NCBI RefSeq assembly: GCF_003334355.1
Contig: NZ_QOWP01000021.1
Reading direction: 5' to 3' (one strand)
Origin: Escherichia coli
GTDB taxonomy: Bacteria > Pseudomonadota > Gammaproteobacteria > Enterobacterales > Enterobacteriaceae
Length of the DNA stretch: 64,000 nt
The notes under the pieces were generated by a model. The model was not told where the DNA came from. It did not search any database and worked only from the letters and a program-made list of their open reading frames with translations. Below are positions 1 through 64,000 of the stretch, one piece after another. How positions within the stretch are numbered: position 1 is the first letter of the stretch; the number at the start of each line of letters is the position of its first letter. Made by a program: the position numbers and the translations under genes.

Positions 1-326
1 GCAATCTTTTTTCTGCGCACCTCACGGAGTTCGGCGTCGGATATTTTGGCAATATCCACACCATCAATCAGCACTTGCCCGCGGGTGGGTTCAATCAGGC
101 GATTGAGAAGGCGTACCATTGTGGATTTACCCGAGCCGGATAATCCCATGATGACAAATATCTCGCCTTCTTCAATGGCCAGACTGGCGTCTTTTACGCC
201 AAGCGATAGCCCAGTTTTTTCCAGAATTTGTTCTTTTGAAAGTCCTTGTTCGATATATTTGAACGCTCGCTGTGGATGCTCGCCAAATATTTTATAAAGA
301 TTTTTAATTTCTAATTTAATTGCCAT
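1..326 (-). CDS. proV: Glycine betaine/proline ABC transporter ATP-binding subunit ProV, N-terminal part (3' end lies outside window)
   Basis: Reverse-complement translation from ATG at 326 gives [19 protein letters not shown]...GLSGSGKST (Walker A); continues past window start. Position next to nrdF matches K-12 order. Confidence 0.9.
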
Positions 327-679
327 GCAATAGAAAGATTCCTTTATTTGTCTATGTCGATATATTACCCAATGGAAATAGTCACTTTTTTCTACCCTAA
401 CATACTGAGAATCTGAGGCAACCCCTGATGGCAAATGTGGCATGAATATTGATGCGAGCAAATCGCCGGAATTTCCCGTGATATAAGGGCTGAGAGCAAA
501 TCGAGAAAGTTGATATTTTTTGTCAAAGATAGCGAAAAAACGCCTGAATATTGTGGTTTCAGGCGAATAATGCAACAGAGTATCAGTGTAGATCACCACA
601 AATTATTTGCGTGATAAAAAGCTATTTGGCGGGAATTATTTCCCTGCTGCGGGTAGTGATATTTTTGAAAATAACACCC
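327..679. promoter_or_regulatory. proU (proV) upstream promoter/regulatory region, AT-rich
   Basis: Non-coding AT-rich stretch directly upstream of proV start on minus strand; established that proU is osmoregulated and H-NS silenced. No individual boxes mapped here. Confidence 0.4.
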
Positions 680-1648
<969 letters not shown>

Positions 1649-3793
1649 TTAAAGTGCACAGGAGACGCAGCCTTCAATTTCAGTGCCTTCCAGCGCCATC
1701 TGACGCAGGCGGATGTAATAGAGCGTTTTGATACCCTTGCGCCAGGCGTAAATCTGCGCTTTGTTGATATCGCGAGTGGTGGCGGTATCGGGGAAAAAAA
1801 GCGTCAGCGACAGCCCCTGATCGACATGGCGAGTCGCTTCCGCGTAGGTGTCGATGATCTTTTCTGCGCCAATTTCGTAAGCGTCCTGATACAGCGCCAG
1901 ATTCTCGTTAGTCATAAACGGGGCAGGGTAGTAAACGCGTCCTGTTTTGCCCTCTTTGCGTATCTCTACTTTCGCCACAATCGGATGAATACTCGACGTA
2001 GCATGGTTGATATAAGAGATAGAACCGGTTGGCGGCACCGCCTGAAGATTCTGGTTGTATATGCCGTAGCGCATCACGTCGTCGCGCAGCTGCGCCCACA
2101 TCTCACGGGTAGGTAACGTAATACCGCTACGGGTAAACAGTTCGCCAACTTTCGCCGTTTTCGGCTGCCAGTTCCCTTGCAGATATTGGCTAAAATATTC
2201 ACCACTGGCATAGCGTGACTGTTTGAACCCGGCGAAGGTTTCACCGCGTTCGCGTGCCAGCAACATCGAGGTACGCAGTGCATGCCAGGTGATGGCATAG
2301 AAATAGAGATTGGTGAAATCCAGTGCTTCCGGCGAACCATAAGCGATGCCTTCTCGCGCCAGATAGCCGTGTAAATTCATCTGCCCCAGTCCGATGGCGT
2401 GCGAGGCGGCATTTCCGGCTTCGATGGACGGCACGCTGCGGATATGACTCATATCTGATACTGCCGTTAAACCGCGCACGGCAGTCTCTACCGTGCGGGC
2501 AAAATCGGGGGAATCCATGGTGTGCGCAATATTCAACGAACCTAAATTGCAGGAAATATCATGGCCTGTGCGGGTATAGTCGAGATTCTCGTCATACTCT
2601 GAGGCGCTGTTAACCTGCAAAATTTCTGAGCAGAGATTACTCATATTTATGCGCCCGGCGATAGGGTTAGCACGGTTTACCGTGTCTTCATACATGATGT
2701 AGGGATAGCCGGACTCAAACTGGATTTCTGCCAGTCGCTGGAAGAAATCACGGGCGTTGAGGTATTTTTTGCGAATGCGTTCATCGGCAACCAGTTCGTC
2801 ATAGTGTTGGCTGATGGCCACATCGGCAAACGGCTTGCCATAAACTCGCTCTACGTCATAAGGCGAAAACAGCGCCATCTGCGCATTCTCTTTTGCCAGA
2901 TGGAAAGTGATATCCGGGATCACCACGCCAAGCGACAGTGTTTTAATGCGGATTTTTTCGTCGGCATTTTCCCGTTTCGTGTCGAGAAAACGCAGAATAT
3001 CGGGATGATGAGCATGTAAATAGACTGCACCAGCCCCCTGACGAGCGCCGAGTTGGTTGGCATAGGAAAATGCGTCTTCCAGCATTTTCATCACCGGAAT
3101 TACGCCAGAAGATTGATTTTCAATACGTTTAATTGGCGCGCCCGCTTCTCGCAGATTCGACAGCAAAAATGCTACGCCGCCGCCGCGTTTCGACAGCTGC
3201 AGTGCGGAATTTACCGCCCGACCAATCGACTCCATATTGTCTTCAATACGCAGCAAAAAACAGGAAACCAGTTCGCCGCGCTGCTGCTTACCGCAGTTGA
3301 GGAATGTTGGCGTGGCTGGCTGAAAGCGTCCTGACAGCATTTCATCGGTCAGTTGCAACGCCAGCGTCTCATCGCCTTGTGCCAGCGTCAGCGCCACCAT
3401 CGTTACTCGATCGGCAAAATCTTCCAGATAACGTTTACCGTCGAATGTCTTCAACGTATAGCTGGTGTAAAACTTCCATGCCCCGAGGAATGTCTGGAAA
3501 CGAAAACCGCTGGTGTGTGCGTGGGCAAACAGCGTAATGACAAAGTCGCGAGAGTAGCGATTAAGAACGCTTTCATCATAGTAACCTTCGTTGACCAGCC
3601 AGTTCAGGCGCTGCTGCTGGCTACTGAAGGTCACACTGTTCGGACGCACATGCGTCGCAATAAAGGCGTCAACGGCCTGGCGGTCTTTATCGAACTGAAT
3701 GCGACCTGCGCTATCGTAGAGGTTAAGCATCGCATTCAGCGCGTGGTAATCCATCGTTTCCTGCGTCAGGCATTCTGCGGTTGTCGTTGCCAA
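1649..3793 (-). CDS. nrdE: Class Ib ribonucleotide reductase alpha subunit NrdE
   Basis: 714-aa [29 protein letters not shown]...; sits between nrdI and nrdF. Confidence 0.95.
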
Positions 3794-4176
3794 AATTCGG
3801 TTACTCCTTTACGAACGTTTTCGATATCGCTTTGCGTACCCATGAGTTCAAAACGGTACAGCCACGGCACGCCGCATTTCCGGGCAATCACATCTCCGGC
3901 GCGGCCATACGCCTCACCAAAGTTGCGATTACCAGAAGCAATAACGCCGCGAAGCAACGCCCGGTTGTGCTCGTCGTTTAAAAAGCGAATTACCTGTCGT
4001 GGCACCGCGCCAGCCGTACCGCCGCCGCCGTAAGAGGGCACGATCAGGATGTAAGGCTCGTCTACCTGAATCCGTTCCCGCTCATTGAGCGGGATGCGCA
4101 CCGCGGGCAGACCTAAACGTTCGATAAAACGCTGCGTGTTTTCGGAGCTGCTGGAGAAGTAGACGAGCTGGCTCAT
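3766..4176 (-). CDS. nrdI: Flavodoxin-like protein NrdI
   Basis: 136-aa [20 protein letters not shown]...; overlaps nrdE start by 28 nt and nrdH stop by 4 nt. Confidence 0.95.
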
Positions 4177-4418
4177 GCACTGGCCGCGTGTGGCGCTGGA
4201 TGCAGACGGTTAATCATGTCCGGACGGAAACCAGACCAGCTAAGATCGCCAGCAATCACTACCGGCAACTGACGAAAGCCCTGAGCACGCAACGCTTCTG
4301 CCGCTTCAGGAACGCGATCGACATTAATCATTTCAAAATCAAAGCCCCGGTTTTCCATCGCCCGTTTGGTGGCGTGGCACTGAACGCAATCGTTACGAGT
4401 GTAAATAGTAATGCGCAT
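4173..4418 (-). CDS. nrdH: Glutaredoxin-like protein NrdH
   Basis: 81-aa [29 protein letters not shown]... with CVQC redox motif; first gene of the nrdHIEF operon. Confidence 0.95.
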
Positions 4419-4665
4419 GATTCGTATTTCCGTTTAAAATGAAGATACGGCGCGATGATACGCGTCGGGTTGTCTCTCTGTTGATACAGAGATACTAGAT
4501 GTAGTTGAAAAAAGATTCAACCACACAATATATAGCAAATAGTGGTCGAAATTACCCTGGATATGAGCGTGACGGGGTAGGGGGATTTTTGTGATTCACC
4601 AGGCAAAAAGAAACCCCGAAGACAGGCTTCGGGGTCAAAGACGCGTATTTATTATCATTTTTGCA

Positions 4666-4995
4666 CTACGATTTGCGCATGCTTAACAGTGCGCCGATAA
4701 AAATACCTACCGCAGCTGCTGTACCCACGCTACACCAGGGTCTTTCACGAACAAAAGAATCCGCGCAGCCAACGGCATCGCGCGCGGCTTGCTGGACGCG
4801 AGTACGACCATGCATTCGCGCCCTGGTTTCTTTCAGCAATGCCTGAGCTTTACTGCGTGCGGCTTCAGCTTCCCCTTTGGCGTCGCTGCCCCAGGACTTC
4901 AATACAGATTCGAGGCTGTCAGCTAATTGATTGACATCATTCTGGATATCCTGCACGCCATCATCAACGTCGTTGCGGTTCGGTCGGTTAAACAT
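4666..4995 (-). CDS. ygaM: ElaB/YqjD-family membrane-anchored protein YgaM
   Basis: ORF track gives 113 aa; start set at internal MFNRPNRNDVDD (109 aa) from recollection of YgaM; C-terminal hydrophobic anchor AAAVGIFIGALL. Confidence 0.8.
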   Translation of the reverse strand: MFNRPNRNDVDDGVQDIQNDVNQLADSLESVLKSWGSDAKGEAEAARSKAQALLKETRARMHGRTRVQQAARDAVGCADSFVRERPWCSVGTAAAVGIFIGALLSMRKS

Positions 4996-5146
4996 ATGAT
5001 CCCCCATTAGAATTCGATGTAATTTTCAGTGTAGACCATAATTTTCTTAACTGAGGTTCATCGCGGCTTTATGGACTTTTCTGAAAGCGTTGTGAATGCG
5101 CAATCAGGTAAGGTAGGCCCGCGGTTGATAATAACGAGGATCAAAT

Positions 5147-5491
5147 ATGTATTTACGACCAGACGAGGTGGCGCGCGTACTTGAAAAAGTCGGTTTTACT
5201 GTCGATGTGGTAACCCAGAAAGCGTATGGTTACCGCCGTGGGGAAAATTATGTCTATGTTAATCGCGAAGCGCGAATGGGACGTACCGCTCTGGTAATTC
5301 ATCCAACATTAAAAGAACGCAGTTCGACACTGGCTGAACCCGCTTCCGATATTAAAACTTGCGATCATTACCAGCAATTTCCGCTCTATTTAGCAGGCGA
5401 GCGACACGAGCATTACGGTATCCCGCATGGCTTTAGTTCGCGTGTTGCGCTTGAACGTTATTTGAATGGTTTATTTGGCGAAGCCAGTTAA
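5147..5491 (+). CDS. ygaC: Uncharacterized protein YgaC
   Basis: 114-aa [20 protein letters not shown]...; divergent from ygaM as in K-12. Confidence 0.85.
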
Positions 5492-5527
5492 AGACGCGAC
5501 TGGCGATGCCAGTCGCGAAAAGAAGAG

Positions 5528-5977
5528 TCAGGCTTTTACCTGCTGGTAACGGCTGACTTTAAACAGTCGGCGGCAATAATCGAGGAAGTAGCCATAAACC
5601 GCCCCCATCAACATCGAAACAACGATGTTTGAACTGACCGCCGCCATAATCTGATGCCAGTCTGCGCCCACCACTAACAAGATCGCCACATACACCGGTG
5701 ACTGGAACGTCACATAAGCCAGGATATCCGCCAGATTTTTTATCCAGCCCGACGGGCTAACTTTGCGTGCCGCGCGCATAAACAGATCACGGTACATACC
5801 GTATGGCCATGCAATTAAGATGTTCACCGGAATCGCTACCAATCTGGAATAAAAAGACTGTTCGAAGCTCATTCCGGAGAGGAAAACTTCAATACACATG
5901 TTCACGACAGAACAGTAAACAACCATCGCGAACGTATCTGCAACTGCATGACGCAAGCGTGACTGCGGTGAGAACAT
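5528..5977 (-). CDS. alaE: L-alanine exporter AlaE (YgaW)
   Basis: 149-aa hydrophobic [30 protein letters not shown]...; synteny. Confidence 0.85.
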
Positions 5978-6645
5978 GCTAATGCTCCTTAATAAAAGCG
6001 TAATGGGATGTTAATGGAGATGAAAGCAGTGGATCTCATTGCCATCTGCATTTTCGCATAGAGTATATCGCTGGCTATGACTAATCAATTAGTGAAAAAT
6101 TTTTATTTAGTCAGTTTTTGTAGATAAAATATTCCGTAACGGCTCGTTTTTTGTACATTGTGGATTTTTACATGCCGATATGATTTATTTTTAATTAAAT
6201 CAATTAGATATGGCCTTACCTTTAATATCACTAATGAAAGTTTGGGGGTGAGGTAACGCTATAAGCGTAGAGAATTCGGTGTATGTAGTAGCTGGGTCAT
6301 TTTCAGCATTTTTTATGCCAGACAATGTACATTAACAGCAGAAAGCACCAGTGATGGATGTTTTCTTTTATTCTGTTATATTGCATTTTTATTCACTTTG
6401 ATTTTGTCAGGCTTGCGGAATTAGCGAGCAGAGAGCGCCGCTCTGTTCACCAATAATCTAAATTACTCATCAAAATGGCTAATATATAATCTTGAAATTA
6501 TTCTGAGAGTTTCAGAAAATAACAGCTGAAATAATCTCGCGCAGGACTGTAAATAGATTAAATTTTGTGGAAATATAATAAGTGATCGCTTACACTACGC
6601 GACGAAATACTTTTTTTGTTTTGGCGTTAAAAGGTTTTCTTTATT

Positions 6646-7050
6646 ATGTCCGTAATGTTACAAAGTTTAAATAACATTCGCACCCTCCGTGCGATGGCTC
6701 GCGAATTCTCCATTGACGTTCTTGAAGAAATGCTCGAAAAATTCAGGGTTGTCACTAAAGAAAGACGTGAAGAAGAAGAACAGCAGCAGCGTGAACTGGC
6801 AGAGCGCCAGGAAAAAATTAGCACCTGGCTGGAGCTGATGAAAGCTGACGGAATTAACCCGGAAGAGTTATTGGGTAATAGCTCTGCTGCTGCACCACGC
6901 GCTGGTAAAAAACGCCAGCCGCGTCCGGCGAAATATAAATTCACCGATGTTAACGGTGAAACTAAAACCTGGACCGGTCAGGGCCGTACACCGAAGCCAA
7001 TTGCTCAGGCGCTGGCAGAAGGTAAATCTCTCGACGATTTCCTGATCTAA
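6646..7050 (+). CDS. stpA: H-NS paralogue StpA, nucleoid-associated protein
   Basis: 134-aa [35 protein letters not shown]...TWTGQGRTP; preceded by a long AT-rich upstream region. Confidence 0.95.
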
Positions 7051-7058
7051 TTACTGAG

Positions 7059-7093
7059 GCCGGATGTCGCTGCTAGGGCGCGTCCGGCGTCGC
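7059..7093. repeat. REP-like GC-rich palindrome downstream of stpA (possible terminator/REP element)
   Basis: gccggatgtcgctgctagggcgcgtccggcgtcgc: gccgga...tccggc inverted arms, similar to the REP consensus start GCCGGATG. Confidence 0.3.
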
Positions 7094-7096
7094 TTC

Positions 7097-7621
7097 TCAA
7101 GCTCGTTGGTTCCACGGCATCTTATCTAACAACCTTGCCATTCCACAAAAACCGCTGATTCCTGCAAACAGTAACCCGGCACCAACAAAGCCACTTAATA
7201 AGAAGAAACCGCTATTTACGGTATAACCCAGTACAACGCCGATTAATATTAAACCACCCGCAGCGATCTGCACCTGGCGCATTAACGGCAAGGGTTGAGA
7301 TTTATTTACCGCTACTGGCAATCCTGCTTTTTTCCAGCCATCAATCCCATCTTCGAGTAAAAAGATTTCTGCGGGGGCGGCAATCGCTGCTAATTTATCG
7401 GCATTATTACTGGTGCGTTTACCTGCCTGGCAGTGGAATATAATTTGCTCGTGACGTAATTTAGCCGGAAGAACTGACTGTTCCAGCACGGATAATGGAG
7501 CCAGATCTGCTTCAGGAATATGTTCACGAAGATATTCATCAGCATCACGAATATCGATTAACTTTGCGCCGCGTGCGATTAATTCTTGTGCATCATGCGG
7601 CGAAATGGTTGTCAAAGCCAT
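7097..7621 (-). CDS. ygaP: Rhodanese-domain inner-membrane sulfurtransferase YgaP
   Basis: 174-aa [33 protein letters not shown]...FHCQAGKRT (rhodanese active-site Cys loop), C-terminal TM segments. Confidence 0.9.
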
Positions 7622-7630
7622 AGTGACTCC

Positions 7631-7930
7631 TTACGGACAATAGACATTTTTCAGGGTGGCGATAATGGCATTTACCGCCTCATTTTTAATGGAATATAGA
7701 ATGCGTTGGGCATCCCGTTGGCTGTCGATAAGCCCTTCGTCCCGCATACGAGCGAGATGCTGTGATGTCGCAGAGGCACTCAGTCCGGTAATGCGCGTCA
7801 GCTCTCCCGCGCTGGTGCCGGGGGAACCGCTAAGCATGCACAGAATCAGCAATCGTTTAGGGTGGCTCATTGCTTTCAATAAGGCCGCTGCCTGTTCGGC
7901 ACTGGCCTGTAATTGCGCGAGTTCAGTCAT
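7631..7930 (-). CDS. ygaV: ArsR/SmtB-family transcriptional regulator YgaV
   Basis: 99-aa ORF with HTH region ...SAGELTRITGLSASATSQHLARMRDEGLI...; in operon with ygaP. Confidence 0.9.
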   Translation of the reverse strand: MTELAQLQASAEQAAALLKAMSHPKRLLILCMLSGSPGTSAGELTRITGLSASATSQHLARMRDEGLIDSQRDAQRILYSIKNEAVNAIIATLKNVYCP

Positions 7931-8112
7931 ATTTATTTAAGTATTTTCTAAATTAAGTAAACTCTAAACTAAAAATGCAACATATACCAGCCTCAGCAGC
8001 GTAAATGAGAGTAAAAGCGTAAGCTGAAACTGGCAGGCTCCGCTAAAATTACTACGCTTAAGAGATAAAATCTCTTTTTAAACAATGAGTAATTTTCTTA
8101 TAGGGAGTACAT

Positions 8113-8271
8113 ATGGGTTTCTGGAGAATCGTCATCACCATCATTCTGCCGCCGCTCGGCGTGCTGCTCGGTAAAGGGTTCGGTTGGGCGTTCATTATTA
8201 ATATTCTGTTGACACTGCTTGGGTATATCCCCGGTTTGATTCACGCGTTCTGGGTGCAAACCCGCGATTAA
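8113..8271 (+). CDS. yqaE: Pmp3/UPF0057-family small membrane protein YqaE
   Basis: 52-codon ORF MGFWRIVITIILPPLGVLLGKGFGWAFIINILLTLLGYIPGLIHAFWVQTRD read directly from sequence; absent from the ORF track because it is under the length cutoff. Confidence 0.85.
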   Translation: MGFWRIVITIILPPLGVLLGKGFGWAFIINILLTLLGYIPGLIHAFWVQTRD

Positions 8272-8354
8272 ACCTGTGCTCATCCCCGCGGCGTTAACGC
8301 GCCGCGTTCCTCTGCTACACTTTCTGAGTGTTTCCGTTAACGAATGAGGTAGCT

Positions 8355-8804
8355 ATGGGTCTGTTCAATTTTGTGAAAGATGCCGGAGAAAAACTCTGGG
8401 ACGCGGTTACAGGTCAGCACGATAAAGACGATCAGGCGAAGAAGGTGCAGGAGCATCTGAACAAAACCGGTATACCGGATGCCGATAAAGTGAATATTCA
8501 AATTGCCGACGGCAAAGCGACGGTCACTGGTGACGGCCTGAGTCAGGAGGCGAAGGAGAAAATCCTTGTTGCGGTGGGGAATATTTCCGGTATTGCCAGT
8601 GTCGATGATCAGGTGAAAACGGCGACACCAGCCACTGCCAGCCAGTTTTATACCGTTAAGTCTGGCGACACTCTGAGTGCCATTTCCAAACAGGTCTACG
8701 GTAACGCTAATCTGTACAATAAAATCTTCGAAGCGAATAAACCGATGCTAAAAAGCCCGGATAAAATTTATCCGGGGCAAGTGTTGCGTATTCCGGAAGA
8801 GTAG
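8355..8804 (+). CDS. kbp: Potassium-binding protein Kbp (YgaU), BON-LysM protein
   Basis: ORF track starts at 8328; start set at internal [18 protein letters not shown] (149 aa); C-terminal LysM-like [18 protein letters not shown]. Confidence 0.85.
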
Positions 8805-9467
8805 TTAATTGCCAGCCATCGCCTGCTGGATAATGGGAATTGGCGTCAGTAAATGCTGGCGCATTAACTCACTGGCGCGCGCGGTATCTCGCGCCAGTAC
8901 CGCCGCAGTCAGGGTCTGGTGCTGATCGTGTTTATCCTCCAGCATTTCCACCGAAAGCACCGTTCGCCGCAGCCAGATAAATCGATAACGCGCCGCCAGA
9001 TCAAACAACCGTTCACGCATTTGCAGCAAATAGTGAGAACCACAGCCCGCCACAATTGCCGTATGAAACGCCTGATGACGCAGATCCCACTCATCAAGCA
9101 TTTTCTCGCTGGCGTCACAGGCCTCAAGCTTACTCAGCAGATGCGCTTTTGCGAGAACGTCTGCCTCCCACTCATCGCCACCGCGGGCAATCGCCAGACT
9201 CACTAACATCGCTTCCATATTGGCGCGGGCGTCGAAAATATCGAGCAGCTCCTGCTCTGACATAGACGCCACCCGATACCCTTTTTGATTCACCACCGTG
9301 ACCAGCCGTTCCGCCACCAGTTGCGAAAGAGCTTCCCGTAACGGCCCAACGCCAAGTGCATAACGCGATGTCAGCAAACTCATTCGTAATTTTTCATCCG
9401 GTTGAAAATTACCGCGAATAATATCGTTCTTCAGCCAGCGATAGCCATCCAGAGACGTAATGGTCAT
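8805..9467 (-). CDS. csiR: GntR-family repressor CsiR (GabC)
   Basis: ORF track 226 aa; start set at MTITSLDGYRWLKNDIIRGNF (220 aa); lies downstream of gabP. Confidence 0.85.
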   Translation of the reverse strand: MTITSLDGYRWLKNDIIRGNFQPDEKLRMSLLTSRYALGVGPLREALSQLVAERLVTVVNQKGYRVASMSEQELLDIFDARANMEAMLVSLAIARGGDEWEADVLAKAHLLSKLEACDASEKMLDEWDLRHQAFHTAIVAGCGSHYLLQMRERLFDLAARYRFIWLRRTVLSVEMLEDKHDQHQTLTAAVLARDTARASELMRQHLLTPIPIIQQAMAGN

Positions 9468-9487
9468 GGTGTGACTCCTGATCATGA

Positions 9488-10888
9488 TCAGCGCGTATTA
9501 TGAACGGGTGTTTTTTGCCACAATACCAGCTTTTTCCAGCGAGCCATAATTGGCACGGTACAGATAATCCCTATCGCTAATAAGCCGGTGGAGATCACTT
9601 CTAACTGTTGCGCCGGACGGAATAGCATCACTACCAACACAAAGGTAATAAAGCCGATGACTAGCCAGGTGAGCCACGGATAAAGCCACATTCGCAAGCG
9701 AATTTCGCTTCCTTCTGCTCGCAGAATTTTGCGCATCCGCAACTGTGAAACGGCGATGACTAAATAAACCAGCAGGGCGATAGCGCCGGAGCTGTCGATC
9801 AGAAATTTAAATACCTTCGCAGGCGCGTAATAGTTCACCACCACCGTTAAGAATGCCGCGCCGGTGGAGAGTAACACCGCCACGTACGGGGTTTTACTGC
9901 GGTTGATTTTACCCATTACCGCGGGAGCATCACCGCGACGACTTAAGGAGTAGAGCATCCTTGACGCGGTATACAGCGCCGAGTTCAGGCAACTGGTTAC
10001 GGAAAGTAATATCACGCAGTCCATGATTAATTTCGCATGGGGAATATTGAGCAATTCCAGTACCGAGCGATAAGAACCGACGGCTTTTAGTCCGGGCATA
10101 TTCCACGGAATTAATGCCACGACGACAAAAATAGAACATAAATAGAAGATAGAAATACGCCAGATAACCGAGTTGGTGGCGCGGACAATATGTTTTTCCG
10201 GCGTGTCGGATTCCGCGGCGGCAATGGTGACAATTTCTGCGCCCATAAACGAGAACATGGTGATCAACATCGCGCTTAATACCGCACCGAAACCGTTGGG
10301 CATAAAGCCGCCGCTATCCCACAATCTTGAGATCCCGCTCACTTCGGCATACGGGTAAAAACCGCTAATTGCGACTGCACCAAGGAAAATAAAGGCCAGG
10401 ATAGCGATGACTTTGCACAGCGCCAGCCAGAACTCAAATTCGCCGTAGTTTTTAACGCTTAATAAGTTACTGCCAGTTAAGGCGAGGGTAATGACGAGGG
10501 AAAATAACCAGATGGGAATGCCTGGAACCCATGAGTGCAGGATCATGGCGGCGATGTTGGCTTCCAGCGGGATAACCAGTACCCAAAACCACCAGTACAA
10601 CCAGCCGATGGTATAGCCCGCCCAGCGACCAATGGCTTTATCGGCATAGGTGGAAAACGAACCGGTATCGGGCGTGGCAACCGCCATTTCCGCCAACATC
10701 CGCATAATCATAACCACCAGTAGCCCGGCGAACAGATAGGCCAGTAATACCGCCGGGCCCGCTTCGGCGATGGCGACGCTGGAACCGACAAACAGACTTG
10801 CGCCGATAACACCGGCAATAGACAACATGGTGACGTGGCGTGACTTCAGCCCGCCGCCTAACTCATGTGGTTGCGATGATTGCCCCAT
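9488..10888 (-). CDS. gabP: GABA permease GabP (APC-family transporter)
   Basis: ORF track 487 aa; start set at MGQSSQPHELGGGLKSRHVTMLSIAGVIG (466 aa); polytopic membrane protein. Confidence 0.9.
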   Translation of the reverse strand: MGQSSQPHELGGGLKSRHVTMLSIAGVIGASLFVGSSVAIAEAGPAVLLAYLFAGLLVVMIMRMLAEMAVATPDTGSFSTYADKAIGRWAGYTIGWLYWWFWVLVIPLEANIAAMILHSWVPGIPIWLFSLVITLALTGSNLLSVKNYGEFEFWLALCKVIAILAFIFLGAVAISGFYPYAEVSGISRLWDSGGFMPNGFGAVLSAMLITMFSFMGAEIVTIAAAESDTPEKHIVRATNSVIWRISIFYLCSIFVVVALIPWNMPGLKAVGSYRSVLELLNIPHAKLIMDCVILLSVTSCLNSALYTASRMLYSLSRRGDAPAVMGKINRSKTPYVAVLLSTGAAFLTVVVNYYAPAKVFKFLIDSSGAIALLVYLVIAVSQLRMRKILRAEGSEIRLRMWLYPWLTWLVIGFITFVLVVMLFRPAQQLEVISTGLLAIGIICTVPIMARWKKLVLWQKTPVHNTR

Positions 10889-11035
10889 CCTGAATCCTCT
10901 CGAAAGTGTGTCACTTGGGAGAGCGCCCCGACATTTCCCGCGCCGGGTCACGCGTATAATTGTTATTGATTCTTTTTGCCGGAGAGCGGCTCCGCCTTAC
11001 CCGGCCAACATAGATTTCTTCCTGTTCACGTACAG

Positions 11036-11116
11036 ATTGTCGGATGCGGCGTAAACGCCTTATCCGACCTGGATCCCCGTAGGCCGGACAAGACGCGCAG
11101 CGTCGCCTCCGGCATA
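11036..11116. repeat. REP/BIME element (two inverted REP units) between gabT and gabP
   Basis: tgtcggatgcggcgtaaacgccttatccgacc followed by gtaggccggacaagacgcgcagcgtcgcctccggca; classic GCCGGATG/CGGATAAGGCG REP motifs. Confidence 0.6.
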
Positions 11117-11125
11117 GGAGCGGCG

Positions 11126-12406
11126 CTACTGCTTCGCCTCATCAAAACACTGGCTGATGATCTCCAGACCCTGACGGATCTGAGCGTCTTCAATGGTGAG
11201 CGGTACAAGGATGCGCAGCACGTTGTAATACGGGCCGCAGGAGAGAAGAATCAGGCCTTTATCGCGGGCGCGAGCCACGATCTCGGCGGTGAGTTTGGCG
11301 TCCGGCTTGTTGTGATCGCCGTCTTCAAACAGCTCAATGGCGATCATCGCCCCCAGCCCGCGTACGTCGCCGATCTCCGGGTGTTTTTCGGCTATCGCCA
11401 GCAATCCGTCTTTCAACTTCTGCCCCAGATCGTTGGCTTTTTGCAGCAGATTTTCCTGCTCAAACACCTTCAACACTTCCAGCGCAGCCACGCAGGCAAT
11501 CGGGTTACCCGCATAGGTGCCGCCCAGACCGCCTGGAGCGACGGCATCCATTACTTCCGCGCGCCCGGTGACGCCCGCCAGCGGGAAGCCGCCCGCGATC
11601 GATTTCGCAAAGGTGGTAAGATCCGGCGCAACGCCCATCTGCTCCATCGCAAACAGCGTGCCGGTACGCCCCGCGCCGCTCTGCACTTCATCGGCAATCA
11701 GCATGATCCCGTGCTCGTCACACAGAGCGCGTAAACGCTGCATAAAGGCTGGCGACGAGGCGTAGAAACCGCCTTCGCCCTGAACCGGCTCAATCACGAT
11801 GGCGGCGATATCTTCCGGCGCGGCATCATTTTTGAAGATCCGGTGGATGCTGGCGATAGCGTCATCCTCGCTTATGCCGTGCAGCGGGCAAGGATAAAGC
11901 GCGCGATAAACATGACCCGGCATCAGCCCCATGCCCGCAGAGTACGGATTCACCTTGCCGGTCAGCGCCAGCGTGTAATGCGTGCGCCCGTGATACGCGC
12001 CGCTAAAAGCGATGGTGCCGCTACGTTTGGTGGCGGCGCGGGCGATTTTTACCGCGTTTTCCACCGCTTCGGAACCGGTCGTAACCAGCAGCGTTTTCTT
12101 GGCGAAATCGCCCGGCACCTTCTGATTCATAATCTCGCACAGCTCCAGATACGGCTCGTAAGCCAGCACCTGGAAGCAGGTGTGCGACAGTTTTTTCAAC
12201 TGCGCTTCCACCGCGGCCACCACCTTCGGATGCAGGTGCCCGGTATTGAGCACCGCAATCCCGCCCGCGAAATCAAGATACTCACGGCCTTCAACGTCCC
12301 ACACCCGGCAGTTTTCCGCGCGGTCAGCGAAAATCGGGTGAATTTGCCCAACGCCACGGGGAATCGCCTGACTGCGGCGCTGCATTAACTCTTTATTGCT
12401 GTTCAT
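11126..12406 (-). CDS. gabT: 4-aminobutyrate aminotransferase GabT (PLP-dependent)
   Basis: ORF track 428 aa; start at MNSNKELMQRRSQAIPRGVG (426 aa). Confidence 0.95.
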   Translation of the reverse strand: MNSNKELMQRRSQAIPRGVGQIHPIFADRAENCRVWDVEGREYLDFAGGIAVLNTGHLHPKVVAAVEAQLKKLSHTCFQVLAYEPYLELCEIMNQKVPGDFAKKTLLVTTGSEAVENAVKIARAATKRSGTIAFSGAYHGRTHYTLALTGKVNPYSAGMGLMPGHVYRALYPCPLHGISEDDAIASIHRIFKNDAAPEDIAAIVIEPVQGEGGFYASSPAFMQRLRALCDEHGIMLIADEVQSGAGRTGTLFAMEQMGVAPDLTTFAKSIAGGFPLAGVTGRAEVMDAVAPGGLGGTYAGNPIACVAALEVLKVFEQENLLQKANDLGQKLKDGLLAIAEKHPEIGDVRGLGAMIAIELFEDGDHNKPDAKLTAEIVARARDKGLILLSCGPYYNVLRILVPLTIEDAQIRQGLEIISQCFDEAKQ

Positions 12407-12419
12407 TCGCATTCTCCAG

Positions 12420-13868
12420 TTAAAGACCGATGCACATATATTTGATTTCTAAGTAATCTTCGATGCCATACTTCGAACCTTCACGACCCAGACCCGAGGC
12501 TTTGATGCCGCCGAACGGGGCCACTTCATTGGAAATAATGCCGGTATTGATGCCGACGATGCCGTACTCCAGCGCTTCGCCCACGCGGAAGACGCGGCTT
12601 AAATCACGGGCGTAGAAATAGGCGGCAAGGCCAAACTCGGTGTCATTGGCTTGCGCAATCACATCAGCTTCATCTTTAAAGCGGAACAGCGGGGCGAGGG
12701 GGCCGAACGTCTCTTCTTTCGACACTTTGGCGTTGGCCGGAACGTCCACCAGAATGGTCGGCTGGAAGAAGTTGCCGCCGCGTTCGTGCGCTTTACCGCC
12801 GCAAACCACGCGCGCGCCTTTCTCCAGCGCATCGGCAATATGCTCTTCCACTTTTGCTACCGCTTTTTCATCGATCAGCGGCCCGATGGTGACGCCGTTA
12901 TCCAGCCCGTCGCCGATGTGCAGTTTGCTCACTGCCTGCTGCAATTTTTCGGCAAAACAGTCATACACGCCGTCCTGCACATACAGGCGGTTGGCGCAGA
13001 CGCAGGTTTGCCCGGCGTTGCGGAATTTCGAGGCCAGCGCGCCTTCCACGGCTTTGTCGAGGTCGGCATCGTCAAAGACGATAAACGGCGCGTTACCGCC
13101 CAGCTCCAGCGACACTTTCTTGATGTCTTTCGCGCACTGTTCCATTAACTGGCGGCCAATTTCGGTCGAACCGGTAAACGACAGTTTCCGCACCAGCGGG
13201 TTACTGGTCAGTTCGTTACCGACCGCGCCCGCCGAACCGGTGACCACGTTAAATACCCCAGCCGGAACGCCCGCGCGGATCGCCAGCTCCGCCAGCGCCA
13301 GCGCAGAGAACGGCGTCTGACTGGCGGGCTTCAGCACCATGGTGCAGCCTGCTGCCAGCGCCGGACCGGCTTTGCGGGTAATCATCGCCGCCGGGAAGTT
13401 CCACGGCGTGATAGCCGCGGTGACGCCAATCGGCTGCTTGATAACAATCAGGCGTTTATCGGCCTGATGACCAGGAATGGTGTCGCCATAAATGCGTTTG
13501 CCTTCTTCGGCAAACCACTCAATAAAGGAGGCGGCGTAGCTGATTTCGCCTTTCGCTTCGGCCAGTGGTTTACCCTGTTCGAGGGTCATCAGGCGCGCTA
13601 AATCGTCCTGATGCTCCATCATCAAATTGAACCAGTTGCGCAGAATGGTGGCGCGTTCTTTGGCGGTGAGCGCGCGCCAGGCGGGCAGGGCGCGGTTGGC
13701 GGCGTCGATAGCGGCGCGGGTTTCATCCGCGCCCATTTTCGGCACGCTACCCAGCTTGTCGCCGTTCGCCGGATTGGTGACGTCGATGGCTTCACCATTG
13801 TTGGCGTCCAGCCATTCCCCGTTAATCAACGCCTGCTGGCGGAATAAGTTACTGTCGTTAAGTTTCAT
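12420..13868 (-). CDS. gabD: Succinate-semialdehyde dehydrogenase GabD (NADP+)
   Basis: 482-aa ORF MKLNDSNLFRQQALINGEWLDA...; aldehyde dehydrogenase family. Confidence 0.95.
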   Translation of the reverse strand: MKLNDSNLFRQQALINGEWLDANNGEAIDVTNPANGDKLGSVPKMGADETRAAIDAANRALPAWRALTAKERATILRNWFNLMMEHQDDLARLMTLEQGKPLAEAKGEISYAASFIEWFAEEGKRIYGDTIPGHQADKRLIVIKQPIGVTAAITPWNFPAAMITRKAGPALAAGCTMVLKPASQTPFSALALAELAIRAGVPAGVFNVVTGSAGAVGNELTSNPLVRKLSFTGSTEIGRQLMEQCAKDIKKVSLELGGNAPFIVFDDADLDKAVEGALASKFRNAGQTCVCANRLYVQDGVYDCFAEKLQQAVSKLHIGDGLDNGVTIGPLIDEKAVAKVEEHIADALEKGARVVCGGKAHERGGNFFQPTILVDVPANAKVSKEETFGPLAPLFRFKDEADVIAQANDTEFGLAAYFYARDLSRVFRVGEALEYGIVGINTGIISNEVAPFGGIKASGLGREGSKYGIEDYLEIKYMCIGL

Positions 13869-13890
13869 CGCTACATCCTGTTTTCAAAGG

Positions 13891-15159
13891 TTATTGATTA
13901 AATGCGGCGTGTAAGGCATCCACACTACGTGCCGCTCGCAGCGTGCGTCCGGGGTTACTCTGGCTTGCCAACAGCGTTTGTACCTTGCTGACAATATGCG
14001 CACCAATAGGAATTGCTGATGTCGCTGCCGGGGAGGGCGCATTGCAGGTGTGGATCGTGCGCGGGGTGGTGACAAACAGAAAATCGTCAATCAGCTTGCC
14101 GTCCGGCGATACCGCCTGCGCCCGCACACCGGCGGGCCAGGGCTGGAGATCGCTTAACGAAAGCCGGGGACAATACTTTTGCACCAGCCGCAGATAGCCG
14201 CTTTTGCACAGCGAGTTTTTCATCTCGCCCAGTCCTGAGCGTAGATGGTTTTGCAGCACCCGGCGAATCCCCGACGAGCCCAAAATCTCCAGCGTGTCGC
14301 TAAATGAGAAGTCGCGCTTGCGATAGCCTTCGCGTTTGAAAGCCAGCACCGCGTTTGGCCCGACGGTCACGCTGCCGTCGATCATGCGGGTGAGATGAAC
14401 GCCCAAAAACGGCATTGCCGGGTCGGGAATGGGGTAAATCAGGTGGTTAACAATCTGGTTATGCTCCGGCGCAAGGCGGAAATACTCGCCACGGAACGGG
14501 CAGATGATAAAGCCCGGTTCGAGTCCGAGCATTTTCACCAGCCGGTCAGCCATCAGCCCGGAACAGCTAATCAGCGTTGATGCTTCATATTCGCCGCCCT
14601 GACGGGTACGTATCACCACGCCGTTTTTATGCTCATTAAGCCCGCTGACTTCGGCGTTATAGATAATTTCACCGCCTCTGGACTGGAAGATTTTTGCCAT
14701 CGCCGCCGTCACGTCGCGGTAGCTGACAATGCCGCTGGACGGCACAAAAATGCCGCCGAGCCCGGTGATATTCGGTTCGCGCTCGCGCAGTTCGTCGGCG
14801 TTAAGCCATTCGCGCTCGATACCGTTCGCCGCTGTGCGTTCCCATAAGGCGCGCATCCGTTCCATTTCGAGATCGGACGTGGCAACCAGCATCTTGCCGC
14901 AGTTGTCGTAGCGAATGCCGTTTTGATCGCAAAAGGCTTTGGTGGCGCGGTTTCCCGCCAGGCAAAACTGCGCCTTCAGGCTGCCGGGCGTGTAATAGAC
15001 CCCGGCATGGATCACGCCGCTGTTGTGGCCCGTCTGGTGACAGGCCGGGCCGGACTCTTTTTCCAGCAACGCAATGCGGGCGTCCGGATAGACATCAATT
15101 AGTTGCATGGCGGTCGACATGCCGATGATGCCGCCGCCAATAATCACAAAATCATACAT
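13891..15159 (-). CDS. lhgO: L-2-hydroxyglutarate oxidase/dehydrogenase LhgO (YgaF)
   Basis: ORF track 444 aa; start set at MYDFVIIGGGIIGMSTAMQL, which places the FAD GxGxxG motif at the N-terminus (422 aa). Confidence 0.9.
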   Translation of the reverse strand: MYDFVIIGGGIIGMSTAMQLIDVYPDARIALLEKESGPACHQTGHNSGVIHAGVYYTPGSLKAQFCLAGNRATKAFCDQNGIRYDNCGKMLVATSDLEMERMRALWERTAANGIEREWLNADELREREPNITGLGGIFVPSSGIVSYRDVTAAMAKIFQSRGGEIIYNAEVSGLNEHKNGVVIRTRQGGEYEASTLISCSGLMADRLVKMLGLEPGFIICPFRGEYFRLAPEHNQIVNHLIYPIPDPAMPFLGVHLTRMIDGSVTVGPNAVLAFKREGYRKRDFSFSDTLEILGSSGIRRVLQNHLRSGLGEMKNSLCKSGYLRLVQKYCPRLSLSDLQPWPAGVRAQAVSPDGKLIDDFLFVTTPRTIHTCNAPSPAATSAIPIGAHIVSKVQTLLASQSNPGRTLRAARSVDALHAAFNQ

Positions 15160-15178
15160 CCGCTCAATTCCTTTGCGC

Positions 15179-16270
<1,092 letters not shown>

Positions 16271-16491
16271 TTATTGTGATCAAAAGCAACAAATTAGTAA
16301 CATTTAACGTAGGGTATTAAGGCAAAGTGAGACAGGAAATGAATAACTAAAGCAACAGGTTAGGGGGAGTTAACATTAGAGAACAGATTATCTGGTCGAT
16401 AAAAAACAGTAAATGGCTTCACTGCAAAATGACCGTTAGTAAACTAAACATATTATCTGCCCCGTTTTATCGGGGCAGATATAACATTAAA

Positions 16492-18744
16492 TTATAAATA
16501 GAGATAGTTCGGCGGTTCTCCTGTTTTCCCTAAAAGAAGAGCGCTACGCCCAGGAATATTGATATTTAGAGTTCCGCCTCTAAGCGTAAATACTTTACCA
16601 GGAGGGATAATTTTTCGGGTATTATTAATAATAATGTTAACGCTATTACTCCCCATGTTTTTGTATATTCCAGGTTGCAATTTGTTAGGCCAGGTACCTT
16701 CAACTTCTTCGTTTCCTTTATTTATTATAACTAGTCCATCATGAGGAGAGTGATTAATGTTCACAGAATCCCCACGACTAAAGGCCAGAACGTTTTTAGT
16801 TGCAGATACACCCTCAAATGCGCTCCATATTCCTGCTTTATCTATATATAATGCGTGGAATTCATTGTAGAGCTGCTGATAGGTAGAGCAACCTTTATTA
16901 AGCTACGCCTCACCGCCGACACGCGTGGACCCATCATAATTTTTAATTTCAGTCGTTGATTTTAATACTTGGCCATCCCAGTAAACTAAAGGCCTGCTGA
17001 ACGGCAGAGCGGCTATATATGCCATTGCTAATTGTTCATCTTGTTGATGGTTAAATAGAAAGTCATTGAAAAGATTACCATTGTTAGGAAAATCGTGGTT
17101 AATGTTAATCAATATCCGTCTTTCTGATGGGATACTTGAGATTGTGGAACCCGGTTTTGATGCAAGGGTTTGAAGATCTCCACCAAATGAAAAGGCTTTT
17201 ATCGTTTTCATGAGCAATGAAAAATCAATGGCGCTTAAATCATCTCTTTCATAAAGCAGTGATGACATTTGTTGTTCATCCAACTGACAAGTTACCAGAT
17301 ATTCCATGTAATTCATAACGGCTTTTTTATGATATTTTGGGTTAAATAAGTTAGTATTGTGTAACCGCTCATTATAATTTTTAAGCGGTGGGGTTATTGA
17401 TCTTTCTATTTGTTCATGTTTTGAGTGTTTTGCCGCATCATAACGTAAACCTCGTACGCCATATTTTCGCATTTCACGAACGTATTGATTTTGCAACATA
17501 ATAACCTGGTCACTTTTGGGTGTTGTTTTAGGCATTCCATTTAAACGCTTTTCTTTTAATGCATGGAGGTTTTCCCATTCATCCTTAGAGATGTTATCTT
17601 TACTTGCTTCGAAGTCTTTTGCAGTGAGATGTATATCTTCTGGATGGATTTGTTTACGTTCTTTTGTTACTGGATCTTTAATGAATGGAATCAAAACCTG
17701 ACCTTGCTAATAGCCAGGGATACCACCTTCTATATCTTTACTGATCTTCGCTCGTATATCAGCAAAGGGATAATCCAGGTCATTTTTACCACTACCCCCA
17801 ATTCCCATAAAGTTAAAGGTATAATCAGGAATGATATCGATACCAAATTTTTTAGCATCTTTAACCAATGCAATAAAATCCTGCAAATCTCCCATTGGAT
17901 TATGGATGGTACAAAGATCTTCGGATTGATAAGCATGAAACCAGTAACCCTTTTCTTCTTCGGGAGTTTCTGGTCCGTCGGCGCGGAAAGTTGTCACTGG
18001 AGGGATTTGTATATACCCATAATGGCAACGTGCAAATTCAGACATATTTTCTCTGATCTGCTGGTAGGTGGCATTAAAAGCATGAAGAATCGCTTCGCCA
18101 GGTTTTTTGGGGGTGATGATTTCACATTGTGATTTCTGAACAGCAGTAAGAGATTTACGCTCAAGTGTTTGCCGTAGATGTTCTAGATTGATTAATATTT
18201 TAAATGTTTCTTGCTGTCCGGAAGGTGACGTCACGTTAATATTATATACATCGGCTGCCAGCTCATAGTCAGGAATGTTAATAGCATATGCAACATATTT
18301 ATCTTTTGGGGAAGGTTTGTCAGATATAATGTGGGTGAAATTTTCAGCACGACCATACTGATAAACACCGCTGTTATCACCTCTTTCAATCATTGTATCT
18401 CGTTGATAAACCTATGTTTTTCTTTCTCCTATCCTGTCTGGCGCTGTAATGCTACGCTGTGCTGCTTTATTCAACTCTCGGTAAGTTGTATCTGGAGAAA
18501 GGGAAATTTTATAATCGTTTTTTAACAGATCATTAATAACTTTTTCTGCGTGAAAAGTTGATATAATTTCTCTGTCTTTTAATCCTTGAGGGTAAACTCC
18601 ACAAGAATTAATAATATTTGTTATACAGTTTAGATATTCTAATGTATTTAATTTGGAATTTAGATCCCCGTCAGTAATGTTCCATGATAACAATGTGGGG
18701 TTGTCGATAGGTAAATTTCTGGGTCCTGGTTTTATAGAAAACAT
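16492..18744 (-). pseudogene. ygaQ: Fragmented glycoside-hydrolase-like pseudogene (ygaQ-like), split across several frames
   Basis: Four consecutive same-strand ORFs (18412-18744, 17707-18393, 16903-17694, 16492-16764) with short gaps indicate frameshifts/stops; ygaQ lies next to ileY in K-12 (recollection). GH13 family assignment is uncertain. Confidence 0.6.
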
Positions 18745-19292
18745 AATAAAGTTCCTCTAATGGTAGAGTAATATGATGTATACGGAAACATAAAAATGTT
18801 TAATTGTTGTGAAAGTAATTGCAAACAGATGTCCTACTTTTATCCAATATTTATATGGAAAAGGATAATGCTTAAATCTGTTTTATTAATTATCGATGTG
18901 GTCTGGAGAGGCAACTGTCAAAAATCGCTCATACGAAACTAATGATTAGCAGAATAAGATCTATGAAAGAATATATTGCTATACGAAGTTTATTTTTATG
19001 GAGTGAAAAGTAACAGATATCATAATGATGCGAAAACTCTTCAGCTAATGTAATAAAGTTATATTATTAGATACAAAGTATCATTGAATCGATGATAACT
19101 ATAGATAGTGCTAATTATTAACATTTGCTTGTTGACTGCGAGTATCGACTTTGCGAATGGAGGCGGTGTCGGGTTTTATGTCGCGTGTAATCACGACCCA
19201 AGGTGAATGGGAACGCATAAAAATCTGTTATTTACATCATATGATCATCATGTTTATTGCGTGGTTTATAAGTATTGTTATTGCACACTCAA

Positions 19293-19368
19293 GGCCCTTT
19301 AGCTCAGTGGTTAGAGCAGGCGACTCATAATCGCTTGGTCGCTGGTTCAAGTCCAGCAAGGGCCACCA
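19293..19368 (+). tRNA. ileY: tRNA with CAU anticodon (ileY-type tRNA-Ile2 / annotated Met-like), 76 nt with encoded CCA
   Basis: GGCCCTTTAGCTCAGTGGTTAGAGCAGGCGACTCATAATCGC...GGTTCAAGTCCAGCAAGGGCCACCA; 7-bp acceptor stem pairs, anticodon loop CT-CAT-AA, T-loop GGTTCAAGTCC. Confidence 0.9.
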
Positions 19369-20117
19369 AATCATTATTTACGTATCAGGAAGAGTTAAGG
19401 GTACAAGGGGTACTCGATGGCGGTCTATATTTCATGACTAACGCCATTTCAAGGAAGAAGTGCGGTGGGTGGTTTCGAATGAGGGCTGGTGTTTTGGTAC
19501 GTGGCACGCCACTGCAATGTATTTATCCATCAGTACTCATTCAAAAGTACCTGGAAAAAATGCCTGCTATGCCAAGCGGGCAAATTGCTTACATGTGGAA
19601 TTAAGTAATTAACGATAAAGCCAGAGTATTATCATTTATTATACCCCTTCATTTAATCAGGTTAATTACTCAAATCACTGAACTATTCTCTGTTCGCTCA
19701 CTGATGATAAGTGAGTACCACAACCAATGTATGTAGAACAATGCCGTAGAGTAAGGATGAAATGTCTCTGCCACGCCTTAAACATCTACTACTGACCAGA
19801 ACACCCGCCGCAGGCAGATGAGTTTTGTGAGCGTTACAGGAGCGTGGCTATGCTCATTAACCAACGCTATTGAGATATAAATTTCTAACACTTGAAAAAC
19901 GATTTTCACTAATAAATTATAACGGTTTTTTTTATCATACAGCGAAATAACCTTTTGTTTATTAAATTTAACATTCCTGTGCTAATTTAATTAAAAGTTC
20001 CATGCGTAGCAAGTGAAGCAGTTAATGTCAGTAATTGTCTCAAATGAGCGTTTTTTATAGTGACAAACAGTAATAACATTAAAAATAGCCATGTAGACAT
20101 TAATTGAGGAATAGACA

Positions 20118-20600
20118 ATGTTAGTTAGTAAAAGCAACGGATTTAACGCTAGCGCAGTTTTGGGTAGTGGAAGTTATAATGAAAATAAATCTTCTAAACA
20201 CATGGAGCTACTAGCTCATAGTATTTTAAAATTAATTTGTAAGGAAGCTGCATCAGAGACGTATCGCGGTGCTCTTGAAACTTTACAAAAAATGATGTCT
20301 GAATGTATATATCAAGAAGGCAACGCCTTTGTCATTATGGGAGCTGGAGAACAATTAAAACGTATTAAATATGAAGTTGGTGAAAATAACTTAAAGGTAT
20401 TCAACGTACACTTTAATAATAATCACGAGTTAGTTAGTTCTGGTGAGCCTGACGTAATATGTTTAAGCAAGCAGGTCTGGGAAAATCTTCTCATTAAACT
20501 AAAGCTGGAAAACAATGAAAATGTGTTTTCTGAAACTAAAAAATTATCGAATAAAAATAATGCCGATCAGTTTTTTGAATGCGCTAAAAGAAATGAATAG
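20118..20600 (+). CDS. Hypothetical protein in AT-rich island remnant (ypjC-like position)
   Basis: 160-aa ORF with RBS gagga 7 nt upstream of ATG; AT-rich codon usage; no recognisable motifs. Confidence 0.5.
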   Translation: MLVSKSNGFNASAVLGSGSYNENKSSKHMELLAHSILKLICKEAASETYRGALETLQKMMSECIYQEGNAFVIMGAGEQLKRIKYEVGENNLKVFNVHFNNNHELVSSGEPDVICLSKQVWENLLIKLKLENNENVFSETKKLSNKNNADQFFECAKRNE

Positions 20601-20699
20601 AACCTTTTCGATAATATAAGAAAAAGTGATTTTCATGTTGGTTTACTTAAGCCAAGTAGTACGCGTAGTGTTATTTTAGAAACGCCGCCAAATGTCTGT

Positions 20700-21491
20700 A
20701 TGGAATCACGTAATTCATATGAAAACAAAATAGATGAGATTTCATCTTTGTCAGAGTCAAAGGAACACCCCATAGATATTCAAGAAAAAAAAGATGCGTT
20801 TGTGAATGAGTTCAAGGGGGTATTATTTGATAAAAATACAAGGTCTTCAGAGCTTCTGTTTAATTTTTATGAGTGTTGCTATAAGTTTTTACCAAGAGCT
20901 CAGCCTCAAGATAAAATCGATAGCTATAATTCAGCACTGCAAGCTTTTTCCATTTTTTGTTCATCTACGTTGACACATAATAATATAGGCTTTGATTTCA
21001 AATTATTTCCTGAAGTCAAGCTGTCTGGAGAACATCTTGAAACGGTATTCAAATACAAAAATGGCGATGATGTCCGGGAGATAGCCAAAATTAACATTAC
21101 TCTCCAAAAAGAAGAGGGTGGTTTATATAATTTACGTGGATTGGATTTTAAGGGGTGCTTCTTTTCTGGACAGAACTTCAGTAACTATGATATTCAATAT
21201 GTGAACTGGGGAACGTCATTGTTTGATGTTGATACTCCGTGTATTTTTAATGCGCCTGCTTACAACAAGAGTAATGAAAAATCATTAAAACCTGTGAGCG
21301 AAAACGGTTTAAGTGGAGTATTGACTGATCGTAATAATAAAATAAAACTCATCACGGGCGTGGCACCATTCGATGATATTTTATTTATGGATGATGACTT
21401 TGATGATAGTTCCTCTGAGGATGATCCCGTTGAGAATAGTCCTGTTGTGACTAGTCCCGTTGTATCAAGTTCTAAAAGCAGTTTTCAATGA
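20700..21491 (+). CDS. ypjB: Hypothetical protein, YpjB-like (263 aa)
   Basis: 263-aa ORF; size and position between ileY and the autotransporter match K-12 ypjB (recollection); acidic C-terminus DDDFDDSSSEDDPVENSP. Confidence 0.55.
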   Translation: MESRNSYENKIDEISSLSESKEHPIDIQEKKDAFVNEFKGVLFDKNTRSSELLFNFYECCYKFLPRAQPQDKIDSYNSALQAFSIFCSSTLTHNNIGFDFKLFPEVKLSGEHLETVFKYKNGDDVREIAKINITLQKEEGGLYNLRGLDFKGCFFSGQNFSNYDIQYVNWGTSLFDVDTPCIFNAPAYNKSNEKSLKPVSENGLSGVLTDRNNKIKLITGVAPFDDILFMDDDFDDSSSEDDPVENSPVVTSPVVSSSKSSFQ

Positions 21492-21900
21492 TTAATAAAT
21501 GGCAATTTTTACAAAGAGATAATAACGTAGATTGAAACAATATGTATTATTGATTGAGTAAACGGGATTATTCTTCACACTACATCCATTTTAGTGTCAC
21601 TACCAAAGAAAAAGGGGCTACGTTTTCATGTAACCCCTTGATTTATTTGGTGGGCTGGCAGTGACTGAATTGGTGCTGTAATTGGTTGAAATATTTCATC
21701 TAATGTCTGGTTCAACTTTCCTTAGCTGCCTGAAAGTTTTTTGATCTTACCCAGCAATAACAGCGTTACGGTGCACCACGCCTGACTGAAGAACTGCGTG
21801 CTCAGGGTTACCACTTCAACGTAAAACCGTGGCAGGAGGTCCGGACTGAAAAAACTGGTCAGGACATCATCGGCAGGGAACGCACTGCTAGTCTGTAAAC

Positions 21901-22063
21901 TGAACCGACTGGGGCGCAGTATGTGGCATCTTGTCGTGCAGTTGGAGGAGCTGTGCGAACGTGGTATTAACTTTCGTGCTCTGGCCCAATCTATATTTGC
22001 CCAACAATGGGGGGACGAATGCTGTAAAAGTAAAACAATCTGCGATCTCAAAGTTATTGTGTG
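21901..22063 (+). pseudogene. pinH: Serine recombinase (DNA invertase Pin/Hin family) fragment, pinH-like remnant
   Basis: In-frame translation LNRLGRSMWHLVVQLEELCERGINFRALAQSI matches the conserved invertase core (KLDRLGRSM...RGI.F.SL); no intact N-terminal catalytic domain or start. Confidence 0.5.
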
Positions 22064-22402
22064 ATTTTTATGTGAGCAGAAGATATTCATCAGAAACGAT
22101 TATGTAAATCATTTTATTTTGCCAACGGCCTCATTGTCGAAAGAAAAGAATACGCCCGTATTTCCTGAATGGATTGACTTTTTTATCCAACCACACTTCA
22201 GCGCACTGCGTTTAAAAAATGCCTCATTCTTATGCGGAATATCATCATTTCATCATGATGTCTTTGATGAGCGGTGAACACAATACACTTGCGCTGTCTC
22301 TTCAGGATGAATCCCCTGGTCTGGTGCCTGTGGGCTGATGTTGCAGCAAAGCTAAGGTCGCTTAAACGCTACTCAGTATTCACTTTTCAGAGGATGAAAT
22401 TT

Positions 22403-25400
22403 ATGAACAGGACCAGTCCCTATTATTGTCGCCGCTCAGTACTTTCCTTATTGATATCTGCCTTGATATATGCCCCGCCCGGGATGGCTGCCTTCACTAC
22501 TAATGTTATTGGTGTGGTAAACGATGAGACTGTAGATGGCAACCAAAAAGTGGATGAACGAGGTACAACAAATAACACTCATATTATCAACCATGGCCAG
22601 CAGAATGTTCATGGCGGGGTATCTAATGGAAGTCTTATTGAATCTGGTGGATATCAAGATATAGGAAGTCATAACAATTTTGTGGGGCAGGCTAATAATA
22701 CAACCATTAACGGTGGCAGACAGTCAATTCATGACGGGGGTATTTCCACAGGTACGACAATCGAGAGTGGCAATCAGGACGTTTATAAAGGGGGTATCAG
22801 CAATGGAACGACAATTAAGGGCGGTGCTTCACGCGTAGAGGGAGGGAGTGCGAATGGAATACTCATTGATGGTGGTAGCCAGATAGTAAAAGTTCAAGGG
22901 CATGCTGATGGTACAACGATAAATAAGTCTGGCTCTCAGGACATCACGCAAGGAAGTCTGACAACGAACACAACCATAAATGGTGGTCGACAGTATGTTG
23001 AACAGAGCACAGTAGAAACAACCACCATTAAAAATGGCGGTGAGCAAAGAGTATATGAGAGCCGTGCGCTGGACACGACGATTGAAGGCGGAACTCAGTC
23101 TCTGAATAGTAAGTCAACGGCAAAAAATACGCATATCTATTCTGGTGGCACGCAAATTGTTGATAACACCAGCACCTCGGATGTTATTGAAGTTTATTCT
23201 GGTGGCGTGCTTGATGTTAGTGGTGGTACGGCAACAAATGTTACCCAGCACGATGGTGCAATTTTAAAAACTAACACTAACGGTACGACGGTGAGCGGTA
23301 CGAATAGTGAAGGTGCATTCTCCATCCACAATAAAGTGGCAGACAATGTGTTGCTGAAAAATGGAGGCCATTTAGAAGTATCTCATTCCGCAAACAAGAC
23401 GATTATTAAAGATAAAGGAACAATGTCAGTTTTAACCAATGCTAAAGCTGATGCGACCCGAATAGATAATGGCGGGGTTATGGATGTTGCAGGAAACGCG
23501 ACAAATACCATAATTAATGGTGGCACACAGAATATTAATAATTATGGCATAGCCACAGGCACCAATATCAACAGCGTAACGCAAAATATCAAAAGCGGCG
23601 GGAAAGCTGACACAACAATTATATCCTCCGGGAGCCGGCAGGTTGTTGAGAAAGATGGTACGGCAATTGGCAGCAATATTAGCGCCGGAGGCTCGCTGAT
23701 TGTCTATACCGGCGGTATTGCACATGGGGTTAACCAGGAGACGGGCAGTGCTTTAGTTGCCAACACGGGCGCAGGGACTGATATCGAAGGATACAACAAG
23801 CTCTCTCACTTCACTATTACCGGAGGGGAGGCTAATTATGTTGTGCTGGAAAATACCGGCGAACTGACGGTAGTGGCTAAAACCTCGGCGAAAAATACCA
23901 CCGTTGATGCTGGCGGTAAACTGATCGTCCAGAAGGAGGCCAAAACAGATACCACCAGACTTAACAATGGCGGCATTCTGGAGGTTCAGGACGGTGGAGA
24001 GGCTAAGCATGTAGAGCAACAATCCGGCGGCGCATTAATTGCTTCCACGACTTCCGGAACACTTATCGAAGGAACCAACAGTTATGGTGATGCTTTCTAC
24101 ATCAGGAATTCAGAAGCTAAAAATGTAGTGCTGGAAAACGCTGGCTCATTAACAGTCGTCACTGGTTCCCGGGCAGTTGATACGATTATTAATGCCAACG
24201 GCAAAATGGATGTTTATGGAAAAGATGTTGGCACTGTACTTAATAGTTCTGGCACCCAAACAATATATGCCAGTGCCACTTCTGATAAAGCAAATATCAA
24301 AGGTGGCAAGCAAACGGTATATGGTTTAGCCACTGAGGCAAATATCGAAAGTGGTGAACAAATTGTTGATGGTGGGTCAACAGATAAAACACACATCAAT
24401 GGTGGCACGCAAACCGTTCAGAATTATGGTAAGGCGATCAATACCGATATCGTCTCTGGCCTACAACAAATTGTGGCAAACGGGACAGCGGAAGATTCCA
24501 TTATTAATGGCGGTTCACAGGTAGTTAATGAGGGCGGTCTGGCTGAAAACTCGGTGCTTAATGACGGCGGCACACTCGATGTGCGGGAGCAAGGCAGCGC
24601 AACGGGGATACAGCAGAGTAGCCAGGGCGCGTTGGTTGCAACCACCAGGGCGACGCGGGTCACAGGGACACGCGCTGATGGCGTCGCGTTCAGCATCGAG
24701 CAGGATGCGGCGAACAATATCCTGCTGGCAAATGGCGGCGTGTTAACCGTGGAGTCAGACACCACTTCCGCCAAAACACAGGTCAATGCGGGCGGTCGGG
24801 AGATCGTCAAAACAAAAGCCACTGCGACAGGCACGACGCTCACCGGCGGCGAACAAATCGTCGAGGGGGTGGCGAATGAGACAACAATTAACGACGGCGG
24901 AATACAAACAGTTTCAGCTAACGGAGAGGCAATAAAAACAAAGATCAATGAAGGCGGTACGCTGACAGTCAACGATAATGGCAAAGCGACAGATATCGTC
25001 CAGAACAGCGGTGCCGCTCTCCAGACGAGCACGGCTAACGGTATTGAAATCAGCGGTACTCACCAGTACGGTACTTTTTCCATTTCCGGCAATTTAGCGA
25101 CCAATATGTTGCTGGAAAATGGCGGTAATTTATTGGTATTAGCAGGTACCGAAGCTCGCGACTCCACGGTTGGCAAGGGTGGGGCAATGCAAAACCTGGG
25201 TCAGGACTCCGCCACAAAGGTTAACTCTGGCGGGCAATATACCCTTGGGCGGTCAAAAGATGAGTTTCAGGCTCTGGCCCGGGCAGAAGATCTCCAGGTC
25301 GCTGGCGGTACGGCAATCGTCTACGCAGGTACGCTGGCGGATGCATCGGTCAGTGGCGCGACAGGAAGCCTGTCGTTAATGACGCCACGGGATAATGTTA

Positions 25401-34075: not shown

Positions 34076-35017
34076 ATGGATGCACTGCATGTCGCGCTTG
34101 AAAATCTGATTAGAGATGATGGTCAAACACTAAATAGTTATTTTAGTGAAGTTAAAGTTAATTCATTGATTGAAAATACAAATGCAACTTGTCATTTTCA
34201 TTGCCTTAATCTTGATGGCAATGGACGTCCTCGGGTAGACGCGTTAATCCAATTCTTGAACGATAAAGTAGTTGATTATGCTATTCCAAGGAAAAAAATC
34301 AATGAGGCAGTGCAATATTTTAATGAAACACAATCAACAGCGAAAATAACAAAATTAGCAAATCAAGCAAAAAGATTATTTACTAGGCTTGCAAATAGTG
34401 GCGAAGGCGGTGAATTTATCCTTTTTTTATTTGCAGAGCAATTCCTTAGATTTCCACAAATTATTTGCAAAATGAGCCTGAAAACGAGTTCTCAAATGCA
34501 TTACCATGGTGCAGATGGAATACATATAGGCGTAGATAAAGATAATAAAAAATTATGTTTATACTGGGGCGAGTCTAAACTCTATTCCAGTCTGAGCAAA
34601 GGTATTTCTGAGTGTATGGATAGTATAGCTCCATTACTTCAAAGTTCTATGGGAATAGAAGGCGCTGAGACACGTGATATGCAGTTGCTGGAGTCGCACT
34701 TAAATGTTGATGATATAGAACTAGAACAAGCGTTGAAAAGATTCTTAGATCCTGATAGCCCGGATTTTAATAAATTGGAATACAGAGGAATATGCTTAGT
34801 TGGGTTTGATCTTAAAGATTATCCACAAGGGCCCAGTTCAATTGATATCAGTGAACTAGTTGCTTTGATTAATACTAAAGTCGGGAAATGGTCAACTAGT
34901 GTGCAAGGTGGTATAGTTAATAAAAAACTTGATCGCTTTGCTATGCATGTTTTTATTCTTCCTTTTCCTTCAGTAAAAGCATTTAGGGCTAGTTTAATTA
35001 AAGCATTGGAGAGTTGA
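34076..35017 (+). CDS. Nuclease-like protein with D...ExK-type motif; HamA-like (DUF1837-type) candidate, component A of a Hachiman-like defense pair
   Basis: 313-aa AT-rich ORF; HYHGADGIHIGVDKDNKKLCLYWGESKLY (about 34508-34578) fits a PD-(D/E)xK-like catalytic signature; stop sits 1 nt before the helicase start. Confidence 0.55.
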   Translation: MDALHVALENLIRDDGQTLNSYFSEVKVNSLIENTNATCHFHCLNLDGNGRPRVDALIQFLNDKVVDYAIPRKKINEAVQYFNETQSTAKITKLANQAKRLFTRLANSGEGGEFILFLFAEQFLRFPQIICKMSLKTSSQMHYHGADGIHIGVDKDNKKLCLYWGESKLYSSLSKGISECMDSIAPLLQSSMGIEGAETRDMQLLESHLNVDDIELEQALKRFLDPDSPDFNKLEYRGICLVGFDLKDYPQGPSSIDISELVALINTKVGKWSTSVQGGIVNKKLDRFAMHVFILPFPSVKAFRASLIKALES

Positions 35018-35018
35018 A

Positions 35019-37601
35019 ATGTCGTTGCGAGATTTATCTGGGTGGTTGATTAAGAATCAAGGATTCTTAAGAAAATATCAGGCATTAGTCGCTAACTCGA
35101 TAAAAGATCAATTTCCAGAGTTAAAATCAGATGTAATCCCACAGATTAGTTCTGAGGATGTCGGCTATCTTTTAACATGTGCTAGTTCTTTGGCTTTCTC
35201 AAGTGATGAGAAATGCCAAGATGCAGCCTTAAGGATTGCACAGTATTGCTTATTGAATGAAAAAAGTGAAGCAAGAAAAGATAGTGCTGCATTAATTCTT
35301 GATTCATTATCTAATAATCCAGCAATACAACTTGCTGAAAATAGGGGGTATCTTAACCCTGATTTCGAAGAAAGATTACCCTTAAAGGCTCAGTTAGAAC
35401 TAACTAAAAGAAAAATTCTATATACAATTGAAATAGATGCTGATAAGCATATTTATGCTAATAGGTTTCAATCAGAGTTTTGGGATGCGGTACAAGAAAA
35501 CTCATGGGTTAGTGTCTCTGCTCCCACCTCTGTAGGAAAATCATTTATCCTGGAATCTTGGGTGGAGCAGTTTGTAAAAAGAAATAAGAATTGCTTAGTT
35601 ATTTATATCGTACCAACAAGGGCATTGATTTCAGAAGTATATTCTGAGTTGCAAAAACGTTTGGATCCTAATTTAACAAATATAGTTAATATTCAGACAC
35701 TACCATTGAGTAATGTATACCAGAGCGAAAAATCTAATGTCTTCATATTTACACAGGAAAGATTAAATTTATTCTACAATCATTTCTCACAAATTCCAAA
35801 GATAGACGTCTTAGTTGTTGATGAAGCACACAAGATCGGTGATGGTGGAAGAGGTGTTATTCTTCAACATGTAATTGAACTGACTTGTCTAAATAACCCT
35901 GATTCAAAAGTTATCTTTGCAAGTCCTTTCACCTTAAATCCTGAAATATTGCTCAGTGATGCTCCAATATTAAAAAACAAAAGAACTATAAAAAGTGACT
36001 ATGTTACAGTTAATCAAAATTTAATATGGGTAGAACAAAAACCACGCAAGACCAAAGATTGGTTGATGTATTATTTTGCAAACGGTGAAAAACGCGAGTT
36101 AGGAAACTTTTCTTTAGAAAATGCACCATCTCCTGAAAGTAAAAGATTGCCTTTTGTAGCTCTTTGTTTAGGTAAGGGGGCTTCTGGTAACGTAGTTTAC
36201 GTAAATGGAGCCGCTGAAGCAGAATCTACTTCCAAGCTAATATCTGCAAGTATAGAAAATGAGACTGAGGATGAAGAAATTTTAGCTCTCGTTGAGCTTA
36301 GTGAGACAATTATACATAAAAATTTCGCATTAAATCGCACTCTAAAAAAGAGAGTCGCTTTTCATTATGGCAACATGCCTTTAATAATAAAGGGCGAGAT
36401 TGAACGATTGTTTAGTAAAGGTAAGATTGATTTTTTAATTTGTACCTCAACTTTAGTTGAGGGCGTAAACATGGCTTGTAAAAATATTTTTATAAGAGGC
36501 CCTAAAAAGGGTAATTCAACCCCGATGCGAGAAGAGGATTTTTGGAATCTTGCTGGCAGAGCTGGTCGTTGGGGAAAAGAATTCCAAGGTAATGTCATCT
36601 GCATCGATAGCGACAATGAAAAAATTTGGAATGGAGAGCCTCCAAAAACCAAAAAAAATATATTTATAACTCGCGCCACGGATGCTATTTCCCATGACAT
36701 GGATAAGTTGGTTTCCTATATTTTTTCAGAGCATCATTTTGGTATGTCTGAGCGGAATCCTAATCTCCAGAGTCTATTTAGTTATTTATGTTCATCATTT
36801 TATTTTTATAATGGCTTGGATAATAATCCTTACATGGAAAAGTACAATATAAAAAATATCGATGTTTTAAATGAAGCAATATTTGATGTTTTTGATTCTT
36901 TAACTTTTCCACACGAATTGGTTGTGCGGCATCCTGGTATAAGCCCGCTTTTAATGCAAAACCTTTGGGATAGATTTTCGCGGGATACAAACAAACCTGT
37001 AGAGAGATTACTGCTTTCTGAACCTGGTAGTAATGATGCGTTAGATTCATATGTATCCGCATTCTCTAGAATTAGTGATACTCTGAGTAAGAAGCTAGGT
37101 TATAATTCAAAAGGAGCTTACGTACAGGCCTTGCTAGTTTCCAAGTGGATGAAAGGTTATCCCCTAGCAAGATTGATCTCGGATAGAATAAGATATAACA
37201 AAAAGAAAAATATTGTTTTCAAAGAAGCGACTTTAATACGAGGGGTTATGAAGGATGTTGAAGAGATCGCTCGCTATCAAGCTCCAAGGCTTTTAGGATG
37301 TTATAATGATTTATTAAAAAGCTTTTATCTTTCGATAGATCGCACAGACTTAGCAAAAGATGTTGAAGATATCGGTGTTTATTTAGAACTAGGTGTAAGT
37401 TTAAAAACTCAGATTTCACTAATAGGGCTTGGCTTTTCAAGAACTGCTGCTGTAATGATTTCAGAGCTTATTCCTAATGATAGTTTAGATGAGGAAGAAT
37501 GCATTAATTGGATTAAGGACAATAAAGTTGACATGGAAGAACTGCCACAATTAGTTCAAAACGAAATACATAATATATTTCGTAACTTTTGGGTACAATA
37601 G
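35019..37601 (+). CDS. SF2 DEAH-box helicase; HamB-like candidate, component B of a Hachiman-like defense pair
   Basis: 860-aa ORF with motif I APTSVGKSF (about 35521-35547), motif II VVDEAHK (about 35815-35835), motif VI LAGRAGRWG (about 36551-36575), followed by a roughly 300-aa C-terminal extension. Confidence 0.6.
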   Translation: MSLRDLSGWLIKNQGFLRKYQALVANSIKDQFPELKSDVIPQISSEDVGYLLTCASSLAFSSDEKCQDAALRIAQYCLLNEKSEARKDSAALILDSLSNNPAIQLAENRGYLNPDFEERLPLKAQLELTKRKILYTIEIDADKHIYANRFQSEFWDAVQENSWVSVSAPTSVGKSFILESWVEQFVKRNKNCLVIYIVPTRALISEVYSELQKRLDPNLTNIVNIQTLPLSNVYQSEKSNVFIFTQERLNLFYNHFSQIPKIDVLVVDEAHKIGDGGRGVILQHVIELTCLNNPDSKVIFASPFTLNPEILLSDAPILKNKRTIKSDYVTVNQNLIWVEQKPRKTKDWLMYYFANGEKRELGNFSLENAPSPESKRLPFVALCLGKGASGNVVYVNGAAEAESTSKLISASIENETEDEEILALVELSETIIHKNFALNRTLKKRVAFHYGNMPLIIKGEIERLFSKGKIDFLICTSTLVEGVNMACKNIFIRGPKKGNSTPMREEDFWNLAGRAGRWGKEFQGNVICIDSDNEKIWNGEPPKTKKNIFITRATDAISHDMDKLVSYIFSEHHFGMSERNPNLQSLFSYLCSSFYFYNGLDNNPYMEKYNIKNIDVLNEAIFDVFDSLTFPHELVVRHPGISPLLMQNLWDRFSRDTNKPVERLLLSEPGSNDALDSYVSAFSRISDTLSKKLGYNSKGAYVQALLVSKWMKGYPLARLISDRIRYNKKKNIVFKEATLIRGVMKDVEEIARYQAPRLLGCYNDLLKSFYLSIDRTDLAKDVEDIGVYLELGVSLKTQISLIGLGFSRTAAVMISELIPNDSLDEEECINWIKDNKVDMEELPQLVQNEIHNIFRNFWVQ

Positions 37602-37693
37602 TCTTATTTAGACGATTTTTTAAACAATCAATAGAGAAGTTTTTGAATTTTATCATTCTTCCAGTAACAAAAACTTCTCTTTTATAACACCGC

Positions 37694-38152
37694 TCAGGCT
37701 ATTCCAGAATAGGCTTTGCTTACTTCACTATGCCTTGTGCCGCAATGCCTCAAAATAACAAGGCCATGTTGCAGTAACGCCTCACTACGTTCAGGTTCAA
37801 ACCATTTCCCGTTAAATTTTCCTCCGTGAAAAAGATTGTTTCTTACACGGCGGATTAACAAAAAAAGAAATTTTGCTAAATCTTTTTCTTGTGGTAAAGA
37901 ATCATCCCAAACTAAAGAGTCATCTTCTATGATTTGTTTTTTGGGTGGGTGTTCTTTAAAGTAGGTGATAGCAGCAATTAGCTCTGGATCAGTTGTGTTA
38001 TTTATGATTTCAGAAACTTGCTTTGCATACTCATCCCAGTTCGCTTTAGCATCTTTTATTTTATGATGAAGTCCACATGCCTTAAGGCAATATTCGTAAC
38101 GTGAAAACTCTCTAAAGAATTCATAACATAAATTATCTAGATTATTCTCCAT
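37694..38152 (-). CDS. Small HEPN-like protein candidate (Rx4H motif), possible abortive-infection/toxin-type RNase
   Basis: 152-aa ORF with GGAG RBS; motif RRVRNNLFHGG (about 37823-37855) fits the HEPN R-x4-6-H signature; divergent from the helicase gene and adjacent to int. Confidence 0.45.
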   Translation of the reverse strand: MENNLDNLCYEFFREFSRYEYCLKACGLHHKIKDAKANWDEYAKQVSEIINNTTDPELIAAITYFKEHPPKKQIIEDDSLVWDDSLPQEKDLAKFLFLLIRRVRNNLFHGGKFNGKWFEPERSEALLQHGLVILRHCGTRHSEVSKAYSGIA

Positions 38153-38181
38153 GAACTATATCTCCATGTATAACAAGTTAA

Positions 38182-39381
38182 CTAATATTGATTGCGCTCG
38201 TACACTTTTTGGCCCCACCAATTCATAAGTCCTATTCGTTGCTCAAGGTAAGTTGAACGATTATATGCTCTGCGCACTTCATTTTTATCACTATGTGCAA
38301 GAGCAGCCTCAATTACATCTGCATTAAAACCCGCTTCATTTAATGCGGTGCTGGCAATTGAACGCAATCCATGAGCAACCAATCTACCACCAAATCCAAT
38401 CCTTTTTAAAGCAGCATTTGCCGTCTGGCTATTCATTGGTTGCTTTGGGTCATTCCGACTCGGGAAAACATGTTCACGATGGGCACTGATTAGCTTCATC
38501 ACATCAAGAATCTCTAATGCCTGAGGAGATAGAGGGACTATGTGTTCCCGCTTAGCCTTCATTCGTTCAGCTGGGATAGTCCAGAGCTTTGCATCGAGAT
38601 CGAGCTCAGCCCACCTAGCACCGGAAGCCTCAGAAGGACGAACTAGAGTCAGGAGTTGCCACTCAATGAGGCAGCGAGTCGGAACAGACAAATTTGACAT
38701 GACGAGAGAACGCATCAGCATAGGCAATTCTTCTGGGCGCAACGTAGGCATATTTTGTTTTTTTGGCTTCTCAAAGGCCATTCCAATGCCTGATGCTGGA
38801 TTGGCATCAATAAGACCAGTATTTACGGCATAAATCATTATCTCGTTAACACGCTGCACCAACCGGCGCACCGTCTCCAGCGCCCCACGAGCTTTGATCG
38901 GTTCAAGGGCTTCAACCAGTGTTCGGGCTTTGATTTGCTGGACAGGGATCTCCCCGATGGTGGGGAATACGTCTTTTTCCAGTGAACGCCATATATCTTT
39001 AGCGTAATCATGGGTAACGCTTTTGCTTTTGAGCTGGAACCAGTTAGCGGCGACCGTCGAAAAAATACTGTCCAGAGCGATTTGCTGCTGTTCCTCTGCA
39101 ACTTCAGCTTGAATTTGCGGGTCGATTCCGTTGGCTAATAGGGCAAGGTAATCTGCTCTTAACCCTCGGGCATCAGCAAGAGAAAGGGCAGGAAAAGCAC
39201 CAAGTCCCATCATAGTCCGCTGTTTTGTTGCTGGGCGTTGATAGCGAAAGCGCCAGAGTTTCTTGCCGCTAGTTTTCACTATCAGGAAAAGCCCATCGCC
39301 ATCATGCAGCGTTAGATCCTTCTCTAACGCTTTCGCGCGCAGAACTTCGGTGTTGGTCAGGGGGCGTGTTGTCCGTGCCAC
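38182..39381 (-). CDS. intA: P4-type tyrosine integrase (IntA/SlpA-like), GTG start
   Basis: 399-aa ORF ...HDGDGLFLIVKTSGKKLWRFRYQRP... with C-terminal catalytic HGLRSIASTAL and RRAYNRSTY (Tyr); starts about 185 bp from the ssrA 3' end. Confidence 0.9.
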   Translation of the reverse strand: MARTTRPLTNTEVLRAKALEKDLTLHDGDGLFLIVKTSGKKLWRFRYQRPATKQRTMMGLGAFPALSLADARGLRADYLALLANGIDPQIQAEVAEEQQQIALDSIFSTVAANWFQLKSKSVTHDYAKDIWRSLEKDVFPTIGEIPVQQIKARTLVEALEPIKARGALETVRRLVQRVNEIMIYAVNTGLIDANPASGIGMAFEKPKKQNMPTLRPEELPMLMRSLVMSNLSVPTRCLIEWQLLTLVRPSEASGARWAELDLDAKLWTIPAERMKAKREHIVPLSPQALEILDVMKLISAHREHVFPSRNDPKQPMNSQTANAALKRIGFGGRLVAHGLRSIASTALNEAGFNADVIEAALAHSDKNEVRRAYNRSTYLEQRIGLMNWWGQKVYERNQY

Positions 39382-39400
39382 TGTGGCCGCTCCTTCATGA

Positions 39401-39456
39401 ATTGGTATACGCTTTTAGGTATACATCCTACCGTATACCTAAACGTATACCAATAA
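39401..39456. promoter_or_regulatory. 56-bp palindrome in the int upstream region (candidate Int arm-type/operator sites)
   Basis: ATTGGTATACGCTTTTAGGTATAC ... GTATACCTAAACGTATACCAAT: the two 22-24 nt arms are near-perfect reverse complements; one arm recurs at 27210-27231. Confidence 0.45.
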
Positions 39457-39493
39457 TCATCGGATTTAGCCGGATGTTCTCGGACAACGACAA

Positions 39494-39530
39494 ACACAAA
39501 AAAGCCCGCAGGGCTTGTGCCATGCGGGCT
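39494..39530 (-). terminator. Rho-independent terminator downstream of ssrA
   Basis: On the minus strand gcccgca...tgcgggc hairpin followed by cttttttgt, about 35 nt past the tmRNA CCA end. Confidence 0.6.
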
Positions 39531-39565
39531 TTCTGTACTTCACCGGACGTATCCGGATCATTATT

Positions 39566-39928
39566 TGGTGGAGCTGGCGGGAGTTGAACCCGCGTCCGAA
39601 ATTCCTACATCCTCGGTACTACATGCTTAGTCAGTCTTTACATTCGCTTGCCAGCTGCGGACGGACACGCCACTAACAAACTAGCCTGATTAAGTTTTAA
39701 CGCTTCAACCCCAGGCAGGGCTTCCACGCGATCTCTTTTGGGTTTGACCTCTCTTGATCCCCGTCCTAAGAGCGGAGGCTAGGGAGAGAGGGCTCTAAGC
39801 AGGTTATTAAGCTGCTAAAGCGTAGTTTTCGTCGTTTGCGACTATTTTTTGCGGCTTTTTACGAGGCCAACCGCCCCTCGGCATGCACCTTGGGTTTCGC
39901 AAATCCCGTCGAATCCAGAATCAGCCCC
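39566..39928 (-). ncRNA. ssrA: tmRNA (SsrA), 363 nt
   Basis: Reverse complement reads GGGGCTGATTCTGGATTCGACGGGATTTGCGAAACCC...tag-peptide region...GGACGCGGGTTCAACTCCCGCCAGCTCCACCA, the E. coli tmRNA with tRNA-like ends. Confidence 0.95.
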
Positions 39929-40142
39929 AATGTGTAAAGGTAAGTATACCAGATTTATGAGCGCCATGACCAGCCTCAATGGCGTTATCGTTAAAGATTT
40001 AGCACCCATGTAGCCTGATTTTTATTCGATTAAGCAATGGGATGGCAACATTTGTGTCGGATGTGATAGCCAATAAGATGTTCATTCGCGCCGCCGGAGA
40101 GGGAGGCGCGGTGAGGAACTGGTCAATAATTGGAGTGCAGGT

Positions 40143-40625
40143 TTAACGGTGGGCGTTTTTCATGATACGCGCTTTATCCACCTGCCATTCGCGCTCTTTG
40201 ATATCTGAACGTTTATCGTGCTGTTTCTTACCTTTGGCGACGCCGATTTTCACTTTGCACCAGGCATTTTTCCAGTACAGGGAGAGCGCCACTACGGTAT
40301 AGCCTTCTCGATTGACGCGACCGTACAATGAGTCCAGTTCGCGCTGGTTGAGAAGTAACTTGCGGGTACGGGTAGGATCGCACACCACATGCGTGGAGGC
40401 CACTGCCATTGGCGTGATGTTTGCGCCAAACAGGAACGCTTCTCCGTCACGCAGAAGGACATAGCTGTCGCTGATATTGGCTTTTCCTGCGCGCAGGGAT
40501 TTAACTTCCCAGCCTTGCAGGGCAAGTCCCGCTTCGAACTCTTCTTCGATAAAGTATTCGTGACGGGCGCGCTTGTTAAGCGCGATGGTCGCTGAACCAG
40601 GTTTATGTGCTTTTTTCTTCGTCAT
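40143..40625 (-). CDS. smpB: SsrA-binding protein SmpB
   Basis: 160-aa [51 protein letters not shown].... Confidence 0.95.
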
Positions 40626-40756
40626 AAGCGTCGTGAATCATCGGTAATCTGAAATCGAAAACACCCCATATCAATCCTGCGGGGGACAAGGCTCTATCTT
40701 AGCATGAACCCGATGTTACCCAGCGCCGGGATAGCGTTTTTTTTACAGCAGGATAA

Positions 40757-41233
40757 ATGATATTATTTGTTGGATTTTTGTTGATGGAAATTGTTATGCC
40801 TCAGATTAGCCGGACCGCACTGGTACCCTACAGCGCGGAGCAAATGTATCAGTTAGTGAATGACGTTCAGTCTTATCCTCAGTTTTTGCCGGGTTGTACC
40901 GGAAGTCGGATTCTGGAGTCCACTCCTGGGCAGATGACTGCGGCGGTAGATGTCTCTAAGGCTGGGATCAGCAAAACGTTTACTACCCGCAACCAGTTGA
41001 CCAGTAACCAAAGTATTCTTATGAATCTGGTGGATGGGCCGTTCAAGAAATTGATTGGTGGATGGAAGTTTACGCCGCTGAGCCAGGAGGCGTGTCGTAT
41101 CGAGTTTCATCTCGACTTTGAGTTTACCAATAAGTTGATTGAACTCGCCTTTGGTCGCGTGTTTAAAGAGCTGGCGGCTAATATGGTCCAGGCTTTTACG
41201 GTTCGTGCGAAAGAGGTTTACAGTGCCAGGTAA
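40757..41233 (+). CDS. ratA: Ribosome association toxin RatA (YfjG/PasT), SRPBCC/polyketide cyclase-like
   Basis: ORF track 158 aa; core [34 protein letters not shown]...; start could be the internal Met. Confidence 0.8.
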
Positions 41234-41513
41234 AATTGCCGTTGAGGTGGCTTATGCGCTACCTGAGAAGCAGTACCTGCAGCGCGTGACGCTGCAGGAG
41301 GGCGCGACGGTTGAAGAAGCTATTCGCGCCAGTGGCTTGCTGGAATTGCGTACCGATATCGATTTAACTAAAAACAAAGTCGGCATTTACAGCCGTCCGG
41401 CAAAACTAAGCGATAGTGTGCATGATGGCGATCGGGTGGAGATTTATCGCCCTCTCATTGCCGATCCGAAAGAGCTTCGCAGGCAACGAGCAGAAAAATC
41501 AGCGAATAAATAA
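41223..41513 (+). CDS. ratB: RatB (YfjF), RnfH-family small protein
   Basis: 96 codons from GTG at 41223 ([38 protein letters not shown]...), overlapping the ratA stop; inside ORF-track ORF 41139-41513. Confidence 0.7.
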
Positions 41514-41520
41514 CAGACAG

Positions 41521-41551
41521 AAAAAAGGTGCTCATTGAGCACCTTTTTTAA
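41521..41551. terminator. Bidirectional rho-independent terminator between ratB and bamE
   Basis: aaaaa-aggtgctc-attg-gagcacct-tttttta: perfect hairpin flanked by A-run and T-run. Confidence 0.7.
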
Positions 41552-41574
41552 CGTCTTTGAGAGCAACTTTATTA

Positions 41575-41916
41575 TTAGTTACCACTCAGCGCAGGTTTGT
41601 TATCAATATTGGTCAACACACCGCTACTGTTAAAGGTCAGCGTCAGCGTTTGCTGCGTTACACCTTCATGACCTGGTTGCTGGCGGAAGACATAGAACCA
41701 GGTATTCGTACCAAATGGATCGGACATCAGCGGTGTACCCAATGCGTACGCAACTTGTTGTTGCGTCATGCCAACACGTATTTTGGATACGTCGTTAGCG
41801 GTCAGATAGTTCCCCTGGTTGATGTCAGGACGGTAAACCACTCGCTCCAGAGTGGAACAGCCTGCGGTCAACATCAATAGTACTGCTGCTGCAGCAGTCA
41901 GCGTTTTACAGCGCAT
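41575..41916 (-). CDS. bamE: Outer membrane protein assembly factor BamE (SmpA) lipoprotein
   Basis: 113-aa [31 protein letters not shown]... with lipobox LTAGC. Confidence 0.9.
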
Positions 41917-42064
41917 AGTGATTTGATTCCTTTTCGGGCCCGAGCAGTACGTGGCTCATCTGTAATATGCCGATGATAATAGACCTTTCATCACTTTAAA
42001 ACCTTTTGCTTTCCGGTCTTACGGCGTTTTGCTGTTTACTCTGACCGTGAAGCAGGAAAAAAGT

Positions 42065-43726
42065 TTACGCTGCAAGCAGTTCTTTCGCATTCGCCAGTGT
42101 ATTACGTGTGACTTCACTGCCACCAAGCAGGCGCGCCAGCTCTTGTAACCGCGCTTTTTTATTCAGGGATTGCATATGCGTTTCTGTCATCGCACCATCG
42201 GTTTCTTTGCTGACAAAATAGTGTTGATGACCACATCCCGCGACTTGTGGCAGGTGGGTAACACACATCACCTGAGTTGATTCGCCGAGTTGACGCAGCA
42301 GTTTGCCGACAACTGCCGCTGTTGGACCGCTAATCCCTACATCCACTTCATCAAAAATCAGTGCCGGGGTTTCCATTTTACGCGCCGTGATGACCTGGAT
42401 TGCCAGTGCGATGCGGGACAATTCACCACCGGATGCGACTTTGGCAATAGGCTGCATTGGCTGACCTGGGTTGGTGGTTACCCGAAACTCAATACGATCG
42501 GCACCGTCAGCGCCCAGGTGATGCTCGTCAAATTTAACATCGATCGTAAACTGCCCATGCGGCATTGAGAGCGCATGCATACTGTCGGTGATCAGCTGTG
42601 CAAGTTCTTCTGCATATTGCTGGCGTTGTTGGTGTAATGCGCGCGCGATTTCCAGTGCCTGCTGATGATGTTTCGTTACCGCCAGCGCAAGCGTTTCTTG
42701 TGAGTCGGCCTGATCGTCCAGTTGCTGCTGTTCTTCCAGTAGCGACTGGTAATACTGTGGCAATGCCTCAGGGCTGACGTGATGTTTACGTGCCAGCGAA
42801 ATCTGTTTTGAGATGCGCTGTTCAAGTTCAAATAGTCGGTTGGGATCGAGATCCAGACGATCGCAGTAGTGGCGCAGTTCATCGCTGGCTTCAGCAATCT
42901 GGATGGTAGCTTCTTCCAGCATATCAAGTACGCCGGACAGTTTGCTGTCCATGCCAATCAATTCGCTCACCAGTTGTTTAGCCGTGTAAAGCTGACTTTG
43001 CAGGTTTGCGTCTTCACCGTCGGCCATTAATGCCAATGCATTCTGGCTGGTGGTCAGCAATTGACCGCTGTTCGCCAGACGTTTGTACTCTTCGTCGATT
43101 TGTTCAAACTCTCCGGGCTGCGGATTAAATTCGTTAAGTTCTTTTAATTGGTATTGCAGCAGTTCCGCACGGGCGGCGCGTTCCTGACTTAACTGTTGAT
43201 GATGCGCGAGGTCACGGCAGCTTTGATGCCACAACTGATAACGTGCGGTCATTTCCTGCAGTAGAGAGGTTTCATTGGCATAGCCATCAAGCAGGAATTT
43301 TTGGTGCTCAGGTTTGGTGAGTAATTGATGAGCGTGCTGACCATGGATCTGAATCAGCAACTGACCCAGTTCGCGCAGTTGTGACAGAGGAACAGCTGTA
43401 CCGTTGATGAAACCACGGGAGCGACCATCGCTGCTGATCACGCGACGAAGCAAACATTCATGCCCGTCTTCAAGCTGGTTTTCTTCCAGCCAGCGCAGAG
43501 CCGCTGGCGTATCTTTCAGAGAAAAACGGGCGCACAGGTCAGCGCGAGCAGCGCCGGTACGCACCATGTCGGCTTCAGCGCGACCACCGAGACAAAGACC
43601 GAGGGCATCTATTGCAATAGATTTACCCGCGCCGGTCTCGCCAGTTATTACGGTCATGCCGCTATGAAAATCAATCTCAAGCTCACGAACGATAGCAAAG
43701 TTGCTGATGGTCAGTTGTGCCAACAT
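42065..43726 (-). CDS. recN: DNA repair protein RecN (SMC-like ATPase)
   Basis: 553-aa [45 protein letters not shown]... (Walker A). Confidence 0.95.
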
Positions 43727-43811
43727 AGTCGTTTTCCTGTATGAAAAACCATTACTGTTATTGTGTACAGTATAAACTGGTTTTATATACAGTAAAGAGG
43801 CTGGCGTAAAA

Positions 43812-44690
43812 TTAGAATAATTTTTTTGACCAGCCGAGCTTGGTGCTTAATGTGTTGAAATAACTGTAATCTTTCGGATGAATCAGATTCAGATGGTAAT
43901 CACAGCGACGAATCAGGACATCTTCACCTTCCTGAATCGGCAGTGCTATCTGGCTGTCGCAACTGATTTCCAGGTCGTTACGGCGATGCGAAAAACGCAG
44001 ACGGATCGTGCTGCTGCTGTTTATGACCAGTGGTCGTGCTGACAACGTATGCGGGAACATGGGCACCAGGGTAATCGCATCCAGAGAGGGGGTCAGAATA
44101 GGACCGCCTGCAGAGAGGGAATAGGCGGTGGAGCCTGTTGGCGTCGAAATAATTAGTCCATCAGATCGCTGAGAAAACGCAAAGATCTCGTCGATATACA
44201 CTTCGAACTCAATCATATGCGCCACTTTGCCTGGATGAAGCACCACTTCATTTATCGCGGTGCTGATGCGTTTCTGGCAATCTTGCTGACAGACTTGCGC
44301 TTCCAGCAAAAAACGTTTCTCGCTGATGTAGTGGCCTTCCAGCACATCGGCTAACTGTTGCTGGGCGTTATCGGGGTCAAGGTCAGTCAGGAAACCCAGG
44401 TTGCCACGGTTGATTCCAATAACTTTAATATCGTAACGGGCGAGTGTGCGTGCCGCGCCCAGCATATTACCGTCGCCACCAACGACTACCGCGAGATCAG
44501 CTAGTTGCCCAATCTCCGCGAGCGTGCCAGTTTTCACATTCTTCAGTTGCAGTTCGTGAGCGATTTGTTGCTCAACGATGACCTCGTAACCTTTTGTGCA
44601 CAGCCAGCGGTAGAGCATTTCATGTGTTGTCAGTGCAGTGGGGTGCCGTGGGTGTCCCACAATGCCAATACACTTGAAATGATTATTCAT
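43812..44690 (-). CDS. nadK: NAD kinase NadK (YfjB)
   Basis: 292-aa [33 protein letters not shown]... with GGDGN motif. Confidence 0.9.
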
Positions 44691-44779
44691 TTTTCCGAGG
44701 TCCTTGTTGCGAAGATTGATGACAATGTGAGTGCTTCCCTTGAAACCCTGAAACTGATCCCCATAATAAGCGAAGTTAG

Positions 44780-45406
<627 letters not shown>

Positions 45407-45428
45407 TTTCTGTTTTCGTAATAATTCA

Positions 45429-45460
45429 CGGCCCTGCATGCGAATGCAGGGCCGTTTTCG
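45429..45460. terminator. Rho-independent terminator between grpE and yfjD (convergent)
   Basis: cggccctgcat-gcga-atgcagggccg hairpin followed by ttttcg. Confidence 0.7.
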
Positions 45461-46723
45461 TTACTCCGCCACACTCTCGCGCAGCGGTTTCACAGGAAAA
45501 ACTTTTACCTGCTTAATCATATTGTCCTGTACGTCGAGAATATCTATATCGTACTCGCCAATACGCACGCGGGTGCCTGCGACAGGGATCTCTTCCAGTG
45601 CCTCAAGAATGACGCCATTAACCGTGCGGGCATCATCTTCCGGTAGATGCCAGTTAAAGGCTTTGTTGATTTCCCGCACGTTGGCGGTGCCATCGATAAT
45701 CACCGAACCGTCGTTTTGCGGCGTGACCTCTTCGGCAAGTGTTGGCGACATCGACGTAGTGAAATCGCCGACAATCTCTTCCAGAATATCTTCAACCGTC
45801 ACCAGCCCCTGAATGTCTCCATACTCGTTGACGACCAGGCCGACTTTCTTTTTGTTGCGCTGAAACTTTACCAACTGCGTGCTGAGCGGCGTACCTTCCG
45901 GCACAAAATAGATCTCGTCCGCGGCGCGCAGCATGGTTTCTTTGGTGAACTCTTTTTTCTCCGACATCAACCGCCAGGCTTCACGTACTCGCAGCATACT
46001 GATGGCGTCGTCCAGCGAATCACGGTAGAGCACGATGCGCCCGTGAGGTGAGTGGGAGAGTTGGCGCAGAATCGATTTCCAGTCATCGTTGATATCAATA
46101 CCGATAATTTCACTGCGCGGCACCATGATGTCATCAACGGTCATTTTTTCCAGATCGAGCACCGACAGCAGCATATCCTGATTGCGACGGGAAATTTGTG
46201 AGCGTGATTCGTGCACGATAGTGCGCAACTCTTCTTTGCTCAAAGAGCCGCTAACCACGATATCGGTTTTGATACCCATCATGCGCATCAGCATACGGGT
46301 GATAGCATTCAGCAACCAGACCAGCGGCATCATCAAAATTTGCAGCGGAGCCAGCAGAAAACTACTCGGATAAGCGACTTTTTCCGGGTACAGCGCGGCA
46401 ATGGTTTTCGGCAATACCTCAGCAAATACCAGTACGACAAAAGTCAGCACACCAGTCGCAATTGCCACGCCCGCATCGCCGTACAAACGCATCCCAACAA
46501 TAGTGCCGAGCGCGGAGGCAAGAATATTGACCAGGTTATTGCCGATTAACACCAGGCTTATCAGGCGGTCTGGCTTACGCAGCAATTTTTCGACGCGTTT
46601 GGCCGAGCGATTACCCTGTTTCGCCATATGTCGCAGACGATAGCGGTTGAGGGTCATCATTCCGGTTTCGGACCCGGAAAAATAGGCTGAAATGACCACC
46701 ATGATGATCAGAATAATGATCAA
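45461..46723 (-). CDS. yfjD: DUF21-CBS-CorC/HlyC family inner-membrane protein YfjD
   Basis: 420-aa ORF with N-terminal TM region, CBS-pair region and C-terminal CorC_HlyC-like domain. Confidence 0.85.
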   Translation of the reverse strand: MIIILIIMVVISAYFSGSETGMMTLNRYRLRHMAKQGNRSAKRVEKLLRKPDRLISLVLIGNNLVNILASALGTIVGMRLYGDAGVAIATGVLTFVVLVFAEVLPKTIAALYPEKVAYPSSFLLAPLQILMMPLVWLLNAITRMLMRMMGIKTDIVVSGSLSKEELRTIVHESRSQISRRNQDMLLSVLDLEKMTVDDIMVPRSEIIGIDINDDWKSILRQLSHSPHGRIVLYRDSLDDAISMLRVREAWRLMSEKKEFTKETMLRAADEIYFVPEGTPLSTQLVKFQRNKKKVGLVVNEYGDIQGLVTVEDILEEIVGDFTTSMSPTLAEEVTPQNDGSVIIDGTANVREINKAFNWHLPEDDARTVNGVILEALEEIPVAGTRVRIGEYDIDILDVQDNMIKQVKVFPVKPLRESVAE

Positions 46724-46767
46724 CGTAGTAGTAGAAATGTGTTCCAGGGGAAACTCCTTTTCTGGGT

Positions 46768-47559
46768 TTAGCTGATTAACTGCTGGACAATTCGGCTGCC
46801 GAAGTAGGCCAGTGTCAGAATTACCGCGCCCGCAACGTTAAACCAGACGACGCGGCGTCCACGCCATCCTTCATGGTAATGTCCCCACAGCAGCACAATA
46901 TAGACAAACCACGCCACGATAGAGAGCACAGCCTTGTCGATATTTTCCATGCTAAATAGGTTGTGCATGTAGAACAGGCCAGTGCAAAGCGTGAGCGTTA
47001 GCAGCACCACGCCAATCTGCGTGATGTGGAACATTTTACGCTCGATACTCATCAATGGCGGCATTTCCTGGTTAAATGCCAGCTTCTTGTTCTTCAGTTG
47101 GTAATCAATCCACGCCAGTTGCAGCGCGTACAGGGCGGCGATAATTAGCGTGGCATAGGAAAAGAGCGATAAGCCAATGTGCACCAGCATCCCAGGCGTT
47201 GCTTCCAGATGGGTGATGTATTCATTGGGCATGAAGGTCGCCAGCGCCAGGTTGATAAGCGCAAAGGCATAGACAATGGGTAGCAGCAACCAGCCACGAT
47301 TGCGAGAAGCCACAATGGTCATTACCGTACAGATCATCAAACTGACCAATGAACCAACGTTCAGCAGGCTGAGGTTTTGTCCGCTATCACCGTCGGGCAG
47401 GATGCGGGCTTCCAGAGCGATTGCGTGGCAGACCAGCGCAATGACCGCAGAAATAATAGCCATGCGCCGCCAGCCGCCGTTTTTTTGCAGCAGACCGGGA
47501 ACAATCAGCGCAAGACTGACGGAGTAGGCGACAAGCGCGAGCAGAGCAAAAACGGGCAT
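46768..47559 (-). CDS. ypjD: Cytochrome c assembly-family inner-membrane protein YpjD
   Basis: ORF track 288 aa; start set at MPVFALLALVAYSVSLAL (263 aa) from recollection; polytopic membrane protein. Confidence 0.8.
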   Translation of the reverse strand: MPVFALLALVAYSVSLALIVPGLLQKNGGWRRMAIISAVIALVCHAIALEARILPDGDSGQNLSLLNVGSLVSLMICTVMTIVASRNRGWLLLPIVYAFALINLALATFMPNEYITHLEATPGMLVHIGLSLFSYATLIIAALYALQLAWIDYQLKNKKLAFNQEMPPLMSIERKMFHITQIGVVLLTLTLCTGLFYMHNLFSMENIDKAVLSIVAWFVYIVLLWGHYHEGWRGRRVVWFNVAGAVILTLAYFGSRIVQQLIS

Positions 47560-47725
47560 AGTGATGTCGACAGTTTGAGCAATAAGAAAGAGAAGCAGTA
47601 TAGCGTCAGGTGAACGCTGCTCCAACCGTTGCATAACAACAAAGACGCCTTCATGTTATACTGCGGCAAAATACTGATGATGTGTCGCGATTGCGGCCAA
47701 CCGTTTCCACCCCAGGCGAGAGACA

Positions 47726-49087
47726 ATGTTTGATAATTTAACCGATCGTTTGTCGCGCACGCTGCGCAATATCAGTGGCCGTGGACGCCTCACTGAAGAC
47801 AACGTAAAAGATACGCTGCGCGAAGTGCGCATGGCGCTGCTGGAGGCGGACGTCGCTCTGCCGGTAGTGCGTGAGTTTATCAATCGCGTAAAAGAGAAAG
47901 CGGTTGGTCATGAAGTTAATAAGAGCCTGACGCCGGGGCAGGAGTTCGTCAAAATCGTCCGTAACGAACTGGTTGCGGCGATGGGCGAAGAGAACCAGAC
48001 CCTGAACCTGGCGGCGCAACCGCCTGCGGTCGTGCTGATGGCGGGCCTGCAAGGTGCCGGTAAAACAACCAGCGTTGGTAAACTCGGTAAGTTCCTGCGC
48101 GAGAAGCACAAGAAGAAAGTGCTGGTGGTTTCTGCCGACGTTTATCGCCCGGCGGCAATCAAACAGCTTGAGACGCTGGCAGAGCAGGTGGGCGTTGATT
48201 TCTTCCCTTCTGATGTTGGTCAGAAGCCGGTAGATATCGTTAACGCGGCGCTGAAAGAAGCCAAACTGAAATTCTACGACGTGCTGCTGGTGGATACCGC
48301 TGGTCGTCTGCACGTTGACGAAGCGATGATGGACGAGATCAAACAAGTCCATGCGTCGATTAACCCGGTTGAAACCCTGTTTGTGGTTGACGCCATGACC
48401 GGTCAGGATGCGGCCAATACGGCAAAAGCATTCAATGAAGCGTTACCGCTTACCGGCGTAGTGTTGACCAAAGTGGACGGCGATGCCCGCGGCGGTGCGG
48501 CGCTCTCTATTCGTCACATCACTGGCAAACCGATCAAGTTTCTCGGTGTTGGCGAGAAAACTGAGGCGCTGGAGCCGTTCCATCCGGACCGCATCGCGTC
48601 GCGTATTCTCGGCATGGGCGACGTACTGTCGCTGATCGAAGATATCGAAAGCAAAGTTGACCGCGCGCAGGCAGAGAAATTAGCCAGCAAGCTGAAAAAA
48701 GGCGACGGCTTCGATCTCAACGATTTTCTTGAGCAACTGCGCCAGATGAAAAATATGGGCGGCATGGCTAGCCTGATGGGCAAGCTGCCGGGCATGGGGC
48801 AGATCCCGGATAATGTTAAGTCGCAGATGGACGATAAAGTGCTGGTGCGTATGGAAGCCATCATCAACTCGATGACGATGAAAGAGCGCGCTAAGCCAGA
48901 AATCATCAAAGGTTCGCGTAAGCGTCGTATCGCTGCCGGTTGCGGTATGCAGGTGCAGGACGTTAACCGCCTTCTGAAGCAGTTCGACGACATGCAGCGC
49001 ATGATGAAGAAAATGAAGAAGGGCGGAATGGCGAAGATGATGAGAAGCATGAAGGGGATGATGCCGCCGGGATTTCCTGGTCGCTAA
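47726..49087 (+). CDS. ffh: Signal recognition particle protein Ffh
   Basis: 453-aa ORF MFDNLTDRLSRTLRNISGRGRLTEDNVKDTLREVRMALLEADV...GLQGAGKTT, Met-rich C-terminal M domain. Confidence 0.95.
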   Translation: MFDNLTDRLSRTLRNISGRGRLTEDNVKDTLREVRMALLEADVALPVVREFINRVKEKAVGHEVNKSLTPGQEFVKIVRNELVAAMGEENQTLNLAAQPPAVVLMAGLQGAGKTTSVGKLGKFLREKHKKKVLVVSADVYRPAAIKQLETLAEQVGVDFFPSDVGQKPVDIVNAALKEAKLKFYDVLLVDTAGRLHVDEAMMDEIKQVHASINPVETLFVVDAMTGQDAANTAKAFNEALPLTGVVLTKVDGDARGGAALSIRHITGKPIKFLGVGEKTEALEPFHPDRIASRILGMGDVLSLIEDIESKVDRAQAEKLASKLKKGDGFDLNDFLEQLRQMKNMGGMASLMGKLPGMGQIPDNVKSQMDDKVLVRMEAIINSMTMKERAKPEIIKGSRKRRIAAGCGMQVQDVNRLLKQFDDMQRMMKKMKKGGMAKMMRSMKGMMPPGFPGR

Positions 49088-49145
49088 ATGACCTTATGCG
49101 ACAGAGTTATTAACTGCTGATTGCATTTTCTCCAGAAATCAGTAA

Positions 49146-49472
<327 letters not shown>

Positions 49473-49490
49473 TCTGTCACGGTGGTCATG

Positions 49491-50039
49491 ATGAGCAAAC
49501 AACTCACCGCGCAAGCACCTGTTGATCCCATCGTTTTGGGAAAAATGGGTTCGTCTTACGGTATTCGTGGGTGGCTCAGAGTGTTTTCTTCCACCGAAGA
49601 CGCCGAAAGCATTTTTGACTATCAGCCCTGGTTTATCCAGAAGGCGGGTCAGTGGCAGCAAGTCCAGCTGGAAAGCTGGAAGCACCACAATCAGGACATG
49701 ATCATCAAGCTGAAAGGCGTTGACGATCGTGATGCGGCGAACCTGCTGACGAATTGTGAAATTGTCGTGGATTCATCGCAGCTGCCTCAGCTTGAAGAGG
49801 GGGACTACTACTGGAAAGACCTGATGGGCTGCCAGGTAGTAACCACTGAAGGCTACGATCTCGGTAAAGTCGTCGATATGATGGAAACCGGATCTAATGA
49901 CGTTCTCGTCATTAAGGCAAACCTGAAAGATGCGTTTGGTATCAAGGAACGTCTCGTACCGTTCCTCGATGGGCAGGTTATCAAGAAAGTCGATCTCACT
50001 ACTCGTTCAATCGAAGTAGATTGGGATCCTGGTTTTTAA
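49491..50039 (+). CDS. rimM: Ribosome maturation factor RimM
   Basis: Start at [31 protein letters not shown] (182 aa) inside ORF-track ORF 49482-50039. Confidence 0.9.
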
Positions 50040-50069
50040 ACCACCGGATAAACGGTAAAAGACGGCGCT

Positions 50070-50837
50070 ATGTGGATTGGCATAATTAGCCTGTTTCCTG
50101 AAATGTTCCGCGCAATTACCGATTACGGGGTAACTGGCCGGGCAGTTAAAAATGGCCTGCTGAGCATCCAGAGCTGGAGTCCTCGCGACTTCACGCATGA
50201 CCGGCACCGTACCGTGGACGATCGTCCTTACGGCGGCGGACCGGGGATGTTAATGATGGTGCAACCCTTGCGGGACGCCATTCATGCAGCAAAAGCCGCG
50301 GCGGGTGAAGGCGCAAAGGTGATTTATCTGTCACCACAGGGACGCAAGCTTGATCAAGCGGGCGTCAGCGAACTGGCAACGAATCAAAAATTGATTCTGG
50401 TGTGCGGTCGCTACGAAGGTATAGATGAGCGCGTGATCCAAACCGAAATTGACGAAGAATGGTCAATCGGCGATTACGTTCTCAGTGGTGGTGAGTTACC
50501 AGCAATGACGCTGATTGACTCCGTTTCCCGGTTTATTCCGGGAGTACTGGGACATGAAGCCTCGGCAACGGAAGATTCCTTTGCTGAAGGATTGCTGGAT
50601 TGCCCGCACTATACGCGGCCTGAGGTGTTAGAAGGGATGGAAGTTCCGCCAGTGTTACTGTCGGGCAACCATGCCGAGATACGTCGCTGGCGTTTGAAAC
50701 AGTCGCTGGGCCGTACCTGGCTTAGAAGACCTGAACTTCTGGAAAACCTGGCTCTGACTGAAGAGCAAGCAAGGTTGCTGGCGGAGTTCAAAACGGAACA
50801 CGCACAACAGCAACATAAACATGATGGGATGGCGTAA
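50070..50837 (+). CDS. trmD: tRNA (guanine37-N1)-methyltransferase TrmD
   Basis: 255-aa [44 protein letters not shown].... Confidence 0.95.
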
Positions 50838-50875
50838 GCCCCCGAGATATCAGTTTACCCAGGATAAGAGATTAA

Positions 50876-51226
<351 letters not shown>

Positions 51227-51254
51227 GATTTCGCTTAAGCGACATCCTGTTAAG

Positions 51255-51286
51255 AAGGGCTGGCCAATTGGCTGGCCCTTTTTTAT
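51255..51286 (+). terminator. Rho-independent terminator of the rpsP-rimM-trmD-rplS operon
   Basis: aagggctggcc-aatt-ggctggccctt hairpin followed by ttttatctg. Confidence 0.7.
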
Positions 51287-51301
51287 CTGTTTGCTGGTGT
51301 T

Positions 51302-51784
51302 TTAAGGGGTAGTAATCACCACTGCGACGCGGCGGTTCTCGGCGCGGCCCTGGGCGGTCTTGTTACTGGCTATGGGATATTTTTTTCCTAAACCCTGTGT
51401 GGTGAGATTGCTGCGTGGAATTTGTCCACCCATAGCCCATGCATCGGCCACGACATTCGCCCGTTTCAATGATAAGCCTTCGTTGTAACTGTCTTCACCA
51501 TAGTTATCGGTGTGTCCATCCATACGGGCATGTGTTAGCCCTGTCGAGGCCAATTTAGCTGCCATGGTTTGGATCTGTTGCTGGCTTTCCGGGAGCAATT
51601 TGTAGTCATTTTTTGCGAACAGAATGGCATCTGATAAGCCCAGCGACCAGTCGCCGGCGGATTCAGTAAATCCATAAGATTGCATAGCGGCGACTTGCTC
51701 AGGAGTAAACTTTCCCTGAGGGGACTGGCAGCCAGTCAGTATTAGTGAGGTGAAAACCAGGGGTGCTACCAGGTGCTTTATCAT
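51302..51784 (-). CDS. yfiB: OmpA-family outer-membrane lipoprotein YfiB
   Basis: 160-aa ORF MIKHLVAPLVFTSLILTGCQSPQ... (lipobox LTGC) with C-terminal OmpA-like peptidoglycan-binding region. Confidence 0.85.
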   Translation of the reverse strand: MIKHLVAPLVFTSLILTGCQSPQGKFTPEQVAAMQSYGFTESAGDWSLGLSDAILFAKNDYKLLPESQQQIQTMAAKLASTGLTHARMDGHTDNYGEDSYNEGLSLKRANVVADAWAMGGQIPRSNLTTQGLGKKYPIASNKTAQGRAENRRVAVVITTP

Positions 51785-51799
51785 ATCGATATATCCTTG

Positions 51800-53026
51800 T
51801 TATCTCACCAGCTTTTCGGCACGCTGGTGTTTGGCCTGATACATATTGTGATCGGCAAGCTCTTGTAATTTTTCCGCAGAGGCGTGCTCAATGGTCATCG
51901 CGTAACCAATGCTTAATGTCATGGTGGTCTGATGGCCATTATGAAGATCAAACGGGAGATTAAAGATTTGTGTCAGTGCTGAACATATCTGCTGCACTTC
52001 AGATTCCGACTGTACATCATAGAGCACCATAGCGAATTCATCGCCGCCCAGGCGGTATGCTTTATGTCGCAGCCCGCCAAATTCAGCTAACCGTTTTGCG
52101 ATTTCAATCAAGACTCTATCGCCCGTCGCATGACCCCAGGTATCATTGATGTATTTGAAATTATCGCCATCAAGAAATAGTAACGCCGACGTTTTTCGGG
52201 CATCGGAATTGTTCATCAACGTGTTGATGCCGCTACGAAACGCTGCGCGGTTAGCCAGCCCGGTTAATGGGTCATGTAGCGCGGTACGTAGAAGCTGCGC
52301 ATTTTTAGCCTGTAAACGAAGCTGCCACTCTTCCATTTCATCCAGCAGACTGTTGAAGTCGAGAGCGAAGCGGTGAAACTCAGCGATACGTTCTTCCGAA
52401 ACTCGTCGGGAAAAATTGCGGTTGGAACGCACATCATGTACGACATCGGTGATATTTTTCAGCGCTTCTACCAGGCCATTGTGCAAATGGCGGGTGAGGG
52501 TAATTGCGATGCCTGATGCCAGCAGAATACAACCGGTCAGTACGGCGAGCGAAAACCAGATAAAATGGCTGATTGAACTGTCGCGAGCGGTTAAGCGTAC
52601 TTCGCCAATGGTTTCACCATTGTGACGAATCGGCTGAATGATGGGGGCAGGGAAGAGCCAGTGGCTTATGAAATTACTGAAAGTATCGCCTGGATCCTTA
52701 CGGGTGTAATGCCAGGATGCCAGAATATTTTGCTGCTTATCACGTACTTCTGCAGTTGAAAATTGCCCTTGCTGGCCCAGCGCTGCCAGTGTTTCAGTTG
52801 CTGCAGGGCCATCGGCAAAAACGACAGCTGCTTCCAGACTGTAAGTCATTGTTGCTGCTGTCAGTGCCAGGTTTTTTTGCGCGTACTGTTTCAGGGTCAG
52901 CACCGAGGTCACGGAAAGCAGCAACCAGATCAGCATCATAGTGATAAATATGCTGGTCATACTGATGTTGCGTAATGCTCTTTTAAACGTGGGGCGCTTA
53001 TTAAGAGAATTATCGTTATCCATCAT
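51800..53026 (-). CDS. dgcN: Diguanylate cyclase DgcN (YfiN), membrane HAMP-GGDEF protein
   Basis: 408-aa ORF with TM segments and GGDEF motif ([11 protein letters not shown]). Confidence 0.85.
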
Positions 53027-53534
53027 TTTTCTTCCGTGCGAGCATTAAGACATCCGGGTTGACCTTTACACCGCTACGCGATAAGGCATCCAGGTTTACG
53101 GCAAATCTGACGTCATTATTGTGGATGATCAGACAAAAGGCGCTACCAATAATGCACTCGGTATTTTGTTCGGCAATTAATAATAACGCCTTTGACGGAT
53201 ATTGTTCGGTTAATTCCATCTGGAATGTCGGTGACTCGTTGCCAAAATAAAAACCATTGCAGCCTGAAATCATCGCCTCTTGTTGAGTGTGAATGATGAC
53301 AGGCAGATAAGGCAAAGATGTCGCGGCATTCTCTTGTAGGGCGGTACTAAAACGTGAAGATGAAAAGATACATAACTTTGGTGGCCCTGATAGCGCAGGC
53401 CAGCGGGTGTAACTGACAATACCGGAAACCATCATACGCACGTTTTTCGCAACGTCAGAAGGCTCCTGAGCGAGTATTGGTGCTCCCGTCAGCAGGAGAA
53501 TCAGAAGTAAGAACAGTCGGTGAGAAAAACGCAT
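53016..53534 (-). CDS. yfiR: Periplasmic repressor of YfiN, YfiR
   Basis: 172-aa [28 protein letters not shown]... (signal peptide); overlaps dgcN start by 11 nt. Confidence 0.85.
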
Positions 53535-53683
53535 TCAGGGATCCCCACCATCTTCGCTCGAAATGCATCGATATTTTTTCAGAATGCTCATTAAAATATC
53601 ATTTTTTCATGCGACCGTCATCAATGTGAGAAATAAAACACAATGAGTAAAATCTTATGTTTAATTTATTTGTGGGGTTTTAA

Positions 53684-54049
53684 TTAATTTAATCGTATTG
53701 TGCTGGCATTTTCATCAGCCCCTTTTTGCCATACTTCATGCAGTTGGCTGGCATTTTCAACATTGTTGCAGCTGGCAGGAAAGCTTTTACCGGAAAGTCC
53801 TCGGGCATAAGTAAAATCGGTCTGGCAAGTTTTCTTTTGTCCTTCGGCATATCCTTTAAGGTATAGACCGCGATCCGCCTGTGAATCGCTAAATGCATCG
53901 TCATCTTTTATGGCGCTGCCCGATATCGCATCTTCCATACCGACATCATACCAGTCGGTGCTGGTCAAGGTTGGCGCGTGAGTATAAGGATCAATCTGAC
54001 ATCCGCTAACCAGTAAAGCCAACAAGGGGGCGATAAACTTTTTCATCAT
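53684..54049 (-). CDS. yfiL: Lipoprotein YfiL
   Basis: Start at MMKKFIAPLLALLVSGCQ (lipobox) inside ORF-track ORF 53684-54088; about 121 aa. Confidence 0.7.
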   Translation of the reverse strand: MMKKFIAPLLALLVSGCQIDPYTHAPTLTSTDWYDVGMEDAISGSAIKDDDAFSDSQADRGLYLKGYAEGQKKTCQTDFTYARGLSGKSFPASCNNVENASQLHEVWQKGADENASTIRLN

Positions 54050-54094
54050 TTCTTTCTCCTTTTTCAAAGCATAGCGGATTGTTTTCAAAGGGAG

Positions 54095-54164
54095 TGTAAA
54101 TTTATCTATACAGAGGTAAGGGTTGAAAGCGCGACTAAATTGCCTGTGTAAATAAAAATGTACG
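54095..54164. promoter_or_regulatory. aroF promoter region with TyrR boxes
   Basis: TGTAAA-tttatc-TATACA at 54095-54112 and TGTAAA-taaaaa-TGTACG at 54147-54164, matching the TyrR box consensus TGTAAA-N6-TTTACA, upstream of aroF. Confidence 0.6.
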
Positions 54165-54258
54165 AAATATGGATTGAAAACTTTACTTTATGTGTTATCG
54201 TTACGTCATCCTCGCTGAGGATCAACTATCGCAAACGAGCATAAACAGGATCGCCATC

Positions 54259-55329
54259 ATGCAAAAAGACGCGCTGAATAACGTACATATTACCGACGAA
54301 CAGGTTTTAATGACTCCGGAACAACTGAAGGCCGCTTTTCCATTGAGCCTGCAACAAGAAGCCCAGATTGCTGACTCGCGTAAAAGCATTTCAGATATTA
54401 TCGCCGGGCGCGATCCTCGTCTGCTGGTAGTATGTGGTCCTTGTTCCATTCATGATCCGGAAACTGCTCTGGAATATGCTCGTCGATTTAAAGCCCTTGC
54501 CGCAGAGGTCAGCGATAGCCTCTATCTGGTAATGCGCGTCTATTTTGAAAAACCCCGTACCACTGTCGGCTGGAAAGGGTTAATTAACGATCCCCATATG
54601 GATGGCTCTTTTGATGTAGAAGCCGGGCTGCAGATCGCGCGTAAATTGCTGCTTGAGCTGGTGAATATGGGACTGCCACTGGCGACGGAAGCGTTAGATC
54701 CGAATAGCCCGCAATACCTGGGCGATCTGTTTAGCTGGTCAGCAATTGGTGCTCGTACAACGGAATCGCAAACTCACCGTGAAATGGCCTCCGGGCTTTC
54801 CATGCCGGTTGGTTTTAAAAACGGCACCGACGGCAGTCTGGCAACAGCAATTAACGCTATGCGCGCCGCCGCCCAGCCGCACCGTTTTGTTGGCATTAAC
54901 CAGGCAGGGCAGGTTGCGTTGCTACAAACTCAGGGGAATCCGGACGGCCATGTGATCCTGCGCGGTGGTAAAGCGCCGAACTATAGCCCTGCGGATGTTG
55001 CGCAATGTGAAAAAGAGATGGAACAGGCGGGACTGCGCCCGTCTCTGATGGTAGATTGCAGCCACGGTAATTCCAATAAAGATTATCGCCGTCAGCCTGC
55101 GGTGGCAGAATCCGTGGTTGCTCAAATCAAAGATGGCAATCGCTCAATTATTGGTCTGATGATCGAAAGTAATATCCACGAGGGCAATCAGTCTTCCGAG
55201 CAACCGCGCAGTGAAATGAAATACGGTGTATCCGTAACCGATGCCTGCATTAGCTGGGAAATGACCGATGCCTTGCTGCGTGAAATTCATCAGGATCTGA
55301 ACGGGCAGCTGACGGCTCGCGTGGCTTAA
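54259..55329 (+). CDS. aroF: DAHP synthase, Tyr-sensitive (AroF)
   Basis: Start at [29 protein letters not shown] (356 aa) inside ORF-track ORF 54190-55329. Confidence 0.95.
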
Positions 55330-55339
55330 GAGGTTTATT

Positions 55340-64000: not shown

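Follow-up and report, generated by a model that had tools for sequence, protein, structure and literature searches.

The dadAX, ilvIH and pap promoters belong to the Lrp nucleoprotein type, in which multiple phased sites are present. Silencing by H-NS through extended elements on both the upstream and the downstream side of a promoter is represented by proU with its URE and DRE, by bgl and by the autoregulated hns gene. These systems are the nearest points of comparison for the AT-rich spacer between alaE and stpA of Escherichia coli, which is analyzed here.

The stpA-alaE region has itself been described as an example of a double Lrp ChIP-seq peak and was treated side by side with dadAX as an example of double or secondary Lrp peaks and of DNA bridging (PMC10127797). 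In that study, strong Lrp peaks were found at the alaE promoter with a pattern that is altered by leucine, and a stpA-alaE fragment was bridged by purified Lrp in AFM, the bridging being abolished by leucine. The stpA promoter was described as Lrp-occupied, with reporter and qRT-PCR data for Lrp-dependent expression, and removal of the Lrp peak located inside ygaP lowered the Lrp-mediated activation of stpA more than 5-fold (PMC10127797). According to summary statements in two further papers, alaE is under positive Lrp control with L-alanine or L-leucine (PMC6801825), and the stpA promoter is Lrp-dependent in minimal medium and silenced by H-NS (PMC4668568). In vitro, the stpA/alaE spacer is one of the divergent spacers bound by RNA polymerase holoenzyme in genomic SELEX, and an H-NS genomic-SELEX site is marked in it as well (PMC3946193). 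The H-NS ChIP paper PMC3064808 makes no mention of the gene name stpA. Across the literature covered, the best-documented in vivo occupant of the spacer is Lrp rather than H-NS (PMC10127797).

The role of the spacer as a regulatory region, with Lrp and H-NS/StpA as the main players, is already known from published work, as is the use of the locus as a model for Lrp-mediated DNA bridging. New here are a conservation map, in which the larger part of the spacer falls to an alaE/Lrp module, and proposed positions of the core promoters. Taking all the evidence together, we consider it very probable that the 668-bp AT-rich interval is a regulatory spacer shared by alaE (leftward) and stpA (rightward), with arrays of sites for nucleoid-associated regulators.

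Locus layout and composition

The window, i.e., the whole stretch of 64,000 nucleotides analyzed here from an E. coli contig (NZ_QOWP01000021.1), is nearly identical to K-12 at this locus and runs in the orientation opposite to MG1655. In the list of open reading frames (ORFs), the gap between alaE and stpA covers 5978–6645, or 668 bp (Table 1). Its MG1655 equivalent is 2798496–2799163, where RefSeq holds no annotation at all and where the layout is the same, with stpA at 2798091–2798495 and alaE at 2799164–2799613. The two genes face away from each other, alaE on the minus strand and stpA on the plus strand; because the gap is thus a divergent spacer, both genes are controlled from it. A sequence-only reading of this DNA had described the interval as the upstream region of stpA. 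The interval is more than that, being a divergent spacer that stpA shares with alaE, and its best-conserved part lies on the alaE side. The same reading's estimate of about 670 bp without a convincing ORF agrees with the exact length and with the finding that no ORF in the interval exceeds 42 aa.

The protein on the right can be identified as StpA, as opposed to H-NS, since its score against NCBIfam NF007656 lies well above the cut-off of 202 bits. The AlaE protein had no NCBIfam match above the cut-off, its sub-threshold matches being a spore cortex family (YabQ) and an arsenic-efflux family and nothing else; the name AlaE is nevertheless given by RefSeq in every strain examined. The primers of the published AFM fragment (PMC10127797) map to 5748–7848 of the window and therefore span the entire spacer.

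The matching 50 kb of MG1655 has 51 gaps between annotated features; of the feature-free ones the spacer is the second-longest, and only the ypjC-ileY gap, with 750 bp and located in a decayed island, is longer. The interval is also AT-rich, as had been claimed from the sequence: GC content is 0.315–0.355 across 6000–6700 (200-bp windows) and 0.332 for 6013–6680, markedly lower than in the core genes flanking the spacer (0.47–0.55; ~0.33 vs ~0.50). This equals the AT-richness of the acquired islands at 16–21.7 kb and 33.7–38.4 kb of the window. Judged by eye, the A/T tracts are distributed unevenly, with clusters at 6095–6200, 6300–6405 and 6470–6640 and more GC-rich stretches at 6205–6290 and 6406–6450.

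Elsewhere in the window, the two AT-rich islands just mentioned are large. Beyond the gab genes the window is not collinear with MG1655, the tmRNA lying at 39566–39928 where collinearity would predict ~49200. A C4 antisense RNA and isrK are found at 30594–30827, presumably belonging to a prophage-type element.

Table 1. Features of the alaE-stpA locus in window coordinates.
Feature	Position	Strand	Basis or content
alaE CDS (L-alanine exporter)	5528–5977	-	ORF of 149 aa; alaE in RefSeq for MG1655 and other strains
Putative alaE 5' UTR, ~76 nt	5978–6053	-	Start placed from the putative promoter; ribosome-binding site AAGGAG (5985–5990)
Putative alaE core promoter	6060–6088	-	-35 TTGATT (6088–6083), 17-nt spacer, -10 TACTCT (6065–6060)
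Candidate binding module for Lrp (and H-NS), an AT-rich block upstream of the putative alaE promoter	6089–6210		Deep conservation
Variable filler	6211–6295		Outside E. coli unalignable except for the island AAGCGTAGAGAATTCGG
Middle conserved block	6296–6407		AGCATTTTTTATGC, CAGCAnAAAG, TGCATTTTTATTCA
Variable, more GC-rich filler	6408–6472		Unconserved even among Escherichia clades
stpA promoter region	6473–6585	+	Putative main -10 TATAAT at 6574–6579, preceded by GTGGAAA
Putative stpA 5' UTR, ~60 nt	6586–6645	+	ATCGCTTACACTAC ... GCGTTAAAAGGTTTT ... ATG
stpA CDS	6646–7050	+	NF007656 StpA equivalog, 281.5 bits; RefSeq agrees
Near-identical stretch inside stpA, 87 nt, codons ~17–45	6694–6780	+	Synonymous sites included
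ygaP CDS	7097–7621	-	Reported site of the distal Lrp peak paired with the spacer peak

Conservation map of the spacer

For comparison, 80 AlaE-encoding loci from different Enterobacteriaceae species were collected. The alignments covered 22 genera over the spacer and stpA and 43 further species over the alaE-proximal 240 bp, and nine Escherichia lineages were aligned across the entire spacer. Over more than 60 Enterobacteriaceae species, the spacer is a mosaic of conserved blocks and variable filler. The alaE-proximal block (~6029–6210) is strongly conserved and holds the best-conserved sequence of the spacer; in 44 species the columns TAGnnTAT (6059–6066), CAA (6086–6088), AG (6091–6092) and ATTTTTAT.T (6099–6107) are invariant. 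The part of this block upstream of the putative alaE promoter (6089–6210) contains AAAAATTTTTATTTA, TTTTGTnGATAAAAT and two copies of AATCAATTAG that lie 115 bp apart. The 44 species in which ATTTTTAT.T and other columns of this part are invariant include genera without stpA at the locus.

Within the adjoining filler, the island AAGCGTAGAGAATTCGG comprises 17 bp at 6264–6281 and is conserved within Escherichia. The middle block is recognizable in Escherichia, Salmonella, Citrobacter, Klebsiella, Raoultella, Yokenella and Pseudocitrobacter, and also in Kosakonia and Superficieibacter, both of which lack stpA at the locus. In E. coli, its segment 6385–6407 is a 78% copy of the 23-mer at 6099–6121 in the alaE-proximal block, 286 bp apart. 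The second filler, 6408–6472, folds no better than its shuffles. The stpA-proximal promoter block (6473–6645) is conserved mainly in Escherichia, Salmonella and Citrobacter, and its last 80 bp as far as Salmonella, Citrobacter and Intestinirhabdus.

A long spacer (~510–790 bp) was found in all six stpA-bearing genera measured, with ~687 bp in Salmonella arizonae, 508 bp in C. koseri, 535 bp in Enterobacter cloacae, 704 bp in K. oxytoca, 789 bp in Raoultella and 765 bp in Intestinirhabdus; the K. oxytoca spacer, the sole one of the six that was profiled, is AT-rich. In Kosakonia, stpA is absent at the locus, yet 449 bp of AT-rich DNA with both conserved blocks is kept upstream of alaE, and in both Kosakonia and Superficieibacter a small DUF2158-like gene and yqaE occupy the place of stpA. 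Because both blocks persist without stpA in these two genera, about two thirds of what had been called the stpA upstream region is better called an alaE regulatory module. On the alaE side, ~420 bp with the two blocks would then form an alaE/Lrp module independent of stpA, which probably predates or outlives stpA at this locus, and the ~170 bp at the right would correspond to the stpA promoter and leader.

In Kosakonia arachidis (2037–3000 of its locus), Kosakonia cowanii and Superficieibacter, the DUF2158-like gene and yqaE come directly after the AT-rich DNA upstream of alaE. A sequence resembling the DUF2158-like gene was also seen by eye after stpA in Enterobacter, Lelliottia, Leclercia, C. 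youngae and Pseudocitrobacter. In Citrobacter amalonaticus, a GC-rich insertion of ~130 bp, at columns 17–145 of the alignment, directly precedes the ribosome-binding site of alaE; no other aligned genus has it, and it could be a repeat element.

The mosaic also bears on an alternative in which the central spacer is functionless AT-rich filler or an old insertion scar, shaped by mutation bias and tolerated between two promoters. Such a view fits the two filler segments (6211–6295 and 6408–6472), which are unconserved between Escherichia clades, the varying length among genera and the landing of IS1 in the spacer in some strains; across E. coli genomes, occasional IS1 insertions are the sole features annotated within it. 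However, the filler accounts for just ~150 of the 668 bp, and the spacer is single-copy. It was found in 5420 of 5426 complete E. coli genomes, on the chromosome and mostly at 95–99% identity, and in each of the 5420 genomes it occupied one place, with none of the additional copies or repeat-element relatives that would be expected of the remnant of a repeat or mobile element, and with no copy on plasmids. Furthermore, great length and AT-richness are kept in distant genera, which suggests selection on both properties. We therefore regard this alternative as improbable and retain the shared regulatory spacer as the preferred reading, in which the filler itself may be evolutionarily free spacer whose length and AT content outweigh its sequence.

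In E. coli MS15047, IS1 lies ~100 bp upstream of the stpA start codon. E. coli QL57EC lacks the 5' end of alaE together with the left half of the spacer, and an IS1 element is found in their place.

Lrp and H-NS motifs

In E. coli, the Lrp SELEX consensus YAGHAWATTWTDCTR is matched with three mismatches at 6059–6073, 6108–6122 and 6491–6505. Matches of this quality say little in DNA so rich in A/T; over the whole window, 137 matches compare with 109 expected. The second element of the middle block agrees with the Lrp consensus at 13 of 15 positions in K. oxytoca and Raoultella, as judged by eye. For the H-NS high-affinity motif TCGATAAATT, the best match has two mismatches and lies at 6121–6130 (TAGATAAAAT in E. 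coli), which is again weak in AT-rich DNA. The multi-genus consensus at the same position, within the conserved block, is TCGATAAAAT, with one mismatch to the H-NS motif. These closer-to-consensus sites in other genera fit the published occupancy, although they are no proof on their own.

The near-match at 6121–6130 inside a conserved block is one of the observations that would favor the spacer being an extended H-NS/StpA silencer of stpA, whose length holds a repressive filament and in which Lrp and alaE are incidental. Extended silencer sites had been suggested by the sequence-only reading. The AT-rich composition of the spacer points in the same direction, as do the H-NS genomic-SELEX site (PMC3946193) and the reported silencing of stpA by H-NS (PMC4668568), and the latter two agree with the statement of the sequence-only reading that stpA is repressed by H-NS. 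However, Kosakonia and Superficieibacter have no stpA here that could be silenced and yet keep the two best-conserved blocks upstream of alaE, and Lrp is documented both to occupy the spacer and to regulate the two genes (PMC10127797, PMC6801825). A silencer of this kind is thus an unlikely account of the whole region. We regard silencing by H-NS as one layer of the shared alaE-stpA spacer and not as its entire explanation.

Putative promoters and leaders

The key positions of the putative alaE core promoter are strictly conserved: the TTG of the -35 element and positions T1, A2, C5 and T6 of the -10 element are invariant in 22 genera and 43 further species. Since these hexamers are weak, they would fit an activator-dependent promoter. 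Transcription of alaE is predicted to start near 6053, giving a 76-nt leader, in which the CTCC core (plus strand) of the ribosome-binding site varies little or not at all across 22 and 44 species.

At the other end, the conserved GTGGAAATATAAT would place a perfect stpA -10 element at 6574–6579, without a good -35 element. Escherichia, Salmonella and C. koseri share the conserved sequence GGAAATATAAT, to which other Citrobacter and Klebsiella have near-matches. A second perfect TATAAT at 6485–6490 is conserved only within Escherichia. The stpA transcript is predicted to begin near 6586 with a leader of ~60 nt. The sequence of this putative 5' UTR is conserved in Escherichia, Salmonella, Citrobacter and Intestinirhabdus, and its RNA stability is ordinary in the shuffle comparison (z = -0.43 and +0.21).

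Neither of the two putative promoters was reported by a consensus scan for generic sigma-70 promoters, which gave 5 sites vs 3.2 expected and was uninformative. The promoter predictions of the SELEX paper, TTTACA-17-TTTAAT and GTGATA-17-TCTAAT at ~6168–6232, differ from the positions proposed here (PMC3946193). We gave them low weight because this segment is unconserved even within Escherichia.

Search for a small RNA or small protein

An unannotated small RNA had been proposed for this interval from the sequence, and a transcript running, for example, from the promoter-like sequence at 6168–6196 to the hairpin at 6291–6307, or else a small protein, would be an alternative use of the spacer. 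Several features could be read in this way. A terminator-like site at 6291–6307 is followed by a T run, the SELEX-predicted promoter TTTACA-17-TTTAAT lies upstream of it (PMC3946193), and the segment 6203–6320 folds better than its shuffles (z = -2.69). This score, however, is due to a 13-bp hairpin at 6213–6254 that occurs in E. coli only; in O157:H7 and B2 strains its arms have changed with no compensating substitutions, and other Escherichia have unalignable or unrelated sequence in this segment. The terminator-like stem is itself weak (z = -1.08), and the DNA motif to which its T run belongs is conserved even where the stem is unconserved.

Database and transcript searches gave a consistent picture. 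Rfam at the gathering score, run over the whole window, returned nothing within the spacer, and a permissive Rfam search (E up to 1) of 4500–8500 gave only noise matches, with E = 0.14 and 0.83. The published Term-seq list contains no 3' end between MG1655 positions 2798243 and 2800533, and no Term-seq 3' end with coordinates in 2798500–2799099 was present in the supplements searched; the Term-seq 3' ends of stpA are at 2798048 and 2798243. RNAalifold found 0 pairs and hence no consensus fold in the conserved middle block. As for small proteins, seven of the short spacer ORFs (≤42 aa) gave no match against NCBIfam, and the sequences under the short ORFs are unconserved or have lost the start codon in relatives. 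On the negative Rfam, Term-seq, fold and ORF tests, we rejected both the small-RNA and the small-protein readings as highly improbable, with the caveat of unstable or condition-specific transcripts. The proposal of a small RNA is thereby not upheld, and the spacer is better read as DNA that regulates alaE and stpA.

Outside the spacer, orphan Term-seq 3' ends at MG1655 2800533 (+) and 2800553 (-) correspond approximately to window positions 4608 and 4588, between ygaM and nrdH. The sub-threshold Rfam match with E = 0.14 is to anti-hemB and lies at 4606–4697.

A constrained stretch inside stpA

The alignments over stpA revealed a stretch at 6694–6780 in which E. coli and Salmonella differ at ~3 of 87 nt, as compared with ~30% in the flanking stpA codons. 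Near-identity is seen across Escherichia, the two Salmonella subspecies aligned, C. koseri and Intestinirhabdus. It extends to synonymous sites and to the rare codons AGG and AGA, and the neighboring codons diverge normally. RNA structure was considered as the cause of this constraint and was unsupported, the fold having z = +0.21. Speculatively, the stretch could be a downstream protein-binding or regulatory element. Like the conservation map and the proposed promoter positions, this nucleotide-constrained stretch is a useful lead for dissecting the locus, if no surprise to specialists.

Proposed regulation and comparison with known systems

The regulatory region in this interval is genuine and fairly elaborate, although such features are ordinary in divergent spacers under heavy regulation. 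We propose that the core promoters lie near both ends of the spacer, ~530 bp apart, with the arrays of regulator sites between them. In minimal medium, Lrp on the spacer together with a second Lrp cluster in ygaP bridges the DNA and stpA is activated, as published. With leucine or alanine, the Lrp complex rearranges and alaE is activated, which has likewise been published. The AT-rich spacer would at the same time offer the usual substrate for nucleation and spreading of H-NS/StpA, by which stpA may be silenced; H-NS binding has been published only in vitro, and the silencing as a statement. In this scheme, the alaE-side blocks probably serve as an assembly platform for Lrp, and the AT-rich filler may provide length and a substrate for H-NS/StpA spreading and not specific sites.

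The middle block (6296–6407) is a distal module ~250–350 bp upstream of the putative alaE promoter. A tentative and rather doubtful extension of the model is that this block, the constrained stretch 6694–6780 and the ygaP site are anchors of an Lrp/H-NS/StpA loop that switches alaE and stpA reciprocally.

Among the described systems, the locus resembles Lrp nucleoprotein promoters such as dadAX in having several putative Lrp-like AT-rich sites, spread through the hundreds of bp that precede a weak core promoter, and in a response to leucine and alanine that would proceed via a changed oligomer state of Lrp. In contrast to promoters of the dadAX type, one Lrp-occupied spacer here serves two divergent genes of opposite physiological logic, and the partner site is situated more than 1 kb away inside ygaP. 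As in proU, bgl and hns, AT-rich DNA flanks the stpA promoter, H-NS binds the spacer in vitro and stpA is reported to be silenced; the stretch inside stpA may, speculatively, recall the downstream element of proU-type promoters. An AT-rich divergent spacer far above the average length for which RNA polymerase and H-NS are flagged in the SELEX table is shared with csgDEFG/csgBAC and nanC/fimB (PMC3946193). Those two spacers integrate many specific transcription factors, whereas for stpA-alaE it is Lrp and H-NS/StpA that are documented in the literature covered.

Follow-up and report, generated by a model that had tools for sequence, protein, structure and literature searches.

The DNA analysed here, called the window throughout, is a stretch of 64,000 nucleotides that carries the gab genes of Escherichia coli on its minus strand. 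At 10850-11160 it shares 100% identity with E. coli K-12 MG1655 and with many further genomes of the species, and the proteins GabT, GabP, GabD and CsiR all exceed the curated cut-offs of their own NCBIfam equivalogs. The genes and the spacer under study are arranged as follows.

12420-13868, minus strand: gabD, by its NCBIfam equivalog
11126-12412, minus strand: gabT, an open reading frame that matches the GabT equivalog NF005985 at 915 bits against a cut-off of 713
11128-11126, minus strand: TAG stop codon of gabT
Between the gabT stop and the gabP start, minus strand: the gabT-gabP spacer, 237 nt
9488-10888, minus strand: gabP, with its ATG at 10888, by its NCBIfam equivalog
8805-9485, minus strand: csiR/glaR, by its NCBIfam equivalog

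A preliminary description of this DNA had reported two GC-rich palindromes in opposite orientation at 11036-11116, between the gabT stop and the gabP start, and had named them a BIME, that is, paired REP units. The palindromes are there, and the name was apt: the pair is made up of one Z2 and one Y unit and is specifically a BIME-2 module. Its extent was drawn correctly for these two units but too narrowly for the repeat as a whole, which runs on to a third, degenerate unit of Y type at 10977-11009 that had been missed. The REP cluster thus delimited spans the opening 150 nt of the 237-nt spacer, and both originally flagged units are extragenic, lying between the gabT stop (11126) and the gabP start (10888). 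In mRNA sense the spacer region begins with TAG and continues with cgccgctccta, TGCCGGAGGCGACGCTGCGCGTCTTGTCCGGCCTAC, GGGGAT and CCAGGTCGGATAAGGCGTTTACGCCGCATCCGACA. From gabT towards gabP its parts are these.

11115-11125, minus strand: pre-REP stretch of 11 nt, CGCCGCTCCTA in mRNA sense, read from the sequence
11079-11114, plus strand: unit B, a Z2-type REP of 36 nt, GTAGGCCGGACAAGACGCGCAGCGTCGCCTCCGGCA, masked edit distance 3
11073-11078, no strand: head-to-head linker of 6 nt, GGGGAT in mRNA sense, read from the sequence
11038-11072, minus strand: unit A, a Y-type REP of 35 nt, CCAGGTCGGATAAGGCGTTTACGCCGCATCCGACA, masked edit distance 4
11010-11037, minus strand: unique, single-copy spacer of 28 nt between the Y unit and the third unit
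10977-11009, minus strand: third, degenerate Y-like REP unit of 33 nt, GTTGGCCGGGTAAGGCGGAGCCGCTCTCCGGCA, from allele comparison
10889-10976, minus strand: gabP 5' leader, outside the repeat and single-copy, by alignment

Few repeats of K-12 are as well catalogued as REP and BIME elements, a task that goes back decades, and that they stabilise and attenuate mRNA is textbook knowledge. Three REP sequences in the gabT-gabP spacer were reportedly described in the original gab sequence paper by Niegemann et al. in 1993 (Arch Microbiol), while a literature search for gabP together with extragenic palindromic elements returned no paper. Rfam at gathering thresholds gave no match within the spacer. 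The copy of NC_000913.3 that was consulted carries no repeat features, and because a REP at another locus, which is annotated in the GenBank K-12 record, is blank there too, the missing annotation in this copy is uninformative.

The identity of the units was examined with the E. coli K-12 consensus sequences of Nunvar et al. 2010 (PMC2817692 Table 1), namely GTAGGacgGATAAGgCGttCACGcCGCATCcGGCA for Y and GTAGGcatGATAAGaCGcgcCAgCGtCGCATCaGGCA for Z2. A gapped scan of the whole window on both strands, in which the lower-case, variable positions were masked, gave edit distances of 3 at 11079-11114 on the plus strand and 4 at 11038-11072 on the minus strand, and the next-best sites to either consensus across the 64 kb had a distance of 7. 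As a control, 100 dinucleotide-preserving shuffles of the window were scanned: the lowest distance in a shuffle was 7 or 8 in 92 (Y) to 94 (Z2) of them, 6 in another 5 to 7 and 5 in a single one for each consensus, and it was never 4 or less (0/100). The preliminary description had named failure to match the REP consensus as the outcome that would refute it; its REP reading withstood this check and is upheld by matches that the shuffled windows did not reach. An ungapped scan with another version of the Y and Z2 consensus sequences, allowing at most 3 mismatches, found zero matches in the window, and both units are therefore diverged, imperfect copies. Their stem substitutions come in pairs, and 1 nt has been deleted. 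Where the stems depart from the consensus, base pairing stays intact (GCCGGA/TCCGGC for unit B, GTCGGA/TCCGAC for unit A), the second stem pair of unit A being altered on both sides from C-G to T-A.

For typing, all positions were counted in an unmasked edit distance. Unit A lies 5 edits from Y and 14 from Z2 and is clearly Y-type; unit B lies 6 edits from Z2 and 8 from Y, which makes it Z2, the weaker of the two assignments. The two heads point toward one another over the 6-nt linker, and unit B consequently reads as an inverted copy (iREP) on the gab mRNA. Unit B has the GTAG head (11079-11082), whereas that of unit A is CCAG. Both units retain the AA/GC stem mismatch, which is conserved in REPs and needed for transposase activity (PMC8266576). 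They match the consensus beyond chance, form imperfect palindromes of 30-40 nt, occupy an extragenic site and recur at high dispersed copy number; all REP features that were tested are present in the two flagged units, save GTAG on Y. BIME-2 elements are defined by Y and Z2 units with short linkers in the nomenclature of Gilson, Bachellier and Hofnung (PMC3333891), and the gab pair agrees with this in its Y and Z2 units in inverse orientation, in its short linker of 6 nt and in a tandem module number that differs between strains at this spacer. It does not agree with BIME-1, since the partner unit is 36 nt long and Z2-like rather than a 29-nt Z1 and the 6-nt linker 11073-11078 leaves no room for the BIME-1 L linker with its IHF site.

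The third unit, at 10977-11009, has the orientation of the Y unit and the head GTTG. Its masked distance of 7 is the chance level of the window, and it fails the consensus test on its own. We nevertheless accept it as a REP because in strain Z1323HEC0462, where the spacer has the order Z2 - Y - Z2 - Y' and Y' is the third unit, it occupies the Y position right after the second Z2. A candidate fourth REP at 10918-10954, noticed as a 74% direct repeat, was rejected: it is present in all alleles, including REP-free ones, is single-copy, and belongs to the gabP leader. On the other side of the cluster, the 11-nt stretch 11115-11125 resembles the inter-module linker TTCGGCGCACCCA of multi-copy alleles, both sharing the pattern ...GC.C.CC.A followed by TGCCGG. 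If the 11 nt after the gabT stop are indeed such a linker, standing as they do before TGCCGG, the repeat would abut the stop codon itself.

Dispersal of the pair was assessed in 5,426 complete E. coli genomes. The 81-nt segment had matches in every one of them (5,426/5,426), with a per-genome median of at least 40 places; 4,936 records had 40 or more, and each genome had at least one place spanning 80% or more of the REP pair. The two units thus align with genomic REP copies. The remaining 147 nt of the spacer were found at exactly one place per genome. The catalogue for K-12 lists about 590 units and 355 annotated clusters (PMC3333891; bioRxiv 10.64898/2026.03.23.713779). Within the window itself, blastn-short with each unit returned no second copy in the 64 kb.

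Since K-12 averages roughly one cluster per 13 kb, the window can be called REP-poor: beyond the gabT-gabP cluster, no Y or Z2 site in the 64 kb is closer than 7 edits. Elsewhere in the window, Rfam matches to C4 antisense RNA (84.6 bits) and isrK (76.7 bits) adjoin at 30594-30827 on the minus strand, as they typically do in P4-like or prophage regions, and a tmRNA gene lies at 39566-39928; because of the C4/isrK pair and this gene, a prophage is probably integrated at ssrA. Other Rfam matches, ordinary for the region, are the Phe leader (pheL) at 57686-57811, the RyfD sRNA at 61117-61255 and one tRNA gene at 19293-19365.

Species-representative genomes were scanned for the same spacer with the gabP start as anchor, and seven loci were returned. 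The K-12 arrangement, a single Z2-Y module followed by the unique 28-nt spacer and Y', also occurs in E. whittamii and Pseudocitrobacter vendiensis; E. coli O157:H7 has a K-12-like allele. Module number is thus one in K-12, E. whittamii and P. vendiensis; it is two in E. albertii, three in Escherichia sp. E1V33, and at least four before the contig end in a metagenome-assembled genome (MAG) contig labelled Pseudocitrobacter. Variation of tandem copy number between strains at one locus is a known property of BIME-2 (PMC3333891). Within the arrays, internal Y units have GTAG heads and the last Y has CCAG (CCCG in E. albertii). Judged by these alleles, the Y unit of K-12 is a decayed copy, because the internal Y units of the larger arrays have GTAG; and as that head has been lost, the transposase probably no longer acts on it. 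The cognate REP-associated tyrosine transposase (TnpA_REP) of K-12 is yafM, NP_414763, encoded elsewhere on the chromosome (PMC2817692). The 28-nt spacer 11010-11037 is kept in the REP-bearing alleles of E. coli, E. albertii, E. whittamii and Escherichia sp. E1V33, and the last 85-90 nt or so of the gabP leader are conserved in all alleles, REP-free ones included, and in other Escherichia species. Within this leader (10889-10976) a CUCUC can pair with a GAGAG at the ribosome-binding site region; folding predicts no significant structure there (z -1.4).

Part of the species lacks the REP stretch altogether. In 1,302 of the 5,426 E. coli genomes (24%) it is swapped for an unrelated spacer of 310 nt, REPs being present in about 75%, and the replacement spacer is also found in the E. 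coli representative E69 and in P. faecalis.

L003:256-565, and also in L006, L011 and L009: REP-free spacer, homologous to window 10889-11125

The central ~110 nt of this spacer belong to another palindromic repeat, dispersed to a median of 15 places in each genome. It shows GGGAGAGGG...GGGTGAGGG motifs and the flanks AAAAACGA / TCGTTTTT, and is predicted to fold at -77.7 kcal/mol (z -4.2). We take the GGGAGAGGG...GGGTGAGGG motifs to be typical of 'boxC' repeats, and the REP-free insert accordingly looks boxC-type. Because 24% of E. coli genomes are REP-free here and module number drifts between lineages, the exact structure of the cluster is not under strong constraint. The presence of two unrelated palindromes at one site might be read as convergence, in which selection keeps a strong RNA structure that sets the transaminase:permease ratio; we consider this improbable. 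If it were true, REP and REP-free alleles would give measurably different ratios and would form a natural allelic series for REP function.

Two further observations concern the genomes themselves. Those labelled Pseudocitrobacter (L009, P. faecalis; L010, the MAG; L012, P. vendiensis) have spacers and leaders that are almost the same as in E. coli alleles, E. coli-type REPs included, which points to very close kinship, to a gab region acquired horizontally, or to a MAG that is mislabelled or contaminated. In E. coli CUVET20-PYO2 (L005), gabT is annotated as a frameshifted pseudogene and the spacer is K-12-type.

RNA folding, which the preliminary description had proposed as a check, gave stable predicted hairpins for both flagged units: -20.3 kcal/mol (z -3.4) for unit B and -18.8 kcal/mol (z -5.4) for unit A, each with an internal loop at AA/GC. 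The hairpin predicted for the third unit is unremarkable (-15.4 kcal/mol, z only -1.0). The 81-nt pair is predicted to fold at -41.7 kcal/mol (z -4.3), and units A and B can alternatively form one long duplex; the value for the 161-nt cluster is -74.4 kcal/mol (z -4.0). GC-rich hairpins directly past a stop codon could be taken for an intrinsic, Rho-independent terminator that ends the gabDT transcript. This reading is almost certainly wrong: on the mRNA strand no U-run follows any of the three hairpins, whose tails are CAAUCUGUAC and AAAAAGAAUC, and a terminator scan of the spacer found no terminator-like site, by which an intrinsic terminator is effectively refuted. An internal gabP promoter was rejected likewise, as a promoter scan of the spacer found no sigma-70-like site. 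With neither promoter nor terminator detected in the spacer, the level of gabP probably depends on readthrough of the REP cluster from upstream promoters.

Transcript levels were taken from a single public RNA-seq dataset, pooled over conditions (bioRxiv 10.64898/2026.03.23.713779, supplementary file 2). The DESeq2 baseMean values are 85.7 for glaH, 647.6 for gabD, 794.7 for gabT and 89.6 for gabP, and the approximately 9-fold step from gabT down to gabP, two genes of similar length, sits exactly across the REP spacer. Elsewhere, REP hairpins withstand 3' exonucleases and define the 3' ends of many transcripts terminated by Rho (PMC6061677), the REP325 cluster stabilises the upstream yjdM mRNA and partly terminates transcription before yjdN in a Rho-dependent manner, and tandem gene pairs that contain REPs show upstream-biased expression genome-wide (both bioRxiv 10.64898/2026.03.23.713779). 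According to the same study, REP effects depend on context, and short fragments of 2-4 hairpins showed no detectable Rho dependence. The suggestion in the preliminary description that the REPs stabilise upstream mRNA and modulate expression within the operon thus follows the standard view in the literature and fits the ratio of gabT to gabP, but at this locus it is correlative only.

We consider it very probable that the feature is a single-module BIME-2 with a degenerate third Y unit and a likely transcript-stabilising or attenuating effect. A transcript from the csiD and gabD promoters would read through the cluster, and its REPs would fold as separate stable hairpins or as one long REP-iREP duplex. 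Such hairpins would halt 3'-to-5' exonucleases, by which gabD-gabT mRNA ending at the REPs would outlast the gabP portion, and would also partly attenuate readthrough; protection and attenuation together could place the transaminase message several-fold above the permease message. The cluster thus probably helps to hold the gabT transcript about nine-fold above that of gabP, a ratio that is consistent with this role and correlative. We infer that it adds to the step by protection of the gabD-gabT 3' end, by attenuation of readthrough, or by both, on correlative data from one dataset. The ratio could also stem from the action of Rho on a long untranslated spacer, from RNase E cleavage or from intrinsic instability of gabP mRNA. 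The REP-free genomes, the drift in module number, the loss of GTAG from the Y unit and the context dependence of REP effects also count against the explanation. As for origin, REP-associated tyrosine transposases cleave and recombine REPs in vitro, and in the family-level view the units would have been dispersed and amplified by such a transposase together with recombination between copies.

An effect at the level of translation would be compatible with this main explanation. The first stem starts 12 nt past the gabT stop, with a gap of 11 nt between stop and unit, and could slow termination of gabT translation; the fuller version of the idea, in which the hairpin stalls the terminating ribosome and leads to mRNA cleavage, tmRNA tagging and lower GabT, appears rather unlikely to us. 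In its favour, the position of the stem was measured directly from the sequence, and among the alleles in which the gabT stop was read the stop-to-REP distance is 11-12 nt in K-12-type alleles, Z1323HEC0462 and E. albertii and 10 nt in P. vendiensis. All of these lie within the rule of Liang, Rudd and Deutscher 2015 that REPs less than 16 nt from a stop codon impede termination and down-regulate the upstream gene, as summarised in PMC12306157. The transcript level of gabT, the highest of the operon in the single dataset, argues against it.

It is also conceivable, though on balance unlikely, that the cluster is a neutral or selfish BIME-2 decaying in a permissive spacer, with no meaningful effect on gab, and that gabT exceeds gabP owing to the long untranslated spacer. 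The variation between alleles speaks for such neutrality, as the repeat family differs by lineage (REPs in about 75%, the other dispersed palindrome in 24%), module number ranges from 1 to at least 4, one unit lacks GTAG and one is degenerate. However, stable hairpins are transcribed here within an operon whose gabP has no detectable promoter of its own, REP-containing tandem pairs are biased upstream across the genome, and the REP-free allele also has a very stable palindrome (-77.7 kcal/mol, z -4.2), which leaves a structured element in almost all strains.

A role in DNA, again compatible with the stabilising and attenuating cluster that we favour, would make the BIME-2 a site of binding and cleavage by DNA gyrase that manages supercoiling in or beside the operon. 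The make-up of Y and Z2 units corresponds to the class reported as gyrase-cleaved in vivo (Espeli and Boccard 1997, as cited in PMC3333891 and PMC8266576), yet K-12 has a single module here, and a model REP had no chromosome-organising role (bioRxiv 10.64898/2026.03.23.713779). We regard this role as quite unlikely.

The gabT-gabP REP pair is confirmed as real, ordinary and already known in kind. It has little significance beyond correct annotation, by which the spacer holds a BIME-2-type cluster of three units and not two, and it is only mildly interesting for its allelic series and for a second repeat family at the same site in a quarter of strains. The natural alleles, which have no REP and another palindrome, or 1, 2, 3 or at least 4 modules, offer a ready series for tests of REP dosage in an operon.

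Among known systems, the gab cluster is most readily compared with BIME-2, which it resembles in its Y and Z2 types, inverse orientation, short linker, GTAG on Z2, AA/GC mismatch, extragenic and dispersed occurrence and variable tandem number. It differs in K-12 in that it is a single module rather than a tandem array and has a Y head of CCAG; in addition, the unique 28-nt spacer and the degenerate Y in the same orientation break strict alternation, and the cluster therefore borders on an 'atypical BIME'. With BIME-1, or RIP, it shares the inverted REP pair, whereas those elements combine Y and Z1 with a long L linker and an IHF site, and the second unit of gab is Z2-like instead of a 29-nt Z1 and its linker is 6 nt long. 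The malE-malF intergenic REPs are the classic example of genes in one operon that are expressed at different levels on account of REPs, said to have been studied by Newbury et al. in 1987 and by Khemici and Carpousis in 2004. There, as in gab, REPs within an operon lie between genes for a soluble protein and a membrane transporter, and the upstream message is the more abundant; the mal effect is reported to have been shown by deletion and by analysis of decay intermediates, whereas the case for gab consists of a read-count ratio in one dataset. REP325, between yjdM and yjdN, is likewise an intra-operon REP cluster between tandem genes with a proposed dual role as stabiliser and partial terminator. 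It has 12 palindromic units and shows partial Rho dependence only as the full array, in contrast to the gab cluster with its 2-3 units.

Follow-up and report, generated by a model that had tools for sequence, protein, structure and literature searches.

The window, a 64-kb stretch of Escherichia coli DNA, carries the tRNA gene ileY in an AT-rich interval between glaH and ssrA. The G+C content was 29–44% over positions 16000–22000 versus 54–61% in the adjacent gab/lhgO genes, an atypical composition. The interval and its right-hand neighbours comprise the following features.

16492–18744, minus strand: ygaQ pseudogene of the GH13 alpha-amylase family, 750 codons in one frame (MG1655 b4462; alleles, Pfam, Foldseek)
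18745–19292: divergent ygaQ–ileY intergenic region, AT-rich (about 29–40% G+C); an 11-bp deletion at 19071 sets it apart from a K-12-type strain
19293–19368, plus strand: ileY, tRNA-Ile2, anticodon CAU (CAT in DNA) (ARAGORN, Rfam, MG1655 identity)
19369–19690: native sequence following ileY, conserved in Escherichia albertii (homology to 19690)
20118–21491, plus strand: ypjCB, split into ypjC (160 aa) and ypjB (263 aa) by TAG at 20598–20600 (NCBIfam, Pfam)
21747–21841, plus strand: ~95 nt from the interior of an IS3-family transposase gene, frameshifted (fragment confirmed)
21825–22064, plus strand: pinH remnant, approximately residues 39–95 of a 193-aa Gin/Pin-type serine invertase (Gin alignment, MG1655 annotation)
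22015–22402, plus strand: leader of the ypjA cassette (similarity to the ymgJ region)
22403–26977, plus strand: ypjA/ehaD, an adhesin-like autotransporter, at the distal end of the block missing in B2 strains
26987–27140: 154-bp sequence that abuts the 3′ end of ssrA in strains without an ssrA island
about 27140–39565: P4-like element inserted at ssrA, with an integrase ORF at 38182–39381 on the minus strand
39566–39928, minus strand: ssrA, the P4-like insertion site

The stretch around ileY is a locus of E. coli K-12 that is already in annotation, and not a new system. Every feature in it is annotated in MG1655 (the ygaQ pseudogene, ileY, ypjC/ypjB and the pinH pseudogene), and likewise in a K-12-type strain. 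Comparison with MG1655 b2647–b2659 (ypjA, pinH′, ypjB, ypjC, ileY, ygaQ′, glaH) showed that the genes have the same order and orientation and that the four amber codons are all shared; the tRNA was identical, and ygaQ had 5 differences over 2253 positions. The window is nevertheless not MG1655 itself: besides the 11-bp deletion, a deletion of 1 bp and a small number of SNPs distinguish it from a K-12-type strain, and its element at ssrA spans ~12.4 kb (27140–39565) as compared to ~22 kb for CP4-57 of MG1655. In earlier studies, ygaQ was found to have intragenic promoters, the DNA of the locus to be AT-rich and bound by H-NS/Hha, and ileY to be a rare-codon tRNA that is lost in strains B and W (PMC7229825, PMC2408971, PMC3032704).

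In the list of open reading frames, ygaQ appears as pieces of 110, 228, 263 and 90 aa, all on the minus strand within 16492–18744. The preliminary description had read these as a glycoside-hydrolase-like gene broken into at least four frames. The gene is indeed broken, but it occupies a single 2253-nt frame, equal in length to that of intact alleles. This frame is interrupted by three in-frame TAG codons at 18412–18414, 17707–17709 and 16903–16905, corresponding to residues 111, 346 and 614. All three sites are TGG (Trp) in four intact alleles, from strains 605, 26a, MMC-J-0091 and O145. Among 5426 complete genomes, TAG and TGG were found in 2403 and 1655 genomes, respectively, at site 614, in 1082 and 2374 at site 346, and in 1041 and 1285 at site 111. 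The haplotypes are mosaic: ETEC1746 shares the 5′ part and has W111TAG alone, whereas CE0026f shares the 3′ part and has W614TAG alone. Three nonsense mutations probably inactivated ygaQ in the K-12 lineage, namely W614amber (the most common), W111amber and, at a later stage, W346amber. Of these, W111amber probably arose on another haplotype and was brought in by intragenic recombination.

The intact protein resembles GH13 alpha-amylases. Pfam matched Alpha-amylase (PF00128) and Alpha-amylase_C (PF02806), and the AF2 model (pTM 0.73) matched alpha-amylases in Foldseek (E = 5e-17, probability 1.00). Based on the model, Foldseek and Pfam, YgaQ has a (β/α)8 barrel followed by a C-terminal β domain, as do GH13 alpha-amylases, with TM-scores of 0.67–0.69 normalised to the target. 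Residues R434, D436, K439, H440, E481, H550 and D551 are invariant across the alignment, and the window copy retains these codons. Conserved regions II–IV of GH13 are present, with D436/E481/D551 as the catalytic Asp/Glu/Asp; this triad and the RxDxxKH and HD motifs are shared with GH13 alpha-amylases such as that of Pseudoalteromonas haloplanktis and the E. coli MalS-type models. Unlike standard GH13 enzymes, YgaQ has weak Pfam and NCBIfam scores, far under the cut-offs, and an additional N-terminal region of ~230 aa without a known domain. Relatives of greater than 30% identity were confined to E. coli, E. albertii and a single contig from a gut metagenome; the E. coli and E. albertii proteins share 60% identity. 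A dN/dS of 0.08–0.19 indicates purifying selection on intact YgaQ, which is probably a GH13 glycoside hydrolase.

The two AT-rich ORFs beyond ileY, of 160 aa (20118–20600) and 263 aa (20700–21491), lie in DNA of 32–36% G+C. Their lengths had been described correctly, but they are not separate ORFs: both lie in one frame and together make up a single gene, ypjCB, in which CAG has become TAG at codon 161 (20598–20600). An intact ypjCB allele matched NCBIfam NF050179 over its full length at 930.7 bits (cut-off 650), and the window copy is co-linear with the intact allele except for the TAG at codon 161. Pfam DUF5507 and DUF5508 both match ypjCB, which calls for a correction: each family represents one half of a single gene, amber-split in K-12. 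Q161TAG occurred in 1435 of the 5426 complete genomes, and other strains carry independent lesions (Q119TAG, C41TGA and a frameshift). No relatives were found outside E. coli, and no homologues among 50,697 phage records. With a dN/dS of 0.5–1.0, ypjCB is probably a fast-evolving orphan gene of E. coli only, split by Q161amber here and by other breakages in other strains.

Between the decayed genes, the previously noticed tRNA gene with anticodon CAU is confirmed as ileY by ARAGORN, by Rfam (RF00005, 73.8 bits versus a gathering score of 29) and by identity at 76 of 76 positions with the MG1655 gene, which is annotated as tRNA-Ile(CAU) rather than tRNA-Met. ARAGORN labelled it Met because lysidine modification is outside its model. 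TilS uses acceptor-stem pairs C4–G69 and C5–G68. Both pairs are present in the ileY acceptor stem (GGCCCTT...AAGGGCC), and the stem differences among strains are compensatory or wobble. Judged from its sequence, ileY is likely a functional decoder of AUA. The number of ATA codons per 1000 was 26.6 in ygaQ and 17.5 in ypjCB versus 2.4 in lhgO and 6.1 in glaH; the two AT-rich genes exceed the neighbouring core genes 3–10-fold in AUA frequency.

The tRNA had also been singled out as an integration site, and this proved apt. In strain 605, a 30.9-kb P2-like prophage lies inside ileY. The 3′ part of the tRNA, 46 nt extending from the anticodon loop to CCA, is repeated on either side of it, with the second copy at the far prophage end. 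The native 3′ flank of ileY also follows the attR repeat in this strain. The same tRNA is the attachment site in the window, where it is empty as opposed to occupied, with no integrase, no repeat and the native flank after the tRNA. Thus, ileY is a live phage attachment site, the attB of P2-like phages, unoccupied in the window. Within the flank, a block of ~170 nt (19465–19640) is roughly 90% conserved with E. albertii; on its minus strand, a promoter-like site and an intrinsic terminator were predicted at 19665–19638 and 19577–19553, respectively.

The serine-invertase remnant noticed earlier (LNRLGRSM...RGINFRAL) is genuine. It matched the Gin invertase at E = 3e-11, with LNRLGRSM starting at 21900 and RGINFRAL ending at 21983, and coliphage invertase genes at 78–82% DNA identity. 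Approximately 57 of ~190 residues are left, the match being confined to Gin residues 39–95. The remnant shares the RLGRS and RGINFR motifs with the Gin/Pin/Cin/Hin invertases of Mu, e14, P1 and P2-like phages but, unlike these, lacks the catalytic serine region and the HTH domain. Upstream, where the nucleophilic Ser (near residue 9–10) would be encoded, the sequence is that of the IS3 fragment; homology stops near residue 95, short of the C-terminal HTH domain, and beyond ~22015 the sequence is the ymgJ-like ypjA leader. Positions 22015–22300 share 87.8% identity with the ymgJ region beside another autotransporter pseudogene, near minE, and this similarity marks the right-hand truncation point of pinH. 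All strains examined carry the same truncated remnant, and no invertible segment for pinH was identified. A phage-type invertase gene was probably cut on the left by an IS3-family element and on the right where it meets the ypjA cassette, leaving pinH. Further right, the 154-bp sequence is displaced from ssrA by the P4-like element. As originally proposed, this element is newer than the flanking material, and it appears to be an independent insertion at ssrA.

The distribution of these features defines what varies. In E. albertii, the order is ssrA...ileY-ygaQ-glaH: ileY and ygaQ have the same place and orientation, but ypjCB, pinH and ypjA are lacking. Based on this difference, the block is not a single unit. 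In a B2 strain, glaH and ssrA are separated by only 682 bp; the 10.6-kb block at 16356–26986, ileY included, is absent, the 154 bp beside ssrA are those at 26987–27140 of the window, and the 333 bp specific to B2 had no match among the loci examined. Since B2 strains lack the whole block between glaH and ssrA, the variable unit is the ssrA–glaH interval and not an island at ileY. We infer that the block may have been lost from B2, and we likewise infer the order of events. As YgaQ of E. coli and E. albertii is only 60% identical, its common position could reflect exchange as opposed to vertical descent.

The region is probably the known K-12-type ssrA–glaH variable interval, a mosaic of decaying resident genes and mobile-element scars. 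Within it, ileY and ygaQ would be an old divergent pair beside glaH, common to E. albertii, and the AT-rich genes would be resident, horizontally derived and lost mainly through point mutation. The decay itself is ordinary: two AT-rich genes are switched off by single-base stops, accompanied by scraps of an invertase and an insertion sequence. The anatomy of the locus, its allele states, its strain distribution and the prophage att repeat were all observed directly.

An alternative that we consider unlikely is that the entire ygaQ-ileY-ypjCB-pinH-ypjA segment is one old composite island, with ileY as cargo decoding AUA and B2 as the ancestral empty state. The B2 configuration, which lacks the block together with its tRNA, is consistent with such an island, as are the AT-rich, ATA-codon-rich character of the block, the occurrence of at least 80% of the segment in only 2864 of 5426 genomes, and the fact that ssrA is a known hot spot, occupied now by the P4-like element. 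The presence of ileY-ygaQ in E. albertii without the other three genes argues against it. Moreover, the 154 bp that normally lie beside ssrA separate ypjA from ssrA or from the P4-like element; an ssrA copy and its flank therefore do not enclose the block. An ssrA-like motif at 21647–21669 scored no better than shuffled controls.

It is doubtful that an old genomic island entered ileY and then eroded, leaving ygaQ and ypjCB-pinH as its remains. The preliminary description had proposed an older, eroded island at this tRNA; the AT-rich, strain-variable, decaying DNA that it described is there, but integration of the flanks at ileY is not supported. Low G+C on either side of the tRNA, invertase and IS fragments 2.4 kb downstream, the demonstrable use of ileY as attB by a P2-like phage and the similarity of the pinH remnant to P2-like phage invertases all point towards such an island. 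Yet the 64 kb, searched for the direct repeat that it had called for, contain no further copy of the terminal 17 or 25 nt of ileY, even with up to 3 mismatches allowed. Nor is there an integrase ORF between 19369 and 26977, that is, between ileY and ypjA, where the serine-invertase fragment is the sole recombinase trace. Tracts that come and go do not start at the 3′ end of the tRNA, as homology with E. albertii extends to 19690; only the strain 605 prophage has its boundary exactly there. Since the initial 320 bp beyond the tRNA are kept in E. albertii and also come after the attR of strain 605, they are native flank and not island DNA. Elements that target tRNA genes are not known to land on their 5′ side, which is where ygaQ lies, syntenic with glaH in E. 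albertii. Finally, ypjCB is without a homologue in the phage records.

The stop codons invite a further reading. Under simple mutation models, the chance that three of three ygaQ nonsense mutations are TGG to TAG is 2e-5 to 4e-3, a post hoc statistic; the pattern is improbable, and plain neutral decay does not explain it. We give a low probability to the proposal that the amber-only pattern (three independent Trp changes and one Gln change to TAG, with frames otherwise intact) is not chance and reflects context-specific mutation or conditional expression via amber suppression/read-through, and that, separately, 19465–19640 could encode an unannotated small RNA beside ileY. It is highly improbable that the ambers, rather than simply inactivating, afford conditional expression of ygaQ/ypjCB via TAG read-through or natural amber suppressors: the identity of all four stops, the 2253-nt ygaQ frame kept without indels in K-12-type strains and the frequency of W614TAG fit this idea, but the same genes are broken elsewhere by TGA, frameshifts, IS insertions and deletions, dN/dS between two stop-bearing ygaQ alleles is 0.32 versus 0.08–0.19 for intact alleles (small counts), zero indels is not significantly under the 1–2 expected, the amber statistic is post hoc, and ARAGORN found no suppressor tRNA in the window.

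The locus carries little weight as a discovery because the reference genome already annotates it and it has been partly studied; the re-analysis is useful as a correction. A 110-aa "YgaQ" has been reported as a nuclease (PMC4725251); this polypeptide is the N-terminal stump produced by W111amber in a 750-aa glycoside hydrolase. Many natural E. coli strains have intact versions of both genes neighbouring ileY; these strains, and not K-12, are therefore the place to study what the two genes do.

Part of the segment was matched by each of the 5426 complete E. coli genomes, and 2864 of them covered at least 80% of it. The highest identity, 99.7%, was to K-12-type strains, and the orientation of the window is opposite to that of the MG1655 map. 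The features from lhgO to ssrA are as follows.

13891-15159, minus strand: lhgO, mapped from the annotated 1269-nt CDS
15284-16261, minus strand: glaH, mapped from the annotated 978-nt CDS
16492-18744, minus strand: ygaQ
19293-19368, plus strand: ileY
20118-21491, plus strand: ypjC/ypjB
about 21825-22064, plus strand: pinH remnant
22403-26977, plus strand: ypjA
about 27140-39565: P4-like element
39566-39928, minus strand: ssrA

Comparison of 16000-22300 with a K-12-type strain showed six substitutions and, in the window, deletions of 11 bp and 1 bp; the strain of the window is not MG1655 itself. The P4-like element integrated at ssrA is about 12.4 kb long, carries an integrase ORF at 38182-39381 (minus strand), and is smaller than CP4-57 of MG1655. 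Based on this difference in length, the source strain is K-12-like rather than K-12.

The tRNA gene was confirmed and is identical to ileY of MG1655. The preliminary description had read its surroundings as an eroded island, noting that tRNA genes are integration sites. In general this is right, also for ileY: E. coli strain 605 has a prophage inserted at this gene. The prophage is P2-like, measures 30.9 kb, and encodes an integrase, a cI repressor, and tail proteins; at its far end there is a second copy of the 46 nt running from the anticodon loop to CCA. Two positions distinguish the copy at attR from the tRNA in this lysogen. However, four results argue against an island integrated at ileY in the window. 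First, the proposed search for a direct repeat of the ileY 3' end, using its last 17-25 nt and allowing up to three mismatches, yielded no second copy in the window. Second, ygaQ lies on the 5' side of ileY, and this divergent ileY-ygaQ pair recurs immediately next to glaH in E. albertii, whose YgaQ is 60% identical. Third, E. albertii sequence can be aligned to the ileY 3' flank as far as 19690, and in strain 605 this flank stands after the distal prophage repeat; it is thus native and not island DNA. Fourth, there was no integrase between ileY and ypjA, and ypjCB had no homologue among 50,697 phage records.

Other strains have copies of IS3 or IS2 between ileY and ypjCB or between ygaQ and ileY, or deletions there that are bounded by IS elements; strains W and B lost the ileY tRNA through IS-mediated deletions (PMC3032704). 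Binding of Hha at ileY and ypjC has been described (PMC2408971). The tRNA is polymorphic among strains (the window and loci L002, L003, L005-L008, and L012, the last from E. albertii), and the changes are compensatory or wobble: at pair 6-67, E. albertii has C-G, several E. coli strains U-G, and K-12 U-A, and in strain 26a pair 28-42 is A-U instead of G-C. ATA codons are 3-10 times commoner in ygaQ and ypjCB than in neighbouring core genes, which fits the presence of an AUA-decoding tRNA between the two.

The ends of the ygaQ pieces, 18744, 18393, 17694, and 16764, share a common phase. Read as a single frame, 16492-18744 specifies a product of 750 codons, interrupted by exactly three stops, each of them TAG, at codons 111 (18412-18414), 346 (17707-17709), and 614 (16903-16905). 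Comparison with strains carrying intact ygaQ, as the preliminary description had suggested, gave four uninterrupted 2253-nt alleles, each with TGG at all three codons. Based on the single phase and the TGG codons of the intact alleles, ygaQ contains no frameshift. The gene is indeed broken, as described, but its pieces lie in one frame and not in at least four.

Alleles were counted in the 5426 complete genomes using allele-specific 55-mers in which every 28-nt seed was forced to span the variant base. TAG and TGG, respectively, were found at codon 614 in 2403 and 1655 genomes, at codon 346 in 1082 and 2374, and at codon 111 in 1041 and 1285. Of the three stops, W111TAG is the only one in ETEC1746, which also has a 1-bp insertion, and W614TAG is the only one in CE0026f and JXZ9A32M. 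In its 5' third, the K-12 allele matches that of ETEC1746, and in its 3' two-thirds it matches that of CE0026f. This haplotype mosaic points to at least two separate knock-outs joined by recombination and disfavours recurrent mutation at the same Trp codons across lineages. W346TAG would be a later event. Between intact ygaQ alleles, dN/dS was 0.08-0.19 and dS was up to 0.18; the intact alleles are under purifying selection.

The internal stops of both broken genes are all TAG (four of four, including 20598-20600 in ypjCB), and all three in ygaQ derive from TGG. Given the codon content of the intact allele, the probability that all three would be TGG to TAG was 2e-5 with mutation taken as uniform and 4e-3 with G:C to A:T transitions as the only changes, in a test that was post hoc. 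Because of this, and because the lesions in other strains include TGA, frameshifts, and IS elements, we treat this pattern as a curiosity. Dcm (CCWGG) hot spots were rejected as a cause, as the contexts ACATGGG, TATTGGC, and GCGTGGC do not fit.

By sequence and model, full-length YgaQ is a GH13 enzyme. Residues R434, D436, K439, H440, E481, H550, and D551 are invariant in an alignment extending to cyanobacterial amylases, and the AF2 model (pTM 0.73) matched alpha-amylases in Foldseek with E=5e-17. The N-terminal region of about 230 aa contained no known domain. Relatives of more than 30% identity are confined to E. coli, E. albertii, and a single human gut metagenome contig (L013). The last, at 4916-7390 of that locus, encodes 824 aa, is 34% identical, and is the only distant relative; it is flanked by InvH-, FidL/MarT-like, EAL-domain, and invasin/intimin-like genes, a setting that resembles a virulence island. 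A one-genome-per-species scan, run with YgaQ and with the conserved block at 19465-19640, was uninformative: its sole match was a 2.8-kb contig labelled Planococcaceae. We suspect that this contig is contamination, and that the region is missing from the E. coli genome representing its species.

In W3110, a 110-aa "YgaQ" has been reported to be a flap nuclease and to confer resistance to mitomycin C (PMC4725251). By sequence, this polypeptide is the stump preceding the W111 amber codon of the 750-aa GH13 enzyme. The 110 N-terminal codons occupy 18415-18744 and are without a recognisable domain. An H-NS-silenced intragenic promoter in ygaQ has been put to use (PMC7229825).

The two AT-rich ORFs of 160 and 263 aa are present, although not as two genes: they share one frame and constitute ypjCB, interrupted by TAG at codon 161 (20598-20600), where intact alleles of 449-484 aa have CAG. 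An intact allele matched the NCBIfam "YpjCB family" end to end (930 bits; cut-off 650), and the two K-12 halves coincide exactly with Pfam DUF5507 (model length 160) and DUF5508 (model length 263). TAG at codon 161 was found in 1435 of the 5426 complete genomes, and the gene was broken independently in other strains by Q119TAG, C41TGA, or a frameshift. With dN/dS of 0.5-1.0 between intact alleles, ypjCB evolves almost neutrally, yet its frame is open in many lineages. YpjCB forms 439 clusters at 90% identity, all named matches coming from E. coli or close enterobacterial relatives; no relative outside E. coli was detectable among 1.84 billion representative proteins. Its AF2 model (pLDDT 46) had no Foldseek match below E=0.018 and no confident fold. 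Seven pentapeptide-repeat-like units (NLRGL DFKGC FFSGQ NFSNY DIQYV NWGTS LFDVD) were seen by eye; a Pfam search did not detect this stretch. YpjCB was rejected as phage cargo (0 homologues in 50,697 phage records) and as plasmid cargo (three of the four 'plasmid' matches are records of 4.8-4.9 Mb that look like mislabelled chromosomes).

The serine-invertase remnant was borne out: pinH aligns to residues 39-95 of the 193-aa Gin invertase with E=3e-11, and its DNA shares 78-82% identity with the invertase genes of coliphages, P2-like ones among them. The remnant has neither the catalytic serine region nor the HTH domain. An IS3-family transposase gene fragment of about 95 nt (21747-21841) lies directly upstream, and from about 22015 the sequence turns into the ypjA leader; thus, the pin gene was cut on both sides. 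The same remnant was present in every examined strain having the block, so the truncation is old. The ypjA leader (22015-22300) has 87.8% DNA identity to the ymgJ region near minE, which precedes another autotransporter pseudogene, and the pair looks like a duplicated leader-autotransporter cassette. The small ORF at 22119-22277 (52 aa) was rejected as a YmgJ paralogue, the likeness being at the DNA level only, with no protein similarity.

In one strain of B2, an E. coli group, glaH and ssrA are just 682 bp apart. Upstream of glaH, the sequence of this strain agrees with the window as far as 16355, and its 154 bp adjoining ssrA correspond to 26987-27140, directly after the ypjA stop codon. Based on these junctions, the P4-like element is a separate insertion at ssrA, distinct from the ileY-flanking material as initially proposed, and the 10.6-kb block ygaQ-ileY-ypjCB-pinH-ypjA stands in place of 333 unrelated B2 bp. 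The core repeat of the P4-like element is short, GCTGGCGG(G)AGT. E. albertii has ileY-ygaQ and, in place of ypjCB-pinH-ypjA, ykgR-, ykgM-, and ykgO-like genes; from this gene content, we infer that ileY-ygaQ is the old part and the ileY-to-ssrA DNA the variable part. Most likely, B2 lost the 10.6-kb block; the opposite polarity, with the B2 state ancestral, is less likely. In the E. albertii locus, genes for a YkgR-like protein and ribosomal protein L31/L36 paralogues (ykgM/ykgO-like) lie at 7828-8793, between ssrA and ileY. In the window, 21647-21669 (TGGTGGGCTGGCAGTGACTGAA; TGGTGG-GCTGGC motif) is similar to the 3' end of ssrA (TGGTGGAGCTGGCGGGAGTTGAA), has the same orientation, and could be an older ssrA att site, with a score no better than that of shuffled controls. 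This score, 11, equals both the lowest maximum of 30 shuffled queries (11-15) and the score of the true attR (27140), leaving the test powerless, and the motif was set aside as a boundary of an older island.

Downstream of ileY, E. coli and E. albertii share a block of about 170 nt (19465-19640) at about 90% identity, and the sequences on either side of it can barely be aligned. On its minus strand (19665 to 19553) are a promoter-like site, TTAACC-16-TATAAT, agreeing with the consensus at 10 of 12 positions, and, about 80 nt away, an intrinsic terminator whose hairpin has a single stem difference between the species, a U-G wobble versus C-G. The block could specify a small RNA; it matched no Rfam family, and the candidate had no fold beyond the terminator hairpin (z = -0.14). 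Alternatively, it could be the relic terminator of a gene that preceded ypjCB, as the E. albertii ykgM/ykgO-like genes point toward it. A 41-codon ORF within it is open in both species but was rejected as coding, since 10 of its 41 residues differ.

Overall, the preliminary description was right in most of what it observed, apart from the nature of the lesions, and right in part in its interpretation. Every feature is already named in the MG1655 annotation: ypjA, pinH (pseudogene), ypjB, ypjC, ileY (tRNA-Ile CAU), ygaQ (pseudogene), and glaH. Thus, what was observed is genome decay of an ordinary kind, at an E. coli locus already known to be variable.

Follow-up and report, generated by a model that had tools for sequence, protein, structure and literature searches.

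The two adjacent genes described here very probably constitute a canonical two-gene type I Hachiman system (I-A of Cui et al.), carried as cargo by a P4-like satellite at ssrA. They lie in a window of 64,000 nucleotides, by which we mean the whole stretch of DNA that was analysed, from an Escherichia coli contig (NZ_QOWP01000021.1 of assembly GCF_003334355.1), and are laid out with their upstream signals as follows:

34009-34036, + strand: candidate hamA promoter, TTGCAA-16-TATATT (sequence and sigma-70 scan)
34064-34068, + strand: candidate hamA ribosome-binding site, AAGGA, 7 nt 5' of the ATG
34076-35017, + strand: hamA, ATG start, 313 aa (ORF listing)
35019-37601, + strand: hamB, ATG start, 860 aa (ORF listing)

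The hamA TGA occupies 35015-35017, a lone A follows at 35018, and the hamB ATG occupies 35019-35021, leaving a gap of 1 nt. An earlier, sequence-only reading of this DNA had described two co-directional ORFs of these lengths, 1 nt apart behind an AAGGA ribosome-binding site, in an AT-rich stretch, and all of these features were located as described; the GC content of hamAB is 0.35, as against 0.48-0.51 in the flanking genes (int 0.48, alpha 0.51, sid-psu-delta 0.49). Both are real genes, far beyond chance, because an 860-codon frame stands in DNA of 35% GC and the HMM matches reach E values of 1e-135 and 0. The promoter-like element named in the same reading is present in the sequence, but such sites are not above shuffled expectation, with 12 sigma-70-like sites in the AT-rich region versus 16.2 +/- 4.3 in shuffles. 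Since promoter-like hexamers are no commoner than in shuffled sequence, the candidate hamA promoter is plausible but unproven.

HamA is predicted to be a stand-alone DUF1837 nuclease effector of the PD-(D/E)xK type with an intact catalytic site. The DUF1837/HamA profile search that had been proposed as a check gave a match to PADLOC HamA1 (PDLC00163; E 1.7e-135), residues 2-312 aligning onto 3-312 of 314, and one to Pfam PF08878 (HamA/DUF1837; E 4.4e-61) over model positions 2-230 of 230; PF08878 was the sole domain in the Pfam search, without an extra N-terminal effector domain. The protein differs from RefSeq WP_016809718.1 by two substitutions, K100R and N172S. Its motifs GADG and GESK stand at residues 145-148 and 165-168, and contain the predicted active-site residues:

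34514-34516, + strand: codon of HamA D147
34571-34573, + strand: codon of HamA E166
34577-34579, + strand: codon of HamA K168

These three residues, along with E110 and E113, were invariant in an alignment of 38 HamA homolog sequences reaching down to 44% identity. The AF2 model (pLDDT 86.8, pTM 0.88) has an alpha-beta-beta-beta-alpha-beta core of the PD-(D/E)xK type with the three residues on strands beta2 and beta3, D147 just before strand 148-154 and E166 and K168 within strand 159-169; the D...E-S-K arrangement earlier judged compatible with such a fold is borne out by this invariance and by the confident model. Structure prediction, also proposed earlier, led to the same family: in a Foldseek search of the PDB, E values of 0.001 or less were obtained only for solved HamA chains (8zue_A, 8vxy_A and 8vx9_A; probability 1.00, TM 0.47-0.57), and the next match was EcoO109I, a PD-(D/E)xK enzyme. 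The ExK motif is essential in HamA of E. coli ECOR31 (E138/K140; PMC12278908) and of E. coli DEC14B (E150/K152; PMC11914072), and E166/K168 are probably the counterparts of both pairs.

HamB is a predicted Ski2/Hel308-like SF2 helicase and the putative sensor and regulator of HamA. The HamB-type profile search and PADLOC run suggested for the 860-aa protein returned PADLOC HamB1 (PDLC00186; 1135 bits, E 0), with residues 1-856 aligning onto 1-860 of 864. The protein is 100% identical to RefSeq WP_016809719.1, its Pfam domains are DEAD and Helicase_C, and its similarity to Hel308 (NCBIfam) is below threshold. In the PDB it matched 9wh1_B (200 bits) and 8vx9_B (HamB, 48 bits). The three helicase motifs that had been picked out by eye are all present:

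35520-35546, + strand: HamB motif I / Walker A, APTSVGKSF, residues 168-176, lysine K174
35820-35831, + strand: HamB motif II / Walker B, DEAH, residues 268-271
36552-36569, + strand: HamB motif VI, AGRAGR, residues 512-517, arginine finger

Across orthologs sharing 41-83% identity, motifs I, Ia, II, V and VI do not vary, and 9wh1_B has identical ones. The invariant residues are A168, P169, T170, S171, G173, K174 and S175 in motif I, D268, E269 and A270 in motif II (H271 is variable), and G513, R514, A515, G516 and R517 in motif VI; motifs I, II and VI align to SGPTSLGKSF, VDEAHK and NLAGRAGR of 9wh1_B. The C-terminal region that had been described as an extension exists, but it is not an add-on: it is kept over its full length in orthologs, with invariant residues up to I850, and HamB aligns to residues 103-809 of the solved chain 9wh1_B.

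That the pair is a Hachiman-like nuclease-helicase module, as first proposed, is upheld by the end-to-end PADLOC matches to HamA1 and HamB1; the accompanying hedge that it could be a divergent or unclassified member was wrong, because the pair is mainstream type I (I-A). A HamA/DUF1837 domain and a HamB-profile helicase encoded by an adjacent, co-directional pair place it in type I as PADLOC/DefenseFinder define it, a DUF1837-only HamA with conserved PD-(D/E)xK residues places it in I-A, and the HamA fold and the intact Walker A, DExH and motif VI of HamB are those of a Hachiman system. The genes could instead belong to a related system, namely type II with HamC, AbpAB/type I-B or the trypsin-MBL variant, although the chance of this seems very small. 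In its favor, the PADLOC HamA2 and HamB2 models also scored high (355 and 943 bits), and the closest solved helicase, of 853 aa, is HamB of trypsin-MBL Hachiman (9wh1_B; PDB 9WH1/9WHK/9WHU; bioRxiv 10.1101/2025.09.03.673762), which aligns with residues 115-815 and is identical in motifs I, II and VI. However, the best-scoring PADLOC models for both proteins are those of type I, no third co-directional ORF and no HamC is present, no Cap4, trypsin or MBL domain was found with Pfam or PADLOC, and the 313 aa of HamA are wholly covered by the 314-position HamA model. The trypsin-MBL HamA partner, a fusion of 528 aa, has a DUF1837 without ExK (LYWGesk here versus LIHSAAF at the aligned positions of 9wh1_A) and signals via a protease-MBL effector, genes for which are absent here. 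Similarly, E. coli K-12 AbpAB (type I-B; PDB 8ZUE) provides the best Foldseek match to the DUF1837 fold (E 8.6e-06) and its partner is an SF2 helicase with 76 bits to HamB, but AbpA has Cap4 as an extra nuclease domain and a DUF1837 reported to be catalytically inactive (PMC12278908, PMC11914072), whereas DUF1837 here stands alone and keeps D147/E166/K168. Assignment to type II, AbpAB or trypsin-MBL is largely refuted by domain content.

The canonical type I reading is joined by a genomic context, in which the pair was found between late genes and an integrase:

27210-27232, + strand: left copy of the 23-nt repeat GTATACCTAAGCGTATACCAATA; the right copy, 39433-39455, matches at 22/23
27456-31159, - strand: satellite early and immunity region (alpha primase, ORF106/DUF5375, Icd-like/cI region, AlpA/ORF88-like HTH protein)
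30594-30681: C4 (CI) RNA (Rfam RF01695, 84.6 bits)
30750-30827: isrK (Rfam RF01394, 76.7 bits)
32073-32825, + strand: sid-like late gene (PHROG 6165 / 6366 / 603 for sid-psu-delta; PGAP name in strain 190)
32822-33376, + strand: psu (PHROG; 28% identical to P4 Psu by blastp)
33378-33650, + strand: delta (PHROG; 34% identical to P4 Delta by blastp)
33851-33878, + strand: cos-like site, ~200 bp upstream of hamA (19/21 versus the P4 cos junction)
38182-39381, - strand: P4-type tyrosine integrase (phrog_1, E 4e-68; 36% identical to P4 Int)
39566-39928, - strand: ssrA (tmRNA), satellite integration target (ARAGORN; Rfam RF00023, 295.8 bits)

To judge from these features, hamAB resides in a P4-like satellite whose integration site is ssrA. 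This satellite holds the core set of alpha, ORF106, CI RNA, ORF88, sid, psu, delta, a cos-like site and int, and blastp identities to P4 are 74% for alpha, 69% for ORF106, 68% for the cI region and 64% for ORF88; no P4 epsilon homolog was found in the satellite by blastp. The integrase bears the PGAP name 'integrase domain-containing protein'. The cos-like site is a short match to the P4 junction between AAGCGGGCG and GGCGAGGCGGGG, followed by GGCGGGCGGGGCAGCGCAC where the P4 cohesive end has GGCGAGGCGGGGAAAGCAC. The two copies of the 23-nt repeat flank an element of ~12.3 kb, and may be integrase arm-type sites like the attP arm repeats annotated in P4. The sid-psu-delta block (32073-33650) is the left bound and the integrase the right bound of the psu/delta/cos-int hotspot in which hamAB sits as cargo, and the earlier placing of the pair in such a hotspot accords with the P4 core genes, the cos-like site and the integrase.

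The two-gene hamA-hamB synteny (313-325 aa and 858-861 aa) is kept in Klebsiella, Acinetobacter and Brevibacillus, and the pair is also found on a metagenomic P4-like contig. In Klebsiella it lies inside P4-like satellites at ssrA; those of K. pneumoniae (loci L014-L016) carry the same subtype (314 and 859 aa, 1-nt gap; HamA 63% and HamB 62% identical to the proteins here) in the same psu-int hotspot and at the same integration site beside smpB, and differ in their late genes, ordered sid-delta-psu versus sid-psu-delta here. In Acinetobacter the pair is in an island adjoining a type I R-M system. This distribution bears on whether hamAB might serve satellite DNA metabolism or helper exploitation (replication, recombination or packaging) rather than immunity, a role to which its location beside cos and the late genes and the below-threshold similarity of HamB to Hel308-type repair helicases could point. 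Such a role is barely credible: the pair is not confined to satellites but also turns up in defence islands, for instance beside the R-M system, and P4 itself lacks it; the slot that it fills is a variable cargo hotspot in which other P4-like elements have unrelated defence systems (PMC9122126); and experiments have established a defence role for members of the family (PMC12278908, PMC11914072).

The same AT-rich block contains a second cargo gene:

37694-38152, - strand: orf3, 152-aa HEPN-like protein, second cargo gene

ORF3 is not a Hachiman component. No Pfam, PADLOC or NCBIfam model describes it, PADLOC giving only a chance-level Cas8c match (E 0.009), and its family comprises at least 696 homologs of ~150 aa with an invariant HEPN-type RNxxxH-GGKFN motif. 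A three-gene module, with convergent ORF3 as a second effector, regulator or immunity factor alongside HamA and HamB, would agree with its place in the hamAB cargo block (GC 0.36), its presence in 20/20 E. coli genomes carrying hamAB, and the int-orf3-hamB-hamA layout kept in a more divergent element (ORF3 67% and HamA ~85% identical). Nevertheless, this module is highly improbable. ORF3 is absent from the Klebsiella P4-like satellites whose psu-int interval holds this Hachiman subtype, and from the Acinetobacter and Brevibacillus loci, it has no PADLOC HamC match, and orf3 is transcribed convergently to hamAB. Hachiman is missing where homologs of ORF3 lie in the hotspot of a P2-like prophage, next to a lambdoid integrase at icd, within a resolvase/DUF2188 island and on a plasmid-like contig, as it is in Rhodoferax and Rheinheimera; the family moves alone among plasmids, resolvase islands and the hotspots of P4-like, P2-like and lambdoid prophages. 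The hotspot may instead hold two independent cargo modules, with ORF3 acting by itself as an RNase-type factor, not described before, in defence or counter-defence, a suggestion that we make with considerable doubt. If true, the presence of two defence modules would make this P4-like satellite unusual, as multiple systems are reported for ~1% of P4 elements (bioRxiv 10.64898/2026.02.27.708500). The HEPN-like, uncharacterised ORF3 is a cheap candidate for defence or anti-defence activity.

Published work on Hachiman (PMC12278908, PMC11914072, PMC13064477) provides a model for how the canonical pair may act. The DEC14B type I-A system (Cui et al., 2025; PMC11914072) is alike in having two genes, a DUF1837-only HamA with intact (D/E)xK and an SF2 HamB; it protects against phages including T4 and T7, and its HamAB complex degrades DNA non-specifically in a manner that needs both ExK and Walker A (PMC11914072). 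Because its residue numbering differs (E150/K152 and G272-K273-T274, versus E166/K168 and G173-K174-S175 here), DEC14B appears to be of a different clade or length class. ECOR31 HamAB (Tuck et al., 2024, PMC12278908; PDB 8VX9, 8VXA, 8VXC, 8VXY) is of the same system type, with a Ski2-like HamB and essential ExK and DExH, and it was from this system that the DNA-damage-sensing, abortive-infection model came (PMC12278908). Its HamA fold was matched here at Foldseek probability 1.00, with 13% identity in the structural alignment and a TM of ~0.5, but no sequence similarity to it was detectable; ECOR31 HamA is ~245-259 aa in the structures versus 313 aa here, and ECOR31 HamB is 1174 aa versus 860 aa, the 48-bit match being confined to the RecA2 region.

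By homology to the ECOR31 and DEC14B systems, HamA and HamB would form a 1:1 complex, in which HamB, as a 3'-5' DNA helicase, would restrain the HamA nuclease as long as the DNA under survey by the complex is intact. Phage infection may supply the trigger in the form of free 3' ssDNA ends or other damage to DNA, whereupon ATP-driven HamB activity would license HamA, through D147/E166/K168, to degrade DNA indiscriminately. This would abort the infection and protect the satellite and the bacterial population. The analysis itself demonstrates the gene structure, the family membership, the conservation of catalytic and ATPase motifs, the HamA fold, the two-gene synteny and the satellite context; it is this allele's complex formation, trigger, nuclease activity and defence phenotype that we infer in this way. 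Published studies disagree on whether HamA is released or is activated within the complex (PMC12278908 versus PMC13064477), and since sequence similarity to the ECOR31 proteins is very low, the details of activation here may differ from those in ECOR31. The clade of ~313-aa HamA and ~860-aa HamB, sequence-distant from ECOR31, is a reasonable second model, useful for asking whether 'HamB releases HamA' and 'HamB activates HamA in complex' both exist.

Hachiman in a P4-like satellite is already known and ordinary, and standard tools recognise the pair. P4 hotspots with DUF1837 and helicase pairs were catalogued in 2022 (Table S1A of PMC9122126), Hachiman was named in P4 in a 2026 preprint (bioRxiv 10.64898/2026.02.27.708500), and RefSeq already annotates the locus; our literature search found no paper naming the RefSeq accessions of this allele and no experiment on the exact allele. 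The locus is one more case of P4-like satellites ferrying defence systems at ssrA and adds little beyond correct annotation, while confirming that the sequence alone is enough for a reader to recognise a Hachiman operon and the satellite in which it lies. It is present at 99.8% identity in 20/5,426 complete E. coli genomes. An IS5-family element interrupts hamB in three of the 20 carriers, showing the system to be dispensable or costly.

The hamA and hamB genes are a standard type I-A Hachiman system, already annotated, in a known satellite hotspot. The sequence-only reading had proposed a Hachiman-like nuclease-helicase pair, and this is borne out by end-to-end matches to the PADLOC HamA1 and HamB1 models, by Pfam PF08878 and by the HamA fold. 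The features of the pair and of the P4-like satellite that carries it are as follows.

27210-27232 and 39433-39455: 23-nt direct repeat, GTATACCTAA(G/A)CGTATACCAATA, 22 of 23 positions matching
30594-30681, minus strand: C4 antisense RNA (P4 CI immunity RNA; Rfam RF01695, 84.6 bits)
30750-30827, minus strand: isrK (Rfam, 76.7 bits)
33756-33772, plus strand: hairpin resembling a terminator, CGCATGAGTCTCATGCG and then a T-rich tail (terminator scan), 3' of delta and 5' of the cos-like site
33851-33878: cos-like sequence, 19 of 21 positions matching the P4 cos junction
34076-35017, plus strand: hamA ORF, 313 aa
35019-37601, plus strand: hamB ORF, 860 aa
39566-39928: ssrA, adjoined by the integrase gene

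The ORF pair, its coordinates and spacing, and the upstream elements were all found in the sequence as first described: the TGA stop of hamA (35015-35017) is separated by one base from the ATG of hamB at 35019, AAGGA lies 7 nt 5' of the hamA ATG, and TTGCAA-16-TATATT lies upstream at 34009-34036. The block is also more AT-rich than its surroundings, as had been noted, with 35% GC compared with 48-51% in the adjoining integrase, primase, and sid-psu-delta genes. Support for the proposed hamA promoter did not rise above chance in a promoter scan against shuffled sequence; because sigma-70-like matches in the AT-rich hamAB stretch (12) were not commoner than in shuffled sequence (16.2 +/- 4.3), the two hexamers are only plausible as a promoter. 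The hairpin at 33756-33772 may insulate the cargo against read-through from the late operon. The terminator scan found none between hamB and ORF3, a further cargo gene (37694-38152, minus strand) encoding a 152-aa HEPN-like protein.

HamA matched the PADLOC HamA1 model PDLC00163 from end to end (E 1.7e-135) and covered the entire Pfam HamA/DUF1837 model PF08878 (E 4.4e-61), so that the profile search proposed for the 313-aa protein gave a clear answer. All peptide motifs quoted earlier for the two proteins were located at residue level, those of HamA being GADG (145-148) and GESK (165-168). Since certain DUF1837 domains are dead scaffolds (PMC11914072), the claim that a D...E-S-K arrangement is compatible with a PD-(D/E)xK nuclease was put to the test. 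Across 38 aligned homologs, with identity as low as 44%, D147, E166, S167, and K168 were invariant, as were E110 and E113. An AlphaFold2 model of HamA (pLDDT 86.8, pTM 0.88) has an alpha-beta-beta-beta-alpha-beta core in which D147 opens strand 148-154, and E166 and K168 lie inside strand 159-169; as modeled, the D147/E166/K168 layout is the classical PD-(D/E)xK arrangement, and invariance and strand placement together uphold the claim. Foldseek comparison of the model with the PDB returned just three matches with E <= 0.001 (8zue_A, 8vxy_A, and 8vx9_A), all of them solved HamA chains and each at a probability of 1.00, followed in rank by EcoO109I, a PD-(D/E)xK restriction enzyme. Identity to the solved chains in structural alignment was 11-13%. 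Structure was needed to make this connection because phmmer of HamA against PDB sequences gave no match even at E <= 10, and the 38-sequence profile reached only 9wh1_A, from the trypsin-MBL Hachiman structure (E 0.13).

The 860-aa protein proved to be a HamB-type helicase when searched against profiles, matching the PADLOC HamB1 model PDLC00186 end-to-end at 1135 bits. It contains DEAD and Helicase_C domains, shows sub-threshold similarity to Hel308-type helicases, and carries APTSVGKSF at 168-176, DEAH at 268-271, and AGRAGR at 512-517. Orthologs of 41-83% identity show no variation in motifs I, Ia, II, V, and VI, which are also identical in the solved chain 9wh1_B. The long C-terminal stretch remarked on earlier does exist, but it is conserved and belongs to HamB itself rather than being an added extension.

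Type I PADLOC models scored above type II models for the pair, HamC is absent at the locus, and HamA lacks any further effector domain. Assignment to type II, AbpAB, or the trypsin-MBL variant of Hachiman fails, as the features that define each of these are not found at hamAB, even though HamB is nearer to the trypsin-MBL helicase 9wh1_B (200 bits) than to HamB of the studied ECOR31 allele (48 bits). Type I-A, as Cui et al. define it, is the majority clade, comprising 86% of HamA sequences (PMC11914072).

In other E. coli alleles, HamA and HamB form a 1:1 nuclease-helicase complex in which HamB restrains or controls HamA, and DNA damage or 3' ssDNA activates the complex, leading to DNA degradation and aborted infection (PMC12278908, PMC11914072, PMC13064477). 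For the present pair, whose family membership, motifs, fold, synteny, and context are observed, we infer complex formation, trigger, activity, and phenotype by analogy. By homology, HamA (D147/E166/K168) and HamB (K174, D268/E269, R514/R517) would form a complex, ATP-dependent action of HamB on aberrant DNA would license HamA, and licensed HamA would cleave DNA non-specifically, resulting in abortive infection. Because the clade is distant from ECOR31, with a helicase nearer to that of the trypsin-MBL variant, mechanistic details could differ from ECOR31; this is the main residual uncertainty. The studied DEC14B allele is not identical to the one in the window, judging by residue numbering.

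The expected P4-like satellite and cargo hotspot were both recognized. In local blastp against P4 (NC_001609), identity was 74% for the alpha primase, 69% for ORF106, 68% for the cI region, and 64% for ORF88, falling to 36% for Int, 34% for Delta, and 28% for Psu; the contrast between Psu and alpha indicates a mosaic backbone. When the whole island was compared with GenBank phages by megablast, the matches were confined to ssrA/att fragments and no related element emerged; tblastn of Psu against the same phages found no match. The C4 RNA and isrK lie within an ORF named 'Icd-like' by PGAP and mark the P4-type RNA immunity region. Given the P4 core genes, immunity RNA, cos-like site, and integrase at ssrA, the position of hamAB coincides exactly with the psu/cos-int cargo hotspot that Rousset et al. 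reported (PMC9122126). The 23-nt repeats, near either end of the satellite and bracketing about 12.3 kb, each contain two GTATACC half-sites and are probably arm-type binding sites of the integrase; a search of the island's far side for a second copy of the ssrA 3'-end att core found only this arm-like repeat. The late genes (32073-33650, plus strand) run sid-psu-delta, with a short 90-aa Delta, whereas P4 and the Klebsiella satellites carrying Hachiman have the order sid-delta-psu. To the left of the satellite, a 1567-aa ORF (22274-26977, plus strand) corresponds to the adhesin-like autotransporter YpjA/EhaD. In strain 190, what comes after the same satellite is a second integrase and a prophage, and not ssrA itself, an arrangement suggesting that some strains have the ssrA site occupied in tandem.

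The pairing recurs elsewhere. Adjacent, co-directional genes for proteins of 313-325 aa and 858-861 aa occur in Klebsiella pneumoniae P4-like satellites at ssrA, and pairs of the same size adjoin a type I R-M system in an Acinetobacter island and a WYL regulator in Brevibacillus. A housekeeping role in the satellite is unlikely, since the pair is also found in non-satellite defence islands and P4 itself lacks it. Among 5,426 complete E. coli genomes, 20 carry the 4.3-kb cargo block at 99.8% identity, with annotations reading 'HamA C-terminal domain-containing / DUF1837 protein' and 'DEAD/DEAH box helicase'. RefSeq contains proteins 100% identical to HamB, ORF3, and Int, whereas HamA differs from its counterpart there by K100R and N172S. 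Each of the three cargo proteins also has a full-length family in PHROGs. Hachiman is present in P4 satellites according to a 2026 preprint (bioRxiv 10.64898/2026.02.27.708500), and Table S1A of Rousset et al. lists 'DUF1837 + DEAD/Helicase_C/ResIII' among P4 psu-int loci (PMC9122126). The accessions WP_016809718, WP_016809719, and WP_016809720 are absent from the table portions consulted in that paper, and a literature search by accession found no paper naming them. In 3 of the 20 carriers (E. coli AH04, AH02, and CT01), an IS5-like element of the ISKpn26 family interrupts hamB at about codon 141, leaving annotated fragments of 140 aa and 738 aa; this is a natural knock-out of Hachiman.

A three-gene system with ORF3 as a Hachiman accessory was rejected on the comparative context of ORF3 homologs and of hamAB loci elsewhere. 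At comparison loci in other genomes (L004-L009, L018-L022), ORF3 homologs move independently of Hachiman. One sits in a P2-like prophage, with tail-fibre assembly genes on one side and tail-sheath genes on the other (L009). In Pantoea and E. coli, homologs at the hha/tomB-ybaA locus follow resolvase and DUF2188 genes, beside varying cargo (L004-L006, L008). At icd, a further homolog adjoins a lambdoid integrase (L018). The neighbour is an LPD7 relaxase on a contig of Yersinia ruckeri (L007) and a weak-HEPN protein in Rhodoferax (L020), and in Rheinheimera the homolog lies near Abi_C (L022).

Follow-up and report, generated by a model that had tools for sequence, protein, structure and literature searches.

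The stretch of DNA analysed here (the window) comprises 64,000 nucleotides of the Escherichia coli contig NZ_QOWP01000021.1, from the NCBI RefSeq assembly GCF_003334355.1. A small open reading frame (ORF) at 37694..38152 on the minus strand starts with ATG and encodes a single-domain, HEPN-like protein of 152 aa, which is listed in RefSeq as WP_016809720.1 under the name "hypothetical protein". A GGAG ribosome-binding site, read from the sequence, is located on the same strand 9 nt upstream of the ATG (38162..38165, CTCC on the plus strand), within the 29-nt spacer that separates the start of the ORF from the stop codon of the co-directional integrase gene int (38182..39381, minus strand). On the other side, the gene for the helicase HamB ends at 37601 on the plus strand, and the two genes converge tail to tail at a distance of 92 nt. 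An earlier note made from the letters of this DNA had described an ORF with a GGAG ribosome-binding site lying between a helicase gene and int, and both the gene model and its placement are borne out by the coordinates. The same note had called the ORF divergent; it does lie on the strand opposite to the helicase gene, but the arrangement is convergent. The 92-nt spacer between the two stop codons contains an AT-rich inverted repeat with 16-nt arms and a 22-nt loop (37630..37683, not assigned to a strand), which is possibly a bidirectional terminator; it was not called in a stricter terminator scan.

The integrase directly upstream of the ORF is a P4-type tyrosine integrase (NCBIfam NF007246 at 1.7e-176), and the ssrA (tmRNA) gene that serves as the integration site was found in the window at 39566..39928 on the minus strand, with smpB also nearby. 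The C4 antisense RNA and isrK were detected upstream in the window, and a near-identical element in E. coli strain 190 carries annotated psu, ogr/delta-like, alpha-type primase-helicase and Icd-like genes. Taken together, the P4-type integrase at ssrA, the C4 and isrK RNAs and the annotations of strain 190 identify the element as a P4-like satellite. The ORF is situated in the variable segment between psu/delta and int, which is a known hotspot for antiviral systems in P4-like elements (PMC9122126). The integrases of 339 other E. coli genomes are 82-88% identical to this one, with the similarity stopping at 38204-38213, the 3' end of int, and the GC content falls from 48% in int to 36% in the ORF; more generally, int and the backbone range from 48 to 52%, whereas HamA, HamB and the ORF range from 32 to 37%. 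The break in homology and the drop in GC content therefore mark the ORF as cargo and not as backbone. It was present in 20 of the 5426 complete E. coli genomes, always accompanied by HamAB and always annotated as "hypothetical protein".

The ORF is a real gene. Its protein is matched at 1e-93 by phrog_19013, a family of unknown function, and comparison with a 91%-identical orthologue, from a Raoultella/Klebsiella-type copy of the same satellite, gave a dN/dS of 0.17 and a dS of 0.29. The dS values obtained in the same comparison for HamA (0.24), HamB (0.22) and int (0.37) are similar, indicating that the block has been co-inherited and that the ORF is under purifying selection. Its dN/dS is three to four times above those of HamA and HamB, a point that counts against the function favoured below. 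No sigma-70-like site was found in a promoter scan of positions 37400-39700, so that the ORF may be expressed together with int; this simple scan only weakly suggests read-through from the integrase gene.

The "helicase operon" of the earlier note is indeed present, and could be given a name: HamA (34076-35017) and the 860-aa HamB helicase (35019-37601) constitute a Hachiman system (34076..37601, plus strand), with PADLOC matches to HamA1 at 1.7e-135 and to HamB1 at E = 0. The neighbourhood invites the view that the ORF adds an accessory third gene to this Hachiman variant, since the gene and HamAB form one low-GC block with similar dS both in the 20 complete E. coli genomes and in the Raoultella-type element. 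However, all genomes carrying both hold a single element lineage, which is the only one in which HamAB is adjacent to a member of the ORF family; the P4 Hachiman loci in Rousset's tables have two genes only, and no HamA or HamB (helicase/DUF1837) cluster was found near 80 distant homologues. In addition, the ORF is on the opposite strand with a hairpin in between, and the PADLOC Hachiman models do not match it. The ORF is not part of Hachiman, and an accessory role in this variant would be very improbable.

The feature that drew attention to the protein is the sequence RRVRNNLFHGG at residues 101-111, which contains R104-x4-H109 with the polar residue N105 straight after the arginine. A check of the codons by hand confirmed AGA (Arg) at 37841-43 and CAC (His) at 37826-28. 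The motif lies in an invariant block, R-V-R-N-N-L-F-H-G-G-K-F-N (residues 102-114, encoded at 37811..37849 on the minus strand), in which R104, N105 and H109 are the predicted catalytic residues. RNNLFH was found in 120 of 120 close homologues; among 53 distant homologues (30-45% identity), the arginine, the histidine and their spacing were kept in every case, 46 having the identical motif and seven a single change at an inner position (e.g. RDNLFH and RHNLFH). Comparison of these sequences shows that the RNNLFH motif is more than a chance match: it is essentially invariant among some 170 homologues, the most distant of which are 30% identical, and the HEPN-type Rx4H signature proposed in the earlier note is genuine. 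GGK and E20x3K24 are likewise invariant at this distance, across Bacteria and some Archaea.

Conservation was further examined in two alignments, one of 61 close sequences (A1) and one of 42 distant sequences (A2). Columns invariant in both were F16, E20, L23, K24, W39, R104, H109, G110 and K112; N105, N106, P69/P70 and W82 did not vary in one alignment and were conserved to at least 90% in the other, A1 being the alignment without variation in the case of N105. The strictly conserved positions outside the catalytic residues are W39, P69-P70-K-K-Q73, W82, G110-G-K-F-N114 and R122. In the published description of HEPN domains (PMC3710099), the arginine is followed by a polar residue, a motif Ex3[KR] lies upstream, and helices 2 and 3 can be separated by inserts. 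The invariant E20-Y-C-L-K24 (codons at 38081..38095, minus strand) may be the equivalent of this second, acidic HEPN motif; it sits in the first helix of the predicted model, whereas its canonical position is helix 2.

An AlphaFold2 model of the protein was obtained with a pLDDT of 91.9 and a pTM of 0.88. It consists of helices at 2-25, 39-51 and 56-67, a beta-hairpin at 72-83, a helix at 92-107, a second hairpin at 111-118 and a final helix at 124-140; R104 and N105 end the helix 92-107, and H109 is in the following loop. In HEPN domains, which are up-down helical bundles, often with an insert, the motif closes helix 3 at its C-terminus and extends into the loop that leads to helix 4 (PMC3710099). 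The predicted model agrees with this placement and has an insert, the beta-hairpin at 72-83. Foldseek retrieved 79 matches at E<1e-3 from AFDB50 (TM 0.8-0.88), proteins of 150-180 aa to which UniProt gives Apea-like, RiboL-PSP or pEK499-p136 HEPN names. The Foldseek search against the PDB gave no meaningful match; the best solved-structure matches were HepT toxins (PDB 5yep, 7ae2, 8xdj, 1wwp and 1jog). Moreover, a tandem AlphaFold2 model of two copies joined by a (GGGGS)6 linker, built with a paired alignment of 19 sequences, reached a pTM of 0.82, a value consistent with a defined homodimer of the kind expected for HEPN proteins.

Profile searches gave a more limited picture. The ORF protein had no Pfam match even at E<=10 and no NCBIfam match. 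The only Pfam family touched by any member of the family was HEPN_Apea, which at E<=1e-3 was reached by none of the 61 close members and by one of the 42 distant ones (E 6e-4). The best match in a sequence-profile search of the PDB was weak (E 0.13, chain 8y75, deposited only as "CRISPR-associated protein"), aligning RNnLfHGG over RNSVAHGG. Matches to M-CSF in the PDB profile searches with A1 and A2 were spurious, and the only PADLOC matches at a cut-off of E<=1, to Cas8c (E 0.009 and 0.023) over a helical stretch, were treated as noise.

The lack of significant Pfam and PDB sequence matches and the empty Foldseek search against the PDB are what would be expected if the protein were not a HEPN enzyme but a small helical protein with a convergent R...H motif and a non-nucleolytic role. 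On the other hand, every element of the signature is present (R with a polar residue next to it, three further residues and H at the right structural position, and Ex3K upstream), and the AFDB relatives carry HEPN names derived from independent models. Such a non-HEPN protein is accordingly given little probability, and a HEPN fold with an intact catalytic motif is considered highly probable. Of the points raised in the earlier note, structure prediction and AFDB relatives agree with HEPN in fold and motif position, and both motif residues are conserved among close and distant homologues; the link to HEPN by sequence profile is weak, with the single HEPN_Apea match of a distant member and Pfam blank for the ORF protein itself. 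None of the computational outcomes that the note had named as speaking against its proposal, namely no HEPN-like fold on structure prediction or profile search and no conservation of the R and H positions, was observed.

Comparison with characterized HEPN systems helps to place the protein. ApeA is a single-gene anti-phage HEPN tRNA anticodon nuclease (Gao_Ape; HEPN_Apea PF18739) that occurs in P4 hotspots and restriction-modification (R-M) loci. It shares with the ORF protein a HEPN core with R-x4-H, and UniProt calls relatives "Apea-like HEPN"; however, ApeA has about 580 aa, with N-terminal and Mid domains that make up the ligand pocket jointly with a split HEPN domain of 250 aa, whereas the ORF protein has 152 aa and none of these, and is not matched by the ApeA models of PADLOC or Pfam (HEPN_Apea). 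HepT of the HEPN/MNT systems is likewise a minimal HEPN of similar size (120-140 aa), but it is always adjacent to an MNT nucleotidyltransferase antitoxin that AMPylates it, and its motif is Rx4HxY; the ORF family has no MNT neighbour, the motif RNNLFHGGKFN and two beta-hairpin inserts. PrrC and RloC place a HEPN catalytic domain in type I (or III) R-M operons, and a subset of the ORF family is found beside HsdR or flanked by type III mod and res. Yet both carry a large N-terminal ABC-ATPase domain, in contrast to the single-domain ORF protein, which has no PrrC match in NCBIfam or PADLOC, and most members of the ORF family lie outside R-M loci.

Among the remaining systems, DARNA (PD-T7-3) has an N-terminal HEPN domain of about 160 aa with R-x4-H, but its sensor is a Pds5-like C-terminal ssDNA-binding domain, and that of Csm6/Csx1 is a cOA-binding CARF domain; the ORF protein has neither. 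The integron-cassette HEPN protein (PDB 3jrt) and other small HEPN families described by Anantharaman et al. 2013 (PMC3710099) are likewise stand-alone cargo of mobile elements. Judged from these sequence comparisons, the ORF would belong to a distinct family of the HEPN superfamily, which probably works most like the RNases of the ApeA/HepT type but does not qualify as a member of either group. The literature searched contained no mention of the accession or the PHROG, nor of stand-alone HEPN defence genes. WP_016809718-20 were absent from the supplements of Rousset 2022, the "Putative HEPN" of Rousset (pFR103) is an unrelated, large protein, and no small HEPN gene was among those tested in a 2026 preprint on P4/P2 hotspots.

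The family is large and widespread. A word-indexed search identified 696 homologues among 90%-identity clusters, nearly all of 147-170 aa and without a Pfam domain, and an exhaustive profile search yielded 2045 clusters (50% identity) at E<=1e-3, with 1543 at E<=1e-10 and a median length of 161 aa in the top 150. The hosts include Proteobacteria, Bacteroidota, Planctomycetota, Acidobacteriota, Chloroflexota, Deinococcota, Synergistota and methanogenic Archaea. Fusions are rare: one homologue (P0130) is joined to an Mrr_cat restriction-endonuclease domain (5.6e-20), the only confirmed fusion among the apparent N-terminal extensions. The others may be mis-called starts, and an NCBIfam search of the longer, fusion-like homologues returned nothing.

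The genomic neighbours were surveyed at 80 distant loci on contigs taken as one genome per species, with all ORFs within 4 kb clustered all-against-all. No conserved neighbour family was found, and the largest neighbour cluster, HsdR (a type I restriction subunit), was present within 4 kb at 6 of the 80 loci. The earlier note had supposed that the gene might need an unrecognised partner or immunity factor; none was found in cis at these loci or at some 15 closer ones, and the family gene is autonomous. Its proposal of a stand-alone gene in the hotspot, by comparison, agrees with the position on the cargo side of the P4 hotspot and with the lack of a conserved partner. The settings of closer relatives were diverse. 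In Pantoea, a resolvase-DUF2188-HEPN arrangement lies beside a swappable conflict system, while a homologue follows IetA/IetS in Pectobacterium and is found again at an ssrA integrase in Enterobacter ludwigii. In E. coli, a relative has icd on one side and the integrase of a lambdoid prophage on the other. Further relatives are located at a prophage end after a serine recombinase and a DUF2971/PDC-S31 gene, on 4.9-6-kb plasmids of Citrobacter, Enterobacter and Klebsiella, and, as a moron, in a phage tail cluster. A 157-aa gene upstream on the Citrobacter plasmid was considered as a partner and proved to encode an unrelated signal-peptide protein.

Carriage by satellites, prophage ends and small plasmids, beside integrases or resolvases, would also suit an addiction-module toxin that stabilises the mobile element, its antitoxin being a small RNA, an antisense transcript or a host factor, and the closest solved folds are indeed minimal HEPN domains acting as HepT/MNT toxins. 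Such a role is nevertheless improbable, as neither MNT nor any other conserved neighbour was present at the 80 loci and the Citrobacter plasmid already has ccdAB. The flanks of the ORF in the window (29 nt and 92 nt) contain no tandem repeats or arrays like those of type III toxin-antitoxin systems, and are so short that they leave no room for a repeat-type RNA antitoxin.

Although the neighbours belong to no common family, many of them are parts of defence systems. From the distant loci, 20 large, tightly linked, same-strand genes were picked without viewing their annotation, and 13 of them matched PADLOC models at E<=1e-5: AbiJ, LmuA (weak), AbiEii, a type II REase, PDC-S31, PD-Lambda-3_B, HerA, PDC-S06, a PLD nuclease (DrmC/ZacB-like), an endonuclease effector, PbeA (weak), and type III Mod and Res. 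Linkage is often close enough to suggest shared operons, a same-strand neighbour of at least 150 aa being found within 60 nt at 35 of the 80 loci. For instance, one homologue has type III Mod upstream, Res downstream, and spacers of just 2 and 18 nt on the two sides, and the stop of another overlaps the start of HsdR. In two Roseovarius genomes, a DREN-APAZ gene is followed by a short pAgo gene (SPARDA-type), whose stop overlaps the start of the homologue. Of 10 genes lying 3.5-5 kb from the homologues at the distant loci, 5 also matched defence models; these distant "control" genes are themselves rich in defence functions and thus do not provide a true null for an estimate of enrichment. The regions around the family genes are, as a whole, defence islands. 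Such a setting is classic for a defence gene, though the argument is one of guilt by association only.

The close linkage to other systems raises the possibility of a back-up or guard effector that is kept latent by the neighbouring system (here Hachiman) and freed when a phage inhibits that system, in the manner of PrrC in the EcoprrI locus. Besides the operonic arrangements with mod/res, pAgo and HsdR, this would be in line with PrrC itself, a HEPN anticodon nuclease regulated via protein-protein interaction. It is however unlikely, because the neighbours are mutually unrelated and specific masking of one highly conserved 150-aa protein by all of them is hard to envisage; moreover, 4.9-kb plasmids and a phage tail cluster carry the gene without any defence neighbour. 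An enzyme serving the mobile element, either by degrading cyclic-oligonucleotide signals (counter-defence) or by processing transcripts of the satellite or its helper phage, was also weighed. Some HEPN enzymes deplete cyclic oligoadenylate signals, the gene is borne by a satellite, by plasmids and by a phage, and its possible co-transcription with int (a 29-nt gap, with no promoter-like site found) would fit an element function. The family is, however, mostly chromosomal and inside restriction or other defence operons, an unusual place for counter-defence genes, and no association with CBASS or type III CRISPR loci was seen in the sampled neighbourhoods, which leaves such a service function rather improbable.

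The explanation we favour, with a probability slightly above even, is that the ORF encodes a HEPN RNase that works autonomously, as a dimer, in defence or abortive infection, and is carried as cargo of the P4 hotspot beside Hachiman. From its sequence and context it is a plausible candidate for a one-gene phage-defence system, and the chance of an anti-phage or abortive function, taken by itself, is put at about one in two or marginally better. Characterized HEPN immune proteins (ApeA, DARNA/PD-T7-3, PrrC, HepT, Csm6 and Cas13) are dimeric, metal-independent RNases, most of which cut tRNA anticodon loops or mRNA. By analogy, the minimal single-domain protein, predicted as a bundle of helices into which two beta-hairpins are inserted, with an intact R-N-x3-H site, would form a homodimer in which two Rx4H motifs create one metal-independent RNase site, as in other HEPN enzymes. 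Upon phage infection, the enzyme would cleave host and/or phage RNA, and the resulting stop of translation would protect the satellite-carrying population through abortive infection or growth arrest. Anticodon loops of tRNA are the commonest target among characterized HEPN defence proteins, and tRNA is a possible, if somewhat doubtful, substrate for this one.

How such an enzyme would be restrained is a central issue for the favoured explanation. Known HEPN immune proteins are restrained by a sensor domain, a partner protein, an RNA antitoxin or a covalent modification. Unusually, the ORF protein has none of these controls, and an RNase made constitutively without a sensor and an antitoxin should be toxic, which counts against an autonomous RNase of this kind. 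With neither a sensor domain nor a gene for a cognate antitoxin, the HEPN domain itself must be the source of latency. Candidate mechanisms would be a gate for ligand or substrate formed by the invariant W39, W82, PPKKQ and GGKFN surfaces, with R122 as a further candidate position, substrate specificity, or tight expression. A more far-reaching idea is that the 150-aa HEPN RNase, free of sensor and antitoxin, is a universal plug-in effector in heterologous defence operons, such as those of type III mod and res, SPARDA-type pAgo, Hachiman, IetAS and HerA. It would be switched on when the host system fails or by a common infection cue (e.g. nucleic-acid breakdown products at the W39/W82/PPKKQ/GGKFN surface); this is a speculative proposal and is regarded as unlikely.

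These results have several implications. The P4 hotspot in the window probably carries two defence modules, Hachiman and a mini-HEPN. The family is absent from Pfam, NCBIfam, PADLOC 2.0 and the literature searched, with UniProt labelling some members "Apea-like HEPN domain-containing", and annotation pipelines built on the models of these three resources would therefore overlook it. HEPN genes in defence islands are to be expected; a bare, partner-less HEPN of 150 aa in many unrelated defence operons poses a tidy experimental question, which in mechanistic terms is how a bare HEPN RNase is kept harmless without a sensor domain or an antitoxin. Its nesting in the operons of other systems may also serve as a test of layered or back-up immunity. 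If active, the proteins, whose family spans Bacteria and some Archaea with about 2,000 clusters (50% identity), would be among the smallest one-gene immune effectors, and if they do act as plug-in effectors, they would represent the smallest known self-regulating immune RNase.

The bulk of the low-GC cargo in the window is a complete type I Hachiman system (34076-37601, plus strand), which encodes HamA (313 aa) and HamB (860 aa). The earlier note had recorded these genes simply as a helicase operon. The surrounding island at ssrA can be identified as a P4-like satellite, because the window contains a C4 antisense RNA (30594-30681) and isrK (30750-30827), both assigned by Rfam and located on the minus strand, and because psu, ogr/delta-like, Icd-like and alpha-primase genes are annotated in the orthologous element of Escherichia coli strain 190 (L001). 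The C4 antisense RNA is the immunity RNA of P4. In strain 190 (L001, 14011-16025), the P4-like element does not run directly into ssrA, unlike the arrangement in the window, but into a further integrase and a lambdoid prophage; the mobile elements of this strain form a tandem array in the same attachment region.

Homologues of mini-HEPN, the predicted single-domain HEPN protein encoded in the same cargo block, were also observed on a plasmid, in a phage and in Pantoea. The Citrobacter freundii plasmid pNFYY328-6 (L106, 4942 bp) carries a 49% identical homologue (970-1443) among its few cargo genes, with rep and a gene for a signal-peptide protein upstream, and ccdAB is also present on this plasmid. 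In the myovirus Escherichia phage vB_EcoM-683R1 (L108), a 29% identical homologue (5926-6438) is a moron inserted between tail and baseplate genes. In Pantoea (L002/L003, 3300-6350), variable genes adjoin a resolvase-DUF2188-HEPN trio: one strain has a three-gene DUF2326/MC8/CTD12 conflict system beside the trio, and in another this position is occupied by a pair of unrelated genes (556 aa and 350 aa), so that the site is a local swap hotspot.

Several homologues lie within or beside restriction and pAgo genes. In a Pyrinomonadaceae MAG (L087, 3965-9030), mini-HEPN is located between mod and res of a type III restriction-modification operon, at spacings of 2 and 18 nt, a position that recalls PrrC inside the EcoprrI locus. 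In a metagenomic protein of 349 aa (P0130), an Mrr_cat restriction-endonuclease domain (residues 61-171, E 5.6e-20) is naturally fused to a mini-HEPN domain (residues 202-348). In Roseovarius spp. (L037, 3213-6453, and L032), a DREN(REase)-APAZ gene, a short pAgo gene and mini-HEPN form a three-gene operon in this order, with the pAgo stop overlapped by the mini-HEPN start codon; this operon would represent a SPARDA-type system that has gained an additional gene, for HEPN.

In Enterobacter ludwigii (L104, 1217-7480) and Pectobacterium/Dickeya (L006, 3190-8477), the gene order is IetA and IetS, two conserved genes that lack annotation (70 aa and 243 aa), and mini-HEPN, and the E. ludwigii locus additionally contains a DUF4365 gene. 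The E. ludwigii block abuts an integrase adjoining smpB, which is the same chromosomal neighbourhood as that of the window. The 70-aa and 243-aa genes at these loci may represent unrecognised Iet accessories.

Follow-up and report, generated by a model that had tools for sequence, protein, structure and literature searches.

Probable integrase arm-type sites at both ends of a Hachiman-carrying P4-like satellite in ssrA of Escherichia coli

The imperfect inverted repeat in front of the integrase gene int (39401-39454) and its distal copy (27210-27231) are very probably the arm-type sites of Int, namely the P' and P arms of the attP of a P4-like satellite. The window analysed here is a stretch of 64,000 nucleotides from the E. 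coli contig NZ_QOWP01000021.1 (assembly GCF_003334355.1). The island in it is a 12.4-kb P4-like satellite that carries Hachiman and lies between ypjA and ssrA, the tmRNA gene (39566-39928, minus strand). In the proposed explanation, the circular form would have the two arm blocks ~210 bp apart, flanking a core that copies the ssrA 3' end, and integration would be a crossover in this core that separates the blocks by 12.2 kb. The N-terminal domain of Int would bind the (T/A)GGTATAC sites, four of them near int as two inverted pairs (A + B and C + D) and two at the far end, and core binding would fall to the catalytic domain. A recombination complex would then form as arms and core are bridged, probably with the aid of DNA-bending proteins, and excision would probably be helped by a Vis/AlpA-like protein of the element. 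This design is the ordinary, well-known P4-type attP/Pint arrangement and reveals no new mechanism; what is new is the recognition sequence of the arm sites. The analysis provides the exact ends of the element and a complete attP map (two arms, core, candidate excisionase sites and predicted int promoter; Table 1), which serves a common E. coli family of P4-like satellites with defence systems, here Hachiman.

Table 1. Positions of the arm sites, cores and neighbouring features in the window, with the corresponding annotations of P4 (X51522).
Feature	Sequence or motif	Position	Strand	Remark	P4 counterpart
Inverted repeat, left arm	ATTGGTATACGCTTTTAGGTATAC	39401-39424		direct reading	
Inverted repeat, centre (8 bp)	ATCCTACC	39425-39432		direct reading	
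Inverted repeat, right arm	GTATACCTAAACGTATACCAAT	39433-39454		direct reading	
P' arm site A	TTGGTATAC (int strand)	39445-39454	-	holds the -35-like TTGGTA (39453 to 39448)	3954-3965 (-)
P' arm site B	TAGGTATAC (int strand)	39433-39441	-	12 bp past A, inside the promoter spacer	3942-3953 (-)
P' arm site C, inverted, weak		39417-39424	+	around the predicted transcription start	
P' arm site D, inverted	ATTGGTATAC	39401-39410	+	predicted 5' leader, 20 bp upstream of the int GTG	3915-3926 (+), overlaps the int start
Predicted Pint -10	TAGGAT	39425-39430	-	palindrome centre, 17 bp past the -35	
Candidate excisionase repeats (three, 10-bp phasing)	YCGGAY	39460-39485	+	adjoin the arm sites	same triplet and position (3972, 3982, 3992)
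Element-supplied hairpins and terminator, downstream of ssrA		39496-39556	-	missing from empty-site strains; terminator-like site at 39516-39502 plus T run (minus strand), hairpin at 39543-39556	
Core, attL-type junction, intact ssrA 3' end	TGGTGGAGCTGGCGGGAGTTGAA	39566-39588	-	element-type sequence starts to the left	4078-4097
Displaced degenerate core copy	GCTGGCGGAGTCTGAA	27140-27155	-	from empty sites (L002, L003) and the intact attP of L038	
AT-rich spacer, core to P arm		27156-27209		length conserved (~52-54 bp), sequence not	
P arm, two tandem arm-type sites	ATTGGTATACGCTTAGGTATAC (int strand)	27210-27231	-		4151-4162 and 4163-4174 (-), then crr and alpha
crr-like replication iterons	TGTTCAC / GTGAACA	27316-27398		between the P arm and the primase terminator, outside attP	resemble the 'ori type 1' repeats in crr (4291-4590)
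Alpha-like primase-helicase, last gene of the element		27456-29840	-	ORF and RefSeq annotation of near-identical loci	
int, P4-family tyrosine integrase, 399 aa		38182-39381	-	GTG start; SD AAGGAG at 39390-39395	

Direct reading of the sequence located the inverted repeat 20 bp upstream of int. A reading of the DNA made from the sequence alone had described it as a 56-bp palindrome; the inverted repeat is real, but it spans 54 bp and its arms are imperfectly complementary. The 22-nt arm consists of two tandem (T/A)GGTATAC sites. The spacing of the GGTATAC heptamers is 14 bp in the left arm and 12 bp in the right arm, so that a 2-nt indel distinguishes the two. The distal copy, GTATACCTAAGCGTATACCAAT, is oriented like the right arm and is identical to it at 21 of 22 positions (22 of 23 with one extra base), exactly as had been noticed, except that its distance from the primase stop at 27456 is 225 bp instead of the ~210 bp given before.

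To determine the ends of the island, the window was compared with two strains in which ypjA is directly followed by ssrA, ZYB39 (L002) and strain 1506 (L003). In these empty-site strains, window positions 27140-27144 are joined straight to 39557-39566, the alignment resuming at 39557, and the empty site reads ...CCAATCATGATTGG TGGAGCTGGCGGGAGTTGAACC.... The left junction of the window reads ...CCAATCATGATTGG, followed at the junction by CTGGCGGAGTCTGAATTTG..., and at the right junction element-type sequence ending in ...GGATCATTATT precedes the intact ssrA 3' end, which starts at 39566. This comparison places the island at ~27141-39565. The empty-site check that the sequence-only reading had proposed thus put the junctions just outside both motifs (~27140/27141 and 39557-39566). 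The motifs had been thought to delimit the element. They are indeed near both of its ends, but they lie 70 bp (left) and ~100-110 bp (right) inside, and the sites are therefore not themselves the element boundaries.

A duplicated tmRNA 3' end had not been seen by eye near the left junction; nevertheless, a degenerate copy exists there, at 27140-27155. It was found by the empty-site alignment only, and a direct-repeat search (seed 8, minimum length 14) missed the duplicated core because the copy is degenerate. The displaced core reads GCTGGCGGAGTCTGAA as against GCTGGCGGGAGTTGAA in ssrA. Relative to the expected recombinant it is without TGGAG (TCCAC on the RNA strand, 5 nt), and GCTGGCGG alone, 8 bp, is identical between both junctions. 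The core is accordingly the 3' end of a tRNA-like gene at junctions that agree with the empty site, with a degenerate copy in the window.

The arrangement before integration can be seen in a circular relative. Relatives were collected as 80 IMG/VR loci (~1.1 Mb) with Int proteins 84-100% identical. The L038 sequence (IMGVR_UViG_2600255186_000010) is a contig of 10,182 bp. Its two ends fall within the primase gene and connect in frame, so that the contig represents a whole circular P4-like genome, perhaps an episomal or excised form picked up in the assembly of an isolate. Upstream of its int are found crr iterons, ATTGGTATACGCTTAGGTATAC, 52 bp, TTCAGACTCCGCCAGCTCCACCA, a terminator, the palindrome, the SD and the GTG. 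One motif is thus present on both sides of the core, and the distal pair, the intact core and the palindrome are contiguous in one attP of ~300 bp. The distance between the starts of the two pairs in L038 is 210 bp, the same value as that obtained by joining the window ends at GCTGGCGG.

Throughout the 80 loci, the dyad was confined to three kinds of place: position -70 relative to int, the far end 7.5-11.1 kb downstream, and the junctions of tandem arrays. On the proximal side, sites A, B, and D hardly vary among relatives, and C is often degenerate. Among 56 distinct relatives, site A is invariant with the exception of the co-varying GTGTACC type described below, and site B is GGTATAC in 54 and GGTACAC in two. 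Site C has become GTATGCC, GTATCCT, GTGGTCC or other forms, and no compensating change is seen in site B. Because many relatives have a weak or degenerate site C, a palindrome is not in itself a requirement. The P arm site is kept in 25 loci although its flanks diverge.

The arm repeats were compared with those of P4, for which the reference sequence X51522 carries the annotation 'attP arm sequence repeats' after Pierson & Kahn 1987. In this comparison, which the sequence-only reading had proposed, their number, orientation, and spacing match almost base for base: a tandem pair and an inverted site are located at int, and a second pair is located across the core. The tandem pair is 112 bp from the core in P4 and 112 bp in the window (39454 to 39566), the core is 53 bp from the second pair in P4 and ~54 bp in the window, and in both the second pair is oriented as the core-proximal pair. 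P4 and the window share the order int - P' arm - core (tRNA-like 3' end) - P arm - crr - alpha, of which the iterons of the window mark the part att - crr - alpha, and the P4 flanking DNA is recognisably homologous to the window flanks (AAATCCGGAT...). The window has one unit of the crr-like iterons, compared with two 120-bp-like units in L006 and L089. In contrast to the layout, the arm motif differs, being TTGGGGGCAYAT (also given as TTGGGGGCA) in P4 and (T/A)GGTATAC in the window. The two elements also differ in target (leuX in P4, ssrA in the window), in the number of inverted sites (one in P4, two in the window, C and D), and in cargo (Hachiman in the window), and the window Int is 32-42% identical to P4 Int.

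Further elements share the layout but have motifs of their own. CP4-57 of K-12 (IntA/AlpA) is a P4-like prophage at the same ssrA/ypjA insertion site, and its left junction sequence is the element-type sequence of the window up to ~27186. Its IntA is 57-63% identical to the window Int and its arm layout is that of the window, but its motifs are TAGGCCCA next to int and TAGGACCA / TGGGACCA at the far end. Its displaced ssrA 3' end is damaged too, with 1 nt missing as compared with 5 nt in the window. Phage phi467 has the layout of the window with its own motif, GGGACCC-type near int and GGACCA-type across the core. The KplE1 IntS/TorI system (Panis et al. 2010, PMC2951348) and the lambda Int arm/core paradigm resemble the design proposed for the window element, with a heterobivalent integrase and arm sites that overlap the int promoter and therefore confer negative autoregulation; they differ from it in integrase lineage, target (argW), and site arrangement. 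Klebsiella phage Kp4865-2, the Int of which is 59.5% identical, has a palindrome TTTTAGGCACC...GGTGCCTAAAA at int, but the repeat across its core, TGGCGACAGA twice, is not obviously the same motif, and the ssrA segment involved is longer. This phage was left out of the supporting evidence.

The int strand reads ATTA-TTGGTA-TACGTTTAGGTATACGG-TAGGAT-GTATACC..., and a promoter of int, Pint, is predicted here. TTGGTA lies within site A and the 17-bp spacer contains site B. The -10 variants in the 56 distinct relatives are TAGGAT, TAAGAT, TAGAAT, TAAAAT, TATACT, and TATAAT, in which T1, A2, A5, and T6 are invariant. A consensus promoter scan at a threshold of 9/12 returned no site in the region; the manually selected candidate TTGGTA-17-TAGGAT scores 8/12 and was missed by the generic scan because it falls below this threshold. 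The predicted promoter is proposed on the basis of its comparative conservation, and CP4-57 has an equivalent, TTGATA-17-TATTGT, between its sites. The att regions contain no perfect match to the IHF consensus WATCAANNNNTTR, and hence no IHF site is claimed.

With the -35 in site A, site B in the spacer, the -10 at the centre and sites C and D over the transcription start and leader, the int promoter would be buried in the P' arm, so that Int, once bound there, should repress its own gene. From this position of the predicted Pint within the sites, int is likely to be negatively autoregulated, as in P4. The part of PMC7286903 that deals with P4 states that Int represses its own promoter Pint (citing Piazzolla 2006), and that Vis likewise represses Pint and an IHF site has been reported there (citing Piazzolla 2006 and Calì 2004). 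Overlap of the int promoter with attL, together with autoregulation, is widespread (PMC2951348), and such repression by Int has been reported for P4-like integrases other than that of P4 as well (PMC7286903, PMC2951348). The suggestion that the repeat serves as an operator for int has thus gained in plausibility from the conserved -10-like hexamer at the palindrome centre, the -35-like hexamer inside a site, and the parallel with this account of P4.

The arm motif co-varies with the integrase. GTGTACC is found at A, B, and D in L083, L085, and the second element of L015. One element of E. coli PKF8 (L089) carries GGTACAC at A, B, and D as well as at both distal sites. Between its Int and that of the window, identity is 67% over residues 1-95 and 87-90% over the rest. 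P4, CP4-57, and phi467 have their own motifs, as described above. GTATACC and GTGTACC thus form a natural specificity pair tied to changes in the arm-binding domain of Int, which could aid the study or engineering of integrase specificity.

These results bear on whether the repeats bind another protein of the element instead of Int, for which the Vis/AlpA-like excisionase and an immunity regulator are candidates. Among the genes of the element is one for an excisionase-like HTH protein, GTATAC itself is a 6-bp palindrome that suits a dimeric HTH protein, and the P4 account cited above (PMC7286903) includes repression of Pint by Vis. We nevertheless regard this explanation as improbable, since the sites agree in number, orientation, and spacing with what is labelled in P4 as Int arm repeats, and since, in a comparison that covered Int, the GTATACC and GTGTACC types diverge mainly in the arm-binding domain of Int. 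Moreover, the separate YCGGAY repeats that adjoin the sites and are common to P4 are better candidates for excisionase binding. Repeats with 10-bp phasing are the usual pattern for excisionase (Vis/AlpA) sites, and we take the YCGGAY repeats as candidate sites of the Vis/AlpA-like protein, the assignment to Vis being putative. The stretch 39543-39558 was noted together with these repeats. The earlier proposal that arm sites were split to the two ends on integration agrees with the empty-site junctions, the L038 attP with its spacing of 210 bp, the P4 layout, and the co-variation at both ends.

It is very unlikely that the palindrome works as a nucleic-acid hairpin (a terminator or attenuator after ssrA, an int leader structure, or a cruciform) and that the distal copy is incidental. 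Pairing of the arms is possible over 11 + 8 bp, and the repeat has a terminator on one side and a start codon on the other. However, 10 broken pairs versus 2 compensatory pairs were counted in the inner helix (B:C) across 12 distinct site combinations, and the sole 'compensatory' change belongs to the GTGTACC type, in which the distal pair, outside any hairpin, is altered as well. In addition, the internal spacing of the arms is unequal, and P4 and CP4-57, with one inverted site as against two, do not form a hairpin. Even less credible is a role of the repeats as replication iterons for the alpha primase-helicase (ori or crr function). The distal copy lies close to the crr-like region that follows the primase gene, but the P4-type iterons (TGTTCACC) are separate from it and of other sequence, and the proximal copies are at the int promoter, far from ori.

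The abundance of the motif was also evaluated. With up to three mismatches, the 22-mer was found at two places in the 64 kb, both of which are the known blocks, and shuffles expect 0.00. GGTATAC heptamers number 11 in the window against a whole-window expectation of 3.6, and six of them are within the proximal and distal blocks. A probe of 30 nt from the right arm matched 577 of 5426 complete E. coli genomes at a median of two and a maximum of four places per genome. The motif is thus not common elsewhere in the genome, a possibility that the sequence-only reading had raised against itself. Chance similarity or a generic dispersed host repeat, which the short unit (22 nt) and its two loci in the window might suggest, has a negligible probability in view of these counts and of a position relative to int and the element end that is fixed in 80 loci. 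A lone GTATACC at 39944-39950, 16 bp upstream of the ssrA 5' end, is host sequence that is present in the empty-site strains and appears to be coincidental.

Damage to the displaced core is not limited to the window. All 25 E. coli-type distal junctions examined (including L005, L006, and loci within L011-L089) are damaged right after CCGCCAGC; one T is gone in K-12 and many others, and elsewhere 3 to ~10 nt are deleted. Intact cores were found in the circular L038 attP and in four GTGTACC-type junctions, so that a one-T deletion as a universal mechanistic outcome was rejected. Excision of CP4So, a P4-like prophage in ssrA of Shewanella oneidensis, is reported to leave SsrA minus one U (PMC5148205), and this U is the same base as the T missing from the distal core of K-12 CP4-57. 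The TCCAC lost from the window copy corresponds to most of the 3' strand of the acceptor stem and the first C of CCA. The window copy may have lost the ability to excise, and its sites would then be mere relics here. A more speculative idea, which we hold with considerable doubt, is that, if the element does still excise, a crossover in GCTGGCGG would deprive the tmRNA gene of a usable 3' end and that the module of arm sites and promoter would act as an 'ssrA-off' switch. If true, this would be a reversible-to-irreversible switch and a stronger version of the one-U deletion of CP4So. Alternatively, the recurrent lesions could mark the cleavage point of Int and reflect selection for locked-in satellites with defence genes.

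The int product belongs to the tyrosine recombinases and has an arm-DNA-binding domain at its N terminus. Pfam assigned Arm-DNA-bind_3 (PF13356) to residues 8-92 (E = 1.2e-21), Phage_int_M to 107-198, and Phage_integrase to 213-378, and the protein matches the phrog_1 integrase. The region 26900-39600 is 99.7% identical to loci in 15 E. coli genomes among the matches listed, and at least 80% of it is covered in 18 E. coli genomes. RefSeq annotates at the 99.7% loci the primase, DUF5375, an Icd-like protein, an HTH regulator, two Psu-like proteins, Ogr/Delta, HamA, a DEAD-box helicase, a hypothetical protein, and the integrase. The core gene set of P4-like satellites is therefore present in the P4 order (int ... 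psu, delta ... alpA/vis, alpha), and the ORF of the excisionase-like (Vis/AlpA-like) HTH protein was confirmed at 30899-31159 on the minus strand. Hachiman was detected at 34076-37601 (plus strand) with HamA of 313 aa and HamB of 860 aa (PADLOC, E = 1.7e-135 and 0, respectively).

Hachiman occupies a variable hotspot between delta/psu and int, in which relatives have different cargo: SIR2 + ATPase, AAA + HNH, or DUF262 + methyltransferase. Between HamB and int there is an ORF of 152 aa (37694-38152, minus strand) that gave no match in PADLOC and corresponds to phrog_19013 (unknown function, E = 1e-93). Tandem arrays at ssrA were observed in L001 (strain EC07), L015, L045, L011, and others. A P2-like prophage is inserted between ssrA and the satellite in EC07, and in other strains GTATACC-type elements are arranged head to tail with GTGTACC-type or CP4-57-type elements, with hybrid junctions. 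Outside the island, ARAGORN assigned 19293-19368 as tRNA-Met with a CAT anticodon; the equivalent gene in L006 is tRNA-Ile in RefSeq, and it may be a CAU-anticodon (lysidine-type) tRNA-Ile.

Follow-up and report, generated by a model that had tools for sequence, protein, structure and literature searches.

A probable three-box TyrR operator at the aroF-tyrA promoter of Escherichia coli: layout, statistical support and conservation among relatives

The DNA immediately upstream of aroF in the window, by which is meant the whole 64-kb stretch of Escherichia coli DNA that was analysed, is very probably (about 95%) the three-box TyrR operator of the aroF-tyrA promoter, and none of the results obtained speaks against this assignment. 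Two strong TyrR boxes and one weak box are all contained in the 209-bp divergent intergenic region (37% G+C) between yfiL and aroF (Table 1). The aroF operator is a textbook regulatory region, already known, and finding it brings nothing new in itself. Its biology is that of the feedback control of tyrosine synthesis by TyrR, and its practical relevance is mainly to metabolic engineers who wish to remove TyrR repression.

The boxes and their place in the aroF promoter region

A strong TyrR box has been defined as one that matches the consensus at 10 or more of 12 positions, and a weak box as one with fewer matches; the G-N14-C pair is invariant and essential for binding (PMC4374768). Boxes are numbered here from the promoter outward, such that box 1 is proximal and box 3 distal. 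Compared with TGTAAA-N6-TTTACA, box 3 has a single mismatch, box 2 has two and box 1 has four, and by the published match rule boxes 3 and 2 are therefore classed as strong and box 1 as weak (PMC4374768). The starts of box 3 and box 2 lie 164 and 112 nt, respectively, 5' of the aroF ATG (54259), and both of these upstream strong boxes are located outside the core promoter, on its 5' side. Measured from centre to centre, box 3 and box 2 are 52 bp apart, equivalent to 4.95 helical turns, and box 2 and box 1 are 23 bp apart.

Table 1. Features of the aroF-tyrA region, in positions of the window
Feature	Position	Strand	Sequence, basis and remarks
Box 3 (distal, strong TyrR box)	54095..54112		TGTAAATTTATCTATACA (TGTAAA-TTTATC-TATACA); 11/12 consensus; G-N14-C present (G54096/C54111)
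Box 2 (middle, strong TyrR box)	54147..54164		TGTAAATAAAAATGTACG (TGTAAA-TAAAAA-TGTACG); 10/12 consensus; G-N14-C present (G54148/C54163)
Box 1 (promoter-proximal, weak TyrR box)	54170..54187		TGGATTGAAAACTTTACT; 8/12 consensus; G-N14-C kept (G54171/C54186)
aroF -35 hexamer, TTGAAA	54174..54179	+	Promoter scan; inside box 1
Extended -10, TGtTATCGT	54193..54201	+	Promoter scan; hexamer TATCGT at 54196-54201, preceded by TG; 16-bp spacer
Putative aroF 5' leader	54208..54258	+	Start (about 54208) inferred from the -10
aroF CDS (tyrosine-sensitive DAHP synthase)	54259..55329	+	RefSeq annotation of identical K-12 DNA, translation; first gene of operon
tyrA CDS (chorismate mutase/prephenate dehydrogenase)	55340..56461	+	Annotation, ORF list; second gene of operon
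Terminator-like hairpin	56469..56496	+	Terminator scan: 12-bp stem followed by T-rich tail; between convergent tyrA and pheA
yfiL	53684..54049	-	Annotation, minus-strand sequence; ATG 46 nt from near edge of box 3

A preliminary description of this DNA had placed TyrR-like motifs at 54095-54164, about 50 bp apart, upstream of aroF. These coordinates run exactly from the first base of box 3 to the last base of box 2, the distance measured from start to start is 52 bp, and the gene downstream is indeed aroF according to the K-12 annotation. That the motifs fit the TyrR consensus, as had been claimed, was likewise borne out: 11/12 and 10/12 matches together with G-N14-C correspond to the published definition of a strong box. 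Both of the boxes that had been counted are real; the count itself was incomplete, the weak third box at 54170-54187 having been missed.

A single sigma-70-like promoter (TTGAAA, 16-bp spacer, TATCGT) was called by the promoter scan, and its -35 hexamer is covered by box 1. Given this overlap, box 1 is likely to be the site of promoter occlusion. The comparison with the K-12 aroF promoter that the preliminary description had proposed was also made. A 1,101-bp query around the boxes, which includes the whole intergenic region, proved to be 100% identical to K-12 MG1655 and to many other E. coli, and it was found in all 5,426 of the 5,426 complete genomes searched, with at least 95% identity throughout. 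The E. coli K-12 aroF-tyrA operator and promoter are thus the same DNA, with the same genes, boxes and promoter elements and no differences. Gene tyrR is absent from the 64-kb window; MG1655, whose aroF region is identical, encodes it (b1323).

The order of genes in K-12 is yfiB, dgcN, yfiR and yfiL on the minus strand, aroF and tyrA on the plus strand, and pheA, pheL and raiA on the minus strand. Elsewhere in the window there are matches to a Phe leader at 57686-57811 (-), the RyfD sRNA at 61117-61255 (+) and a tRNA whose anticodon is CAT (19293-19368, +), as well as to C4 antisense RNA and isrK at 30594-30827 (-), the latter pair suggesting a prophage.

Statistical support, conservation and rival explanations

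The window holds 39 consensus 18-mers with three or fewer mismatches, compared to 34.8 +/- 5.8 expected in shuffles, and hence shows no enrichment. As a bare count of consensus matches is uninformative, it was replaced by a weight matrix independent of aroF, used together with shuffles. The matrix was built from ten boxes in the MG1655 promoter regions of aroL, aroG, tyrP, tyrR, mtr and aroP, each with four or fewer mismatches to the consensus and the G-N14-C pair; aroF was left out, and the tyrB promoter region was also scanned, its single match (at -246, with 4 mismatches) not being included. These training sites, which were picked by their likeness to the consensus, within promoters for which regulation by TyrR has been reported, and not by footprint coordinates, score 8.8-21.0 bits, and the three aroF boxes fall inside this range. 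A weight-matrix scan had been suggested in the preliminary description, and when it was run box 3 ranked 1st (18.7 bits) and box 2 ranked 2nd (16.05 bits) among the 63,983 positions of the window, with box 1 ranking 9th (9.7 bits; 9.72 before rounding). Among 20,000 dinucleotide-preserving shuffles of the intergenic region, 20 contained one site of at least 16.05 bits, none contained two, and none contained three sites of at least 9.72 bits. With shuffles of the whole window, the mean number of sites of at least 16.05 bits was 0.04.

Three other consensus-like sites were noted in the window. One (42985-43002; 11/12) lies within a 553-aa ORF, a second (39933-39950; 10/12) directly adjoins the 5' end of the tmRNA gene at 39566-39928 (-), and the third (36477-36494; 11/12) is found in an AT-rich stretch and is without the C of G-N14-C. 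These are probably chance matches.

Relatives were surveyed by scanning one genome per species with a DNA pattern for the AroF-specific peptide CGPCSIHDP, which yielded 120 loci, 92 of which combine an N-terminus like that of AroF with 300 nt or more of sequence upstream. Nearly every aroF promoter of the Enterobacteriaceae was found to have three boxes, near -164, -112 and -89. The 58 most similar upstream regions were then aligned without reference to the motif. In this alignment of 58 species, the half-sites average 1.50 bits per column in box 3, 1.75 in box 2 and 1.91 in box 1, and the core TGTA/TAC columns of all boxes average 1.95, compared to means of 0.48 bits per column for the DNA between boxes 3 and 2 and 0.30 for the DNA upstream of box 3. 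In the G-N14-C pairs, the G and the C of every box (six positions in total) are identical in 100% of the species. Part of the conservation of box 1 is the promoter's own, owing to its overlap with the -35 hexamer, in which T54174, T54175 and G54176 show no variation and each of A54177-A54179 is retained by 83-90% of the species; in the -10 region, T54193, G54194, T54196, A54197, G54200 and T54201 are conserved at 93-100%. Box 2 and box 3 were both present at 9 bits or more in 57 of the 57 other species, and at 12 bits or more in 54 of them.

It might be argued that the boxes are chance AT-rich palindromes, devoid of function, in a region that is itself AT-rich. The low G+C content of the intergenic region would accommodate such an origin, as would the observation that 18-mers with three or fewer mismatches are no commoner in the window than in its shuffles. 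However, two sites this good were not obtained in any of the 20,000 composition-matched shuffles, and the half-sites are near-invariant across the 58 species while the flanking DNA is not, with their spacing also constrained. On the strength of the shuffles and the conservation footprint combined, a chance origin may be regarded as excluded for practical purposes, leaving the TyrR operator as the preferred reading of the three boxes.

The constraint on spacing is seen at both intervals. Of 74 species, 68 have an offset of 23 bp between boxes 2 and 1. For boxes 3 and 2 the offset falls into two ranges: 46 species show 51-54 bp, another 11 show 61-63 bp, and no species has an intermediate value. 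About one turn of the helix separates these two Enterobacteriaceae spacing classes, which is the difference to be expected were the boxes required to lie on the same side of the DNA; this pattern in the aligned sequences suggests that the helical phasing of the distal box relative to the middle box may matter.

Other arrangements were also encountered. The distal box is located 97-98 bp from the middle box in two Erwiniaceae loci, which have a proximal box, and 151-163 bp away in most Serratia and their relatives. The Orbaceae (seven Gilliamella loci and two others) have a different aroF promoter layout, with two near-consensus boxes, near -85 and -54 relative to the ATG and separated by 31-32 bp, and a distal box at -166 to -225, without a weak box of the TGGATT type. 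In E. albertii, box 2 has decayed to 3 mismatches (9.4 bits), and boxes 1 and 3 are intact.

Recognition of the dyads by a different regulator was also considered, since the outer TGT and ACA bases are superficially like those of CRP sites (TGTGA-N6-TCACA), for example, and since a similar layout is found at aroL, for which co-regulation by TrpR has been reported (PMC5343134). Nevertheless, the intergenic region contains no match to the CRP consensus with three or fewer mismatches, and no match with seven or fewer mismatches to the TrpR operator pattern that was tried. The geometry of CRP sites is G-N12-C, and their fourth and fifth bases need to be G-A. By contrast, the conserved bases at these positions of the aroF boxes are A-A, and the boxes keep the G-N14-C that is the hallmark of TyrR (PMC4374768). 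With matches absent from the intergenic region and the geometry wrong, CRP and TrpR sites were rejected, and it is almost certain that the dyads do not serve a regulator of this kind in place of TyrR.

Regulation by TyrR and comparison with known operators

The aroF promoter is said to have three boxes, all of them needed for repression, a statement associated with Cobbett (1988), Andrews et al. (1991) and Pittard et al. (2005). Full-text searches of the open literature found no paper that states the three-box layout of aroF explicitly. Repression of aroF-tyrA by TyrR, which had been put forward in the preliminary description, is established in the literature, with tyrosine as the effector (PMC10170061; PMC11878033; PMC5343134), and it involves a TyrR hexamer that blocks the access of RNA polymerase (PMC10170061). 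In its unliganded form, TyrR binds as dimers to strong boxes only, whereas tyrosine and ATP lead to a hexamer that binds strong and weak boxes together (PMC6524683; PMC4374768). TyrR has been proposed to bind three boxes as three dimers that form a hexamer (PMC2831303). The aroF-tyrA operon is among the most conserved TyrR targets in the gamma-proteobacteria (PMC5343134), and deletion of tyrR in Y. pestis raised aroF expression 39.5-fold as measured by RNA-seq and 52-fold by qPCR (PMC4325908).

For the occupancy of the aroF boxes by TyrR, and its dependence on ligands, we infer the following course. At low tyrosine, both upstream strong boxes would be occupied, thereby nucleating TyrR and hardly affecting RNA polymerase. 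When tyrosine is abundant, the hexamer would bridge boxes 3, 2 and 1, with the approximately 34 bp between boxes 3 and 2 looped out; the filling of box 1 would then exclude RNA polymerase from the -35 region. The expected outcome is the production of less AroF and TyrA, the enzymes with which commitment to tyrosine begins. The comparative data offer a small refinement of this picture, in that a shift of the distal box in most Enterobacterales species is one of about a helical turn, which is what the looped-hexamer model predicts.

Among the known TyrR operators, that of the E. coli aroL promoter (aroL-yaiA-aroM) has a similar layout, with three boxes at -181, -128 and -105 from the ATG. Its offsets are 53 and 23 bp, compared to 52 and 23 bp at aroF. 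The order of strengths differs, however: the weak box of aroL is the middle one (4 mismatches) and its proximal box is strong (2 mismatches), whereas at aroF the proximal box is weak. Like aroF, aroL is repressed by TyrR (PMC5343134; bioRxiv 10.64898/2025.12.20.695731); unlike aroF, it is reported to be a target of TrpR as well. The E. coli tyrP and aroP promoters have paired boxes with a 23-bp offset, one strong and one weak, as do boxes 2 and 1 of aroF, and a weak box of the tyrP/aroP type depends on the neighbouring strong box (PMC4374768; PMC7142922). In contrast to aroF, these are two-box operators that do not have a distal third box, and tyrP can be activated (with phenylalanine) in addition to being repressed (PMC6524683). 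A more distant parallel is provided by NorR at norVW, where three consecutive dyad sites each bind a dimer of this AAA+ enhancer-binding-protein relative to give a hexamer on the DNA, a three-site comparison with TyrR that was drawn by the authors of PMC2831303 themselves. NorR activates a sigma-54 promoter, whereas TyrR at aroF represses a sigma-70 promoter by occlusion.

The divergent gene, the aroF leader and variation within E. coli

Box 3 might also, or instead, control the promoter of the divergent gene yfiL, in which case TyrR bound there would modulate yfiL, and the TyrR regulon would include this lipoprotein gene as a member so far unrecognised. Only 46-63 nt separate box 3 from the yfiL ATG downstream of it, and so short a distance (46 nt at the nearest) means that the promoter of yfiL has to overlap the aroF operator or lie directly next to it. 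Furthermore, the left half-site of box 3 reads TTTACA on the minus strand, resembling a -35 hexamer, and a genomic SELEX study lists a peak between aroF and yfiL for an RNA polymerase holoenzyme with a minor sigma factor (PMC5493296). On the other hand, the promoter scan called no sigma-70 promoter on the minus strand, and a search of the literature found no paper linking yfiL to TyrR. The distance between boxes 3 and 2 is kept in many species in which tblastn did not find yfiL within 1.5 kb upstream of aroF, examples with box 3 being Salmonella enterica arizonae, a Kluyvera and a Tatumella. Where yfiL is present, it may lie anywhere from about 30 to 145 nt away from box 3, yet the distance between boxes 3 and 2 is fixed or shifted by one turn. 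A role of box 3 at yfiL is thus unlikely, and its assignment to the aroF operator is preferred. Only weak candidates for a sigma-70 promoter of yfiL were seen by eye on the minus strand, namely TATGCT at 54073-54068 and TAAATT at 54104-54099; the first of these is the yfiL-strand reading of a conserved block, AAGCATAGC (54068-54076), which may be the -10 element of yfiL.

Conservation also extends into the aroF leader, which averages 1.28 bits, an unusually high value across the 58 Enterobacteriaceae-like species. A predicted hairpin, UCCUC-GCU-GAGGA, whose stem is conserved and whose loop varies, occupies 54209-54221 at the putative 5' end; it is followed by a near-invariant block, ACTATCGCAAACGAG, at 54225-54239 (58 species) and a Shine-Dalgarno AGGA at 54247-54250. 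Folding of the leader predicted this small 5' hairpin and a stability no greater than that of shuffles (z = 0.88). Strong pairing between GcvB and aroF has been predicted (-28 kcal/mol), and reporter assays showed no regulation (PMC11878033). The block at 54225-54239 could possibly be an undescribed element of post-transcriptional control.

Within E. coli, the operator region is far more polymorphic than its surroundings, as judged by a 131-bp query (54085-54215) compared with the 1.1-kb region. This shorter query matched with 80-90% identity in 813 of the 5,426 genomes and with 90-95% identity in 1,542. When five divergent E. coli alleles were compared with the window, their differences were almost all found in 54087-54158, clustering in the N6 spacers of boxes 3 and 2, between these boxes and in the DNA around them. 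There are half-site substitutions as well, all with G-N14-C kept, examples being TATACA/TGTACG (box 3) and CGTAAA (box 2). None of the five alleles shows a change in the right half of box 2, in box 1 or in the promoter, and in the leader one allele has a single-base difference. A further record, titled Escherichia coli strain SCPM-O-B-8794, has an aroF upstream region that is only 77% identical to that of the window, and its box 2 and box 3 sequences differ from the window's.
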